From a virus (Duplodnaviria > Caudoviricetes), in the IMG/VR virus record IMGVR_UViG_3300035659_001009, positions 1 through 54,023 of that record: a DNA stretch of 54,023 nucleotides. One strand, given 5' to 3'. This document shows, piece by piece, positions 1 through 54,023 of the stretch (its first letter is position 1; each line of letters opens with the position of its first letter). Made by a program: the position numbers and the translations under genes. The notes beneath the pieces were generated by a model. That model was given only the letters and a program-made list of their open reading frames with translations, was not told the origin of the DNA and made no database searches.

Positions 1-325
1 TGTGACCCCTGTTTCTATCAATAAGCGAATCGTGTGAGACATCAACTACCTTAAGCTCAGCATTCAACAGAAAGTGCTCGGGCGGGAAAGTAATCTCTAA
101 CACATCACCAAACTGCACTCCTGAAGCGGGCCACAGCATCATAAGCGAGTAAGTCTTGTCTGCCTCGATTCCTTGAGCAAGCAACAATAGGGGTGTGCTA
201 TTCTCCTCGATGCGAACGCTTACGCCTGTCGCGATACACGTCCCAGAGGGCATGGCACCACCGATGTCGTCGTCCATCGGGTTCCAGTATCGATAGATTA
301 CAACTTTAGCGTCTAAACCGACCAA
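1..325 (-). CDS. putative head-closure/neck protein (runs off window start)
   Basis: Open frame read manually from TTG at 325 (VGLDAKVVIYRYWNPMDDDIGGAMP...), directly downstream of the connector-like gene. Confidence 0.5.
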   Translation of the reverse strand, partial: MVGLDAKVVIYRYWNPMDDDIGGAMPSGTCIATGVSVRIEENSTPLLLLAQGIEADKTYSLMMLWPASGVQFGDVLEITFPPEHFLLNAELKVVDVSHDSLIDRNRGH

Positions 326-980
326 CTCGAAACACCTTTAGATGGGCTACAAGGCTTGCAATGAAGTTCGCACGAGCTGAAGAACCAAACGCTGTTTGCC
401 GCAACGGATAGCGCTTCTCGGAGTATCTCAAAGACGACCATTGTTGAACACCGATCTGCGCTTCTGTCGTTCCAGGTGCCACTAACTCATTGAGCACGAG
501 CTCGGTCGCCGCCGTGAGAGCCGTCAACAAACTCGGGTCGTTCAATGTGGTTCCGGTATCGTGACCAGCACAATACACAATCCGTACTTTGTATGGACCC
601 CAATCCTCCTCCCAATGAGACTTGTCCCAGTTCGGCACCGCATCAATATGCCCCGCCTCTGCATTTCGAATAAACAAGCGCACGGGTGTGGTTAGCTCGA
701 ATGAATTCGAATTGTCTGTCGGGATACTCAAGAGCGTACCAGTGATAAGGCGAAGCACGTTCCCAAACTCAAGCTCAATTGGATGGTCCCACCAGGGTGC
801 TTGATACTCACCGGTCACGGTCGTGGGCAGCATAAAGGTGTGCAACTCATTCGTCATCTGCTGCTCTGCGATCGTCATTGCAACTTGAACCAAAAACGCG
901 GAGGCAGTACCAGTATGTCCACCGTAGTCGACAAACTTCTGTACTGTCATTATTTGGGGTGTGCTATATGGATAGTACAT
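306..980 (-). CDS. putative head-tail connector/adaptor protein
   Basis: 224 aa; 'AMTIAEQQM' N-terminus, 'KVRIVYCAG', C-terminal 'QQWSSLRYSEKR' pattern typical of connector proteins; late-operon position. Confidence 0.55.
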   Translation of the reverse strand: MYYPYSTPQIMTVQKFVDYGGHTGTASAFLVQVAMTIAEQQMTNELHTFMLPTTVTGEYQAPWWDHPIELEFGNVLRLITGTLLSIPTDNSNSFELTTPVRLFIRNAEAGHIDAVPNWDKSHWEEDWGPYKVRIVYCAGHDTGTTLNDPSLLTALTAATELVLNELVAPGTTEAQIGVQQWSSLRYSEKRYPLRQTAFGSSARANFIASLVAHLKVFRVGRFRR

Positions 981-983
981 TTC

Positions 984-1778
984 TCACCAGAAGTGGTAAT
1001 CGTCATGCTCAACGAACTGGCGCATACGTGTAATGAAGACTTGGAAGTTACCGCGTAGATCGTAGCCCTTGCCGCCCGGTTGGCCGATGGCACTCGCTCC
1101 TACAACGTGTTCTCCAATGGCTTCCGGATTCACAACGATCTTGTGACCCAGCACCTTCCGCACGGTAAGACAGAACTCCACATCCTCGAACGTCCCCCTG
1201 CCATAAACTTCTTGAAAACCGCCGACCTTGCGCCACGTTGCGCGACGTGTGAGGAAACATGCTCCTGTTACGCAAGGCCAATCGTCCCGACGCCTTACGG
1301 CTCTCGGATTGTCAACGCTCCAACCCAAGAAGATATGAACGGGTGTTGCTGTAACGTTGAACGCCATTCCAACATGCTGTATCTTGCCTGCAGGTCCCAT
1401 AGGCGAGTTCTCGGCAAACAAAAGCATTGGTGCGGCAATGCCAACGTCAGGCGCCGCCATTTCGCTTATCAAGACTTCGAGTGCGTTAGGACGTAACATA
1501 ACATCACTGTTCAACAGAAGCATGAATGGCGCGTCGCACTTGCGTGCCCCTCGATTTACTGTCTTCGGAAAGCCTGAGTTGGCACTGTTGACAAATAAAC
1601 GTGCTTCATACTCTTTGCATAGCTCAGCAATGTTCTCGCTCACAAGGCCCTTTGGCGATGCATCGTCAACAACCGTGATCGCAAAGCTTGTAAATGTCTG
1701 TGCCTTGAGGGCTTCAAGACAACTTTTAAGCATGTCCGGCCTTCCATAGACCGGGATCACGACATCAACTTGCGACAT
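984..1778 (-). CDS. glycosyltransferase family 2
   Basis: VVIPVYGR, VVDDAS, NSGF..VNRG, LLNSD, GACFL, GGF..Y..EDVEFC motifs; start set at MSQVDVV. Confidence 0.92.
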   Translation of the reverse strand: MSQVDVVIPVYGRPDMLKSCLEALKAQTFTSFAITVVDDASPKGLVSENIAELCKEYEARLFVNSANSGFPKTVNRGARKCDAPFMLLLNSDVMLRPNALEVLISEMAAPDVGIAAPMLLFAENSPMGPAGKIQHVGMAFNVTATPVHIFLGWSVDNPRAVRRRDDWPCVTGACFLTRRATWRKVGGFQEVYGRGTFEDVEFCLTVRKVLGHKIVVNPEAIGEHVVGASAIGQPGGKGYDLRGNFQVFITRMRQFVEHDDYHFW

Positions 1779-2851
1779 ATGACCTCCCCCACCGCTTCCC
1801 AAGTTCGAGCCTTCACATACTCGAGTGCCCTGCTATGAACGTATTCTGAGTTCGCAAAGGCACATTCCAAGGCCCGCGCACCGTCTTCGATGTCTGCATA
1901 ATAGCGCCAGCCGTTACCAAACGGTTCTCGATCCGCGTAAGCGTAAGAAAACAGGTAACCTCTATCGCCGGATAGGTGTTCGTGGAACGCTGTATGATTA
2001 GGAGCTACAACAGATACACCACATGCCATAGCCTCAAGCACGGGCATGCCCAAGCCTTCAGCTTTTGACGTTATGAGAAATGCATCAGATGCTGCATACA
2101 AAGACCAAAGCTGTTTGAATGGTATGCCCCTCTCGACGATAGTTACCTTACCCGCCAGGCCCAACTCGACGATGTAGTCGTCCAAATACCACCCAACACC
2201 TGAGTCGCGCCGAGTAACCATATAGTACACGACGTTATCCATTCTTGCGATGATCTCGAGTGACGCACTAAGGAACTTACGTTCTTGGTTCTCGGCTACC
2301 GTGAGAACGACCCGCTGTCCCTCCGCAATACCCATTGCTTGTCGAATCGCGACACGTTCCTCAGGTGTCGGAGGTCTCCACGACTTCGTGTCGACTGGGA
2401 TCGCGACGTGTTCAGCAGCTAGTCCCACTTTGTGACACTCCTCGGTCCCGAACTCGGAGATCACAAAGCAACCTTTCAACTGATACAACGCCGCGGTCCA
2501 GTTCTGAGTCAGTGGCGGCGCTTCAACAGGAAACACCCCATAGTGGGGCAACTCGATTGTTGGCTGGGTCCCAAGCAATCGAATGATCATGGGAATGTCT
2601 AGCGCCACAATGGTTACGTCGAGAAGCTTCTCACGAATCAAGTTCCTCGCCATCGTATTCGCACCCTGTGTGAAGGACTGACGGGGCAGGGGTACAATTG
2701 AATATGGAAAGTGATGCTCCTCACCTCGATAACCAATGCCAAAGGCAATGACCTCATGTCCTCGACGAACTAACTCAGTCCCCAGGTTAGTCGCAATATG
2801 CAAGTACCCTGAACCCACAAAATCAAAGTCGGAGACGATTCCAATCTTCAT
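1757..2851 (-). CDS. glycosyltransferase family 4 (GT-B)
   Basis: MKIGIVSD start; SDAFLITSKAEGLGMPVLEAMACG (EX7E) motif. Confidence 0.92.
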   Translation of the reverse strand: MKIGIVSDFDFVGSGYLHIATNLGTELVRRGHEVIAFGIGYRGEEHHFPYSIVPLPRQSFTQGANTMARNLIREKLLDVTIVALDIPMIIRLLGTQPTIELPHYGVFPVEAPPLTQNWTAALYQLKGCFVISEFGTEECHKVGLAAEHVAIPVDTKSWRPPTPEERVAIRQAMGIAEGQRVVLTVAENQERKFLSASLEIIARMDNVVYYMVTRRDSGVGWYLDDYIVELGLAGKVTIVERGIPFKQLWSLYAASDAFLITSKAEGLGMPVLEAMACGVSVVAPNHTAFHEHLSGDRGYLFSYAYADREPFGNGWRYYADIEDGARALECAFANSEYVHSRALEYVKARTWEAVGEVICRKLMS

Positions 2852-3879
2852 GATAGAACCGCCTCCCAGGGCACGGCGAGGATGTCCCAGTTGAACGCTG
2901 CTCTGCGAGAGTTCATACAAAGAGCCTGACGAATCGTTAGCGTATTAGGTGTCAGAAGCGTGTTGATAACTTCCTCTGCGAACGCTGCCTGCCACACAGC
3001 CGTCCTCGGATCTCCATCAAGTCGCTTGCCATACAAGTTCGTTGTTGCAAGGGCACCCATCGACGAAGTAATGGGCACTGCCCCCGCTACCTGACACTCA
3101 GCGACAGAGATACAAAACAACTCGTCGTAGATACAAGGATAGGGCTGCAGATCCGACGTCGACTGTAATAGTACCAATTGTGACCTAGGCACGCGACCGC
3201 AGTACTTGACATTCGGCGCACCCACCCACTCAAGTCGATGCGGCGTGATGCCTTCGTCAGCGGTTCCCCACATCCGATAATCGAACGTTATCACTAACGA
3301 CGCCCATGGCACCTCCTTGACGATGCGATCCCAAACGTTTCGTAGGATTCGTAAGCCCCTATCAGGAACGCTACAATAGATACATTGACCCTTGACCTTG
3401 GGAGCATTCGAAATATACTCCCACGTACGTACACCTAGGGTGATCACAGTCAGTCGCTCCTGAGATATTCCGTAGCGCCTTTCAAAGTCAGCTGCATGAT
3501 GAGGTGAGATACAAACAATACGCTCGGCGTGTGGAAAGATGTCCGCTGCGTAGTTGCCTGTCGTGAATTGATCACACGACCAGAAGACCCTTCTCCCTTT
3601 CGCACTTTGGAATCGCCTGTCGGGACACCTAAACAGGACAACCGCATCCCTATCAGCGTTCGGGTCAAACGCGCTTACTGCGCGGTAAGGCACACCCCCA
3701 TATGTACCTTCCTTTCTGGGAGAATTGAACACGGTCACGGTATGGCCCCTTCCCGTTAGCACTTCTGCTAAGGTCAAGAGAGCCAACTCAGCTCCACCAA
3801 CTCCGCGACCCCCGATGTCCTCTGGCATGACACCAATCGGAGACCCCGACGGGCATAAAAAGTCTACTTTCAATCCCAT
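2848..3879 (-). CDS. glycosyltransferase family 4 (GT-B)
   Basis: GVGGAE N-terminal motif; SVPDRGL; YPCIYDELFCISVAECQVAG (EX7E). Confidence 0.88.
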   Translation of the reverse strand: MGLKVDFLCPSGSPIGVMPEDIGGRGVGGAELALLTLAEVLTGRGHTVTVFNSPRKEGTYGGVPYRAVSAFDPNADRDAVVLFRCPDRRFQSAKGRRVFWSCDQFTTGNYAADIFPHAERIVCISPHHAADFERRYGISQERLTVITLGVRTWEYISNAPKVKGQCIYCSVPDRGLRILRNVWDRIVKEVPWASLVITFDYRMWGTADEGITPHRLEWVGAPNVKYCGRVPRSQLVLLQSTSDLQPYPCIYDELFCISVAECQVAGAVPITSSMGALATTNLYGKRLDGDPRTAVWQAAFAEEVINTLLTPNTLTIRQALCMNSRRAAFNWDILAVPWEAVLS

Positions 3880-4457
3880 TCCCCCACCTCCATAACTGCT
3901 AACCCCGCATCGACTGGCGGGTCAAAGTGCCTATGAAATGCGGGCAGCACCTCAACTCGAAATCCCAACGTTTCGAGTCCGGCTGAAGTCAATGTGCTCA
4001 GATGCCTCTGGTAGCCATTTCCATCAGACGGTCCTTGCTTGCACTCGCCGAGCGGTGAGAAGACAATGATTTTGCGGCGGGCGACATGCTTGCAAAGTCG
4101 CACCACGAACCCTGCTCGAGCCTGCTCAAAATGCTCGAGCAAATCGATTAGGAGCACCACATCATACTCACCCTCCGGTTGCTCAGCCAGCCACAATACG
4201 ACATCTTTACAAGTAAACTCAACAACCCCTGCCGCGAACTTTTGCGTTTGCAAGTAGTCGACGTAGGGCTTGTAGATGTCAACGTTCATCAAGAGCGCAC
4301 AATGCAGATAGCGAACTTGCAAGCTGACGGGTGAGTCGGACTTGCCGCTCCCCAAGTTCGCGATCCTCATCGACTCGATCCCTGGACCTATTATTTGTAA
4401 TAAGTTGGGTATGCCCATTCCGGAAGCTCCACGAGCGGACCACTTGTCTCGGTCCAA
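3870..4457 (-). CDS. class I SAM-dependent methyltransferase
   Basis: NLGSG motif I, NVDI, YDVVLLIDLLEHF; start uncertain. Confidence 0.8.
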   Translation of the reverse strand: MDRDKWSARGASGMGIPNLLQIIGPGIESMRIANLGSGKSDSPVSLQVRYLHCALLMNVDIYKPYVDYLQTQKFAAGVVEFTCKDVVLWLAEQPEGEYDVVLLIDLLEHFEQARAGFVVRLCKHVARRKIIVFSPLGECKQGPSDGNGYQRHLSTLTSAGLETLGFRVEVLPAFHRHFDPPVDAGLAVMEVGEWD

Positions 4458-5107
4458 CTCTTTTGAATCATGCCGGCTGACCGATAAAGCGCGAGCTTAC
4501 GCGCCATGATCTCTGGCGTGAGGCAGAAGTAGTGTAGCAATGCGTAAGGATAGGTGATTCGCCGAATCGTCCATCCTGACTGAGGGGGTTGTATAACATC
4601 AGGACTCCAGGACTCGTCTTGATTATATGCTAACGGCACATCTCCTCGAACCGCCCACATTCCAGTCCAACCTTCTGGAGTGTAACCACTACCTCCGGTT
4701 AGATCGGGAAACCATTTATCCGTACCGAAGATATACATCCGCGGTGCAAATACAAACTGCTCGGCGGTGCTTTCGAGGATTGCACGACCATCTTGCCTGA
4801 GTGAGGGCGAAAGCGCCGAATCGGCTTCATCGATGATTATCCACGATGGGAAGGCATAACGTGCTTGTTCAAGCAGGAAGTTCATGTGGGGCCCTTCTGG
4901 ATTGCGCCTGCCCCCTTTTGCGTTCTCTACCCAGACGTTGAAGTGTTGCAATTCAACTTTAGGAGTATTTCGTGCGATCTCGCATGTGCGGTCGGTACTC
5001 CCACCATCTGCTATGATGATAAGATCAGCCCAGTCATATGCAGCCAAAAAGCGTGGAAGGTGAATCTCCTCGTTCAAGGTCCTCAGGAGCACAATGATCT
5101 TGCTCAT
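4391..5107 (-). CDS. glycosyltransferase family 2
   Basis: TLNEE, IIADGGSTDRT, WIIIDEAD (DxD-like). Confidence 0.85.
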   Translation of the reverse strand: MSKIIVLLRTLNEEIHLPRFLAAYDWADLIIIADGGSTDRTCEIARNTPKVELQHFNVWVENAKGGRRNPEGPHMNFLLEQARYAFPSWIIIDEADSALSPSLRQDGRAILESTAEQFVFAPRMYIFGTDKWFPDLTGGSGYTPEGWTGMWAVRGDVPLAYNQDESWSPDVIQPPQSGWTIRRITYPYALLHYFCLTPEIMARKLALYRSAGMIQKSWTETSGPLVELPEWAYPTYYK

Positions 5108-5361
5108 GACTGGTGCCTACCTGTACTCAAGAGGAACAGACACTGAAATCTGCCATTCGGGCCTCGAGGTACGACCCCCGCCGACGAACCGCAGGTGCAC
5201 ATGTACGATGGCTGATTCACAACACTGTTTGCATAGATAAAGTGCTTGTCGTACTGGGCAGTTGCAACCATTGCACCCCACTCCCGGACCCAAAGTGTAG
5301 TCTGGCGCTTTACTGTGGTACCGTTGGGAAGCATCACTGCCTGCTCAATGTCTCTAGACAT
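5104..5361 (-). CDS. hypothetical protein with CxC...C...H motif
   Basis: MSRDIEQ start overlapping upstream stop; YMCTCG...QCLF...GRH. Confidence 0.55.
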   Translation of the reverse strand: MSRDIEQAVMLPNGTTVKRQTTLWVREWGAMVATAQYDKHFIYANSVVNQPSYMCTCGSSAGVVPRGPNGRFQCLFLLSTGRHQS

Positions 5362-6238
5362 AGGACAATACCGTCTCGACTCGAGCGTCCCAAGTGTGTG
5401 GCGCCACGAACTCACAAGCCTGTTGACTGATTTCCTGCCACTTGCCAAGAGCCACTTTGAACTGGCTTAGCGCCTCGTCGAGGGAGTCGAAGCCCAAGTA
5501 GTGCTTGCCCTCGACGAAACCCATCTTCATGAGGTCCGGCACGCGATTCACAACCGGGCACAAGCCCATGGCCGCTACCTCGAAGACCCTCGCGCATAGG
5601 TCTTGTTGCGTTGACCAGTTCAGGCCGATCTTGCAGGTATGCAAAAGATCACGATACTCCCCGAATACAGGCCCGAAGCCAGGGAAGAGGATCTTGTGTC
5701 CCTGCGCTCGTAGGCTTTCGACGAGCCTTACTCGATTGATGTAAGGTGCTCCGATGAGGCCTCCATCATATGGTCGCTCCCTTGTACAGTCTGTATTCGG
5801 TGTGTGACACGAAGGATCGTACGCATATGGTAGCCAAATGTCATCAGGACGCATATACGGTGTCTGCATACAGAAGAACACGTCTGCCCATTGGCGAGCT
5901 TCATCATAGTTGATGCAGTGTGGATCGACACCGACGACAAAGTTCTTACCCTTAGACGGCTTGCCGATCAATCCTTCCGTCGAGTTGAGTTGAATCCACA
6001 CATCGGGCTTCCATAATAGGTGCGCCTCGACGTAACTGATTGGAGTACGAGAGCTGGTCAGTACCAGGTCGGGTGGCGGTGCGGATACATTGAGAATCAT
6101 ACCGCCATTCCACGGGATCGTCTTCCCAGTATAGCGGCCGACGGTACAGAGTTCGATGTCGTCCCTGCGTCGTAGCGCCCTTTCAAAGTAGCGCACGATG
6201 GCCATCGGGTAATACACACCACTAAGAACAACTTTCAT
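5354..6238 (-). CDS. glycosyltransferase, GT-B (CgeB/Glyco_trans_1_2-like)
   Basis: WLPYAYDP, KIGLNWS...DLCARVFEVAAMG, HTWDARV. Confidence 0.85.
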   Translation of the reverse strand: MKVVLSGVYYPMAIVRYFERALRRRDDIELCTVGRYTGKTIPWNGGMILNVSAPPPDLVLTSSRTPISYVEAHLLWKPDVWIQLNSTEGLIGKPSKGKNFVVGVDPHCINYDEARQWADVFFCMQTPYMRPDDIWLPYAYDPSCHTPNTDCTRERPYDGGLIGAPYINRVRLVESLRAQGHKILFPGFGPVFGEYRDLLHTCKIGLNWSTQQDLCARVFEVAAMGLCPVVNRVPDLMKMGFVEGKHYLGFDSLDEALSQFKVALGKWQEISQQACEFVAPHTWDARVETVLSYV

Positions 6239-6256
6239 TCCCACCTTGTTTACTCC

Positions 6257-6481
6257 TTACTTACTGTGCTTCGACTCCGCCATTGCTTTGGTCGCTGTAA
6301 CGATGGCCCGTTGTGATTTCGTGCCAAACCAAAATCCCAACACCAACGTTGTGATCGCGCCGAGCAATTCAGGAATCGGCTTCCCGGTGATGAACATCGT
6401 ACAGAGAGTCACGACCAACACCAACGTCACAACACCTTGAATGATCACACTCTCTTGAAGCAACTCCCAAAACTTGATCAT
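6257..6481 (-). CDS. small 2-TM membrane protein, holin-like
   Basis: Two hydrophobic segments, LVLGFWFG motif, basic C-terminus; AAGGAG RBS before MIKFW. Confidence 0.5.
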   Translation of the reverse strand: MIKFWELLQESVIIQGVVTLVLVVTLCTMFITGKPIPELLGAITTLVLGFWFGTKSQRAIVTATKAMAESKHSK

Positions 6482-6492
6482 GTTACACTCCT

Positions 6493-7131
6493 TTATGCAA
6501 AGCCCCATTTTTGGGCAAAGTACGCACGGTTGCGCATTGTAATAGCTTGTCTTCCAGGATTACCATTCCAATGGGCACCCCAGACATGACTCGCACGAAT
6601 TGGCAGTTCGCGTAGCTGCACGCCCTTCTGGGTTGCTGTATAACATAAATCAACATCCTCGTAGTCAGCCGGAACAATTTGAGGGTCGAATCCACCAATA
6701 ACGGTCCAGGTCGGACGCGTACACGCCAGGAAATACCCTTCTAAGTACGAGATGATCGTAGACCCAAACCGGTTCCAACTTGTGTCAAACGTAATGAGAC
6801 GTGCGCCATAGAGAGTTCCATCCGCTAGGTTCACAACTTTGGGGGTCACATCCTCCATAAAGGTAACATCGGGCTGTGTAAACACGAGAGTATTGTATTG
6901 CGCGAGACGAGCTCCTTGATTGCAAGCAGGACCGAAGCCAACGTTCGACTCGTTGAATGCAAGTCGTACTGGGCGCTGCTGGGAGATACCTTCAAGAACT
7001 CGTCGCGTCGTTTCACTTGGCATGTTGTCGACTACAACGTATTCATGCTTGCACGAGGGCGTTGGAATACAACCAAAGAACTTTGCAATTAGGTCCGGCC
7101 TGCCAAAAGTTACAATTACAATTGATACCAC
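6493..7131 (-). CDS. glycosyltransferase family 2
   Basis: SIVIVTF, VVDN, NVGFGPACNQG, QPD, GGFD...YEDVDLC. Confidence 0.9.
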   Translation of the reverse strand: MVSIVIVTFGRPDLIAKFFGCIPTPSCKHEYVVVDNMPSETTRRVLEGISQQRPVRLAFNESNVGFGPACNQGARLAQYNTLVFTQPDVTFMEDVTPKVVNLADGTLYGARLITFDTSWNRFGSTIISYLEGYFLACTRPTWTVIGGFDPQIVPADYEDVDLCYTATQKGVQLRELPIRASHVWGAHWNGNPGRQAITMRNRAYFAQKWGFA

Positions 7132-8117
7132 CGAATTTCCTCTGATTGGTTTGCGGCGTGAAACTTCTTCCTCTTTGGCGCTTCACCGCAGCACGCACCC
7201 ATCATCTCGAGTAGTCTCGAAACGTCCTGTGGATCTACCGGTGACGCACAGATGTTGTTACGGCAATAAAAAATGTACTGTTTCTTGGTGACGGGGCCCT
7301 CGATAAGCTCGCGACCCAAGCCAAAACGTACTAGCAAGACTGCCGAAGTGGGTGCGGCCACTACCGGGGCTACTACTGTGCTTGCGATTGCTGGACTGGA
7401 CTCGCCAGTAAGACGTCGCGCGAGTTCAACAAACTCATTTAGCTGCTTTGCAGTTTCACTTTGTCGCTTACGATGAGCGGTAACAACTTCGACTCGATCG
7501 TACAGACGAGATCCTGGCTCAAGTACTGTCAAACACCCACAAAGTGCTGCCTCGACAGTCAATGAGGAATAATCGTCGTAAGTTACTAGGAGGGCTGCGG
7601 ACTGAAGTAATTTAGCAAGTTCGGCTCGAGTTGCGGGCCACCCAGCAGTAATCTCGACACCTTGCGGCTTCACTGGCCTTTGTCCCTTACCAACCCAATA
7701 GTACGTTCCTTCGCGCTGCACATCGCCCGGATCAAAGAATAACTCATCCTCAACGATTGATAGATACAATAGCCCATCAACGCGAGGGGCGGCGGCAGCA
7801 ATATCGCCGGAATAGGCAAAGACCAAATCACTACTTGGATACTCCTTCGGTCCACCAAGTCTGCCCTGATAGTTTAGTAACCAGCGAATGACGTACTTTG
7901 CATTGAGTGGATTGCCATGGACTACCTCAGGGTAGACAGCGATAAACGGATCACTTTGCGACTGCCATACTGGCTCATTCCACTCAGGATTGACGAGTGC
8001 TTGAGATGAGTACGCCGCCACGCCAAGAGCATTCAAACGATGCACAAGCAGGTGGCAAGCTCTCAAGCCTGCTGAACTATTTCTGTAGTAATAGGTATAG
8101 ACGACGAAAGGGTGCAT
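7116..8117 (-). CDS. GT-B-like glycosyltransferase with appended C-terminal domain
   Basis: SAG..ACHLL, YPEVVHGNPL, RWLL, YDDYSSLTVEAALCGC; Ala/Pro linker then ~65-aa Cys-containing domain. Confidence 0.65.
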   Translation of the reverse strand: MHPFVVYTYYYRNSSAGLRACHLLVHRLNALGVAAYSSQALVNPEWNEPVWQSQSDPFIAVYPEVVHGNPLNAKYVIRWLLNYQGRLGGPKEYPSSDLVFAYSGDIAAAAPRVDGLLYLSIVEDELFFDPGDVQREGTYYWVGKGQRPVKPQGVEITAGWPATRAELAKLLQSAALLVTYDDYSSLTVEAALCGCLTVLEPGSRLYDRVEVVTAHRKRQSETAKQLNEFVELARRLTGESSPAIASTVVAPVVAAPTSAVLLVRFGLGRELIEGPVTKKQYIFYCRNNICASPVDPQDVSRLLEMMGACCGEAPKRKKFHAANQSEEIRWYQL

Positions 8118-8773
8118 ACTGCCTCGTAATCACATGGAAAGTTTGTTGCCACACGACGCTCGTAAGTCGCTTGGTCCTCATTCCAGAAAGCCGTTGCCCG
8201 CGTATATGTATCATCAAGACGGGCTTTGCCGTGAGCAGGATGTAGATGCTCTACTATTGCGTTGGGGCAATATTGAAACGCCCCAACTTGTCGTGCCCGA
8301 GCCAATATTTCATTGTCGGCGAAGAGATGTTTGTAATGGGGTGTGAAGATCACGCCACCGTTGACTTCAACAATAAACTGTCGTGTAAGCACAAAGTGTG
8401 TACAGTGCCTCTCTCCGTACTCGAGTGTATTCAGACCCACGAGTCCTGAACTGACCTTTGAAACTTCGTCGAGCCATCCATCATGCCAGCTAACGTCGTC
8501 GGCTCCGAGTACCACATGTGTCATGTTCGAGTCTTTCGCTGCTTCCCTAAGTCCTTCGTTCCACTTGTAAATTGGCGTAGCCGGAGGGGTTACTACTATC
8601 CGACGCACCTGCGGAAACAACTTGCGCACCGACTCGACGCTCTCCGTGTCGTCCGAATCAAACACTGCATACACCGTAATCTCGTGTTCCCGCACTGACT
8701 CGAACAGTCTCTGAGTCGCTTGAAGCATACGTGTTGATCGGTTTAGAGTTGGCGTTATAACTACGTAACTCAC
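8063..8773 (-). CDS. glycosyltransferase family 2
   Basis: VITPTLNR, FDSDD, KWNEG, LGADD, ADNE, VEHLH; GTG start. Confidence 0.85.
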   Translation of the reverse strand: MSYVVITPTLNRSTRMLQATQRLFESVREHEITVYAVFDSDDTESVESVRKLFPQVRRIVVTPPATPIYKWNEGLREAAKDSNMTHVVLGADDVSWHDGWLDEVSKVSSGLVGLNTLEYGERHCTHFVLTRQFIVEVNGGVIFTPHYKHLFADNEILARARQVGAFQYCPNAIVEHLHPAHGKARLDDTYTRATAFWNEDQATYERRVATNFPCDYEAVCTLSSSIPITTEIVQQA

Positions 8774-8777
8774 AGTT

Positions 8778-8868
8778 CCCTCACTCCGCTCGCTATGAGA
8801 TGGTGGGGTATCTCACAGCGATTGGACTCTCATAGAGAGCGGAGTAAGGGCGAGCTTGCGGCTCGCCC
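8778..8868 (-). promoter_or_regulatory. structured intergenic RNA between capsid gene and glycosyltransferase block
   Basis: Hairpin 8848-8868 plus helix 8778-8800/8828-8850 that covers the SD of the GTG at 8773. Confidence 0.6.
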
Positions 8869-8876
8869 ATACTTGG

Positions 8877-10076
8877 TTACAGGATTACTGGGCAGCAGGT
8901 TCGGATGTTGCCAGAGAAGACTGCGGAGTAGACGCTGTGAGCGCACTTGTGTTTGATGATGAGAGCGGTCTTCGCCCACATTTCGAACGCGATGGTGGTA
9001 CACCCGGGAGTCAGGTCCTTGAAGGCCAACGGAATCTGCGTAGCCCGGTACACCAACTTGACCCCGTTGTGAGTCATGCGCAGGCCATAGAGGCGAGCGG
9101 TAAACGTCCCGTTGAGGTTATCCGTCCGCGGGAAGTTGGTATCGCCAACGACTTGAATACGCCCGACTCCAGTGTTGACGAATGAGTCAAAGTTGTATCC
9201 TGGAGTGATGCGGTTGCCGTTGGGATAGGTGATGACTTGTATGGAACCATTACCGGTTCCAGCCCAACCGAGCGTAAAGAACGCAGACATCATCTCTTGG
9301 ATCGCGGCCGGGTGGCCCATGATGACCTGCGGCTTGATGCAGTTCTCGCCCAGGAAGCGGTTGTAGCTGAGAGCGTCGAACGTGCCCGTGGACGTCGCCG
9401 AGCACGAACCGGTTGCCAGGAGCTTGACGATGCCGTCGGGCTCGAGGGCATTGATGGTGTGGTCGCCGTTCACGAGAAGGTTGTCCCAGCCATTCAAGAC
9501 CAGGATCTCGCCTAGCTGCATCTCCTTCTCTTTCAGATTTGCGATGTTGGTCATCGTGAACGTGGCGACGTCACCGCCACCTGGCATGCCAGCACCCGAC
9601 GGATGCGGCCCGAGCAGGGCACTGATGCCATAGCCAGCGCCGATCGAGGCGACCGAGTGCATGATGTCGCTGAGGCCCAGAGTCTTCTTGATGCCGATGT
9701 TCTTGAGGTCAATGTACGAGTTGTCACCATCGTGTCGAAACTCTTCGGGGCATGTACCATCGGCAAAGCTGATTGACACCGAACCGGACGTGAACGCGAG
9801 CTCGTTTAGCTCACGCCATAGCACGGTCTTCAGACCCGTACCCTCTTCCGGGATGAACTTGAGCAGCGTCGTTTCCTCGCACATCGCGATGATTTCGGTA
9901 GTGTCGAGTGGTGTGGGGAACTGAGCCGCGAAGTCGATCGGCAGAGCATAGGGTGGGAAGATGTTAGGATCGGCGGAACGCATCACCACCGCGGCCGGCG
10001 CTTGGCCTGCCACGAACGTATCTTTGTGTCCAGCCGATGCGAGGTCGAGGATGAGTTCGCCCTGTAGATCAGACAT
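8877..10076 (-). CDS. major capsid protein
   Basis: 399 aa after scaffold gene; strongly biased codons; LVNGD...EPDGIVKL motif typical of HK97-fold capsids. Confidence 0.8.
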   Translation of the reverse strand: MSDLQGELILDLASAGHKDTFVAGQAPAAVVMRSADPNIFPPYALPIDFAAQFPTPLDTTEIIAMCEETTLLKFIPEEGTGLKTVLWRELNELAFTSGSVSISFADGTCPEEFRHDGDNSYIDLKNIGIKKTLGLSDIMHSVASIGAGYGISALLGPHPSGAGMPGGGDVATFTMTNIANLKEKEMQLGEILVLNGWDNLLVNGDHTINALEPDGIVKLLATGSCSATSTGTFDALSYNRFLGENCIKPQVIMGHPAAIQEMMSAFFTLGWAGTGNGSIQVITYPNGNRITPGYNFDSFVNTGVGRIQVVGDTNFPRTDNLNGTFTARLYGLRMTHNGVKLVYRATQIPLAFKDLTPGCTTIAFEMWAKTALIIKHKCAHSVYSAVFSGNIRTCCPVIL

Positions 10077-11775
10077 TGGGCACTCCCTCCCCGACTGGCA
10101 AACCGACGGACCGCCGAGCCAAATCTCTCAACTGGTTTGGCTTAGCGTCCGCCGCAGCAGTCGCTCTAAACGTCGCCGCCGCCTGAGGCTGAACTTGCCG
10201 AGGCGCTGGCGATTGTGATCCGTTAGCTACAGGAACCGATGCGGGCATGAACGCTGGCAGCATCTCACCCAGCACACGTCGAATTGTTTCCTCCACGTCC
10301 GCCGTGGAAGTCGGAGTCGACGCGTTCACTGCACTCCTGATCGTAAGACCCAGAGCATCCAGGGCCTTCTGGATCGGTTCGAACTTCTGAGTACGAGTGA
10401 GATCGCTCTTCATTACCACGCCGTCATAGGCCGTGGCGATTGCCTCCAGTTGAGCAGCTAACGGATGGTCAGATTTCAACATTGTTGACACCTCCGTTTG
10501 ACTTGTTACTGTTGGTACTACTGGTACTACTGGTACTGGAGTGGAGACTTTCGACAAGGCCATCAATGCTTCTTGTGAAAACTGGTCCTGCATCTCTCCT
10601 AGGATCCCTTCGATCGCGGCGGCTTTCTCAGACACCATAGGACTGTCGATTGCATTCCAGATCACATCGCGAACCGTCCAGAAGAGATCTGAAAACTTCC
10701 AGGTCAACCTCTGAGCAGTTATGTAATCCAAAGCTCCGGCCAAAGTCGTAGCACCACCATACGGCTTGTTAGCTGCGTCCACCACACTAACAACCGCTAC
10801 TGGCGTCGGTGTGACCACCGCGTCAGCCCGAATAACAACCGCAGCAGCACTCTTGTCGACGACCGTGCCTCGTTCTCGCTTGTCGAGCTCCTCCGCAAGG
10901 TCTTCACCAACAATCGCTGCGGCGTCGTCTTTCTTACTTTTGATAACACCGTCCACACTGGATCTCTCGATCATGATGGGCGTCCTCACGTTTATAGGCA
11001 CCCGCGTAAGGGCAAAGTGAACAAGTTGCCCCTTGACATACTCCTTGAGCTTCGCGCCGCGGATGCACACAGGGCACACCTCCACAATACTCTTGCGTGC
11101 GAAGTGTGTTCCGTCCGCATGGACATGTTCCCAATCGATGAACGCGATGCTAACACGTACCCGCTTTTCGTCGGGAACGTTGTCCGCAATGTCCGCTTTG
11201 ATTGCACCCCATGCCTTCTCAGCAAGGGCACTCTTGGCCATATCGGCTTTGAACCGAAAATGGTTATCGTCGACCCACACATTCGTCGGTGTACCAACGA
11301 CTGCCTGGCCACCCTGATCAAGATAGTGCGCGACGCTCAGGTAGGGCATACCACCTTTCCAAGCCGCCGAACCGTAGGGAGGTGGAGCTGGCATGTCCTC
11401 TGCAATTCGGGTCAGGAAGTCCTGGAAGAGAGATAGGGTCATCCGCTGTCCAAACGTGTCCTCAAAGGTGTCACTCGCGACGGCCTTGATACGACGCGTC
11501 CCGTCAGAGTCTTGCACTGCCTTCGTGATGAAGAGCGAACAGAATTGGATGTTCGAATCAGACTCCGCGAACAGTGGGGTGAGGTCGAGCTCATCTGGCA
11601 ACTCGAACTCGACAGTCGCTTCCACATCGATCGCGCTCTTCGCATTGGCATTCAGGGCGGCGAGGTAGGCCTTCTTCTTTGCCACCGTGGTACATCCTAC
11701 CTTTGCACCAGTATCCTTCTTGTAGACACAAACGGGAGTCTTCGCGGGACCATCTTCACGAACTGTGTATGGCAT
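10069..11775 (-). CDS. prohead protease/scaffold protein
   Basis: ASDT..D..GQRM, SVAH, SIAF, ALTRVPIN protease-like core; low-complexity helical C-terminus; directly upstream of MCP. Confidence 0.65.
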   Translation of the reverse strand: MPYTVREDGPAKTPVCVYKKDTGAKVGCTTVAKKKAYLAALNANAKSAIDVEATVEFELPDELDLTPLFAESDSNIQFCSLFITKAVQDSDGTRRIKAVASDTFEDTFGQRMTLSLFQDFLTRIAEDMPAPPPYGSAAWKGGMPYLSVAHYLDQGGQAVVGTPTNVWVDDNHFRFKADMAKSALAEKAWGAIKADIADNVPDEKRVRVSIAFIDWEHVHADGTHFARKSIVEVCPVCIRGAKLKEYVKGQLVHFALTRVPINVRTPIMIERSSVDGVIKSKKDDAAAIVGEDLAEELDKRERGTVVDKSAAAVVIRADAVVTPTPVAVVSVVDAANKPYGGATTLAGALDYITAQRLTWKFSDLFWTVRDVIWNAIDSPMVSEKAAAIEGILGEMQDQFSQEALMALSKVSTPVPVVPVVPTVTSQTEVSTMLKSDHPLAAQLEAIATAYDGVVMKSDLTRTQKFEPIQKALDALGLTIRSAVNASTPTSTADVEETIRRVLGEMLPAFMPASVPVANGSQSPAPRQVQPQAAATFRATAAADAKPNQLRDLARRSVGLPVGEGVPNV

Positions 11776-12046
11776 GGCCAAACCTCTCTTCCCACCCAAT
11801 ACGCGCTAAGTGCGTCGCAAACGACACGACTAGCCCCGTCGCGGCACATTGCACACCCTTAGGTAACTTCTCCGGCATGACGCTAGGCCTAAACCACCAA
11901 GCAAGAATGCTGAAGACCCAAACACCGAGACAGAAGTCACAGTTGAGCAGCTCCTGGATCTTCGGATACTTCCGGGCACCATCTAGCAGGGGTGTATTCT
12001 GCAGTGCCCAGATGAGGATCCTCCCTACGACGATGTAGGCGATCAA
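11756..12046 (-). CDS. small membrane protein, DUF1360-like
   Basis: LLNCDFCLGVW motif with hydrophobic helices. Confidence 0.5.
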   Translation of the reverse strand: MIAYIVVGRILIWALQNTPLLDGARKYPKIQELLNCDFCLGVWVFSILAWWFRPSVMPEKLPKGVQCAATGLVVSFATHLARIGWEERFGHAIHSS

Positions 12047-12240
12047 GCTATGTCCTTCTCCATCAAGATGAACAACCGGACCGCTTCAGCATCGAAGCCC
12101 ATGGGTACGGCATTGATGACTTTCCACCCACTAGCCGCGAGCTTGTTGAGATGCTCCGTTACTTGGACCGCCGACATCACACCCGACTGCGGCTTTGCCT
12201 CGAGTCCGACCGAAACGACTACGATATGATACGCTTTCAT
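12043..12240 (-). CDS. small hypothetical protein (DUF4177-like)
   Basis: HLNKLAASGWKVI pattern; 65 aa. Confidence 0.5.
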   Translation of the reverse strand: MKAYHIVVVSVGLEAKPQSGVMSAVQVTEHLNKLAASGWKVINAVPMGFDAEAVRLFILMEKDIA

Positions 12241-12293
12241 TTCTACACCCCTTTCCAGAGATTTGTTGATAGCTGCCCCACCTCAGGGGCGGC

Positions 12294-13121
12294 TTAGATG
12301 AGCATTTCAGACGTTATAACTCTGATGACCCCATCCTTGTCTTCAAACACCACGCTTTGGACAACAACGCGTCTGTGAACGCCCGGTATCCATACGACTG
12401 GCGGCCATGACAGATCTGGTACGACCATGATAACTGGTACACCGAGTGCCTCTTCACTTTCAATCCCAATACACTGAATCGTCCAGGTCTGACTCTCCCA
12501 AGTAAGAGTGGGTGTGCCAACCTGTTCACTACTAACAACTCCCTGCAATCCTAAGTCAATAGTGATACTTGGTTGTCCAACAAACTCACCACTCGGAATC
12601 CCAATCAGGTTGACATCTGTACTCACGGAAGGGACACCAACATGTTCGCCGCTTACGATACCCACCAACGTCATGCTCACCGTAATAGTGGGTGTACCGA
12701 CCAGTTCTTCACTTGGTATTCCATTGACCTGCACAGAAACTGTGATGCTTGGTTGACCCACAACTTCCGCGCTTGCAATGCCCGATAATTGTAACGAACT
12801 CGCAATGGTCGGTTGCCCGATGATCTCACCACTTGCTATTCCGGTAGGCTTCACAACCGCTGCGACTGTTGGTTGTCCGACTGCCTCTGTGTTTGCAATA
12901 CCTACTGCAACAATGTTGACTGTCAAACTCGGATTGCCAACGGCCTCAGCACTGGGTATACCACCCACACCTACAATATCGGCGTAAACATCCCCACACC
13001 CCGGACTATTGATAATCCTTGACAATCCGGCATTGCTGGGCGGGTATATATTCTGCCGCCCACCCATGATACTGCGCGTGCTGAGAGTGGTGCTATTTAG
13101 CCAACGCGTTGAACGGATCAT
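12294..13121 (-). CDS. virion protein with ~19-aa tandem repeats
   Basis: About 10 repeats GIxSxExxGxPx(I/V/L). Confidence 0.7.
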   Translation of the reverse strand: MIRSTRWLNSTTLSTRSIMGGRQNIYPPSNAGLSRIINSPGCGDVYADIVGVGGIPSAEAVGNPSLTVNIVAVGIANTEAVGQPTVAAVVKPTGIASGEIIGQPTIASSLQLSGIASAEVVGQPSITVSVQVNGIPSEELVGTPTITVSMTLVGIVSGEHVGVPSVSTDVNLIGIPSGEFVGQPSITIDLGLQGVVSSEQVGTPTLTWESQTWTIQCIGIESEEALGVPVIMVVPDLSWPPVVWIPGVHRRVVVQSVVFEDKDGVIRVITSEMLI

Positions 13122-13553
13122 TCATTCGTCCCAGACCGCATAAAGGGATTGTGCCGATCCCGCCGCCCCGCCATGATTCCAAACGACAAGCCAGCCCGAA
13201 ACTGGAATCACAAGTCCATTCGGAAATGTCCAGATGCCACCCGCACCCACTGTGGCAGGTAGAACGATGCGCTGAAGCGGGTTGGTTCCAATAGTCGGCG
13301 CAGTGCTCCAGGCCGTGTCAATGTTTCCGGTCGCCGCCGCTTCGGCTGGATCATCGGCCTGCCCCAAAAGGGAAGTCGTGGCAACGGGCGTATTGCTAGG
13401 GCGGATGAGTTGGATGCTGGACGCCGTAGCCGCATTATTCGAGAATCCAATCTCAGAAATCACCAGTCGTCTGCTCGCCACTGCGTGAATGGTGGCATAC
13501 GTCGCACCTGATGCCGCCGCCGGAGTTGTGACTGCCGCTCTAAACCGTGCCAT
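13122..13553 (-). CDS. putative virion structural/decoration protein
   Basis: Ala/Thr/Gly-rich beta protein ending WDE; GGAGG RBS before MARFRA. Confidence 0.6.
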   Translation of the reverse strand: MARFRAAVTTPAAASGATYATIHAVASRRLVISEIGFSNNAATASSIQLIRPSNTPVATTSLLGQADDPAEAAATGNIDTAWSTAPTIGTNPLQRIVLPATVGAGGIWTFPNGLVIPVSGWLVVWNHGGAAGSAQSLYAVWDE

Positions 13554-13611
13554 GTGTTCCCTCCACTGAAATACGCAAGTGCGACGATGGGAACGCCGCC
13601 GCGCCTTCTTT

Positions 13612-14016
13612 TTAGAGTTTGAAAACTTTATTCGCCCCGGTATCCCACAGGATATTAAGCGTTTGTCCCGCCGCTGGAGTAAACGGCAATCCACTGACTA
13701 CGGTGTCATCATAACAAATGACCCGCGCGGTCGCGTCGGAGCCTGTGTGCTTGACTACAACAATCGCACTCACCGGGACTGCCGCCGTAGCAACTATTGA
13801 TGTGTTTACTGCATTGAATATACCGTTTGTGAAAGTCTTTCCAGTCAGTGCGACAGAACGCCCATTGTCCACCGACCCCAAGTCAACAATGAATTTGTCC
13901 GTGATGTCAAATGAATAAGTAGACCTGATCAGTATGACACGAATATCATCTACACTCATCTCGATAGTGTCATCAAGAATTCCCTCACGGCCTGGATCGA
14001 ATAGTGCGTTAGACAT
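13612..14016 (-). CDS. putative virion structural protein
   Basis: MSNALFD...DDIRVIL...LPFTP.G...I.W pattern seen in phage minor structural proteins. Confidence 0.6.
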   Translation of the reverse strand: MSNALFDPGREGILDDTIEMSVDDIRVILIRSTYSFDITDKFIVDLGSVDNGRSVALTGKTFTNGIFNAVNTSIVATAAVPVSAIVVVKHTGSDATARVICYDDTVVSGLPFTPAAGQTLNILWDTGANKVFKL

Positions 14017-14017
14017 A

Positions 14018-15625
14018 CTAACTTCCCTTCCACAAACTAGTTGGTAACCGCCCTATCTCAGGAGACACTCTGGGGACGATCACTTGTTCAAGTTCATGAA
14101 TAAACTCTTTACCAGGGTCAACTTCCCCTGCATACTTCACATCAAGCAATGCTAGCTCGGCAAGGACGCCCTCGTCTGTGATGACGACAGTAGGGTCATC
14201 GGAAATAGGCTCGCCACCAGCTTCGACTACCGCAGCCTGGAGCTCACGGTTGAACTCTGTCGCGAACTCTTCTGCACGCTGAACAACAAGTGACTTTGCT
14301 GTACCGGGTGGTGTCTTGATCTCGCCTGCGCCTCCGTCTGAAGGTGCGACTGGCTTCTGTAGCTGCCCAGCCACAACGTGTACCGGCTGTTGTATACCAC
14401 CCACTACTGTAGATTTTGGTTCCTGCTCCGGCAACGTGGCTGTGACAGTAATCATCCCATCCGAAATCATCTGCTGCAATCCATCACCTGGCTCGAGCAT
14501 CTTGCCCTCGACCAGGTTTCGCAGCGCCATGGAGTTCGCAAGGCGTGCACGTCCCTTAGCAACCAAAGCTTCGTCATCACGTTCGATGAACTCAAATCTC
14601 AAGTACTTCGGAAGCATGCGGCACCAGTATGCCGTCATCTTCCGGCGTGCAACGCCAATACCCGTCCGCATCGAGCGACGTTCACTTCGGATCGCACCCG
14701 CTAATGTTCCTGACTCCCCCTCGACAATCCCAATGTCTGCTAAGGTCATACCGTACCCAGCAGAGACCACTTGCATGTAACGAAGCGTCGCCAACGGGTA
14801 GGCTATCTCGACAGGGGATCGTCCAAACGGAATAAACTTGGCGGCGACGGTGTGCTCGTACAGCACAGGCACCTTGAGGGCGTCGGTCCCAAAGAGTAGA
14901 GTTCGCCACGACTCGAGCCATTTCGTTGCTGAATCGAAGGACATATCGCCCAGGTCGAGAACACCTGCTTCGGGCGTGTCGAGGAGTAAGTTAGCGTAGT
15001 AGCGATCTCCACGAGCTAACATCTCGAAGGCCAGGTAGATACGTTCGGGTGGCGCCATGCCCCAACCCTTACGCATAAGCTCAGGACGAGGTGAATAATA
15101 AGCTCGATCGACTGCGTGCTTCGGAAAGTAGATGGGTTGGATCGTGTAGCTCCACTGCACCACGGGCCAGTCAAGAGCATACGTGGGCATCATCGTGGCT
15201 CCATCGACTCGCTGGAACCACAACACTTCACCGTCGGGTTGATCGCCCGCCCGACCAAGCTCTGAAGCCCCACCGAATGGGATGTCAAGCATGTCCTGTA
15301 AAATAAGCTCCGAGTGAACGTCGTACCCACCATCTCCGTTCTCAATCAACTCGGTATACTTGTCAATCTCATCCTGGTAGTCGTTCGTGGGGCTCTTCGA
15401 CGCAAGTCGCCACGGCATACTGACAACCGTGTCGATGATTGTCTGCCTGCAAATCATTGCAATGGGTTGATATCTTACGAGGGTACGCCATGAATCTGCG
15501 GGAAGGACTGAAGGCACAGACCAGGCAGGAACCTGCCGCATTAGGAACGGAGCTGTAACTGCTCTCTGTCCGGGTTCGGTAAACTTCGCTTTTTCTACAA
15601 GTGCAGAAACTTCATTGTTCGCCAT
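14018..15625 (-). CDS. portal protein
   Basis: 535 aa immediately after TerL; GWGMAPPE and VSAGYGMTLADIG portal-like motifs. Confidence 0.8.
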   Translation of the reverse strand: MANNEVSALVEKAKFTEPGQRAVTAPFLMRQVPAWSVPSVLPADSWRTLVRYQPIAMICRQTIIDTVVSMPWRLASKSPTNDYQDEIDKYTELIENGDGGYDVHSELILQDMLDIPFGGASELGRAGDQPDGEVLWFQRVDGATMMPTYALDWPVVQWSYTIQPIYFPKHAVDRAYYSPRPELMRKGWGMAPPERIYLAFEMLARGDRYYANLLLDTPEAGVLDLGDMSFDSATKWLESWRTLLFGTDALKVPVLYEHTVAAKFIPFGRSPVEIAYPLATLRYMQVVSAGYGMTLADIGIVEGESGTLAGAIRSERRSMRTGIGVARRKMTAYWCRMLPKYLRFEFIERDDEALVAKGRARLANSMALRNLVEGKMLEPGDGLQQMISDGMITVTATLPEQEPKSTVVGGIQQPVHVVAGQLQKPVAPSDGGAGEIKTPPGTAKSLVVQRAEEFATEFNRELQAAVVEAGGEPISDDPTVVITDEGVLAELALLDVKYAGEVDPGKEFIHELEQVIVPRVSPEIGRLPTSLWKGS

Positions 15626-18008
15626 TTAGGTGATGCCGCCATTCTGACGCCACCAGATATTGTATCTACCTGGTCGTCAGGAGTCTTTCCCATTCCGTCA
15701 AATAGTGAACACTCCGTGAGAAACGACTGAATCCATGGACCATTTACAAGATAAACCTGTCCCGCTTCTGCTTTCGACGACCAGTCTAAAGCCCTCGAAA
15801 GTTTGTCCGTGTCAACGTCGACACCGACGATCCGGTGACCAGTAAGTTCGGGATCCTTCATGAACGTTTGAACTGCAGCGATCCCGTGGAGTTTCTTCTC
15901 GATTCCCGTTTCGACAACAGTTTCGTCGCCTAAGATCGTTTGCTTGATGAGCTTTTCTTGATCCGGCCACTCAATCTTCTTCCGGATCATGTCCCGTATG
16001 ATGATGTCACCGGTCTTGGTAACTGCAACAGCTCCTGACGCAGTAAAGCTTGCACGTGCTTTGAGTGATGCTGCTAAGTCCCAATAACGGAACCACCTAA
16101 GTCCGGTGGGTACTTCGTTGATAACTTTGAACCAGTCTGCATGGAATACATTCCCCGCGGCGACAATATCCCAATCGCCCTCGGCCAATTGCATCCTGAT
16201 CACTAACGGTAAGCCCTGGAGACGAGCTTCATAACCAGGATCTACTTCCATCAGCTTAGGGTTGTCAAATCGACGAGACCGAATAAACGATCGAGATAAC
16301 GCGTCTTGGTCATCCCAAGTAGTTCGTATGTCTTTTTCGTCCTTAGTCTTGAAGTAGTGAACCTCTCCACTTGGCCATCTCGGTTCACCCTCAACTTCGA
16401 TGCGTGTCAACCAAGGCTTGTAACGATTGAAAACCCACTCATGCCCGACATTACCCGGGTTCGATGCCCACCGGACCCTTGCCGGAACTACTTGGTGTGT
16501 TATCGGGTCAATTGCAACAGTACGAACACGGCTCTGCATATACATAAACTGATATTCAGTAAACGATGTCAGTTCATCGAACCCTGCGTATGCGATCTCC
16601 GCTGACTGCCAATTGTGGACGTCCTCTTCGTGCTCTAAATGGCTAAACTGAAGTACTGAGCCACTGGGAAATGTCCATACATGATCCTGTTTATTGTAGG
16701 TACCCTTGAAGAGTGGACAAATCTCATGTGCTCTCGTGATTAGTCCTCGTGGTTGTGAAAGCTCTGGGAACGTTCGCCGGAAGAGAACTGCCGTGTATTT
16801 TGGGACATGCACATACCGAAGGGCCTCTACAAGGAGACTCTCCGAGTTGTGAGTCGGAATCATTGTACGTCCGACCAAAAACGTGTGACTCGGGTGCTTT
16901 ATACGTATACATTTCGTGGGGACAATGTCGGTCGACTCAATCGACTCAATCCAAACCGCAATGTCATGTTCCTTGGGAGGTGTCAGAATCTGACTCTCTC
17001 CCTTGCGTCTGATGTTGAAAACTTTGATTCTCGGTGTAAACGTCATTCGGTGCGATGGAAATGATTCTCCATTGAAGCTACTTGGTGCAACACTCCTACT
17101 ATACTTGAAACCCAGGGAAGACAGTAAAGTACATACATCATTAGCTAACGTTGTTTCAGTAAGACTAACCTCACATCGTCCACGTTCTTGACAATGCCCA
17201 TCACTATCCATCAACCCACGGAGTAATTCAAGACGTTGACTTCGCGATGCCATGAAGTACTGCAAGGGAATGTGCTTAACCTCGGGCACCGTTTCGCGCG
17301 TCTCACCTTGAAAACGAGTAACCTCGAGAGCGTCAAGGATGCGTTTGATTGACGGCTCAACCCTGTAGTTGTACTTTTGTGAAAGGTGTTCAAGCGTTAA
17401 TCCTCGAAGCTTGAACAGTTCGACCACTTCCTCTAGGTCTTGGTTTCCAATTGTAAAGTACCCAGTATGGACACTCCCGTCACCTAACCAGTACCCAAAG
17501 ACATATGGATCCACTGGTAAACTCTGCTGAGCTCCCTCGTATCCGTCCGTGTGGGGAAGCTTGAAACGTTTCGACAACTGTCCATGTCGGTTCTGTAGCT
17601 TAACGTAGACGCCTCTCGTCAACAGCTGTTCAGTTGTAAAGGTACCTTCGGTATAGTCGATGTACTGACGATGTTGCTTGAAGTGCTGCCCAGTTTCAAT
17701 TACCTTCCACAAATGATCTGCATCAGCAACGATCTCTTCACCGTTGCTAAATGCGACTTCATAGCACTTGTGGTCGGTGTATACTTCAGAGACATACTCG
17801 ATTTCTGACCAAGAACCGTCTACAGCAACAACACGATCCTCTGTCGTCAGATCTCCGATCGTCTGCCAAGCCTTGTCAGTCCAGATCGGTGTGTCAACTA
17901 GCAAGGCCTTGCCCCCCCCGCTTCGCCTCCGAACCCTAGTTCAAAGACACCTGATTTATGAAACGCCTCCTGGGGTCCCGGATTCGGTCTCCAGGTGAAC
18001 TGACTCAT
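15595..18008 (-). CDS. terL: terminase large subunit (intein-containing; frame break at G8 run 17912-17919)
   Basis: N-terminus MSQFTWRPNPGPQEAF..GGEAGG in one frame; FRRTFPEL, FDELT (Walker B), SNPG, WDLA, DDQVD in the other frame. Confidence 0.9.
16846..17907 (-). mobile_element. class-3-type intein with LAGLIDADG homing endonuclease in TerL Walker A
   Basis: Starts ALLVDTPI, block B ADADHLW, GYWLGDG and RGLMDSDG, block F TKCI, ends PTHN|S. Confidence 0.9.
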
Positions 18009-18552
18009 TCTTTGCTTCCTCCACCGCAGGCAAATAGATTTGAGGCGCACGTACCTCTGTAATTGCAGTAGGTGCATTCGCCGCAAGACGCTGTAGTTCG
18101 GATCCAGCACGAGACGCTTGTGCTAGATGGGAGAGTGGAACGGAGAGCTTGACGAGCTTATCACCGTTGGCGGCAGTGAGAACCTCTATCTTCGTCTCGA
18201 AGTCGTCAAGGGCCCGGGCGACAACCTTACGAAGCTTGCCCCCGAGGAGCCAATCCTCCTCCAGGAGTTCCCGTTTACGTTCTTCCCACAAGATCTGGGT
18301 CTGAAGTCGGTCATCCCCTTCCCACTGCTTCGCACGCGCCTCCCAGAACCATTCCTTTGCGACACTCGCCCAAACTTGGATGGCTTCTCCAGTGGATTCG
18401 TCGAGTCTCTGCCGGATCAACTCAAGACGGAACAGGGTAAACGCCTTCTGGATCGTGTACTCGGTCCCAAGGGGTTTCGCGTATTTGACGAATCGGCCGA
18501 ACCACTTATCCGGTTCGTCCTTCATTCGGGTCCAAACGAAAACGGCTTCCAT
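17956..18552 (-). CDS. terminase small subunit
   Basis: Upstream of TerL; W..M.DE...WF..F and W.WEARA..W pattern. Confidence 0.65.
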   Translation of the reverse strand: MEAVFVWTRMKDEPDKWFGRFVKYAKPLGTEYTIQKAFTLFRLELIRQRLDESTGEAIQVWASVAKEWFWEARAKQWEGDDRLQTQILWEERKRELLEEDWLLGGKLRKVVARALDDFETKIEVLTAANGDKLVKLSVPLSHLAQASRAGSELQRLAANAPTAITEVRAPQIYLPAVEEAKNESVHLETESGTPGGVS

Positions 18553-18670
18553 ACAACCTCAGAATCTCCTGGTCGGCTTCTTCAGTCAGACCCAATGCCT
18601 TCCTGATCTTCCGCACAGTGAAACCTTCTTTGAATAATTTACGGATGGCCTGTCGCTGCTTATTACTCAT
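18506..18670 (-). CDS. small HTH protein
   Basis: IRKLFKEGFTVRKIRKALGL. Confidence 0.5.
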   Translation of the reverse strand: MSNKQRQAIRKLFKEGFTVRKIRKALGLTEEADQEILRLYGSRFRLDPNEGRTG

Positions 18671-19172
18671 TGCTTGCCCACTCATCGGCTCCTGGCCGAA
18701 AGTCGGTACTATCCACATGTTTGGTGTCATTACACTGTTTACACAATGGTTGGATATTAGAAATGTCGTTCGACCCACCCTTTGAAACTGGAATAACATG
18801 GTCTGCGACTAGCTTTACGTCATTATGACCACAACATAAACATCGATTGCCGTACTTCCTCCTGAGCTCTTTCCATCCTCTAGCAGTAAATGAACCACCG
18901 TTTCCAGCTACGCGAGCTCGGCGATTCTCCTGAGCAGACTTCACAACGTCAGGATGAGCGTCTTGCCACTTCTTAGCCTTCATCCTGTTTCTAAGTTCTT
19001 GATCAGGATACTTAGCCCTCTCCTTAGCGAGACGGTTGCGCTTCTCTATAATACGAAGCTCAACCTCTACCAGGTCAGGGTGCTCCGCCATCCATTCAGT
19101 TACGAACGCTAAGTAGTCAGAGTCCATGGCTTGTAGGCAGAAGTCTCGAAATAGTTCTTTTTTACATATCAA
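18663..19172 (-). CDS. HNH endonuclease
   Basis: CLCCG...ADHVIPVSKGGSNDISNIQPLCKQCN. Confidence 0.92.
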   Translation of the reverse strand: MICKKELFRDFCLQAMDSDYLAFVTEWMAEHPDLVEVELRIIEKRNRLAKERAKYPDQELRNRMKAKKWQDAHPDVVKSAQENRRARVAGNGGSFTARGWKELRRKYGNRCLCCGHNDVKLVADHVIPVSKGGSNDISNIQPLCKQCNDTKHVDSTDFRPGADEWASNE

Positions 19173-19243
19173 TTATACGCTTTTTTCAAAATAAAGCAAG
19201 TGGCAACAGTGTTTTTGGTCCGTAGCAACCGTCTCGAAAAAGC

Positions 19244-19288
19244 TTGACAATTTATAAAAATTGTTGTATAATTTTTATAAATTGTCAA
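19244..19288. promoter_or_regulatory. consensus sigma70 promoter inside a 45-bp inverted repeat (divergent control region)
   Basis: TTGACA(19244)-17 bp-TATAAT(19267); perfect 19-bp arms with 7-bp spacer. Confidence 0.85.
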
Positions 19289-19303
19289 AAACAGGAGGTT
19301 ACA

Positions 19304-20089
19304 ATGATTACAGGAATGTACGAACCCAACGAAGACGACATTGGCACCCAAGCACCAACAAGAGACGAGGAAGCAGTGGAGATGTATCTCCAAGGGATTC
19401 ATGTTGCAGACATTTGTGTCGAACTCGCCCTGAACCCACCGACTCTCTACCTTATTCTCCGGAGGGCTAGCGTACCAATCGACCGGAGAGGAGCACACCC
19501 CACAGGGTCTTCTCAGGACGCCACGCCCCGTCTGCTGCCAACCCTTGATAGGCCTTTTGGTGTTCATGATCCACGCGCAATTGGTAGACCTCCCAACTTG
19601 GTCACTGAAGAACTCCGCACTTTGATCCTTCACGACTATGAGACCTTTGGATCAGCTCGCAAAGTTGCACATCTCAATGGCCTGACGTACTGGATTGTGT
19701 TGAGGACGCTACGTGAGGAAGGAGTACCACTGTTTATTGGAGCGAAGAAGCAGCCTAGGCCCAGCATTACCGACCTCGCAGGACGGCCCTTGACTACTGA
19801 TGAGGTCTCCAGCATACAGCTAGGAATTGAAGCCGCTGCCGCTGATGACGCCGTATCGCTTGAAGACGTTGCTTTGGAATTTGGGGTAAGTCTGGCCGTC
19901 CTTACGACGATTATCTCGTTGGGCTCCGGGCCCGTTGCGGTGGTGTCAAAGAAGGAGAAGACCAAAGCGGCGCACGCAATGGCGTCGGTCTCCGTGGCTG
20001 ACACAATCACCGCGATTACAAGGGAGGTTGAGGCTAGGGTACGTCGAGATTCTTTGGTTGACTTGCAGCCTCCGCTTCTCGATGTTTGA
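19304..20089 (+). CDS. multi-HTH DNA-binding protein (probable regulator)
   Basis: Three HTH-like segments (VADICVELAL..TLYLIL, ARKVAHLNGL, LEDVALEFGVS); AGGAGG RBS. Confidence 0.65.
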   Translation: MITGMYEPNEDDIGTQAPTRDEEAVEMYLQGIHVADICVELALNPPTLYLILRRASVPIDRRGAHPTGSSQDATPRLLPTLDRPFGVHDPRAIGRPPNLVTEELRTLILHDYETFGSARKVAHLNGLTYWIVLRTLREEGVPLFIGAKKQPRPSITDLAGRPLTTDEVSSIQLGIEAAAADDAVSLEDVALEFGVSLAVLTTIISLGSGPVAVVSKKEKTKAAHAMASVSVADTITAITREVEARVRRDSLVDLQPPLLDV

Positions 20090-20202
20090 TCCTGTTTTGG
20101 GTGAATGCCCCTGAGTGACAGTAAAAATACTGTTACGGTTGTAAACCACGGGATATTGTATTCCGTGCTTTATGACCGCGCCCGTTGACCAGGGAGGCCA
20201 AC

Positions 20203-20406
20203 ATGTCAGGTAACACCAACAACCTAACCCACCTCAGCACCAACGCTTTGGTGGTGGTCCTTGGGATCCTCGATGCTACAACGCATCGATTGATCCAGGG
20301 CGGCCGGGTGAAAGCCGCCGGTGTCCTCTGGGGCATGCGACACGTAGCTTCGACAGAGCTACTGCATCGCACCGGGAAGGCTCTCGACCTGGCCCATAAA
20401 GCATAA
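20203..20406 (+). CDS. hypothetical early protein
   Basis: GGGAGG RBS, MSGNTNN. Confidence 0.5.
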   Translation: MSGNTNNLTHLSTNALVVVLGILDATTHRLIQGGRVKAAGVLWGMRHVASTELLHRTGKALDLAHKA

Positions 20407-20519
20407 GAGCAGATGCTACCTGCGAAGCTCAAGGAGCTGAGGTCGGTGTAATGCTGACTGACATTACTTGAGCTGTATCGGTGTGAAGCCGACAAGGTCA
20501 TCAAGGTATGCAACTGTGT

Positions 20520-20544
20520 AGGATTCTGTAAAGAATCCTTTATT
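20520..20544 (+). terminator. intrinsic terminator-like hairpin
   Basis: AGGATTCT-GTAA-AGAATCCT followed by TTATT. Confidence 0.5.
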
Positions 20545-20592
20545 GGTCCTGTCGGCATGAATGCTATGTAGCGTGAATGCCGACTGAGAGAT
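20545..20592 (+). repeat. 48-nt leader repeat, copy A
   Basis: Ungapped alignment with 21491-21538 and 23265-23312. Confidence 0.75.
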
Positions 20593-20611
20593 CTTGACCA
20601 GGGAGGTCAAC

Positions 20612-20800
20612 ATGACGCCATTCGTCCGAAGGGTGTATCGTGTCATCGATCGAAAGGTCGCTGACGTCCTCAATCGGGGCTCAGCAGCAATCATTACTGA
20701 GCCATTTGGAGATCGGCGGCCTGCAATCACAGCTAAGACTGTGGATCAGGAGTACGTCGACCGAATCAAGAGCCAACTGTGGGCGGAGTGGAGGGCATAA
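20612..20800 (+). CDS. hypothetical early protein
   Basis: GGGAGG RBS, MTPFVRR. Confidence 0.6.
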   Translation: MTPFVRRVYRVIDRKVADVLNRGSAAIITEPFGDRRPAITAKTVDQEYVDRIKSQLWAEWRA

Positions 20801-21021
20801 TGTGGTACTGTGCGTCGTGTGGTAAGGTGATTTGCAGAGGTCACTTCGCAATCAGCGTGCACGGGAAGCTGTTCTGCAGCGACGCGTGCGAAGCCGTGTA
20901 CGAGAGTCGAGATGTCGCCAAGGTCATCGAGGCGAACCTCGACAACGACGGGGGAAGGAGGGTAACATGCCTGAGTTCTGGTGGGAAGACGCGGACGGGG
21001 TTGTCCGCGGAGTCGTCGTAG
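20800..21021 (+). CDS. small zinc-finger protein (CxxC...FCSxxC)
   Basis: MWYCASCGK...LFCSDAC; TAATG coupling. Confidence 0.6.
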   Translation: MWYCASCGKVICRGHFAISVHGKLFCSDACEAVYESRDVAKVIEANLDNDGGRRVTCLSSGGKTRTGLSAESS

Positions 21022-21146
21022 TACGCGATGACCTAACGGCCAAGATGTTCAATGAACCGGGACACGAATACGTGTCAATACGAGTCGTCGACGAAGCTCG
21101 CCTCCACACGGCGATCGTCCGACTCGAGACCCTGGTCGCAATCTAA
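20967..21146 (+). CDS. hypothetical early protein
   Basis: AGGAGG RBS, MPEFWWED. Confidence 0.55.
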   Translation: MPEFWWEDADGVVRGVVVVRDDLTAKMFNEPGHEYVSIRVVDEARLHTAIVRLETLVAI

Positions 21147-21157
21147 GGAGGCTGAAC

Positions 21158-21412
21158 ATGTCAGTCAAAGGAACAATCATGATCGTAGTTGCTGGTGCGA
21201 TGCTCCTCATCGCCAAGGACGCGTGCCAGAGTGGAGGCGGGGGTGGCCCGGACACCTTCAATAGCGATGTCGCAACGGCCGTGCCCCTCATTGGCGCGGC
21301 CCAGGATGTGTACAGTCGCGCCATTGACGGGGCGGCCAGTGCGTATGGCGAGGGGGTCCAGGGCTCCCTGGCACAGCAGGCCTGCGCTGCCGCTCCGGAT
21401 CTTTGCAGGTAG
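21158..21412 (+). CDS. small exported/membrane protein
   Basis: TAAGGAGG RBS; hydrophobic N-terminus followed by ACQSGGGG. Confidence 0.6.
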   Translation: MSVKGTIMIVVAGAMLLIAKDACQSGGGGGPDTFNSDVATAVPLIGAAQDVYSRAIDGAASAYGEGVQGSLAQQACAAAPDLCR

Positions 21413-21490
21413 ACGCTAGTACAATTGAATAGCAGAGCGTAGTAGAGTCTACTAAGTGAGGCTCGAGTCGCTCTGCCAAAGAATTTATTC

Positions 21491-21538
21491 GGTCCTGTCA
21501 GCGGACATGGTCTGTCGTGTGAATACCAACTGAGAGAT
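21491..21538 (+). repeat. 48-nt leader repeat, copy B
   Basis: GGTCCTGTC...GTGAATACCAACTGAGAGAT. Confidence 0.75.
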
Positions 21539-21556
21539 TTCACTAAGGAGACTGAA

Positions 21557-21673
21557 ATGAAGAGGCAGATCGATCTCAAGCGTGCCGGTCGCCGGGCCGG
21601 AAAGACATTCAAGCCCAAGTATAGTGGCGGGACGCGTCGCATTGCACGAACCAAGAAACAGAGAGAAGGCTAG
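21557..21673 (+). CDS. 38-aa highly basic peptide
   Basis: TAAGGAG RBS; MKRQIDLKRAGRRAGKTFKPKYSGGTRRIARTKKQREG. Confidence 0.5.
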   Translation: MKRQIDLKRAGRRAGKTFKPKYSGGTRRIARTKKQREG

Positions 21674-21674
21674 T

Positions 21675-21923
21675 GTGTCGATCTCAGATCTGGGCAAGTT
21701 CCTGGAACTCCACAACGTAATGACCTACGGATTGCGGGGCCGTAGGGTTGCGCTAGAGACAACCCGCGTAGCATGGATTCGTAGAACCGGAACGCGAGTG
21801 ACGATCTACGATTGGACGGCCGCACTCGAAGAGGCCGGCCACGACGACACCAAAGAGGCTCTAATCCTGATGGGAGCCCAGGTGTACGATTCGCAACTTC
21901 AGACCATACCTAAGGAGGCATGA
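21675..21923 (+). CDS. hypothetical early protein
   Basis: GTG start; ends PKEA over next RBS. Confidence 0.5.
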   Translation: MSISDLGKFLELHNVMTYGLRGRRVALETTRVAWIRRTGTRVTIYDWTAALEEAGHDDTKEALILMGAQVYDSQLQTIPKEA

Positions 21924-21924
21924 C

Positions 21925-22179
21925 ATGAGTAAGAGAATCGAATTCGCCAAGATCATTCGGCTTGCCAAAGAACAAACTGGCAAGCACCGACCCTCGACCG
22001 AAGAGATCATCAAACAGCTCCACGAAGGAGGGGCATATAAGCTGATCCACCAAACCGCACTCAACGTGCTCACCAACGACAAAGACCCCATCGCCGACGA
22101 CAACTACGCCCACTACGCGGTCGAGGAGGTGATCGGATTAGCCTGCGTCGAGTATTTAGAGGACAAGCGGACCGCCTAA
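21925..22179 (+). CDS. hypothetical early protein
   Basis: TAAGGAGG RBS. Confidence 0.65.
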   Translation: MSKRIEFAKIIRLAKEQTGKHRPSTEEIIKQLHEGGAYKLIHQTALNVLTNDKDPIADDNYAHYAVEEVIGLACVEYLEDKRTA

Positions 22180-22185
22180 GGAGAC

Positions 22186-22419
22186 ATGATGGCAACAAGA
22201 ATAACACTTCAAGAACTCCACTCGTGGATTCTAGAAGCTCGAGAAATCCTATACGATGAGAAACACGAGGGCGTGACGTCACCAAAAAACCTCGTCCTTA
22301 CAGGCGAATTAGCCGACTCGTTCGTAGACGTTCTCGAAGTACAAGAATCGTTCTGCAAAGTATTAGAGGCAGTCGATAACCTTGACTGCCTCTTCCACGA
22401 CAAGTTCGATTGCCGATAA
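22186..22419 (+). CDS. hypothetical early protein
   Basis: TAAGGAG RBS. Confidence 0.6.
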   Translation: MMATRITLQELHSWILEAREILYDEKHEGVTSPKNLVLTGELADSFVDVLEVQESFCKVLEAVDNLDCLFHDKFDCR

Positions 22420-22430
22420 GGAGGCATGAA

Positions 22431-22850
22431 ATGGCAAACCGATGGTACACGAAGAAGGAAGCAATGGGGAAGTTGGGCCTCGCTCCCAACAACAACACCC
22501 AGCTGATGTCGATCATCCGGTCGCAGGAAGTCGAGTACACGTACATCTTCGACGACGTGCGACACATTCAGCGTCTGATGGTTGACGCGGACGCGATCGA
22601 CGGATACCAGATCCGCCACCGCGACCCGGACGGCGCCCACGAATGGAGCATTCGCATGACCGAGGACGCCCGCGATGCGTTCCTCAAGCTGGCGAACAAG
22701 TTCCACCCCATCGAGGAAGAGCCCACAAGAGCGCTCGCCGAGGTCATCAACGCGATCTACGACGCCGAAGACCTCACGGAGAAGCGTCGCCGCTACAACG
22801 CCAGCCGCAAGGTTGACACTGTCGCGCCCGCCAAGCTCCACGACGCCTAG
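22431..22850 (+). CDS. putative DNA-binding early protein
   Basis: TAAGGAGG RBS; WYTKKEAMGKLGL excisionase-type HTH start; biased codons. Confidence 0.6.
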   Translation: MANRWYTKKEAMGKLGLAPNNNTQLMSIIRSQEVEYTYIFDDVRHIQRLMVDADAIDGYQIRHRDPDGAHEWSIRMTEDARDAFLKLANKFHPIEEEPTRALAEVINAIYDAEDLTEKRRRYNASRKVDTVAPAKLHDA

Positions 22851-22956
22851 AACCTTCCCCACAACCAAATACATTGTAGGAGTGGAACCTACGACGACCT
22901 AAGAGTCATGAATAGGTTCCACTCACGGTTTCGAGCAGACACCTAAGGAGACTAGA

Positions 22957-23172
22957 ATGTCTAGCGTATCAAAGACACAAGGAACGTTTGGTGCAACACT
23001 GTCGGCCGCAGTCCTGCACGACATGGATGACGGCCACAAAGCCGCGATCGTTTACCAGTACCACATCGAGTTCGAGGGTGCACCAGAAGAACTCGCAAAG
23101 GCGATCGCAGCACTACCCATGGTCGAAGAAGTCGCCAAGCTTGAAATAGGAAAGGGCATCGGCGAGAGGTAG
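22957..23172 (+). CDS. hypothetical early protein
   Basis: TAAGGAG RBS. Confidence 0.6.
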   Translation: MSSVSKTQGTFGATLSAAVLHDMDDGHKAAIVYQYHIEFEGAPEELAKAIAALPMVEEVAKLEIGKGIGER

Positions 23173-23264
23173 TCTCTCCACAACTAAATAACAGATAGGA
23201 GTCACCCACTCAGGAATGATGTTGAGTGACTCCTATCGAAGACTGAAGCACAAAGAACCGATTT

Positions 23265-23312
23265 GGTCCTGTCGGCGTTCATGTTAGATAGAGTGATCGC
23301 CGGCAGGTAGAT
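23265..23312 (+). repeat. 48-nt leader repeat, copy C
   Basis: GGTCCTGTCGGC...GTGATCGCCGGCAGGTAGAT. Confidence 0.7.
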
Positions 23313-23332
23313 CTCGATAAGGAAGGTTTGAA

Positions 23333-23506
23333 ATGGCTACGAACACAGTAATGAAAGCCCTTGCAGCACTGCAAGGCAAGTACGAATGGTTCACGCTGAG
23401 CACGGGTGGCCAGTTCACCCCAAATCCACTGACCAAGGAGCAGTGGCTGGCAACAGCGTTTGGCCCCCCCAGGGAACGAAGACGCCATGAGCGACCTGCT
23501 CTGTGA
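23333..23506 (+). CDS. hypothetical 57-aa early protein
   Basis: TAAGGAAGG RBS; MATNTVMKAL. Confidence 0.5.
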   Translation: MATNTVMKALAALQGKYEWFTLSTGGQFTPNPLTKEQWLATAFGPPRERRRHERPAL

Positions 23507-23672
23507 AATTGTCAACTGGACGGTGAAGCATGCCCGCGTCGACGCAATCCTTGCAAACGTGCCGGCCGACTACGAGTGGAGCAGTGACACAGGCGACAAC
23601 CCCACGAAAGCGACGCTCGCGTGGTGGTACCTGTGGGATCAACTCACTGAGTGGACCGAGGAGGCAAAGTGA
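23487..23672 (+). CDS. hypothetical early protein
   Basis: MSDLLCEIV; GTGA overlap with next gene. Confidence 0.5.
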   Translation: MSDLLCEIVNWTVKHARVDAILANVPADYEWSSDTGDNPTKATLAWWYLWDQLTEWTEEAK

Positions 23673-23929
23673 AACTTGTCGCGTACTTCGAGAACGGAAT
23701 GGAGGGCGTCACCCTAACACCCAAACAACTTGAATTGATTCGTAGAGGCGTCGCTTGCCTCTACGAAGATCGTAAGGATGAAGCGGCTCGCATCGACACC
23801 GATCTCCACTTGACGCCACGCGAGCACCTCATCATCAGCAACGAGAACGACGCCGACATCGAAGCAATTGAGCAACTCCGTGAAATCCTATATCAACAGG
23901 AAGTCTACGAAAAGGCTAAGGAGGCCTGA
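23669..23929 (+). CDS. hypothetical early protein
   Basis: GAGGAGG RBS, GTG start; ends AKEA. Confidence 0.6.
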   Translation: MKLVAYFENGMEGVTLTPKQLELIRRGVACLYEDRKDEAARIDTDLHLTPREHLIISNENDADIEAIEQLREILYQQEVYEKAKEA

Positions 23930-23930
23930 C

Positions 23931-24140
23931 ATGAGCAAGTACGTGGACATGGAAGCAGAAGTAAAGAACGCGAGAAGGATTCGACAACTGGCGCAGGTCG
24001 TTGTGGACGCGTGGTCGCATGGCAGGACCGACATGCGATTCCATGAGTCAATGTCGAAGCTCAAAGCAGCACTGGACGCATCCAGAGTTTACGAACGACG
24101 CTGGGGCGGCGTAGTCGCAGAACAGGCTAAGGAGGCCTAA
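23931..24140 (+). CDS. hypothetical early protein
   Basis: TAAGGAGG RBS; ends AKEA. Confidence 0.6.
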   Translation: MSKYVDMEAEVKNARRIRQLAQVVVDAWSHGRTDMRFHESMSKLKAALDASRVYERRWGGVVAEQAKEA

Positions 24141-24141
24141 C

Positions 24142-24354
24142 ATGCGCAAGCAACAACTGTACAAGGACATCATCACGGCGTGCAAAGCGTACAACGCAGA
24201 GACCGACGACGAGGACGACCAGATCGTCCCGATCCACCTCGGTGACATCCCACAAGATGGGATACTAACGGCCTACGGAGAGACCCTCGTCGAGGTGGGC
24301 ATCTTAGACGAGGACACCGACGAGCAGATCGCGCTACGTAGTAGCGCCAACTAA
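24142..24354 (+). CDS. small acidic early protein
   Basis: TAAGGAGG RBS; D/E-rich. Confidence 0.6.
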   Translation: MRKQQLYKDIITACKAYNAETDDEDDQIVPIHLGDIPQDGILTAYGETLVEVGILDEDTDEQIALRSSAN

Positions 24355-24459
24355 CTAAATAGTTCGTAAGTAACAACCGACGGCTCGAGGCGTGTGCAAC
24401 TTCGAGCCGTCTCTGTTACCTACGAGCGTACGTAGGAACTGCGACCTAAGGAGGTCAAG

Positions 24460-24687
24460 ATGGCAACGTTACGTGTCAACACCGAGTTCGTCAGACGACA
24501 GGTATTCGCGTCGCAGCAGTACATACTCTTCATGAGCTACGAAGAGCTTACCCAACTCGCGGCGATAGTCGTCATCGCCACCGAGACCTTTTGGGAATCC
24601 CACGACGGCAACAACGAAGAGCATCGTGTCAAGTTCTTCCAACTCGCAAGTCTAGCAAACGAGTTGGAAGCCGCACTCAAGGCGTAA
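24460..24687 (+). CDS. hypothetical early protein
   Basis: TAAGGAGG RBS. Confidence 0.6.
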   Translation: MATLRVNTEFVRRQVFASQQYILFMSYEELTQLAAIVVIATETFWESHDGNNEEHRVKFFQLASLANELEAALKA

Positions 24688-25139
24688 CAAAGGTTAGTAC
24701 GTAAGGAGACCAAGATGGCTAGAGCACCGCCGCACTAGACGCGTCTAGTAGGATAACTGAATACGTACCCACGGCAGCCGTTGGGATCCGGGCGCAACAG
24801 CCTGAGGCGTGCCGAGCTTGGAAGGAGTACCCAGGCCACCCGTCTGCCTAGTTGCCGGCGAGATCACGGGCCCCCTCCCATCACCCATCTCGGGATGCAC
24901 CGCTTCATGACTAGGGCTCCCCCACCATGTTTACTGGATCGGTGGCTGGTTGCTGTGGCGTTGGCTGGCTGGGGTGGCACACCCCAATCTTCTCAGGGCG
25001 GACAGGGGATCGTGGCGGAGACGAGTATGTTTGGATGGCATTGCGAGGGGGGGGGAGAACATGTTTGCGTAAGCCAGCGAGGGGAGAACGGAAACAATTT
25101 TTCATAGCTTTGTAGGACCCGAAATCATGCACGGGGACA

Positions 25140-25285
25140 CATGAATGTAAAATAACTCATTGTTGTCGATGTTCATTTAAAAAAAGGAGGGGTTAGATGT
25201 AAAGTAAACGACTGGTTTAGGTCTATAGTAGAAGAAATTAAAATAAACATATACAACTATATTATATATATTATACAGTATTTCT
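25140..25285. other. AT-rich non-coding tract (candidate origin or terminus region)
   Basis: Strongly AT-rich (TATATTATATATATTATA) within a ~700-bp gap without a credible ORF. Confidence 0.35.
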
Positions 25286-25368
25286 TGGGAAGGATCCAAT
25301 CAAAAACAAAGGTCCAACGTCACAGAAACGTCAGGGTACCGTCACATAAAAATCCCTTCAAATGCCAC

Positions 25369-25397
25369 TTACGGAAATACAAAAAGTGTTATATAAT
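25369..25397 (+). promoter_or_regulatory. sigma70-like promoter
   Basis: TTACGG-17 bp-TATAAT upstream of the HNH pair. Confidence 0.5.
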
Positions 25398-25431
25398 AAA
25401 ATCATGGCGCACTCATTGCAGGGAGCTAACC

Positions 25432-25935
25432 ATGAAACAAGGTAGACCTACCCCACTTCAGTCAGCGTGGAAGAGAGCCTACTACTGGTACATGTCACTA
25501 CAGACACCAGAAGCAAAGGCAACGCTCGACCGCATCGAAGCCGAGTGCAATGCACTGGGCCTTGAGCTACCTTCGGTAACCGGGAGACACGAGTGTTCTC
25601 CCTCACGGTACAACTATCTAGCCCGTATATACAACATAGAAGGCCAAGTCACGGCTGAGGAGTGGGAGAGTCTCAAAGAACGATACGGCTATCAGTGTCT
25701 TTGCTGCCATACTGGGGACATTGTACTTGTGCCAGACTTCATCATCTCCTGGAGCAACAAGGGAACCAACACCATCGAAAACGTTCAACCACTGTGCCCA
25801 AAGTGCAATAAGCTCAAAGGTCGCCGACAGTATGACTATCGCATCCAATGGCTTACAGAAGAGGTCCGAGACATCGAAGATCGAACCAAGGTCGGGTCGG
25901 AGGCGGACATGGTTCAGCTTGAGTTGGGCCTGTGA
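25432..25935 (+). CDS. HNH-family protein, catalytic His replaced by Phe
   Basis: CLCC...VPDFII...NVQPLCPKCNKLKG. Confidence 0.8.
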   Translation: MKQGRPTPLQSAWKRAYYWYMSLQTPEAKATLDRIEAECNALGLELPSVTGRHECSPSRYNYLARIYNIEGQVTAEEWESLKERYGYQCLCCHTGDIVLVPDFIISWSNKGTNTIENVQPLCPKCNKLKGRRQYDYRIQWLTEEVRDIEDRTKVGSEADMVQLELGL

Positions 25936-25944
25936 GAGATTTCG

Positions 25945-26508
25945 ATGGCACTTAGTGACTTAGAACTAGCATTCAGGGCAGCCCGAAAACTATGGCGTGA
26001 AGACTCCTCCCCTGCGAACAAGGTCGAAATGGACCGTCTCGGGAAAGAACGAAACGCCGTGCGCATCGCAAAACAAAAGGACTCAATGGAAGCCAGTCAC
26101 AAAAGGTGCCAGGAAAGACGGGCAAAACATGAACAGGTGAAAAAGGACCGAGTTTCCACGTACCACGACCGGTGGTTAGAGGCAAGGAAACAAGTCAAAC
26201 AATGGAGAGCTGAGCACCCACGCAAGACTTACATAACCACCCAAGTACGAGCCAACGCAGCACGAAGAGCACGTAAACATGGCACTGAGGGTTCGTACAC
26301 GAACGAAGAATGGCAAACACTACTCGAGAAGTATGACAACAAGTGTATTTGTTGTGGAAAGGGAGACGAAGACCTTACTGCTGACCACGTCATACCTATT
26401 GCCGAAGGGGGAACCGACTTTATCACAAACATCCAGCCACTATGCCAGTCCTGTAACTCACGCAAGGGCACTCATCATACGGACTTTAGAAAGGAGTACC
26501 CAAAATAA
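25945..26508 (+). CDS. HNH endonuclease
   Basis: CICCG...ADHVIPIAEGG...NIQPLCQSCNSRKG. Confidence 0.92.
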   Translation: MALSDLELAFRAARKLWREDSSPANKVEMDRLGKERNAVRIAKQKDSMEASHKRCQERRAKHEQVKKDRVSTYHDRWLEARKQVKQWRAEHPRKTYITTQVRANAARRARKHGTEGSYTNEEWQTLLEKYDNKCICCGKGDEDLTADHVIPIAEGGTDFITNIQPLCQSCNSRKGTHHTDFRKEYPK

Positions 26509-26663
26509 ACAACGCATATGACAAAGATCACCCAAATTTGATGACCTTCAGTACGGTGAATCAAACAACGGTTCCTATATAATCATATCATCAAGCGCGC
26601 GCATCGCACGCGTGCCACAATCACAACAAGGGCTAGACGCCCAAAAGAGAGGATGAAGGTAAC

Positions 26664-27167
26664 ATGGACAAGGTCGATGGAAAGACGCTGTACGACATCA
26701 CGGGAGCTGCGGATTACGTAGACCTGGACACAGGCACGCTTCGCCAGCTCATGGCCAAGTTCGAGATGCAATCGGCCGCACACAAAGCGTTCGCGGCCGG
26801 CCTGGTCCCGAACGACACCCCAATCACCGGCATCAAGTCGGAATGGGCCACGTCGCTGAAGACGGGCAAGCCAGTCCGGGCCTTCCGCCTGGCCGACCTG
26901 GAAGCGTACCTGGTTCGCCCGAAGACGCAGGGTCGCAGTGGCGCGCCGGGCGGGGTCAAGTGGATGAAGGTCCAAGCCACCCCTCAGGCACTGGAAGCAA
27001 TCCGCAACATGGAAGGCGTGAAGGAACTCAAGTCCGCCTTCAACTACGACCCCGTCCGCAACAAGAAGTACCGCATCGAACGCCAGCAGAGGGCCCGCCT
27101 GGCGAAAGCCGCCAAGACCATCGTCGTGCCGAGCGCCGAAGCCGCCGAAGTCTTCGCCGCCAAGTAG
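26664..27167 (+). CDS. basic putative DNA-binding protein, probably highly expressed
   Basis: LYDITGAADYVDL HTH-like start; strong C/G third-position bias. Confidence 0.65.
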   Translation: MDKVDGKTLYDITGAADYVDLDTGTLRQLMAKFEMQSAAHKAFAAGLVPNDTPITGIKSEWATSLKTGKPVRAFRLADLEAYLVRPKTQGRSGAPGGVKWMKVQATPQALEAIRNMEGVKELKSAFNYDPVRNKKYRIERQQRARLAKAAKTIVVPSAEAAEVFAAK

Positions 27168-27330
27168 CCGACCAGTTCGCCGACGCATACACGGCCGGCG
27201 TCACACGAACTACGTCGGCCGTACAATCGAGTGTAAGTGCCAGCAGAGATGCTGGCCTTCACTCTTCACCGCCGAACCATTGGAGTTCGACGATGAAGCG
27301 TGAACAACGAGCACACTAAGGAGGTGCATC

Positions 27331-27558
27331 ATGGACCAGGAGTTGAAGTTAGTAAAGGTCAAAAGCCGCACAGGCAGTCGCGGCGACGTCCACGATACGT
27401 ACTCGCTAGTCGACGTAGTAACCAACACAACCCTCATGACCTTCAAACACTACGTTGAGTATTCGCTGGGAGAAGTTCCAGTATGTTACACCATCAAAGC
27501 GCCAGCGTCGATCGTGTCCGACGACGAGTTTGATGCGGGCGCACTCGCACCGGCTTGA
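27331..27558 (+). CDS. hypothetical protein
   Basis: TAAGGAGG RBS. Confidence 0.65.
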   Translation: MDQELKLVKVKSRTGSRGDVHDTYSLVDVVTNTTLMTFKHYVEYSLGEVPVCYTIKAPASIVSDDEFDAGALAPA

Positions 27559-27589
27559 ACCCCCTAACAACTTGTCTTTAGGTGTTGGC

Positions 27590-28190
27590 TCAGGTAAGGG
27601 CGACGCTTCCAGGCTTCATACAAGTAGGCCGAAGGTGCTCCGGGAATGGAGTAGCTAAGGGAATAGAGCAAATAGCGTCGTCCTTACTTAGAGTAAGGCT
27701 AAAGGCGTCCTGTGAAGTTACATGGGGGTGTGCTCTGCGCATTCGATGGACACGCAGGTCGCCCGCGCCGATCTCTAGTGATCAGTAGGTACGTGGCCGG
27801 GCCTGTTGGAGTAAATGACCTGCAAGTCCACGTTCCTCTTACTGGCGGGAGTCGGGCTCACGAAACGTTTGTGGTTGGTCAGGCCTAGCTAGCCATACGC
27901 CACACAGATACGTAAAGCCGTTGCCCTAGAAGAACTGGTGATCACTAGAGATCGGCGACGACGACGAAGGTCGCTTAGCCTCCTTAGCAACTTAACAGGT
28001 CAGCAATGGTGACAGCCAGGCTGGGTGTTCTAGGCCATAGCAGGCCTGTTAGGTTGACAATGAAGGGAGAACGGGAACGACGGTATCAAGAGTCCAGGCT
28101 AGGGCCGACTCCCTGGCATACAAACAAACCTTTCCCGTTCTCCCTAACAAATAGCAAGTGAGCATTGCCTGAGTTGTGCAGACTCGGGCT
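27590..28190 (+). ncRNA. candidate large structured non-coding RNA (four long-stem modules)
   Basis: Stems 27594-607/27674-687, 27766-784/27939-957, 27988-28001/28043-056, 28064-077/28132-145; G-U pairs favour + strand; no credible ORF. Confidence 0.6.
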
Positions 28191-28217
28191 ATTATACTTT
28201 GACAAAGGAGTGATACC

Positions 28218-28496
28218 ATGTCGAACATAACTGGACAAAGCGCCAAGGAGGTTTTGGCAACGGAGGAGGGTTTCTACGCTCTCCTATCACAATCGACCCG
28301 AGACGAACTCGAGGCTAAGCTCCCCGAGAGCGTCACGCCCCTGCTTCCCGAAGTGCTCAATGCACTTCAGGCACTGGGCGAAGTGGCGGACGCCGAAAAG
28401 TCCGGGGAGACGTTCACCCTCCAAGACTTCGCCCTCTACGTTAGCCTTGCCGAAGACGAAGACGAAGACGACGACGAAGACGAGGGCGGCGAGTAG
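28218..28496 (+). CDS. very acidic small protein
   Basis: AAAGGAG RBS; tail EDEDEDDDEDEGGE. Confidence 0.7.
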   Translation: MSNITGQSAKEVLATEEGFYALLSQSTRDELEAKLPESVTPLLPEVLNALQALGEVADAEKSGETFTLQDFALYVSLAEDEDEDDDEDEGGE

Positions 28497-28616
28497 GCGA
28501 TGTTGGGTCTCTGCCATCGACGTCTGGGCAGGCGTCCGGGTGGTGGGGCCCTTGTCGGTAGCCGGGCGGCTTCTTTGTCTGCCGAGGTCGCCCGGCCATG
28601 CCACTAAGGAGGTAGT

Positions 28617-28745
28617 ATGTCGTACAACAGTAGACGTGTTAGCTGGAGCGCAGCCCACAAACGTGAGTTAGCTCGGAAGCACAAACGCCAAGTCGAGAAG
28701 AAGACCCGGCGACGGAACACCCGGAGTACCTACAACCGCCACTAA
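28617..28745 (+). CDS. 42-aa highly basic peptide
   Basis: TAAGGAGGT RBS; MSYNSRRVSWSAAHKRELARKHKRQVEKKTRRRNTRSTYNRH. Confidence 0.55.
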   Translation: MSYNSRRVSWSAAHKRELARKHKRQVEKKTRRRNTRSTYNRH

Positions 28746-28754
28746 GGAGGTAGC

Positions 28755-29069
28755 ATGGTCAACTGGGAATTTACGCACGAAGACCTTATGGAAGCCGTTT
28801 TGATCATCCAGAAGCACACCTCCATCCTTCCTCAGATCGGGTTCAGCGAGGAAGGCGAACTCCAACTCATCCTCAGGTGTACCAACGAACTCGCCCGCAG
28901 CCCCCTTTGGGTAGAACTCTCAGACGCACGACTTCCAATGCTCCTCGTTCCCGGAGATCCTTACTCTACACTCTACATCGGTGGCAAGCGGCACGACGAG
29001 CCAATCACCACTTGGCCATCTGAAGAGTTCTGTGAGAGGGCCGACCAGCTATACGACAGGAGAGGTTAA
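28755..29069 (+). CDS. hypothetical protein
   Basis: TAAGGAGGT RBS. Confidence 0.65.
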   Translation: MVNWEFTHEDLMEAVLIIQKHTSILPQIGFSEEGELQLILRCTNELARSPLWVELSDARLPMLLVPGDPYSTLYIGGKRHDEPITTWPSEEFCERADQLYDRRG

Positions 29070-29071
29070 CA

Positions 29072-29191
29072 ATGATAGACACACACACAATCGTCGCGTT
29101 CGTTCTGTTTGTTGCCCTAATAGCCTGCGGGTTGTGCGTTCTCGCATACGGGGTCAACGCCCTCGTGTTGCTCCCCATAACCGGAGGGTAA
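29072..29191 (+). CDS. 39-aa single-TM peptide
   Basis: MIDTHTIVAFVLFVALIACGLCVLAYG; AGGAGAGG RBS. Confidence 0.5.
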   Translation: MIDTHTIVAFVLFVALIACGLCVLAYGVNALVLLPITGG

Positions 29192-29192
29192 T

Positions 29193-29318
29193 ATGTTACT
29201 ACAGGGTGGCATCATCACTGGAGCCGAGATCAACCCAACTGACATGATCAGCGGACTCACAGTCGTGCTGATCATCGTCGTAGTCCTCTTCGTTGTAACC
29301 GTTCTCGTTTCGCACTAA
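29193..29318 (+). CDS. 41-aa single-TM peptide
   Basis: GGAGG RBS; LTVVLIIVVVLFVVTVLV. Confidence 0.5.
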   Translation: MLLQGGIITGAEINPTDMISGLTVVLIIVVVLFVVTVLVSH

Positions 29319-29336
29319 AGAAGGTGGGGTACAACT

Positions 29337-29630
29337 ATGACAGACAAGGTCCGAGATATTCTCAACGAGAAGGCAAAGGACTACGACACTCCTGCAGGCC
29401 AAGCTTGGGAGATAGTAGGCCAACTCCTCACTTGGTTCCAAGTACACGGATTACTTGACAAGATCCTACCAAGCGGATGGGGCTTTGTGTGGATCATCAT
29501 CCTCGTCAAGCTAGTCAGACTGAGTCAGAGCCCCAATCACGCCGACAGCTGGCTTGACATTGCTGGGTACGCTACGCTCGTCTCGGACCGCCTCACCAAG
29601 GAACAAGTCAGCCAATGCAATACTATGTAG
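29337..29630 (+). CDS. DUF6378-like protein
   Basis: KLVR...HADSWLDIAGYA signature. Confidence 0.75.
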   Translation: MTDKVRDILNEKAKDYDTPAGQAWEIVGQLLTWFQVHGLLDKILPSGWGFVWIIILVKLVRLSQSPNHADSWLDIAGYATLVSDRLTKEQVSQCNTM

Positions 29631-29839
29631 TTAGCGTCTGTATTACACTAGTCGCGCTATTGTCTGGATACTTCTACGGACGCAGAAGCTGGCTTGGAGC
29701 TGCAGTTGGTTTAGTCGGGAACATTCTCTGGATCGCATACTTCGTATGGATCGGACAGTATCCATTGATTCTATCGACCTGTCCGTTTCTGATCCAAAAC
29801 GTTTGGAACCTTCACGTAATGCGCAAGAAATCGAGATAA
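29615..29839 (+). CDS. 3-TM half-PnuC-like membrane protein
   Basis: YFYGRRSWLG...NILWIAY...QYPLI; paralogue of 42131-42364. Confidence 0.55.
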   Translation: MQYYVVSVCITLVALLSGYFYGRRSWLGAAVGLVGNILWIAYFVWIGQYPLILSTCPFLIQNVWNLHVMRKKSR

Positions 29840-29950
29840 GGCACCCACCTTACCTGGATCAGAGTCAAAAGATCGTCTTGTGAATCACAACAGTGGGGTG
29901 TGCTATGTGCGCTCCGCAAAGGAAGGTGTAACACGATAGCAAACGCTCTT

Positions 29951-30076
29951 ATGCTCCTTGCGATAGCAGCAGGAATCTGGATTTTGGTAGTATCACTTGG
30001 ACCGCTTGCGCCGTTCATACTTATCGGCGGAGCGATCATAGCGCTCATTGCCCTTCTGTTATGGAGGCAGACATGA
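29951..30076 (+). CDS. small 2-TM peptide
   Basis: MLLAIAAGIWILVVSLGPLAPFILIGGAIIALIALLLW; ATGA overlap with next gene. Confidence 0.45.
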   Translation: MLLAIAAGIWILVVSLGPLAPFILIGGAIIALIALLLWRQT

Positions 30077-30822
30077 CAAAGTTGTATGTCGTTGGAAGCA
30101 AAGTAGAGCCACTACTCACGTTCTCGTCTCCACACAATACGGCCTTCTTCCAAGCGTCGTGGTGTCCGCAACCTTTTGCCTCGCTTCCAAAGGTACTCAA
30201 AAGGTGTCGGGTTATCCTCGACGTACAGCACATCTCCGATCACAGTGTTGCCGTTGCAAGTATGGAAGAGGTCGAGACGGCTATCAACGTTCTAAATCCC
30301 AACCTCGTTGTCATCCCCGACGTGCTCATGGACGCCGAAGCAACACTTCAGTCGGCAGTCACCTTCTTCGGAGAGATTCGTAAACTGTTCCCTCATCCAT
30401 CTTTCAACTTCATGTTCGTTCCGCAGGGCAGTACTCTCCCCGAATGGAGACGTTGCCTTTGTGAGTTCTTCGGCTTGCCATTGTGGGGTACTAAACTTGT
30501 AACCACAATTGGTATCCCAAAGATCCTCCACAAGGTCGCAATCAACCAGGGTATCTCCGACTTCCACCGTTTCGAACTCCTTGGCTTCATTCCAAAACCC
30601 CTCAACATACACATGCTTGGGTGTTGGGGTGGTTGGCAAGAAATGGAAGGTCACCAATGTGTCGCGTCCTGGGACACCTCGTTGCCCGTTGCAGCCGCAC
30701 AACGCAACCACTTTATGGCAACGGGAGACGTAAAATGGCAACTCCTCGAAGACGTAGAGGTTGAAGATCCTCGCGTCGTCACATCGAATGCACAGTTCCT
30801 AGCAGAGCGGTTGGGAGGCTAA
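30073..30822 (+). CDS. TGT/DpdA-like transglycosylase (putative DNA 7-deazaguanine insertion enzyme)
   Basis: ILD, VIPDVLMD, FVPQG, IGIP, IHMLG, SWDTS motif order of the TGT-type TIM barrel; que genes in same genome. Confidence 0.6.
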   Translation: MTKLYVVGSKVEPLLTFSSPHNTAFFQASWCPQPFASLPKVLKRCRVILDVQHISDHSVAVASMEEVETAINVLNPNLVVIPDVLMDAEATLQSAVTFFGEIRKLFPHPSFNFMFVPQGSTLPEWRRCLCEFFGLPLWGTKLVTTIGIPKILHKVAINQGISDFHRFELLGFIPKPLNIHMLGCWGGWQEMEGHQCVASWDTSLPVAAAQRNHFMATGDVKWQLLEDVEVEDPRVVTSNAQFLAERLGG

Positions 30823-30823
30823 T

Positions 30824-31039
30824 ATGTGGATCTACATTGATAGCAACTTCGTAACCAAAGTGGCTATTTGGATAATCGTAGTAGCCATAGCAACACTGGT
30901 CGAGAATCTCATTATCAAAGAGGCCGGCGTACAGCTCCCATCAAATCGCACGATACGCATTACGTATCTCCTTGCGGTCAAGGTACCATTTGCGTTCGTT
31001 GCCATACTTGCTGTTGTGCTCTTCTGGAAAGTGGGCTAA
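30824..31039 (+). CDS. small 2-TM membrane protein
   Basis: Two hydrophobic helices; GGGAGG RBS. Confidence 0.55.
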   Translation: MWIYIDSNFVTKVAIWIIVVAIATLVENLIIKEAGVQLPSNRTIRITYLLAVKVPFAFVAILAVVLFWKVG

Positions 31040-31087
31040 CTTGGTCATGTCGGAGGGTCATGTTTCTTCTGTTGATGAGAGGTAGCA

Positions 31088-31525
31088 ATGTACATACATG
31101 CATTCGATCCTGGAGAGAACACCGGCTACTGTCTACTTCAGTGCTGTTTAGGGGTAGGTCACATTCATGTTACTGGATCCAAAACGCTGACCCTCTATCA
31201 GGAGCTTGCCTGGGTTGCTGAAACCTTTCAGTCCACGAAGCCCAACATTGTCGTCATCGAGGCTTGGAGACTTTACCCGCACAAGGCGTTGAGCCAGATC
31301 GGATCGAAGATGCCAGCAGCGGAACAGGCAGGCATCATCAAGTACTTGTGTTGGCTGCACAATATCGAGTGGGTCGAACAAATGGCGTCGTGCAAGCAGG
31401 CGTTTGAGAGTCCGAACGTGATCGCACAGGTACTTCCAGGATACACGTTGCCAAAGTCCGAGCACGAGAAGGACGCACTGCGTCATGCGTTGTACTATTG
31501 GTTCAACACAGGGAGACACCAGTGA
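31088..31525 (+). CDS. RuvC-like Holliday junction resolvase
   Basis: AFDPGENTG, VVIE, HEKDALRHA. Confidence 0.75.
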   Translation: MYIHAFDPGENTGYCLLQCCLGVGHIHVTGSKTLTLYQELAWVAETFQSTKPNIVVIEAWRLYPHKALSQIGSKMPAAEQAGIIKYLCWLHNIEWVEQMASCKQAFESPNVIAQVLPGYTLPKSEHEKDALRHALYYWFNTGRHQ

Positions 31526-32913
31526 GCAATCAACTCCTTCCACTCCAAGAAGAGGGTGCAAACTTTCTTGCCAAGAGGATGGGTGCATTACTCGAGGACG
31601 AGATGGGTGTAGGCAAGACAGTTCAAGCCATCGTAGGAGCGATGCGGGTGCCCATCGCAGGCCCTATTCTCGTGATCTCTAGACCACTCAACATTGAGTT
31701 CTGGACGAAGACTATCAACACGTGGGATCCGTACGCTGAGGTCGAGGTCGCTACGGGAGGCGAGTTTGATTACAGTAAAGTCCATAGCTGGTTCAGTGGC
31801 AACGGAAGTGGTAGACGACACTACCTCATTATCTACCACGAGATGTTGATGACGCCACGCTCCAGACAAACACACGTTGTCCTCAACGACAGGGCTGCCA
31901 TCCTTAGGCAACTTGGTGTGTGGAGTCTCATTATTGCCGATGAAGCACACCGCTTTGCCTCACGCTCAGCGCAGATGACGAAGTCCTTGTTATCCCTTCA
32001 GACCCTACGCAAGTGGGCACTTACAGGGACGATGATGGACAAGTCGCCCAGAGATTACTGGACAATCCTCCATTGGTTCAACAAGGAGAGATTTGGGTCG
32101 TTTTGGACATTCGCCAAGATGTACACAAAGGAGAGATGGTACAAGCATCGGAAGACTCTTGTGTCAATCAACACCCAAGCATTTGCCAGGGAGCTCGAGC
32201 CATACCGCCTGCGTCGAACTAAAGTCGACGTGAGACCTGACATTCCCACAATCACAAGTGCCGTCGTCAAGGTCGCAATGACGGAGGAGCAAGCCGCTCT
32301 CTACAAGAAAGCTAAGGTTGAGACCTTCCTGCCAACGCACCCTGACCTTGACGATCCCTTGTTTATCAGTGGTGCACTAGCAAGGATTGCCTACCTTAGA
32401 CAGATTGCATTGGACCCTGGTCTCGTGGGAGCAGTTGACATCATCTCTGGTAAGGCAATGTGGCTCTACGACTTCTGTGCGCAACATGGTGAGCCCATGG
32501 TAATCTTCACTACGTCAAGGGAGTTTGCGAATACCCTTCCGACTTTACTCGATGGCTTCGAGGCGATCAGTGGTAGCGTGAAGGTCTTTCAGCGAATGCA
32601 GGTCGTTAAGAGATTCCGAAGTGGAGCCATCCGTGGTATCGTAGGTACAATCGCAACGATGTCCGAGTCGATCAACCTCAAAGAGGCTAAGATGGCGATC
32701 TTTGCTGACTCGCACTGGTCGACAAGATCAATGGATCAAGCCGCAGCCCGTATCCATCGCATCGACTCGGAACATCCCGTCGAGATCTTATACTTGCAGA
32801 CTCCAGGAACGGTCGATACTCTTATCGCCAGTACGATCGACGAAAAGAGATCGGTAAGGTATCTTCTCGAATCCTACCTCAAACACATTAGAGAGGAACG
32901 TCGCATCCTATGA
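31522..32913 (+). CDS. SNF2-like SF2 helicase
   Basis: DEMGVGKT, DEAH, LTGT, QAAARIHRI. Confidence 0.92.
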   Translation: MSNQLLPLQEEGANFLAKRMGALLEDEMGVGKTVQAIVGAMRVPIAGPILVISRPLNIEFWTKTINTWDPYAEVEVATGGEFDYSKVHSWFSGNGSGRRHYLIIYHEMLMTPRSRQTHVVLNDRAAILRQLGVWSLIIADEAHRFASRSAQMTKSLLSLQTLRKWALTGTMMDKSPRDYWTILHWFNKERFGSFWTFAKMYTKERWYKHRKTLVSINTQAFARELEPYRLRRTKVDVRPDIPTITSAVVKVAMTEEQAALYKKAKVETFLPTHPDLDDPLFISGALARIAYLRQIALDPGLVGAVDIISGKAMWLYDFCAQHGEPMVIFTTSREFANTLPTLLDGFEAISGSVKVFQRMQVVKRFRSGAIRGIVGTIATMSESINLKEAKMAIFADSHWSTRSMDQAAARIHRIDSEHPVEILYLQTPGTVDTLIASTIDEKRSVRYLLESYLKHIREERRIL

Positions 32914-32961
32914 GACGATGTTTCAAGTTCCTATGTACACAGTATAGATAGGAGGTGTGAG

Positions 32962-34065
32962 ATAGAATTCCATATTTCAGACATCAAGAAGTTTAAGGCA
33001 TGTAGGCAGGACTGGAACTACTCTAGTCCCTTGAGAATGAACCTAGCGCTACACAGGACACCGATTCACTTCTTTCTTGGTAAGGGTGTGCACTATGCGC
33101 TCGCCAGTTACTATGAAACGGGTGAGACTCCCGTCGACGCCTTCGATAGGTGCGTCGCGTTCTTCAAGCAGCGTGAAGGTCATCTCTGGGGGGCAAAGAC
33201 TGTTGAAGCGGTTCATCTTGGGCATGCAATGTGCATGTCATACCATTCATGGGTCACGGGCCCTCTGCAACCAGACTTGAAGTGGAAAGTTCTCGCAACG
33301 GAGATCTCCTTCGGACCAATACGGCTTCCCGTTCCCTATGCACCATACTACAGCATGAAGTACAAGCTCTCAGGTCGCTTCGACCAAGTCCTAGAAGACA
33401 AGGATGATGGTAACCTTTGGCTTCGCGAGTTCAAGACGACGTCCAGAGCACCCGTTCAGAGTTGGTTGGACAACGACGACCAGCTAACTAGTTATGCGTG
33501 GGCAATACAGCAAGTGCTTGGTAAGCCGGTGGTAGGAATCCAGTACCGCTTCTTGATGAAAAAGGCACCCGAGAGCCCTCCGCTAGTACAGAACGGTAGC
33601 CGCCTGAGCAAGGCTATACACTCTAACCTGGCGACGACTTACGACCTCTACCTGGCTGCAATCAAGGAGCATGGCTTCAACGAGGCCGACTACAGAACCG
33701 AACTTGACGAACTGTTGTGGAAGGGATGGAGCGAGTACATCTTCGAGATTCCATCCATGCGTAGTCAGAGTGCTCTACAGGTCGCCGCCGGCAACCTCTA
33801 CCTGACGGCTCACGACATGGACCACAACCCAACTATCTATCCTTCGCCGGATTGGATACGTTGTCTGTGGTGTTCATTCAACTCACCATGCCAGGCAGCT
33901 CAGGAGGGCCATCCGGAGTTAGAGGAGAAGATCCTGGCCGAGGAGTACGGCCCCCAGTACCGCGAGAAGACCGAAGAGATTGATGCCTTCATACCAGGCG
34001 ACGAAGGTGACGGGATCGACGCAGACCTTGTTGCACAAGAAATAACCTTTGACGAAGGAGGATGA
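32962..34065 (+). CDS. PD-(D/E)XK (Cas4/RecB-like) exonuclease; start non-canonical
   Basis: HISDIKKFKAC N-terminal motif, G..VH, E, GRFD..EFKT, QLTSY, CLWCSFNSPC. Confidence 0.85.
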   Translation: MEFHISDIKKFKACRQDWNYSSPLRMNLALHRTPIHFFLGKGVHYALASYYETGETPVDAFDRCVAFFKQREGHLWGAKTVEAVHLGHAMCMSYHSWVTGPLQPDLKWKVLATEISFGPIRLPVPYAPYYSMKYKLSGRFDQVLEDKDDGNLWLREFKTTSRAPVQSWLDNDDQLTSYAWAIQQVLGKPVVGIQYRFLMKKAPESPPLVQNGSRLSKAIHSNLATTYDLYLAAIKEHGFNEADYRTELDELLWKGWSEYIFEIPSMRSQSALQVAAGNLYLTAHDMDHNPTIYPSPDWIRCLWCSFNSPCQAAQEGHPELEEKILAEEYGPQYREKTEEIDAFIPGDEGDGIDADLVAQEITFDEGG

Positions 34066-34066
34066 A

Positions 34067-34357
34067 GTGAACCGAATCGTGTCGTTGGTTTTGCTAGTCG
34101 CATTCTTACTAACCTTCGCAACCGCGTGCGATGACGAACCAGAGTTCTGTAAGGGAGATGCCGTGTGTACGAGTGGGGCATGTGGTGGTTGCGAAGCCAA
34201 GATTGTACTAGGAGGTGCATTATGCACCCTGGCAGCTTACCTCAGCTGGGTAGTATCTACCCAAAGGCAAAGTTTTGGGTCTTTGCACGTGGCCCATTCT
34301 GTGTCTCTGGCACAGTTACTTGGGTTCACGCTGACGAAGACAAGAACATCGTCTTAG
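34067..34357 (+). CDS. putative Cys-rich lipoprotein
   Basis: Signal peptide ending FATA|C then CxxxxxxCxxxxxCxxxxCxxC; overlaps next ORF. Confidence 0.4.
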   Translation: MNRIVSLVLLVAFLLTFATACDDEPEFCKGDAVCTSGACGGCEAKIVLGGALCTLAAYLSWVVSTQRQSFGSLHVAHSVSLAQLLGFTLTKTRTSS

Positions 34358-34473
34358 GTAACGGGTTTGCAGGGGCGTTTGATTGCATCGCCTCCCTGTT
34401 CGACGGCGAAAGGGCAGAGTTCGACGTTGCGGGTGGTCGTCTGAGCTTGTACCTAACACTTGGTGTGGGATGA
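34222..34473 (+). CDS. hypothetical protein
   Basis: AGGAGGT RBS, MHPGSLP. Confidence 0.5.
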   Translation: MHPGSLPQLGSIYPKAKFWVFARGPFCVSGTVTWVHADEDKNIVLGNGFAGAFDCIASLFDGERAEFDVAGGRLSLYLTLGVG

Positions 34474-34847
34474 ACAGGGATGACGTGTGGGTTGTCGACG
34501 ATAAGCCAGGTAAGTACCAGAAGGAAGCCATACGAGATGGCTATCTATGGGACGAGGTCCGTGGGCTCCCTGTTCATCGAGCCCTTGCCATCGACTTTGT
34601 AGACTCCCGGACCTTGGAATCGTGGGAGCATGTCCACCACATAGATGGTATCAAGTCGAACAACGACCCACACAATCTCATCATCATTCACAAGTGGATA
34701 CACCTAGCGATACACGCAACAATCGCGATGGCACCGTATTTGCTACGGTCCGGGATTTCACCGATGCAACTAAGAGGTCCGGATTCGCTAGTCGGGCTCT
34801 TGCGAGAGGCAGGAGTACCGTTCATCTGGCTAGGAGAAAAGAAATGA
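34470..34847 (+). CDS. HNH endonuclease (HNH_3 type)
   Basis: VHRALA...HVHHIDGIKSNNDPHNL. Confidence 0.85.
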   Translation: MNRDDVWVVDDKPGKYQKEAIRDGYLWDEVRGLPVHRALAIDFVDSRTLESWEHVHHIDGIKSNNDPHNLIIIHKWIHLAIHATIAMAPYLLRSGISPMQLRGPDSLVGLLREAGVPFIWLGEKK

Positions 34848-35644
34848 GGTCATTCAAACCTGAATCGGCGTTCGCGAAAATTATGTTCTATGGTGACCCA
34901 GGAACAGGAAAGACAACGCTCCTGGGGACGGGGATGGAAGATCCTCGTACGACTCCAATGCTTTGGTTAGATTGTGGTGGCAACCCGGAATCGATCCGCC
35001 ACAATGCACACCTACCAACCATCCTTCATATTGACAGAATCGACGACCTCAACGCTCCGCATGACTGGCTGCTCAAAGGTCAACCCGACAAGCACCCTTT
35101 CGTCACCATGTGCGAGAAGCTCGAGGTCCAGCTCACACCCCCATACAAATCTATCGTTGCCGTCGATTGTATGACTGAACTCCAACGCATGTACATCAAG
35201 AAGTTCTCCGGCAACGCTGACAAGCATCCCGGCGACGAGCTAGCGGCGGTGGAGCTCCGCGAGTGGGGTACCACTCTGATGGCGCTCATCAACATGATCT
35301 CGCAGTACAAACAGCTACCGATGCACGTTTTCACTACATGCCACGAGGACGAGCGGAGGGACAAGAGTGGTGCCTACCTTCGTTCTACTGTCTGGCTATG
35401 GGGTCAGGGTAGGGTCGAAGTTCCTGCCTACATGTTAGCACAGATCCGCCTCGTCCGCACAAATGAGATCCCGGCCGACATGAGGACCAAGCTGGCTGAG
35501 CGTGGCCAATCCGACGCAATCAACATCGCGTACTTTGATCAGCTAGGTCCATTCGACGCCAAGCAACAGTACGTGGCAAAGAGACTAGGATGGATGCCTG
35601 CTCCAACCCTGAGCAAGGTCCTAGACGTACTGGAGATCAAGTAG
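34844..35644 (+). CDS. AAA_24/Sak4-like recombination ATPase
   Basis: YGDPGTGKT, VDCMTELQ, TCHE. Confidence 0.85.
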   Translation: MRSFKPESAFAKIMFYGDPGTGKTTLLGTGMEDPRTTPMLWLDCGGNPESIRHNAHLPTILHIDRIDDLNAPHDWLLKGQPDKHPFVTMCEKLEVQLTPPYKSIVAVDCMTELQRMYIKKFSGNADKHPGDELAAVELREWGTTLMALINMISQYKQLPMHVFTTCHEDERRDKSGAYLRSTVWLWGQGRVEVPAYMLAQIRLVRTNEIPADMRTKLAERGQSDAINIAYFDQLGPFDAKQQYVAKRLGWMPAPTLSKVLDVLEIK

Positions 35645-35729
35645 CGTGTTCAGCCGTGGACCTCGGGATAGGACGAGGCTCCTACGGCTTGCACAAACCA
35701 AACCCAAACGAAAAAAGGAGTAACTGAAC

Positions 35730-36233
35730 ATGTCTGACCTTACCGTTCATGATCCAATCTTCCCCGTTCCCAGCGCGACTATCGAGGAAGAGTTCGTAGT
35801 CATCACACCTGCCGGCGGCGGGGCCGAGAACGATGCCGACGAGTTCGTGGTCGACTTTACCGGTGTTGGTGAGATTCCGGTGGGAGTTGCCCTCCTAAAG
35901 GTTACCGGCATGAAGGGTGCAACCTCAACAGCCGGCAACAGGATGATCAACATGGAGTTCACCATCATCGACATGCCAGCATCGCCCCAGTTCATCAACA
36001 AGAAAGTCTGGGAGACTTGGATGCTCGAGACGGACGCCAAGTTCCGGACCTACGACGGCTACGAAGCCTTCACCGGCGTCGAGCCCGAGAAGGGTTCCTT
36101 CCGTATCGTCAAGAGCGAGGTTCTGGGGCAAGAAGCTTGGTGCCGACTGGAGTTCAAGAAGGCGGCCAAAGCCGAGTACCGCGACGCAGCCCGCATCGCC
36201 AGGTACGGCGCCAAGTCACCTTACGACGCCTAA
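35730..36233 (+). CDS. DUF669-like single-stranded DNA-binding protein
   Basis: IPVG...S.AGNRMI..EF pattern; follows the Sak4-like gene. Confidence 0.6.
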   Translation: MSDLTVHDPIFPVPSATIEEEFVVITPAGGGAENDADEFVVDFTGVGEIPVGVALLKVTGMKGATSTAGNRMINMEFTIIDMPASPQFINKKVWETWMLETDAKFRTYDGYEAFTGVEPEKGSFRIVKSEVLGQEAWCRLEFKKAAKAEYRDAARIARYGAKSPYDA

Positions 36234-36289
36234 ACCCAAACTCACCTAGAATCCAGGGAGCCAGCCTATCCTGGCTCCCACGAGGCATC

Positions 36290-38683
36290 ATGTTTGATAT
36301 CATCTTCAAGGATCCACCTCAGGGTACGTTCATAGAGATATGGCAACCAGCGATCAGCCCCCCTCGCAGGTACATTCCAGCTTCAACGGAATTCATCGAT
36401 ACAGGTAACACAGAGATAGACACATACTTCGGTGTCGCCCTTCGTAAATCTCGAGGGTCCGAGAAGGCCGACGTCTACGGAACTAGAGTTCTCTGGGTCG
36501 ACGTCGACAATACAGAGTTCAACATCAACCAATGTACCTATCCACCAAGTATCATCGTGCACAGTGGTGGTGGATGGCATCTGTACTGGGCGCTCACTAC
36601 CTGGTGTGTTGACCAGGAGGTTATCGAAAATGCAAACAAAGCTCTTGCTGACGACGTTGGGGGTGATTCGTGTTTCAACGTCAATCGTTTTCTACGTGTT
36701 CCAGGTACAATCAATACGAAATATTCTGGTGTTCGGGCTCAGCTTCGCCAGCAACGCCAAGTGGCGTATGACATTTGCGACTTCAAGGTACTTGCAGCTC
36801 TCGATGGTAAGACGAGACATAAGGTTAGAACTGGAGACACCAGAGGTTATGGAGGTGATCGATCGCGCCGTGACTGGGCAATCATTACATCTCTTCTCAA
36901 TAGTGGAGCGTCAGAACGACTTATCCGAACGCTTTATACGTTTCAACCCTGCGGCGATAAGTATCGTGATCCCCATACTAACGCCGAAGACTATATTGTA
37001 CATACTTTGGAACGGGCTCACGCGAAGGGTGAGGCCAAGAAAACGTTCGGGATAACAGAAACCGATACAGGTTACTTCATAGAAACAGCCAAGGGTCGCC
37101 GTCCCCTATCGACATTCATCTTAGTGCCCACTCTACTCTTGCAGGGTGATACCGATGAAGACAAGAATGCAGAAGATGCAATAGTATGTGATGTCAAAGC
37201 AGAAGGTCATGTATGGATGGAAGTCAAGTTCCGTCGTAGTGCTTTCAACAGTCGTAGAGACATTGACAAGACGCTGAACGCGTTGGCGTGGGTTTGGCTT
37301 GGTAAGGACGATGACATCAGAGCGCTACTCCCGTACTTACTTCAACAACTCCAAGATAAGGGCCTACCCAAGACCCGAGCAACCACAGTCCTCGGTCGTC
37401 ACAAGGAGTACTATGTTGGGCCAACACAATGTATCTCCAAAGATACTTGTGTCGATGGTGTACAGGCTCCCTACGTGTATCTCGACCTCGGAAGGGAACA
37501 TCCTCGTACTCGGTATATCCCCGACGAGGGGGGTGTTGACTGGAAAACAATTCCGCAGATCAACGTCCCTGAAGTCATTTGGCCAATTATTGGTTGGTAC
37601 ATGGCCTGTCCGTACAAGACCCACTTCGAAGCCGAGAACCTTAGGTTCCCCATTCTGAACTTGTATGGAACCAAAGGCTCCGGGAAGACCGCGACCCTAC
37701 GCATAATGCAGCGCCTAATGGGGTACTGTGAACCGCGTACATGGGATTGCACCACGACACGCTTTTCGATGTTGGCGATACTAGGCTCGTCGAATACAAC
37801 TCCCGTCTCGTTCTCTGAATATAGAGCATCAATCCAACAGACGATATTGCGGTTCATCCTTATGGCATACGACTCTGGTCATGACGTTAGAGGTCGTGCC
37901 GACCAGACAACAACCGACTACCCACTCATTGCTCCATTCACAGTCGATGGTGAGGACCAGGTTGCAGACGCTGCAGCTATGGAAAGGATAATAGCAGTCC
38001 ACCCCTCTCCATCGACAATCGTAGAGGGGTCTGAACATTACCATCAGTTCCTTGCCTTGGAGTCTCAACCTCTTGAACAGTTCGCGCTTGGGTATATCCA
38101 ACATACACTGAAAACAGCACTTAGCCCTTATCTTATTCGGGCCCGAGAGTTAGTACTCAAAGCGTTTCCCATGCCGCTACCGACTCGTGTCAGGAACAAC
38201 ATGATTGTGATCACCGTCGGCGTCCTTTCATTTTGCGAACATACAAACGTATTGGTACCTGACATGGGGGTGTGCCTTGACCACGCTCTAAGGAGCGTCT
38301 GGACGCCGGAGATGGGTCGCGGCAAAGTGGCAGCAGATGAGTTCATCGAGGCTGTCGTGAACAATGCGGCACGGAGGAGGACTGACTTCTTCTGGAAAAT
38401 GGAAGGTTCGGGGATACTTCGTTTCCAACTGGCTACGGCGTACTTCTGGTGGCAAAGGAATCGTAGGCTTGCTGGTGCCCCCGTACTCGACCGAGAAGCA
38501 ATCAAGCAACAGCTGTATGAACGAGACGTCGCCACAGGGAACAAGGGCCAGTACATAGTCAAGCCCACGAATGTAGATGGTATGTGGGCCTTCGGGATTG
38601 ACCTGACTAAAGCGGCCGAGTCGGGTCTTGACATCTCCACCAACATTCTCCGGGCCAATGTCGAGACATTCGAGGTGACATAA
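36290..38683 (+). CDS. RepB-type primase fused to P-loop helicase
   Basis: WVDVD, SGGGWHLYW, LRVPGT.N, DRSRRD; GTKGSGKT. Confidence 0.85.
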   Translation: MFDIIFKDPPQGTFIEIWQPAISPPRRYIPASTEFIDTGNTEIDTYFGVALRKSRGSEKADVYGTRVLWVDVDNTEFNINQCTYPPSIIVHSGGGWHLYWALTTWCVDQEVIENANKALADDVGGDSCFNVNRFLRVPGTINTKYSGVRAQLRQQRQVAYDICDFKVLAALDGKTRHKVRTGDTRGYGGDRSRRDWAIITSLLNSGASERLIRTLYTFQPCGDKYRDPHTNAEDYIVHTLERAHAKGEAKKTFGITETDTGYFIETAKGRRPLSTFILVPTLLLQGDTDEDKNAEDAIVCDVKAEGHVWMEVKFRRSAFNSRRDIDKTLNALAWVWLGKDDDIRALLPYLLQQLQDKGLPKTRATTVLGRHKEYYVGPTQCISKDTCVDGVQAPYVYLDLGREHPRTRYIPDEGGVDWKTIPQINVPEVIWPIIGWYMACPYKTHFEAENLRFPILNLYGTKGSGKTATLRIMQRLMGYCEPRTWDCTTTRFSMLAILGSSNTTPVSFSEYRASIQQTILRFILMAYDSGHDVRGRADQTTTDYPLIAPFTVDGEDQVADAAAMERIIAVHPSPSTIVEGSEHYHQFLALESQPLEQFALGYIQHTLKTALSPYLIRARELVLKAFPMPLPTRVRNNMIVITVGVLSFCEHTNVLVPDMGVCLDHALRSVWTPEMGRGKVAADEFIEAVVNNAARRRTDFFWKMEGSGILRFQLATAYFWWQRNRRLAGAPVLDREAIKQQLYERDVATGNKGQYIVKPTNVDGMWAFGIDLTKAAESGLDISTNILRANVETFEVT

Positions 38684-38802
38684 TGGCTGACACACTAGCA
38701 GAAAAGGCAAAGAGACAAGAAGCACAAAGGCTCGCGAAGCTAAAGGCTGAGCTCGCGAAGATGAGGAAAGAGAAGCGACCCAAACCTAAACAAGGAGGTT
38801 GA
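38683..38802 (+). CDS. 39-aa basic coiled-coil peptide
   Basis: TAATG coupling; MADTLAEKAKRQEAQRLAKLK. Confidence 0.45.
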   Translation: MADTLAEKAKRQEAQRLAKLKAELAKMRKEKRPKPKQGG

Positions 38803-38803
38803 A

Positions 38804-38998
38804 ATGGATGTCAGAGATCGCTACATTCTGAGGAGTTGGTGGAAGAAACTAGAGGAACTGGGTTCCGCCGCTACTGAGTTGGAATCCCCATATCAGGCAG
38901 AAAAAGCAAACGTACGGGCAGAGGTCGTCGTAGACGGTGAGACGAGGATCTACCAACTCAATCGTGGTACTCTTCAATTCAACAAAGTACGGAAGTAG
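38804..38998 (+). CDS. hypothetical protein
   Basis: AAGGAGGT RBS. Confidence 0.6.
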   Translation: MDVRDRYILRSWWKKLEELGSAATELESPYQAEKANVRAEVVVDGETRIYQLNRGTLQFNKVRK

Positions 38999-39043
38999 CC
39001 ACGCCAACGGCTTGTTGGCCATTCGGTTCGAAAGGGTGCAAAA

Positions 39044-39814
39044 ATGTCGAAAGCAATGGTTCTATTATCGGGTGGGATCGACTCAGCGACGACCCTCGCT
39101 ATGGCGCTGAGGGCCTGTGACGAGGCTGAGGCCGCGTCGTTCTACTATGGGTCGAAGCACAACAACGTGGAGTCAGACGCAGCTCTGGCTGTCGCAAAGT
39201 ATTATAAGATCAAGAGGCACTACATCGTGTTACCGGACATCTTCGGTGGTGCGGGGAGTGCTTTGATGGGCGAAGTCGAAATGCCTGTCTTGACTTACAA
39301 GGAGATTGACGAGGGCGTTGGCCCCTCGCCGACCGTCGTGCCGTTTCGCAACGCCAACATGCTCTCCATGGCAACAACGCTTGCGATTACCAACAAGTGC
39401 GACTTCGTCTACGCTGGCATGCATGCAGAAGACGCACACCACTGGGCTTACCCAGATTGTAGCCCGGAATTCATCGGTGCGATGGCCAACGCCATCTATG
39501 TGGGCAGCTACCACGAAGTTCGCCTCATAACTCCCATTGAATGGATGATGAAGGCTGATGTTGTGTACTCCGCACTCCACTTGAAGGTGCCGCTAGGTTT
39601 GACCTGGTCGTGTTACGATCCCAAATTACAGACCGAACCCAGTACAATCAAAGGATACCTACCAGTGGCATGTGGCAAATGTCCGACTTGCGTGGAACGA
39701 ATCAACGCCTTCAAGGTGAATGAACTGATCGACCCAATCGTGTACGACATCCCAATCGAGTGGCCAGACTGGTTTTGTCGCTACCCACGGTTTCCAGGTA
39801 GCGAGGAGGTTTGA
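39044..39814 (+). CDS. queC: 7-cyano-7-deazaguanine synthase
   Basis: LLSGGIDS, VPFRN, YPDC, TWSCY, CGKCPTC. Confidence 0.96.
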   Translation: MSKAMVLLSGGIDSATTLAMALRACDEAEAASFYYGSKHNNVESDAALAVAKYYKIKRHYIVLPDIFGGAGSALMGEVEMPVLTYKEIDEGVGPSPTVVPFRNANMLSMATTLAITNKCDFVYAGMHAEDAHHWAYPDCSPEFIGAMANAIYVGSYHEVRLITPIEWMMKADVVYSALHLKVPLGLTWSCYDPKLQTEPSTIKGYLPVACGKCPTCVERINAFKVNELIDPIVYDIPIEWPDWFCRYPRFPGSEEV

Positions 39815-39815
39815 C

Positions 39816-40265
39816 ATGCCATACATGCGAATAGGTAAATCGTATACTTTCGATGCTGCACATCAGCTCGAAGGGCACATGGGCAAGTGTCGTAACTTGC
39901 ATGGTCACACCTACACCGTCGAGGTCTGGCTTAAAGGAAGCGTTTACAAAGTGCCTGGGGCCACCGATGATGGAATGGTGATGGACTACGGCGAGCTCGA
40001 TTCGTTTGTGAAACCGATCATCGATGCCATGGACCACTCCTTCCTCACCAACGACTACGAGTCCACGTACTTAGCGTTGATCCTCCAGGGAACAGAACTC
40101 AAGTATTTCCACTTGGGCGCGCGAACCACGGCCGAGAACATTGCGACCTACATTGGAGATGCATTAGTCAAGGCTATGCCATCCAACATCAAAACGCTAG
40201 GCGTGCGCGTCTCGGAGACCCCAAAGTCGTTTGCTGAGTACGTCGTGAGGGTAGACCAATGTTGA
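39816..40265 (+). CDS. queD: 6-carboxytetrahydropterin synthase
   Basis: FDAAH, CRNLHGHTY, DH, TAENIA, ETPKS. Confidence 0.96.
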   Translation: MPYMRIGKSYTFDAAHQLEGHMGKCRNLHGHTYTVEVWLKGSVYKVPGATDDGMVMDYGELDSFVKPIIDAMDHSFLTNDYESTYLALILQGTELKYFHLGARTTAENIATYIGDALVKAMPSNIKTLGVRVSETPKSFAEYVVRVDQC

Positions 40266-40327
40266 TCTGGATTGGCGTTGTTATATTTGTCATTGTACTC
40301 TTTGCAGTGATCTCGGCAGGAGGCTAA
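40259..40327 (+). CDS. 22-aa single-TM peptide
   Basis: MLIWIGVVIFVIVLFAVISAGG; fills gap to next RBS. Confidence 0.35.
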   Translation: MLIWIGVVIFVIVLFAVISAGG

Positions 40328-40328
40328 C

Positions 40329-40586
40329 ATGAAGGTCACACTTCGATTTAGTAATGGCAACCACGCTTCGACTCTCGATGTCGACTGCATTGAAGTAATC
40401 CCAGAACCCAATACCAACATCGAGATTCACAACGGGTTCTTTGCTAACCGACTCATAGATGTTACCTTTCCTCGAGGTCAAGGGGTCGTCATCGAGTATG
40501 CACAACTGATAGGCCCCGAGGCAGCGAGAATCACGGTACACGCGATGAACGAGGAGGCTAAGCATGAACACATATCCGATCAATGA
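40329..40586 (+). CDS. hypothetical protein within que cluster
   Basis: AGGAGG RBS. Confidence 0.6.
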   Translation: MKVTLRFSNGNHASTLDVDCIEVIPEPNTNIEIHNGFFANRLIDVTFPRGQGVVIEYAQLIGPEAARITVHAMNEEAKHEHISDQ

Positions 40587-41319
40587 GGTGTTTGGCCCAA
40601 CGTTGCAAGGCGAGGGTGTGTTCGTTGGTCAGATCGTGAAGTTTGTACGATTTACTGGTTGCAACTTTAGCTGCGATTGGTGTGACACCAAGTACGCAGT
40701 CGACCCAAAGTACCCGGGATGGAGCGTAATCCATATGACAGTCGGCGAGATCGTCGAATCGCTCAGGGTACTCCCCGGCGAAGCAGGCTGGGTTGTACTC
40801 TCGGGAGGGAACCCCTCACTATTCCTCGACGACGAGTTGGTGATGGCCTTACACCAAGCGGGCTACAAGATATCGATGGAGACACAGTGGATTCCCAAGT
40901 ACACCAACGCCGTCATCGCTATCGACCACTTGGTCTATTCACCAAAGCCTCCCAGTAGCGGAATGAGATCGATGTACGACAGAGAACAATGGGATATCAT
41001 CGCACAGGTCGTCGTCGATCGCTGTATCAAGAGGGGTAAGGGCTCAACATCGATAAAGACTGTCATCTTCACTCGCGACGATCTTGGGTTCGCGAAGATG
41101 GCTGAGGAGGAGATCACAGTCCGTGTACCCATGGATGACGGCTGGATTCCATTGGTTCTCTCCGTAGGCACACCCCTACAATCAGACAACATTGTCACCG
41201 ACATTGTTGCGTCAACCCTCAAGATTCTCGACATGGTCAAGGCGGATCCGTACTTCAAGAACCATAGGATCGTGCCCCAGTTACATGCAATGCTCTGGGG
41301 CCGAAGAAGAGGAGTATAG
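40564..41319 (+). CDS. queE: 7-carboxy-7-deazaguanine synthase (radical SAM)
   Basis: EVFGPTLQGEG, CNFSCDWCDT, SGGNP, SPK, PQLH. Confidence 0.95.
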   Translation: MNTYPINEVFGPTLQGEGVFVGQIVKFVRFTGCNFSCDWCDTKYAVDPKYPGWSVIHMTVGEIVESLRVLPGEAGWVVLSGGNPSLFLDDELVMALHQAGYKISMETQWIPKYTNAVIAIDHLVYSPKPPSSGMRSMYDREQWDIIAQVVVDRCIKRGKGSTSIKTVIFTRDDLGFAKMAEEEITVRVPMDDGWIPLVLSVGTPLQSDNIVTDIVASTLKILDMVKADPYFKNHRIVPQLHAMLWGRRRGV

Positions 41320-41423
41320 TGGATTACTTACTCTATGGATTGTGTGTTATAATCTCGGTAGAGTTCGCCATACTCAACTGGCTTGCTGACAAAGTAACGA
41401 AGCTGTTCAGAAGGCGGCGATGA
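41319..41423 (+). CDS. 34-aa single-TM peptide
   Basis: AGGAG RBS, GTG start; hydrophobic stretch then KLFRRRR. Confidence 0.4.
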   Translation: MDYLLYGLCVIISVEFAILNWLADKVTKLFRRRR

Positions 41424-41593
41424 ACCTCGGGGCCTACACGACGATGGGTGGACTCGTCGGACTGACCCTCATAGTTATGTTACTCGTCATTGCAGCCGAG
41501 GGGGTGGTTAGCCAGACCATCGACTGGTTAACAGTACAATATAGGAGATGGAAACATGACAAAAAGAAAGCCCAACACCGCCACGAAAAGTGA
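41420..41593 (+). CDS. 57-aa single-TM peptide
   Basis: ATGA coupling; LVGLTLIVMLLVIAA, basic tail. Confidence 0.4.
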   Translation: MNLGAYTTMGGLVGLTLIVMLLVIAAEGVVSQTIDWLTVQYRRWKHDKKKAQHRHEK

Positions 41594-42134
41594 CCAGGAT
41601 CTTATGGTGACCATCCTGAACCACATGTTCCCAGAGTTCAGGTGGGATGACTCAGTAGAGCGTACGGCGGAGAGATTCCTCGCGTACCTCGAAGAGTACT
41701 CGATGGCGGCAACGTTCGAGCCACCTTTCCAAGCCACAGTATTCCCTACCAAAGTGAACCAGATGATTGCTGCTGGTCCAATATCCTTCAGTTCCATATG
41801 TAAACACCATCTATTGCCCTACGTGGGCTATGCATGGACAGCATACCTCCCCAACAAGCTCATGATTGGTGCAAGCAAGATGCCCCGCATCGTTCAATGG
41901 TGCGCGACAAAGCCCACGACACAGGAAGAGCTCACCGCCGAGATCGCAACGTACCTAAAGAACAAACTCGAAGCCCAGGGTGTTGCTGTCATCATGGTGG
42001 CCAAGCATACCTGTATGTCGTGTCGTGGAGTTCGTGAACGCGAGGCCAATCTCGTTACGTCCGAGATGCGGGGGGCCTTCCTAAGCAATGCAGCCGCCAA
42101 GGCCGAGTTCATGCACTTCGTGAGGCTGCCATGA
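41556..42134 (+). CDS. folE: GTP cyclohydrolase I
   Basis: SICKHHLLPY, GASKMPR, QEELT, HTCMSCRGV. Confidence 0.95.
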   Translation: MTKRKPNTATKSDQDLMVTILNHMFPEFRWDDSVERTAERFLAYLEEYSMAATFEPPFQATVFPTKVNQMIAAGPISFSSICKHHLLPYVGYAWTAYLPNKLMIGASKMPRIVQWCATKPTTQEELTAEIATYLKNKLEAQGVAVIMVAKHTCMSCRGVREREANLVTSEMRGAFLSNAAAKAEFMHFVRLP

Positions 42135-42364
42135 GCTGGTTTCTATCGGGATTGGCGACGGGAGTAGGACTGCTCTCAATGTGGTACTACGGAAAGAGAT
42201 CCATACTGGGACCTTGGATCAGCATACTCTCGTGCATCATCTGGTGTGTGTTCATTGGCTACACCCAACAGTACCCGTTGCTAATCTCGGTAGTACTCAA
42301 CCTCATCATAAGCCTTGTGAATTTGTGGAGGATGTCGAAGAATGGAAAAGGCCCCACACGCTAA
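42131..42364 (+). CDS. 3-TM half-PnuC-like membrane protein
   Basis: WYYGKRSILG...IIWCVF...QYPLL; paralogue of 29615-29839. Confidence 0.55.
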   Translation: MSWFLSGLATGVGLLSMWYYGKRSILGPWISILSCIIWCVFIGYTQQYPLLISVVLNLIISLVNLWRMSKNGKGPTR

Positions 42365-44684
42365 CTGTGATGCATGTCCTCTCCGACAGCAACCCATGGT
42401 TCCGACGGAGCTGCATGAGGGTGCTAAGTACTGGATTGTTGCCGAGTCGCCGTGGAAGACCGAAGTAGATCAAGGATTAGCCCTAGTAGGTCAGTCAGGA
42501 CAGTTCTTCTGGAAGACGTCAGGCCTGTCTCGTGAAGAATGCAACATCACGAACGCAGTATTATGTATGCCTCCAGCACTCGATGAAACTAAGAAAGAGA
42601 TTCTGGAAGCTGCGGCTTCGTGCTGCCGCCCTCGTCTCTTATCCGAGCTCACACCCCTACCTACTCTTATCACTGGTGAAGTTGCACGCGATGCTGTTCT
42701 AGGTCCTGAGGACAAGCACACCTCCAAGACAACAATCCATGGCCGCTGGGTTGGCAATGCACTGAGCACATATCATCCCAGTGCGGTTATGCGTGACCCC
42801 GATATTGCCCGAGATTATCTTACAGATTTGCGTAAGTTCAAAAAAGGCCCAAAATCGCCTTTATCTACACCAGGTTTTGAAGTAATAAAAGACTTAGGCA
42901 AATTACTAGGATTTTCTGAATATTCGTATGACCTAGAGACCGACCAGACGAACTTCATGTCTGATGACATTCTCTGCATGGCGGTTGCCGTCGAAACAGG
43001 AAAGGTCTTTATCGTCCCCGGAGCACACCCCCAGACTCCAGGTGACCTCCTCTACTCCACTAAAGACTCCGTGTTCTGGAAAACGTTCTGGTCTCAGCCA
43101 CAGGCACAATACATTGGACACAATGCCAAGTTCGATATGAAGTTCCTTCGCTACCAACTCGAACATGGCGCCGTGTGTACTTTTGATACGATGCTTGCAC
43201 ACAATGCACTGGACGATCGATCCGAAAAGGAAGAAGGATCCGCGACTCGGGCTCGGTCATATCATGACCTAAAGGGCCTAGCTGCTAAGCACCTCGATGT
43301 TCCTGACTACGAAGTCGGACTCCATCAGTATCTCAAGAGCCGGAACGATCAGTACTCTAAGATACCATGGGGTGTGCTCTGCCAGTACGTCGCATGGGAC
43401 GTCACGTGTACACTTGGCCTCAAGCACATATTTGAGGCCCAGCTTCGGGGAACACCTCCCGGTAAACTCTTCTACGAGACCCTTATGCCTATGGAGGAGA
43501 TGTACACCCAGGCTGAGATTGAGGGACTGCAGGTTGACAGAGAGTACCTCCAGAAGGAAGGTGACGAGTTCAATGTAGAGCTCGCCCAGATCGAGAACGA
43601 GTTCCTTGCTATGGCCTCTCCCCACGTTACGAACCTGAACTCTCCACCTCAGATGTCCCACTACTTCTACGACGTACTTGGGCTACCACATCCTGAGGGT
43701 CGAAAGGTAAAACCTAACTCGACGAATAAGGACGCTCTGATGCAACTAAAGGGCAAGCATCCTGCGGTCAGCCTCCTGTCAAGGCATCGTAAGATCGAGA
43801 AGATGAGGGCGTCATATGCTGACAACCTTCTCGAGGTACTCGACTACTACGACTTGGCGCACTACGACACCAAGATTGGTGGAACGGAAGTGGGTAGGAT
43901 CTCGGTTAGAAACCCTGCGATCCAGACCGTTCCCCGTTCGGGTGAACCCTATGGCAAGTTAGTCAAAGATGCGTATATTGCCCGGAAGGGGTGTGTCCTC
44001 CTTGCTGCAGACGTCTCCCAGGCTGAACTAAGAGTTGCAGCGGCCTACTGTGGAGATCCGTTCCTCATTGGTGTATATCGGGATGGTAGGGACCTTCATA
44101 CTGAAGTTGCCATCGCAATGTATGGTCTGAAGTATACCAAGGAACAGCGAGTCCTGTGCAAGATGTTCAACTTCTCGTGGGTGTACGGTGGCAACGAGTT
44201 TAGCTTTGCGCAGGATGCTGGCTTACCTATTGACGTTGCTAGAAACTTCGTTGCTAAGTATAACAAGCTTATGCCCGTTCTCGTCGCGTTCAAAGGAGAG
44301 TGCTTCGATACAATGAAGAAGAAGGGGTATGTCGAGTCGAGGTTTGGTAGGCGCCGCCGAATCCCTTACATCAACGACGTAAACATCAAAGATGCAAGGA
44401 AAGCGGCTCTGCACGCGTTGGTGGCAGGCTCTGCCTCTGATATGGTTGAGCATGCAGCGCTAGACATTAGACCCGTGATTGCTGATGTGTGTCATGGCAA
44501 CTTTAGAATGTCCGTCCACGATTCAATCATATTTGAGGTACCAGAGCAGTATAAGGACGAAGCTGCTAGACTGGCTGTGGGGGCTCTACTCGATGCGGGA
44601 GGTAAGTACTTCCCTGAAGTAGTGTGGAAGGCAGATGCGGAGGTTGGTTATAGATGGGGTACAATGGAAAAGATGCACGTATAA
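42342..44684 (+). CDS. polA: family A DNA polymerase with N-terminal family-4 UDG-like domain
   Basis: CDACPL/AESP/TNAVLC/YHPSA (UDG); DLETD, HNAKFD (exo); DVSQAELR, KMFNF..YG, VHDS (pol). Confidence 0.93.
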   Translation: MEKAPHANCDACPLRQQPMVPTELHEGAKYWIVAESPWKTEVDQGLALVGQSGQFFWKTSGLSREECNITNAVLCMPPALDETKKEILEAAASCCRPRLLSELTPLPTLITGEVARDAVLGPEDKHTSKTTIHGRWVGNALSTYHPSAVMRDPDIARDYLTDLRKFKKGPKSPLSTPGFEVIKDLGKLLGFSEYSYDLETDQTNFMSDDILCMAVAVETGKVFIVPGAHPQTPGDLLYSTKDSVFWKTFWSQPQAQYIGHNAKFDMKFLRYQLEHGAVCTFDTMLAHNALDDRSEKEEGSATRARSYHDLKGLAAKHLDVPDYEVGLHQYLKSRNDQYSKIPWGVLCQYVAWDVTCTLGLKHIFEAQLRGTPPGKLFYETLMPMEEMYTQAEIEGLQVDREYLQKEGDEFNVELAQIENEFLAMASPHVTNLNSPPQMSHYFYDVLGLPHPEGRKVKPNSTNKDALMQLKGKHPAVSLLSRHRKIEKMRASYADNLLEVLDYYDLAHYDTKIGGTEVGRISVRNPAIQTVPRSGEPYGKLVKDAYIARKGCVLLAADVSQAELRVAAAYCGDPFLIGVYRDGRDLHTEVAIAMYGLKYTKEQRVLCKMFNFSWVYGGNEFSFAQDAGLPIDVARNFVAKYNKLMPVLVAFKGECFDTMKKKGYVESRFGRRRRIPYINDVNIKDARKAALHALVAGSASDMVEHAALDIRPVIADVCHGNFRMSVHDSIIFEVPEQYKDEAARLAVGALLDAGGKYFPEVVWKADAEVGYRWGTMEKMHV

Positions 44685-45019
44685 CCGAACTACTCAGTAG
44701 GACACACTTCTATGTTGATCCTAGGGGATATATATGTGTCCATCTGTACACCTCATCACAAATGGATGCAGACTGTTTTGCTAGGACCTTCGATGGCAAT
44801 GTGAGTAGGCACAAAGAAATCTTCGATGTGTCACTCTACCACAGATCGAAGATTGAGAAGCTCTGTTTGAGAGTCGTAGATTCTCAGGGGCTAGAACCTG
44901 AGTTTGTTGCCATCGCGAAGCTCGTTCTCCTTTACTGCAGAGAAACGGATCCCACTAAAAGGATTGTTATATCAGTAGTAATCAAAGCTGCCCTAGCACC
45001 TGTGGGATCTGTGTCATAA
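44654..45019 (+). CDS. hypothetical protein, possible degenerate LAGLIDADG-like fold
   Basis: Short alpha/beta ORF after polA; no intact LAGLIDADG motif seen. Confidence 0.35.
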   Translation: MGYNGKDARITELLSRTHFYVDPRGYICVHLYTSSQMDADCFARTFDGNVSRHKEIFDVSLYHRSKIEKLCLRVVDSQGLEPEFVAIAKLVLLYCRETDPTKRIVISVVIKAALAPVGSVS

Positions 45020-47288
45020 CACCATCCCTGACCCACCCTTCATGATTCGTGTCTTTGCCTGGCCATGCCAGACAGAATGCGTATGCTGCTTTCATACCTT
45101 TCAACTTCTTTAGAAACTCGGTGTACATCAGTGCCTTGTCTACATCTGGTACGATGGGGCTGTTACAGCTGTACTCTGTAAGCATCAGGAGTTTGTTCGG
45201 GAACAGCCTCTGTACCGATCGCCAATACATCCCGCCATCCTCGGAGTCCATCTGCCAGTGACCAACTCCTCGATCTTGCCAGTACGAATGCACCCCAAAC
45301 CAATCGGCCCCCGCAACCGCTGCGCTGGCTTCTTGTATGAACCTGTCACTCGCAGCGCACCAGTCTGTATTCGTGAACTGAGGCGATAGTCCAGGAAAGC
45401 CAAATAATGCATTCGGCATTGTGCGTCGCAGGATAAGGCACACCTCATTGAACCATTCCCCAAACTTCGCTCCGTTGGCCCAGTTCCACTTCCAACCTTC
45501 TCCAAGCAGATTCGGTTCGTTGTGCACCTCGAAGTATCGAATCCCTTCACTGTAAAAGACAAGCGCAGGAGTACCGCAGTAGTCAACGAATTGTTGGGAT
45601 GTGAATGGGCTGTCGACATTTGCGGGGAACATCAAGCGTGCGATTACAGACTTGATGCTTGCAACACTTCGTACCTGGTCAACAAGTACACGCGCTTCCT
45701 CTGGATCCTGGACCGTGAGCAATTTGGCAGTTGGCACCCTGCTGACACGTAATGCTTCAATTTCTACTGAGGTCAGAGGACGTGCTTCTGCAGTACTAAC
45801 TCCGCTCAGTGCGGTCGTGGTGGTTGGTGGCTCTATAGGAGGTTCTATGGGTGTGCCTTTGTGAAGCACCAACATGGCACGGTCGGGATTGTTGTCCTGC
45901 TCGTGACACTCGCCCCACGCCACGTCGAGGTTAGGCTGAACGACCGCCGGCAAGTTATTCGGGTCGTGAACTTTGATCGTACCATCTGATAGGTATCCGA
46001 CAGGTACGACGTAGTGAGGGCCTAAGTAGGGTGTGCTCTTGCCCGGTTGATTGATATATCGCGCGTTGACCAATAAGATTATGCGTGCACCATCTCGAAG
46101 CATCGCTCGCAAGATGTACAGTGTCTGGTCACGCTTGTCTTCGAGATAGTATCCAAAGGCAACTGCCGCAGTTTGCAGTTGTGCAAATGAGATTGGTTGG
46201 CCAGGTTGAGCACCGGTCTTGCGAAACACGTCGTTGACGGTGACATCCTCGTCATAACTGTTCAGGCCCATTGCCAGACAGGCAGCTCCACAATCTGTAG
46301 ACGAGTCATTTGCGGACACTTTGTTGTTCTGAGACATGTACGGAATGCCTACCTGAACATCACTGTCAACTGGAGTCTCTGGTGCTATTGGGATCAACTG
46401 CGTCACAATCTCCTGGAGCGTCGGGATCGCGTTTTCAAGGTTCACGCTCCCGCCACCAAAATTGTAATCACCAAGCTCAAACATGGCCGTGCCAAGCAAG
46501 TATGCATCTTTAGCAGCTTCCTGCAAATACCAGAACATATCTTGCTGTCTGATTGACTTGCCATACTCATGATAAAACTCTGGGCAATATGTTTCGGTGC
46601 TGTAGACATAAGGCATTAGCCGATTATTGGCGTCTTGTATGGATTTCCACAAGCGCCAGCGCAAGGCCGAGCCTGCAACATAAGCGTCTTTGAATAGAAC
46701 ATACTCAGGCGTTGCTGCTCCGTCATGCAGGGCGAGAATGTGCCCGCGCTGCGCCATCTCATCCAGGAGTGGCGACATCATTTCTATGAATACCTCTGTC
46801 GGCGTTCCGCTTGAAAAGCCGCCAATGGCAAGTTTGATTCCACCATATTGTGTGTCGGCCAATCTCATGCACTCGCGCGAAAATGCAATGAGATTTGTCA
46901 TTTGCAAAACGTTGGATGGATTGGGTTCATTGTATGGCTCGTAAAAATGTGCCTTGTTGAATCGCCAGATTCGCCAGCAGCCCTCCATCCAACCTTTTGC
47001 TATCGTTGCAGATTGGTCAGGAGGCCACGAGTAATCATAGGGTGGGTTATCACTGTACTCATCCCATTTTCCATTCGGAAAGTGGTATTGAGCGTCTGTA
47101 CGCCATACCACATAGCTTTTGTCAGAAGCTGTCGTAGTTTCGAGTCCCCCACCATTCTTGAAACATTTTGTCCCGCTGACAGCGCGACCAGCGACAGCAC
47201 AGTTTCTTAGGAAATCACTAAAGCCGTTGCGTGAACCGATGCTTACATGAAATCCAAACATGGTTGGTGGACGAATGTATCCAATCAT
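44982..47288 (-). CDS. candidate lysin: GH-like / C39-peptidase-like / GH-like
   Basis: EPYNEPN...HD...TE; Q...CGAACLAM...HYVV...HDP; EVHNEPN...HSYW...TEY. Confidence 0.7.
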   Translation of the reverse strand: MIGYIRPPTMFGFHVSIGSRNGFSDFLRNCAVAGRAVSGTKCFKNGGGLETTTASDKSYVVWRTDAQYHFPNGKWDEYSDNPPYDYSWPPDQSATIAKGWMEGCWRIWRFNKAHFYEPYNEPNPSNVLQMTNLIAFSRECMRLADTQYGGIKLAIGGFSSGTPTEVFIEMMSPLLDEMAQRGHILALHDGAATPEYVLFKDAYVAGSALRWRLWKSIQDANNRLMPYVYSTETYCPEFYHEYGKSIRQQDMFWYLQEAAKDAYLLGTAMFELGDYNFGGGSVNLENAIPTLQEIVTQLIPIAPETPVDSDVQVGIPYMSQNNKVSANDSSTDCGAACLAMGLNSYDEDVTVNDVFRKTGAQPGQPISFAQLQTAAVAFGYYLEDKRDQTLYILRAMLRDGARIILLVNARYINQPGKSTPYLGPHYVVPVGYLSDGTIKVHDPNNLPAVVQPNLDVAWGECHEQDNNPDRAMLVLHKGTPIEPPIEPPTTTTALSGVSTAEARPLTSVEIEALRVSRVPTAKLLTVQDPEEARVLVDQVRSVASIKSVIARLMFPANVDSPFTSQQFVDYCGTPALVFYSEGIRYFEVHNEPNLLGEGWKWNWANGAKFGEWFNEVCLILRRTMPNALFGFPGLSPQFTNTDWCAASDRFIQEASAAVAGADWFGVHSYWQDRGVGHWQMDSEDGGMYWRSVQRLFPNKLLMLTEYSCNSPIVPDVDKALMYTEFLKKLKGMKAAYAFCLAWPGKDTNHEGWVRDGVMTQIPQVLGQL

Positions 47289-48277
47289 TTGCTATTCCTC
47301 TTCACAAGAGGCAACCTGATGTAGTTGAGTGGATAGTAGACAAGAACACGTAGTTGCGTTTGATCCACATAGACGTCTTGATTCCACCTAGCATAGTTAC
47401 CATCGTACAATGCAGGCCAGAGTGTTGATGGTTGCGACCAATCTGGTCGAGAATAGATGAACACTGTCACATTCCGAGCGACAGCGGTTGCCGTAGCAGC
47501 AAACGAATACCAAATATTAGGTGAATTCTTATCGATTCGTTGGGCGTCGCCTTCAGGTGACCAGACAACATTTGTGCTAGAAGGTGACGTACCACCCATT
47601 GGATCAATGCCAACTTTGAGGTGCATCGCAGTTGGTCGGTCACTTCGCTGACCTTTCGAACAGTTTGCCCAGTCCAAACACTGGAACGCTTGAATATACG
47701 CACTGAACGTCCCCACGTTTCCTTTTCCGACTTCGACTGTTTGGAAATACCAGAACTCGCATTGCCTTCCTACACATATCACTTTGGCGCTTGCATCGCC
47801 CTCTTTAGTTCTGAGACCTCCATGCTCAATAGCAAGTACTCGATCGGCTTCTGGCATCATCCAACTGCACCCCTCATCGTTAGAACACTTACCACTCTCC
47901 TGGACACAATTCAGTGGGCAAGTGTAGGTGCATCCTGGTTGATCATGAGTACAAGGCGGATGAGGCGACCATCCAAACGACCAACCCCAAGGGAGTTTAA
48001 CTGTTGAATAATCTCGTGTTTCTTCGTATGGCGAGTTCATTCCACCATTAGTCGTGGCATCTGCTATAACGATTGGTACTTGTAGTGGCTGAACAACCAC
48101 TACCGGAGGTAGAGTAGCTGGTACCGCCGGCGTTGCCAAAGGAGATACAGGAGGTGTCAGCGTGACCAACGGACTAACAGGCGGCGTGACCGAAGGCGTG
48201 ATGGGAGCAGGCGTGACAGTGGGTGTGCATGCCCCAACAAGCAAGACAAATACAAGGAACATCATAAAGTGTTTCAT
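47285..48277 (-). CDS. lipoprotein with Pro/Thr linker and C-terminal LPLV motif
   Basis: LVGA|C lipobox, TPPVSPL repeats, VGIDP.GG domain, YIRLPLVKR tail. Confidence 0.75.
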   Translation of the reverse strand: MKHFMMFLVFVLLVGACTPTVTPAPITPSVTPPVSPLVTLTPPVSPLATPAVPATLPPVVVVQPLQVPIVIADATTNGGMNSPYEETRDYSTVKLPWGWSFGWSPHPPCTHDQPGCTYTCPLNCVQESGKCSNDEGCSWMMPEADRVLAIEHGGLRTKEGDASAKVICVGRQCEFWYFQTVEVGKGNVGTFSAYIQAFQCLDWANCSKGQRSDRPTAMHLKVGIDPMGGTSPSSTNVVWSPEGDAQRIDKNSPNIWYSFAATATAVARNVTVFIYSRPDWSQPSTLWPALYDGNYARWNQDVYVDQTQLRVLVYYPLNYIRLPLVKRNSK

Positions 48278-48600
48278 TTCTTCTCCTTTGCCAGTTTGGT
48301 AGTAGTTACTTTGTCACAGAGTGTGGAAATCCACTCTGCCCACGCGCCAAGCCAATCATTCTTGTTGGCACACAGGTCAGCAAGCCACTGGAAAGCGTCT
48401 TCTGGGAAGTCGCAGTCTATAGTTACACCACCCGACTTGCCTAGTTCTCTGAGATCGACCTGTGCAGGAATCTCCTGTGCAGCGATAGCATACTTGGCTC
48501 GCTTCACTGTTCGCATCACGGACTGTGGACCTTTCGTCTCAATGCACAATTGATTGACCACGATCCGTTCACCTAAGTTGAGTTGCAAAGTAGTTTCCAT
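48274..48600 (-). CDS. hypothetical protein (tail-fibre associated)
   Basis: AAAGGAG RBS before METTLQ. Confidence 0.6.
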   Translation of the reverse strand: METTLQLNLGERIVVNQLCIETKGPQSVMRTVKRAKYAIAAQEIPAQVDLRELGKSGGVTIDCDFPEDAFQWLADLCANKNDWLGAWAEWISTLCDKVTTTKLAKEKK

Positions 48601-48647
48601 TTGACTTCTCCTTTCAATACCCACCGCATTTGGCGCGGCGTCAACTA

Positions 48648-51600
48648 TCACGCACTGAAATACGTTATACTGAACATGAGTTGTGTGTTGGCCTGGATGT
48701 CGGCAGCCAAGGCCGCTGGATTGCCCGCTGACCACTTTTGTACAATAGCAGTAGTAGTGTTTATAGCCACATATCCTGTCAGCATCGTTGTGGCGGTATT
48801 GATCAGATTCGAGCCATAGACCGCGACTGCTGAATAAAACTGAATTCCATTTGCGCAAGTGAATGGAAGCCCGTTGAGAGTCAAGATTCCAACCGGACTA
48901 GATACCGACGAAACATTCAATAGGCCAGTCACCGTCACCAGTCGTCCTATTTTCGTATAGGACAGTGTATTGATGTTGAGGGTGACCGTGCCACTCGTGC
49001 CGCACGTCAGTGTCACGGTGACTGTGCCTTCTTCATAGTCATCCAGTGTATTGACGCCAGCCGATGCCGCCTGCACTGCCGGGAATGTAATCTGTCCACC
49101 CGTGACTGTCAACACTCCATCTATAATCAGGGAATCAGGCGTTCGCCATGTATCCGCCCCACCCCGATACCACAACACGTCACTGACAGAACCGGCCTGC
49201 AATCCGCCTGTCGCTCCATCAGTCAAGGCAGTCAGAAATTTGCCACTGGCTATCGTGTTGCTATCTGTGAACGCGTTGGCCGTTCCGAGCAAGGCCGCCG
49301 TGCCCGTTGCGGGGACAGTTAGAGTAGCGGTAGCACTTGCCGCGAGAGTTAGGACATTCGCGCCACTCATAATCAATACAGACTCTTGGATTTGATAGGT
49401 TCCTGTCCAGCTTGCAATACGTCCCGCCGTCACAGAGCCTATCTGCGTAACATAGGCAGACGCATCTGCCCATGACATATTACCAGCGCCATCATTGGTC
49501 AGCACGCCTACTGCGTTGATGGGAATCGTCCAGACAGTTGCCGCCGCTGCCCCCGTTGCCAGAGTCAGCGTGTTTGTGCCGGTCTTGATTAGGGTACTAG
49601 CCTGTAGTGTGTTGACATCAGTCACCCATTCTGCAATACGCCCTGCTGTGCCTGTACCCGTCACTGCCGTGCCTGTTTTGGGCACGGTCAGCGTATATGT
49701 TCCAAGTGCAAGCGTGCCCCCACCCGAGATAGTGGTTGCTGCATTGGGCAAGGTCAGACTACAGGATGTGCCACCGCCCAATAGAGAGAAGCCTGTGGCG
49801 GCAAGAGTCAACGATCCAGTATTTTCTAAGGTAATGGCGGCATTCGCCAGAGTGGTCGAACCAGTTACCGTCAAAGTCTTGGCCGATGTGATATTCAAAT
49901 ATCCAGCAGACCAGCCTGGATTGAATGGAGTAGCCCCCGTCACCAGAAATTGATACTGAACCGTGCCCACTCCAACCAATGCGGGTGCAACAGTGATTGC
50001 ATGAGTGTGAGTCGTCGTTGTTACAGCATTGGTTGTAGCACTCGTTAGGGTGCTTGGCGTCCCTAGAGTGATAACTTGGTTTGTGAGTCCAAGTCCATGA
50101 TTGGGAGAGGCCAGAGTAACATCACCCGTATTTGTGCCCGAGAGTGTCACTACTCCAGCAGAGTTCATCACACGAATCTCACCTGATGCACTATAGAGCG
50201 ATACTCCATTCGCCAAAGTGCCCACCGGAGCCGTACCGTTGAACAGGTCTAGATGAGTTGTGCCTTCGGTTGTTGCACGGAGCGCATTGCTACCAAGCTT
50301 GAGATTTGCCGTTGGAATGTAGACATAGGAAGCCAATATTGACAGTGGAATAAAGGCATTGTCCGCAGTGTTTCTAGCGTACCAATACGCGCCATACGTT
50401 GAATTGAAATATGGACTGAATCTAAGGTTGCCAGATGCCCCCGCCAGGGTCAGGGCGACAACCATGTCCGCCACAGTGACAGTTTGACCTACCGTGAACG
50501 CATTAGCAGTCCCGAGCAGGGCGGTCGTGCCCGTAGCGGGAACAGTTAGTGTAAACGCACCCGCGAATGACAATGCGCCCGTGCTCCATAACACATCTGT
50601 TGCGTCGCGGGTGACAACACTCCCTGTGATGCCACTTAGCGCCATGCGAGTTAGTGTGGGAACAACACCTTGTCCAGTTGGGATGTCACCTCTCACAATT
50701 GTATCCGGAGTAGTTTGGAGGTGCGTTGTACTAAGGATTGCGTGGTCGCCCACGCCAGTTGATCCAGTAAACCATGGAAGGTCGCTCGAACCGATCGTAC
50801 GCCAAGTAGGTTTAGCCGCTACCCCGCCCGTTGGACCGGCCCAGAACTCATGAGGGTCTTGAACCTGGACATCAAGTTGCTGCCCATTCAGTATGAATGT
50901 CAGGCCTGCGTCAACTGATAAAGTTACGGGTGGATGTGTGCCTGTCCCAGGATCGCCATAGCCTTGTACGACTGAGCGCATGTCCCAAATGTAACCCCAA
51001 TCGATTGTGCTATAATGACCATTGAGGAGCATCGCGGCCAACACGATTCCTGCTCCTACAGGCGGAATGCCGACCACGGGCTCCGGGTTGATTATTGCGC
51101 CAGTGTATGCAAATAGAGACCCTGTTACATATCCCAGGTTCTCAGATGCATCAATGTATACTGTAACGAATCGAGCTTGAGCACTGCTTGCTGGTACCAA
51201 GGCTGTCATGTCGGCAGTGTCCGTACCAGGATACCAATGGTATACACCAGCCCACATATAATAGTCACCCCACACTCGCGCTCTCATCGAAGCCGGTGTA
51301 GTAGGAACAACATTGAGTGGCATCCACTGTTGCTTGTTTACCCAAACGACATCGTCACCAACCGCGTAGTTAGTTCCTGTTCCGCCATAGAACATATGTT
51401 GCAAAGCATGGTTTGGTAAGAACGGCTGTCCACCAAAGCCCCCTGGAGAACCGCCAGTGTTACGCCCTACTACCTCCCACCGACCACTTATCCATACCAC
51501 CTTTATTGGTGTGTTGAATCTTCGAAGGACTGTGTCGTTGAAGACTTTTACAACCTCAGCATCATTCCCACGTAGGCGTGCATAGCAGTAGTCAGGGTTG

Positions 51601-51731
51601 CCTGGTACGGCAATCAGAGTGCCCTGAGCCGTATATGCACCCAGGAGGGCGGGTACTTCGTCCGCAACGTCTTGCTTCTCGTTGAGGACCCTTGCGAGTT
51701 CGTTTCGTAGGATGACTTGTGTTGGTCTCAT
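48648..51731 (-). CDS. tail fibre / receptor-binding protein
   Basis: 1027 aa, Thr/Gly/Ala-rich, internal repeats, C-terminal LDDYEEGT...YTKIGRLV...GLPF module. Confidence 0.85.
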   Translation of the reverse strand: MRPTQVILRNELARVLNEKQDVADEVPALLGAYTAQGTLIAVPGNPDYCYARLRGNDAEVVKVFNDTVLRRFNTPIKVVWISGRWEVVGRNTGGSPGGFGGQPFLPNHALQHMFYGGTGTNYAVGDDVVWVNKQQWMPLNVVPTTPASMRARVWGDYYMWAGVYHWYPGTDTADMTALVPASSAQARFVTVYIDASENLGYVTGSLFAYTGAIINPEPVVGIPPVGAGIVLAAMLLNGHYSTIDWGYIWDMRSVVQGYGDPGTGTHPPVTLSVDAGLTFILNGQQLDVQVQDPHEFWAGPTGGVAAKPTWRTIGSSDLPWFTGSTGVGDHAILSTTHLQTTPDTIVRGDIPTGQGVVPTLTRMALSGITGSVVTRDATDVLWSTGALSFAGAFTLTVPATGTTALLGTANAFTVGQTVTVADMVVALTLAGASGNLRFSPYFNSTYGAYWYARNTADNAFIPLSILASYVYIPTANLKLGSNALRATTEGTTHLDLFNGTAPVGTLANGVSLYSASGEIRVMNSAGVVTLSGTNTGDVTLASPNHGLGLTNQVITLGTPSTLTSATTNAVTTTTHTHAITVAPALVGVGTVQYQFLVTGATPFNPGWSAGYLNITSAKTLTVTGSTTLANAAITLENTGSLTLAATGFSLLGGGTSCSLTLPNAATTISGGGTLALGTYTLTVPKTGTAVTGTGTAGRIAEWVTDVNTLQASTLIKTGTNTLTLATGAAAATVWTIPINAVGVLTNDGAGNMSWADASAYVTQIGSVTAGRIASWTGTYQIQESVLIMSGANVLTLAASATATLTVPATGTAALLGTANAFTDSNTIASGKFLTALTDGATGGLQAGSVSDVLWYRGGADTWRTPDSLIIDGVLTVTGGQITFPAVQAASAGVNTLDDYEEGTVTVTLTCGTSGTVTLNINTLSYTKIGRLVTVTGLLNVSSVSSPVGILTLNGLPFTCANGIQFYSAVAVYGSNLINTATTMLTGYVAINTTTAIVQKWSAGNPAALAADIQANTQLMFSITYFSA

Positions 51732-54023
51732 TTAGATTGTTTGTGTAACGATAGTAGGATAGTGCCCAGCACCATGCCGACCAGCCCAGTTAGCCCCCAT
51801 CTTGGCGACCCAGTCACCGTCCTTGACAACCCACTCAGTTTCGCCTGTTGCACGATAAATGATAAAGTTAGCTGCGGCCCCCTCTACAGCACATGCTAAT
51901 AATTCGCCATAGCCCGCTGTACCAAGACAAAACGACGCAAAAGACCGATTTGCAATTCCAAAGGCGTGTAATGGTGTGTCTAAGGCAGATGCACCATTCA
52001 TTAGCATCCCATCTGATGCCCGAACGGTCAGTACATTTCCTCCATCGGAGATAATCGGTCCCCCTCCAACGCCAGTATATACTAACGTGGCAGTTGCTCC
52101 ACCATCTACATAGGAATACAAGTTATTACTCCAGACAATAAAACCAGTGGCTACCTTGGATGGGTCGCCTTGTGGACCGGGGACATAGAGAACATTCGCA
52201 TTCGCAGCCCCATCTAACTCTCTTACTCCGATGGCGGGCACGCCTCCCGCTCCTAGCGCGAGTCTTACACTTACGCCAGAGGAGATGGAATACTGAAGGG
52301 CTCCAACTGGCAGTGTTGGACCAGTAGCAACTGCTAGTCCGGTCTTGCCATATAAGTAATGTCCTTGCGGATTACCTGTCCAACCCGAAGAGTAGACGAT
52401 TCCATCATCACCGCAACCCAAAGACACAAGTCCAACACCATCTAGAGCGATAGCCTGATTGTGAGAAACGATTAGACTGAATAACGGCACGGCAGCAGCA
52501 GTATCGCTACAGTACCATAATCCGTCCGTATCGCTAGCACTCCCGGCTCCGGTTATCAACCACGCTTCGCCAGTAAGCGAGAGCACTAAGTTGCAGAAGT
52601 CACCCACAGCAGGATTTGCCAATGCACCGATTTTCAGGTTCGTCCAGATAGTAGGCTCGCTAGCATAGAAGTTCGTGGACCGCCCCAGTTGACTGTAATT
52701 CATTGCAAGAACGATAGGTGTAACTGTGGGAGGTATTGGTGGTATGATGATTGGCGGCTCGACACTGTTAATGGGCCCCGGGGGTATAACAGGAATCTGC
52801 TTCGAGAAGCCGGGAGGTCCCCACGCCTCTGCAAACGCCTCGAGGTCGCTTAGTACATGTTGCTGCCTCGCATTGTAAATGTGTCGTATACGACTAACCT
52901 GTATCCGAGAACTCACAATGTATGGGAAGCCCCGAACTTGGGCCCATTGTTGCGGAGCGATATCGGCCTTTGTCCACCTTCCTACGACAGGTATTTGAAT
53001 TCGGGGATAACGATTGATGCGATCAGCATATATGAACCCAGCAATCTCGTTTAGCCACGTTTGAGAGTTTACATTCGAAGGCAGTGACAGTCCTTCGACA
53101 GTCTCGGAAGAACCATACCTATCCGGAACCGGACCAGGCACACTCGACAAGTAAGCATTGAACGTTCCGGTTGCACCCAAGAATGCGAGACCACCAACCT
53201 CCATATAAGAGACATCGGGGATCGCAGCCTCATCGACTTGAGGTTCCGCACGCCAATCTTCTCGCTCGATAATATAACTGGTTCCTTTGCGACTAGCTAG
53301 TGCAAGGGTATTCTGGTCTCTCTCGCACCAGAGCGTTCCCTGGGCATCGCAAACCATGTCACCCCGTAAGGCTACTTTGAGAAAGTCCCTTACCGGACTG
53401 AATCCTCCACCCCGTGCAAAGTCAGCCTTTTGAATTGCATACGTGTTCGTGATTGGTCTAACATCTGCAATCTGGAGTACGGTAGTCTTCCATCTGAGGT
53501 GTGCTGCAACGGCTGAGTCAAGGTCCATGTTACGAACGTCGTTCCACGTATATGGCCCCGTTGCTCTGTAGGCGAGTGAGGAACCAAACACGTCAAGTTT
53601 ATTTAGTACGAGCGAAAGGCTAACTGCTGTAAACTCTGTTCGATTCTTTGCGTAGTCGAACTTGATCGTGTTCTCTTGTACATACCCAACGAAAGCGGTG
53701 TATGGCCGAGCCCCGGTGCCCACAGGCTTCTTCCAACGCAACATGATAATAGCGCCATCGTGCAAGTCGCTCCAAGTCTCAGTAGTCCAGCAACGTACCG
53801 TGTAACCACCAGTTGGGCGAGCACCCTCGAATGAACTAATCCCCCAACGTCTCTTAGGTTCTCCAATAAATATGTGACGATATCCCGTAAATGACCTGCC
53901 CAAACTATCATGGACGTGGCACCAAGCGAGCCATGAGCCTGGAGTATCAAACCTGAAGAGATCCGTTCCAATTAGCGTCCCACTCTCACAGCCAAATGTT
54001 GCTGTGCCAAATGTTGCCCCACC
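51732..54023 (-). CDS. tail/baseplate structural protein (5' end beyond window)
   Basis: Frame is open to 54023; DAQGTLW hub-like segment, Pro-rich linker, C-terminal beta domain. Confidence 0.65.
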   Translation of the reverse strand, partial: GGATFGTATFGCESGTLIGTDLFRFDTPGSWLAWCHVHDSLGRSFTGYRHIFIGEPKRRWGISSFEGARPTGGYTVRCWTTETWSDLHDGAIIMLRWKKPVGTGARPYTAFVGYVQENTIKFDYAKNRTEFTAVSLSLVLNKLDVFGSSLAYRATGPYTWNDVRNMDLDSAVAAHLRWKTTVLQIADVRPITNTYAIQKADFARGGGFSPVRDFLKVALRGDMVCDAQGTLWCERDQNTLALASRKGTSYIIEREDWRAEPQVDEAAIPDVSYMEVGGLAFLGATGTFNAYLSSVPGPVPDRYGSSETVEGLSLPSNVNSQTWLNEIAGFIYADRINRYPRIQIPVVGRWTKADIAPQQWAQVRGFPYIVSSRIQVSRIRHIYNARQQHVLSDLEAFAEAWGPPGFSKQIPVIPPGPINSVEPPIIIPPIPPTVTPIVLAMNYSQLGRSTNFYASEPTIWTNLKIGALANPAVGDFCNLVLSLTGEAWLITGAGSASDTDGLWYCSDTAAAVPLFSLIVSHNQAIALDGVGLVSLGCGDDGIVYSSGWTGNPQGHYLYGKTGLAVATGPTLPVGALQYSISSGVSVRLALGAGGVPAIGVRELDGAANANVLYVPGPQGDPSKVATGFIVWSNNLYSYVDGGATATLVYTGVGGGPIISDGGNVLTVRASDGMLMNGASALDTPLHAFGIANRSFASFCLGTAGYGELLACAVEGAAANFIIYRATGETEWVVKDGDWVAKMGANWAGRHGAGHYPTIVTQTI

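What the first reader, a model, noticed from the sequence alone, without database searches (positions are those of the whole stretch)
27590..28190. ~600-nt modular structured RNA: four long-stem domains sharing a CCRGGCY...RGGCC core
Seen: no credible ORF, and four consecutive closing stems of 14, 19 (perfect), 14 and 14 (perfect) bp with unrelated sequences. The second is nested in a multibranch closed by 27696-702/27975-981. Each encloses the same core: CCAGGCT..AGGCC (27609/27626), CCGGGCC..AGGCC (27797/27881), CCAGGCT..AGGCC (28016/28032), CCAGGCT.GGGCC (28094/28102), with variable inserts. I do not recognise tRNA, tmRNA, RNase P, SRP or group I/II signatures. Inference: an undescribed phage ncRNA, or an array processed into four related small RNAs (decoys, antitoxin mimics or guides), flanked by a highly expressed basic protein, an acidic protein and basic peptides that could form an RNP.
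Basis: partly seen in the sequence, partly recalled or inferred. Interest (0 to 1): 0.85.

Follow-up and report, generated by a model that had tools for sequence, protein, structure and literature searches.

The report
Orphan structured RNA spacer in phage
A 660-base gene-free stretch in the early operon of an uncultured sediment phage folds into a chain of very stable hairpin-closed domains and carries the exact complement of the ribosome-binding site shared by eight early genes, but no relative or expression data exist to show what it does.

Summary
The structure is real. The spacer 27559-28217 has no coding signal in any of six frames. Its + strand folds at -276 kcal/mol, z -7.4.

The "shared core" is weak. 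A 7-mer seen three times in 641 nt is common. The modules do not align. A covariance model built from module 1 finds no other module.

Nothing matches Rfam, tRNA or tmRNA. No DNA relative exists in any collection searched. The one syntenic relative lacks the element. No RNA run holds it, so transcription is untested.

Two new points. At least five other early spacers hold long hairpins. The RNA carries CCUCCUUAG, the only antisense copy of the ribosome-binding site CUAAGGAGG used by eight early genes.

Best reading (0.4): an expanded, cis-acting intercistronic RNA of the early operon, serving processing, stability or translation control. A trans-acting processed ncRNA array remains possible (0.25).

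The parts
27559..28217 (+). Whole gene-free spacer between the 75-aa gene (27331-27558) and the 92-aa acidic-protein gene (28218-28496)
   Evidence: No coding signal in six frames. Spacer MFE -280 kcal/mol, z -8.4 against mononucleotide shuffles, the most extreme of 19 + strand spacers tested.
27588..27694 (+). Domain M1: 20-pair closing stem (27588-27607/27674-27694, 3 G-U) enclosing a 66-nt interior with a 7-pair hairpin at 27636-27653
   Evidence: z -6.1, 0 of 200 shuffles as good. Stem pair probability 0.86-0.99.
27696..27981 (+). Multibranch domain closed by AGGCUAA/UUAGCCU (27696-27702/27975-27981). It holds hairpin L (27704-27763), domain M2 and a small hairpin at 27962-27973.
   Evidence: Helix probability 0.93. 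Present in both the MFE and centroid structures.
27758..27965 (+). Domain M2: 27-nt inverted repeat with a 19-pair perfect core (27766-27784/27939-27957) around a 154-nt interior
   Evidence: Longest inverted repeat of the window. Core probability 1.0, but interior helices only about 0.18 and interior z +0.33. The 19-mer arm has 0 exact matches in genome contigs and viral contigs.
27979..27987 (+). Anti-RBS word CCUCCUUAG, the exact complement of the early-gene ribosome-binding site CUAAGGAGG
   Evidence: CTAAGGAGG occurs 9 times in the window against 0.32 expected. Eight copies are + strand, each 4-6 nt before an ATG; the ninth is this - strand copy. It is the only CCTCCT on the + strand of 20001-30900. 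Its last 6 nt are 0.62-0.98 unpaired. Duplex energy with the eight sites is -18.1 to -22.6 kcal/mol, against a mean of -7.1 for 500 random windows.
27988..28056 (+). Domain M3: 14-pair closing stem (2 G-U) around a 41-nt interior
   Evidence: z -4.35. Stem probability 1.0.
28064..28145 (+). Domain M4: 14-pair perfect closing stem around a 54-nt interior with a 7-pair hairpin at 28098-28117
   Evidence: z -5.0. Probabilities 0.96-0.97.
28167..28189 (+). Terminal hairpin T: 9-pair stem, 5-nt loop, then a weak T-rich tail, 28 nt before the next start codon
   Evidence: Listed as terminator-like. z -3.2. Probability 0.99.
27609..27630 (+).
   Evidence: Present. Part of the + strand-only AGGCT-N0-12-RGGCC set.
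28016..28036 (+).
28094..28106 (+).
27331..27558 (+). Upstream 75-aa gene with the canonical site CTAAGGAGG at 27316-27324
   Evidence: Coding signal. 47%-identical homologue in L005. In a fold of 27290-28240 its ribosome-binding site pairs with 27981-27987 at about 0.45 and with 27575-27581 at about 0.48.
28218..28496 (+). Downstream 92-aa acidic protein gene (pI 4.05, D/E-rich tail)
   Evidence: No family match.

Best explanation
The stretch is the RNA-level, sense-strand spacer of a polycistronic early transcript. It is a chain of six independently folding, stem-closed domains (M1, L, M2, M3, M4, T). I read it as an expanded version of the long hairpins that sit between many early genes of this phage.

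Proposed mechanism:
- The 14- to 27-pair helices act in cis as double-strand-specific (RNase III-type) processing sites and as 3'-end or 5'-end protecting structures.
- These segment and stabilise the early mRNA. The last hairpin may attenuate read-through into the next gene.
- The single-stranded linker CCUCCUUAG can pair with the shared early ribosome-binding site. Its own upstream gene's site is the nearest target. This would couple the folding or processing state of the spacer to translation.

Shown: non-coding status, the structure, its strand bias, the genome-wide hairpin habit, and the anti-RBS word.

Inferred: transcription, cleavage, and any effect on stability or translation.
For: - Non-coding in all six frames.
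- Fold z -7.4. Closing helices have probability 0.93-1.0.
- The + strand RNA is 49 kcal/mol more stable than the - strand RNA, and its z is more extreme (-7.4 against -4.3). The stems use G-U pairs that would be A-C mismatches on the other strand.
- All neighbouring genes are + strand. There is no room for a promoter between hairpin T and the next start codon.
- Five other + strand spacers are structured at z of -4 or lower against mononucleotide shuffles: 20407-20611, 23173-23332, 24355-24459, 27168-27330 and 35645-35729.
- Those spacers hold single long hairpins placed between a stop codon and the next ribosome-binding site. One example is a 25-pair composite stem at 24362-24427.
- The anti-RBS word is unique and partly unpaired. 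It is predicted to pair with the upstream gene's site at about 0.45 probability in the co-transcript fold.
Against: - No transcript evidence: no RNA run holds the stretch.
- No homologue of the region exists, so no covariation supports any helix.
- 660 nt with six domains is far more than processing or stability needs. The other spacers manage with one or two hairpins.
- Another long spacer, 24688-25284, is not structured at all (z +1.4), so length alone does not bring structure.
- The terminator-like tail is weak.
- RNase III cleavage is inferred only from helix length.
- Folded as single-stranded DNA the stretch is equally exceptional (z -7.2).
Confidence: 0.4

Rival explanations
1. Dedicated trans-acting non-coding RNA(s). 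The spacer would be excised from the early transcript at the long stems into several stable stem-closed RNAs. These would act on other molecules, for example by antisense pairing of CCUCCUUAG to the eight early ribosome-binding sites to shut off early translation. Alternatively they could act as decoys whose AGGCU..AGGCC loops resemble the hairpins around two early sites.
For: - The size and number of domains exceed what cis processing needs.
- The anti-RBS word pairs with all eight early sites at -18.1 to -22.6 kcal/mol and is the only antisense copy in 54 kb.
- AGGCT-N0-12-RGGCC is confined to the + strand. It links modules 1, 3 and 4 to the hairpins at 23913 and 24124 that present the ribosome-binding site in their loop.
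- An arginine-rich 42-aa peptide (pI 12) with the canonical site lies 430 nt downstream.
Against: - No expression, processing or conservation evidence exists.
- The modules are not demonstrably related.
- Any anti-SD-like word pairs with any strong SD, so the specificity is weak.
- Three of the nine anti-RBS bases are held in the multibranch helix.
- The element is absent from the one syntenic relative, L005.
Confidence: 0.25
2. A DNA-level element: inverted repeats that work as double-stranded or extruded DNA. Candidates are an invertible switch bounded by the 27-nt repeat, protein-binding palindromes, or a replication or recombination site.
For: - The two longest stems are perfect Watson-Crick (19 and 14 pairs), so they are equally good as DNA.
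- The single-stranded DNA fold is also exceptional (z -7.2).
- The 27-nt repeat with a 154-nt interior has the geometry of an inverton.
Against: - No direct-repeat iterons or AT-rich unwinding region; GC is 0.53.
- No recombinase, integrase or invertase family turned up among the ORFs scanned, though the record is only about 70% complete.
- Stems 1 and 3 depend on G-U pairs, and the + strand RNA folds much better than the - strand.
- No strand-changing joint was reported in the region in four runs, although cover there was sparse.
Confidence: 0.08
3. Remnant or cryptic coding region: decayed small early genes, or a tightly folded mRNA for the 25-codon partly hydrophobic ORF at 27815-27892 inside M2. 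The latter would resemble a type I toxin mRNA held inactive by end-to-end pairing.
For: - The 25-codon ORF has a GGAG 3 nt upstream and lies inside a 19-pair clamp.
- A homopolymer length variant after 27723 in one run shows that the region tolerates indels.
Against: - No coding signal in any frame.
- The 23 six-frame peptide fragments of 20 or more residues from the region gave no hit below E = 0.02 against 20 related loci.
- The SD spacing of 3 nt and the short hydrophobic run are poor for a membrane toxin (my judgement of the output).
- No antisense partner is evident.
Confidence: 0.07
4. No specific function: a tolerated spacer whose hairpins arose by local inverted duplication and persist neutrally. 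The motif repeats would be chance.
For: - The element is an orphan: nothing like it was found in any collection searched, and it is absent from relative L005.
- The core motif alone is within chance.
Against: - z -7.4 with several independent long helices.
- G-U use biased to the sense strand.
- The same hairpin habit recurs at five other spacers.
- The unique anti-RBS word has an expectation of about 0.002 for this strand and length, my estimate from the 0.32 per window.
Confidence: 0.1

Closest known systems
RNase III processing hairpins between early genes of coliphage T7/T3 (recalled from established knowledge; no paper read here)
   Same: Long, mostly regular hairpins placed between cistrons of a polycistronic early phage transcript, on the sense strand and without a strong U-tract. 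After cleavage they stay on the mRNA ends. This phage shows the same placement in at least six spacers.
   Different: T7 sites are single hairpins of about 50-60 nt and resemble one another. Here six domains with large interiors are concatenated over 660 nt with no gene between them, and they share no alignable sequence. Cleavage is untested.
P1/P7 C4 and P4 CI antisense RNAs (Rfam C4 family; mechanism recalled, no paper read here)
   Same: They work like the trans/cis model proposed here. Each is a small RNA cut out of the phage's own early transcript, and it pairs through a short word with complementary sites on the same operon, including a ribosome-binding site.
   Different: No match to any Rfam family, C4 included, at E up to 10. 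The element here is about ten times larger. Its complementary word is a generic anti-SD rather than a private sequence.
Large ornate phage-associated RNAs GOLLD and ROOL (PMC12286853; only the search listing and the start of the abstract were seen)
   Same: Several-hundred-nucleotide, multi-domain non-coding RNAs. Their occurrence in phage or prophage DNA is recalled, not read in that listing.
   Different: No Rfam match and no family of homologues. Much of the stability here comes from simple long closing stems, and the largest interior is unstructured.
Processing stalks of rRNA operons (recalled)
   Same: The mature part is enclosed by a long helix formed from the flanking sequences and is released by cleavage in that helix. 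This is the same topology as M1-M4.
   Different: The enclosed parts here are 41-154 nt of unknown function, with no conservation.

Membership tests
Any Rfam 15 family (including ROOL, GOLLD, OLE, HEARO, group I/II introns, small ribozymes, C4 antisense RNA, Y RNA, riboswitches) | Covariance-model score at or above the family's gathering score | tested here: not met
   0 matches over the whole window at gathering thresholds. Over 27400-28350 at E up to 10 there were only 4 hits of 10.6-16.3 bits, against gathering scores of 39-70.
tRNA / tmRNA | Cloverleaf or tmRNA architecture detectable by ARAGORN | tested here: not met
   0 genes in the window.
Conserved structured ncRNA class (in the comparative-genomics sense) | Homologues in other genomes whose helices are kept by compensatory changes | tested here: inconclusive
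   No homologue of the region was found. Four other sediment runs hold only the identical sequence. Relatives at 57-86% protein identity exist only on contigs of 1.1-2.3 kb. L004 was fetched and ends inside the 167-aa gene homologue, short of the region; the others could not be fetched.
Conserved structured ncRNA class | Transcribed as RNA | not testable with these tools
   No listed run holding the stretch is on record as RNA.
T7-type intercistronic RNase III sites | Sense-strand hairpin of about two helical turns between cistrons of one transcript | tested here: met
   Stems of 20, 19(+), 14 and 14 pairs on the + strand between + strand genes. Similar hairpins lie in five other spacers.
T7-type intercistronic RNase III sites | Cleavage by host RNase III at the hairpin | not testable with these tools
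   The host is unknown and no RNA-end data exist.
   The 10 pairwise local alignments among the four modules and the linker gave p = 0.17-0.87. MAFFT misaligns the cores. Model R1 of M1 scores 133.5 bits on itself and hits no other module at E up to 10.
Miniature inverted-repeat or palindromic repeat elements (MITE, REP/Correia-like) | Many copies in host, phage or metagenome DNA | tested here: not met
   The own record has only the one copy. The 19-mer arm of M2 has 0 exact matches in 185,579 species genomes and in 2.9 million viral contigs. Summed contig depth over 27562-27931 stays at or below about 2 in four runs at 80% likeness. Only M2's arm was scanned.
Type I toxin-antitoxin mRNA | Small hydrophobic ORF with a usable start site plus an antisense RNA partner | tested here: inconclusive
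   One 25-codon ORF at 27815 with GGAG 3 nt upstream. No coding signal. No antisense partner was sought beyond the self-match.
Replication origin | Direct-repeat iterons next to an AT-rich unwinding region | tested here: not met
   Direct repeats in the region are short two-copy families, and GC is 0.53. By contrast, the non-coding gap of relative L005 has (TA)n and repeated words.

The most novel reading that the evidence does not exclude
The spacer is a phage regulatory RNA of a new type. It would be cut out of the early operon at its long clamps. It would use a 16S-tail-like anti-RBS (CCUCCUUAG) to switch off, as one regulon, the eight early genes that share the identical ribosome-binding site CUAAGGAGG. 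Its AGGCU..AGGCC loops would mimic the hairpins that present that site at two of those genes. This would be an RNA counterpart of the protein-based shut-off of early translation known from T4 (RegB/RegA; recalled).
Probability: 0.12. Interest if true: 0.75.

Novelty: new variant of a known kind. Interest (0 to 1): 0.4.

Why it matters
If the cis reading holds, the stretch is an unusually elaborate example of a familiar phage strategy: hairpins that segment and stabilise early mRNA. It would come from a lineage with no cultured relatives; the best GenBank phage match of its helicase is 27.6% identical.

If the anti-RBS word is functional, a phage could time a whole set of early genes through one shared ribosome-binding site and one antisense word. 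That would be a compact, testable mechanism for the early-to-middle switch.

Either way the case is a caution. Extreme folding scores and repeated short motifs in an orphan sequence cannot establish an RNA class on their own without homologues or transcripts.

Tried and rejected
KNOWN RNA FAMILIES
- Rfam at gathering and at permissive thresholds, and ARAGORN: nothing.

DNA SIMILARITY OF THE REGION
- GenBank phages and plasmids: none.
- Own record: only itself and its own inverted repeat.

SEARCH FOR RELATIVES
- The 167-aa neighbour and the SNF2 helicase as single queries in viral contigs: no relative.
- tblastn of the 167-aa and 92-aa proteins against phages: none.
- The 167-aa protein has only two homologues among the 146 word-sharing candidates scored from the 5.8-billion-protein collection, on contigs of 2 kb or less.
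- Its alignment in metagenome contigs gave one 1092-nt locus that ends inside the gene, before the region.
- The same alignment in genome contigs: none.
- The helicase alignment gave 19 viral loci. Only L005 is syntenic. Its non-coding gap is AT-rich and repeat-bearing, and unrelated.
- The L009 gap turned out to hold small genes.
- Six-frame peptides of the region against the loci: noise only.
- The exact 19-mer of M2: 0 matches in two collections.

SEQUENCING RUNS
- Eight sediment DNA runs were listed; no RNA holder was listed.
- Four runs were laid. The pieces covering the region are identical to the window, apart from one homopolymer insertion.
- No run covered 27858-27931, so there was no variation to test.

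MODULE RELATEDNESS
- Local alignments, MAFFT and a covariance model all failed to link the modules.

WEAK LEADS DROPPED
- The 9-nt direct repeat CCCTAACAA at 27562 and 28142 as a target-site duplication. My estimate is about 0.8 such repeats expected in 641 nt, and there are no terminal inverted repeats.
- CATACAA, shared and unpaired in M1 and M4, is common in the window: 16 copies.
- Intron reading. Both flanking genes are complete with their own starts, and the 75-aa gene's homologue in L005 is free-standing.

PROTEIN NEIGHBOURS
- Structure of the 167-aa protein: pLDDT 46, so it was not searched further.

LITERATURE
- One search listed nothing describing such an element. One search is not a basis for a claim that it is not in print.

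TOOLS AND FILES NOT AVAILABLE
- The look-up of encoding contigs was announced as closed and was not called.
- No supplementary files were consulted.
Full report
CONTEXT

The window is one IMG/VR virus record of 54,023 bases, estimated about 70% complete. It is found in sediment metagenomes.

It is a tailed phage with no close known relative. Its SNF2 helicase is at most 27.6% identical to any GenBank phage protein.

Genes run on the minus strand up to about 20 kb, and on the minus strand again from about 45 kb. The left block includes a large terminase with a LAGLIDADG insertion. From about 20.2 to 44.7 kb the genes are on the + strand:
- many small early genes;
- two HNH endonucleases;
- then an SNF2 helicase, a PD-(D/E)XK nuclease, a primase-like protein, QueC/QueD/QueE/FolE, and a family A polymerase fused to a UDG domain.

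The finding lies in the early block, between a 75-aa gene (27331-27558) and a 92-aa acidic-protein gene (28218-28496).

Yes, for the structure.
- The spacer 27559-28217 has no positive coding score in any of six frames, while both flanking genes and the 167-aa gene upstream score clearly.
- The real early genes carry the site CTAAGGAGG 4-6 nt before ATG. The spacer has no + strand copy of it.
- The only + strand ORF of 10 or more codons with any SD-like word nearby is 25 codons at 27815, with GGAG 3 nt upstream.
- The + strand RNA of 27560-28200 folds at -276 kcal/mol, against -220 +/- 7.6 for 20 dinucleotide shuffles (z -7.4, none as good).
  - stem 1 has 14 pairs as DNA and 20 as RNA, with three G-U;
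  - stem 2 has 19 perfect pairs inside a 27-nt repeat, the longest inverted repeat of the whole window;
  - the multibranch helix is 27696-27702/27975-27981;
  - stem 3 has 14 pairs with two G-U;
  - stem 4 has 14 perfect pairs.
- Their pair probabilities are 0.93-1.0.
- Two perfect stems of 12 or more pairs are present, whereas only 3 of 60 Markov simulations had even one.
- Folded alone, M1, M3 and M4 have z of -6.1, -4.4 and -5.0.
- The 154-nt interior of M2 is no better than shuffles (z +0.33; 120 of 200 shuffles as good), and its helices have probability of only about 0.18.
- A sixth element follows: a 9-pair hairpin at 28167-28189 with a weak T-rich tail, 28 nt before the next start codon.

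THE 'SHARED CORE' IS WEAK

- CCAGGCT occurs three times in the region, out of five on the + strand.
- A 7-mer seen three times in 641 nt turned up in 21.5% of 5000 simulations and in 49 of 167 real windows.
- Local alignments between the four modules and the linker are not better than shuffles (p 0.17-0.87 over 10 pairs).
- MAFFT does not bring the cores into register.
- A covariance model built from M1 scores 133.5 bits on itself. It also scores 16.8 bits on its own reverse complement and 9.4 bits (E 8.5) on a short hairpin in L008.
- It reports nothing for M2, M3 or M4.
- The M2 'core' is two short words 77 nt apart.
- One composite does stand out. AGGCT-N0-12-RGGCC occurs six times on the + strand and never on the - strand (0.85 expected, maximum 4 in 100 simulations).
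  - Three copies are in M1, M3 and M4.
  - Two are the small hairpins AGGCUAAGGAGGCC(U) that present the ribosome-binding site of the genes starting at 23931 and 24142.
  - One is inside queC.
- This motif was defined after looking at the data. I treat it as a lead.

WHICH STRAND, AND RNA OR DNA?

- The - strand RNA folds at -227 kcal/mol (z -4.3). That is 49 kcal/mol weaker than the + strand.
- 23 G-U occur among the 172 pairs of the 24 + strand helices of 4 or more pairs, and stems 1 and 3 depend on them.
- This favours an RNA read in the sense of the flanking genes.
- It is not proof. The two longest stems are perfect Watson-Crick, and the single-stranded DNA fold is equally exceptional (z -7.2).

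IS IT KNOWN?

- No tRNA or tmRNA.
- No Rfam family at gathering thresholds over the window.
- Only four noise hits at E up to 10 over the region.
- No DNA similarity in GenBank phages or plasmids.

IS IT CONSERVED?

This could not be tested.
- Single-protein scans of IMG/VR found no close relative.
- The 167-aa neighbour has two homologues (76% and 57%) on contigs of 2 kb or less. The one locus I could fetch ends inside that gene.
- Four other sediment runs hold pieces identical to the window, plus one homopolymer insertion after 27723.
- No run covers 27858-27931.
- An alignment of helicase homologues reached 19 viral loci.
- Only L005 (44% helicase identity) shares the neighbourhood, with homologues of the 75-, 167-, 97-, 253- and 145-aa proteins.
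- L005 has no such element. Its one long non-coding gap is 34% GC, with (TA)n and repeated words, more like an origin or control region.
- A gap in L009 holds small genes.
- Six-frame fragments of the region find nothing in the loci.
- The 19-mer arm of M2 has no exact match in 185,579 species genomes or in IMG/VR. Together with the low summed depth in the laid runs, this argues against a multi-copy palindromic mobile element.

First, long hairpins are a habit of this operon.
- Of 19 + strand spacers of 40 nt or more, six have z of -4 or lower against mononucleotide shuffles:
  - the focal spacer, 27559-28217 (z -8.4, the most extreme);
  - 20407-20611;
  - 23173-23332;
  - 24355-24459;
  - 27168-27330;
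  - 35645-35729.
- 28497-28616 also holds a 13-pair hairpin.
- These spacers hold one or two long hairpins between a stop codon and the next ribosome-binding site, for example a 25-pair composite stem at 24362-24427.
- The other very long spacer, 24688-25284, is not structured (z +1.4).

Second, the RNA carries an anti-RBS word.
- CTAAGGAGG occurs nine times in the window (0.32 expected).
- Eight copies are + strand sites 4-6 nt before the ATG of early genes between 21.1 and 28.8 kb.
- The ninth is on the - strand at 27979-27987, so the + strand RNA reads CCUCCUUAG.
- No start codon follows it on the - strand (my reading).
- It is the only CCTCCT on the + strand between 20.0 and 30.9 kb.
- Its first three bases belong to the multibranch helix. 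The last six are 0.62-0.98 unpaired and form the linker to M3.
- Predicted duplexes with the eight sites are -18.1 to -22.6 kcal/mol. The mean for 500 random windows is -7.1, and 6% of them reach -14 or below.
- In a fold of 27290-28240, the site of the upstream 75-aa gene pairs with this word at about 0.45, or with UCUUUAG at 27575-27581 at about 0.48.
- Any anti-SD word pairs with any strong SD, so this shows capacity, not function.

MOST LIKELY MECHANISM (0.4)

The spacer is co-transcribed with the early genes. It acts in cis as an expanded set of the hairpins that punctuate this operon:
- double-strand-specific processing sites;
- end-protecting structures;
- a possibly attenuating last hairpin;
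- the anti-RBS linker, which ties the spacer's folding or processing state to translation of neighbouring early genes.

Shown: non-coding status, structure, strand bias, the genome-wide habit and the anti-RBS word.

Inferred: transcription, cleavage and any regulatory effect.

The main weakness is scale. Six domains over 660 nt is far more than the other spacers use.

RIVALS

- Dedicated trans-acting RNA(s) excised from the operon, acting as an antisense shut-off of the CUAAGGAGG genes or as decoys (0.25).
- A DNA-level element such as an invertible segment bounded by the 27-nt repeat (0.08). No recombinase family was found among the ORFs scanned, but the record is incomplete.
- Decayed genes, or a clamped mRNA for the 25-codon ORF at 27815 (0.07).
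- A functionless spacer (0.1).

NEIGHBOURING PROTEINS

- The 167-aa protein is basic (pI 9.8), the 92-aa protein acidic (pI 4.05), and a 42-aa peptide with the canonical site is arginine-rich (pI 12).
- None matches Pfam or an informative PHROG.
- The model of the 167-aa protein was too poor to use.
- Nothing supports 'highly expressed' or an RNP.

COMPARISON WITH KNOWN SYSTEMS

- It works most like the RNase III hairpins between T7 early genes.
- In the bolder reading it works like the P1 C4 and P4 CI RNAs, which are cut from the early transcript and pair with short words on the same operon. Both comparisons are recalled, not read here.
- It is a member of neither. No Rfam match exists, and cleavage is untested.
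- It is not GOLLD, ROOL, OLE or HEARO.

VERDICT

This is a real, strongly structured, sense-biased non-coding spacer in an orphan phage. The claim of four related modules is not supported. Function is unproven for lack of homologues and transcripts. The unique anti-RBS word gives a concrete, testable hypothesis. Interest 0.4.

Noticed in passing
window 19244-19288: A perfect 19-nt inverted repeat with a 7-nt gap. It begins with TTGACA and ends with its complement, and sits at the junction between the minus-strand block and the + strand early block. It looks like a palindromic operator over divergent promoter boxes.
   Followed up: no
window 20100-20620: A second strongly structured stretch (z -6.1). 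It holds two copies of TTGACCAGGGAGGYCAACATG at 20185 and 20594, each a 6-pair hairpin that presents the SD in its loop just before a small ORF.
   Followed up: partly
window 21143-28750: Eight early genes share the extended ribosome-binding site CTAAGGAGG (9 copies in the window against 0.32 expected). Several copies are flanked by short complementary arms, so that the SD sits in a hairpin loop.
   Followed up: yes
window 28617-28745: A 42-aa arginine/lysine-rich peptide (pI 12, 15 K+R) with the canonical early ribosome-binding site. It matches no family. Its composition recalls arginine-rich RNA-binding peptides (recalled), but this was not tested.
   Followed up: partly
window 39044-42134 and 30061-30822: QueC, a 6-pyruvoyl-tetrahydropterin synthase (QueD-like), a radical-SAM protein and GTP cyclohydrolase I lie together. 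This suggests a 7-deazaguanine pathway. A 253-aa protein with no Pfam or PHROG match is conserved in relatives L005 and L007; whether it is the transglycosylase was not tested.
   Followed up: no
window 15595-17904 (-) and 42342-44684 (+): The large terminase carries a LAGLIDADG-like insertion. The family A DNA polymerase carries an N-terminal uracil-DNA-glycosylase-superfamily domain.
   Followed up: no
window 24688-25284: A 597-nt spacer without a convincing ORF that is not structured (z +1.4). Its right end is AT-rich with two promoter-like matches (25238, 25244), just upstream of two tandem HNH endonuclease genes.
   Followed up: no
window 1757-3879 (-) and other ORFs of the minus-strand left block or + strand early block (coordinates not resolved): There are several glycosyltransferase genes. 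Two are of GT1/GT4 type. At least three more of the 33 ORFs scanned match family 2 (that call does not say which ORFs).
   Followed up: no
L005 4207-4930: The syntenic relative has a 34% GC non-coding gap with a (TA)n run and repeated words such as GTTACGATTC and a 25-nt AGCGAAAAAACCAC...-type unit. It is origin-like or control-region-like, and unrelated to the finding.
   Followed up: partly
window 26957-27239 (run X3) and 27723 (run X6): One contig of a divergent relative (15 differences in 94 nt) joins 27050 to 27239, skipping 188 nt across the end of the 167-aa gene. Another run has an extra G in the G-run after 27723, inside the non-coding region.
   Followed up: no
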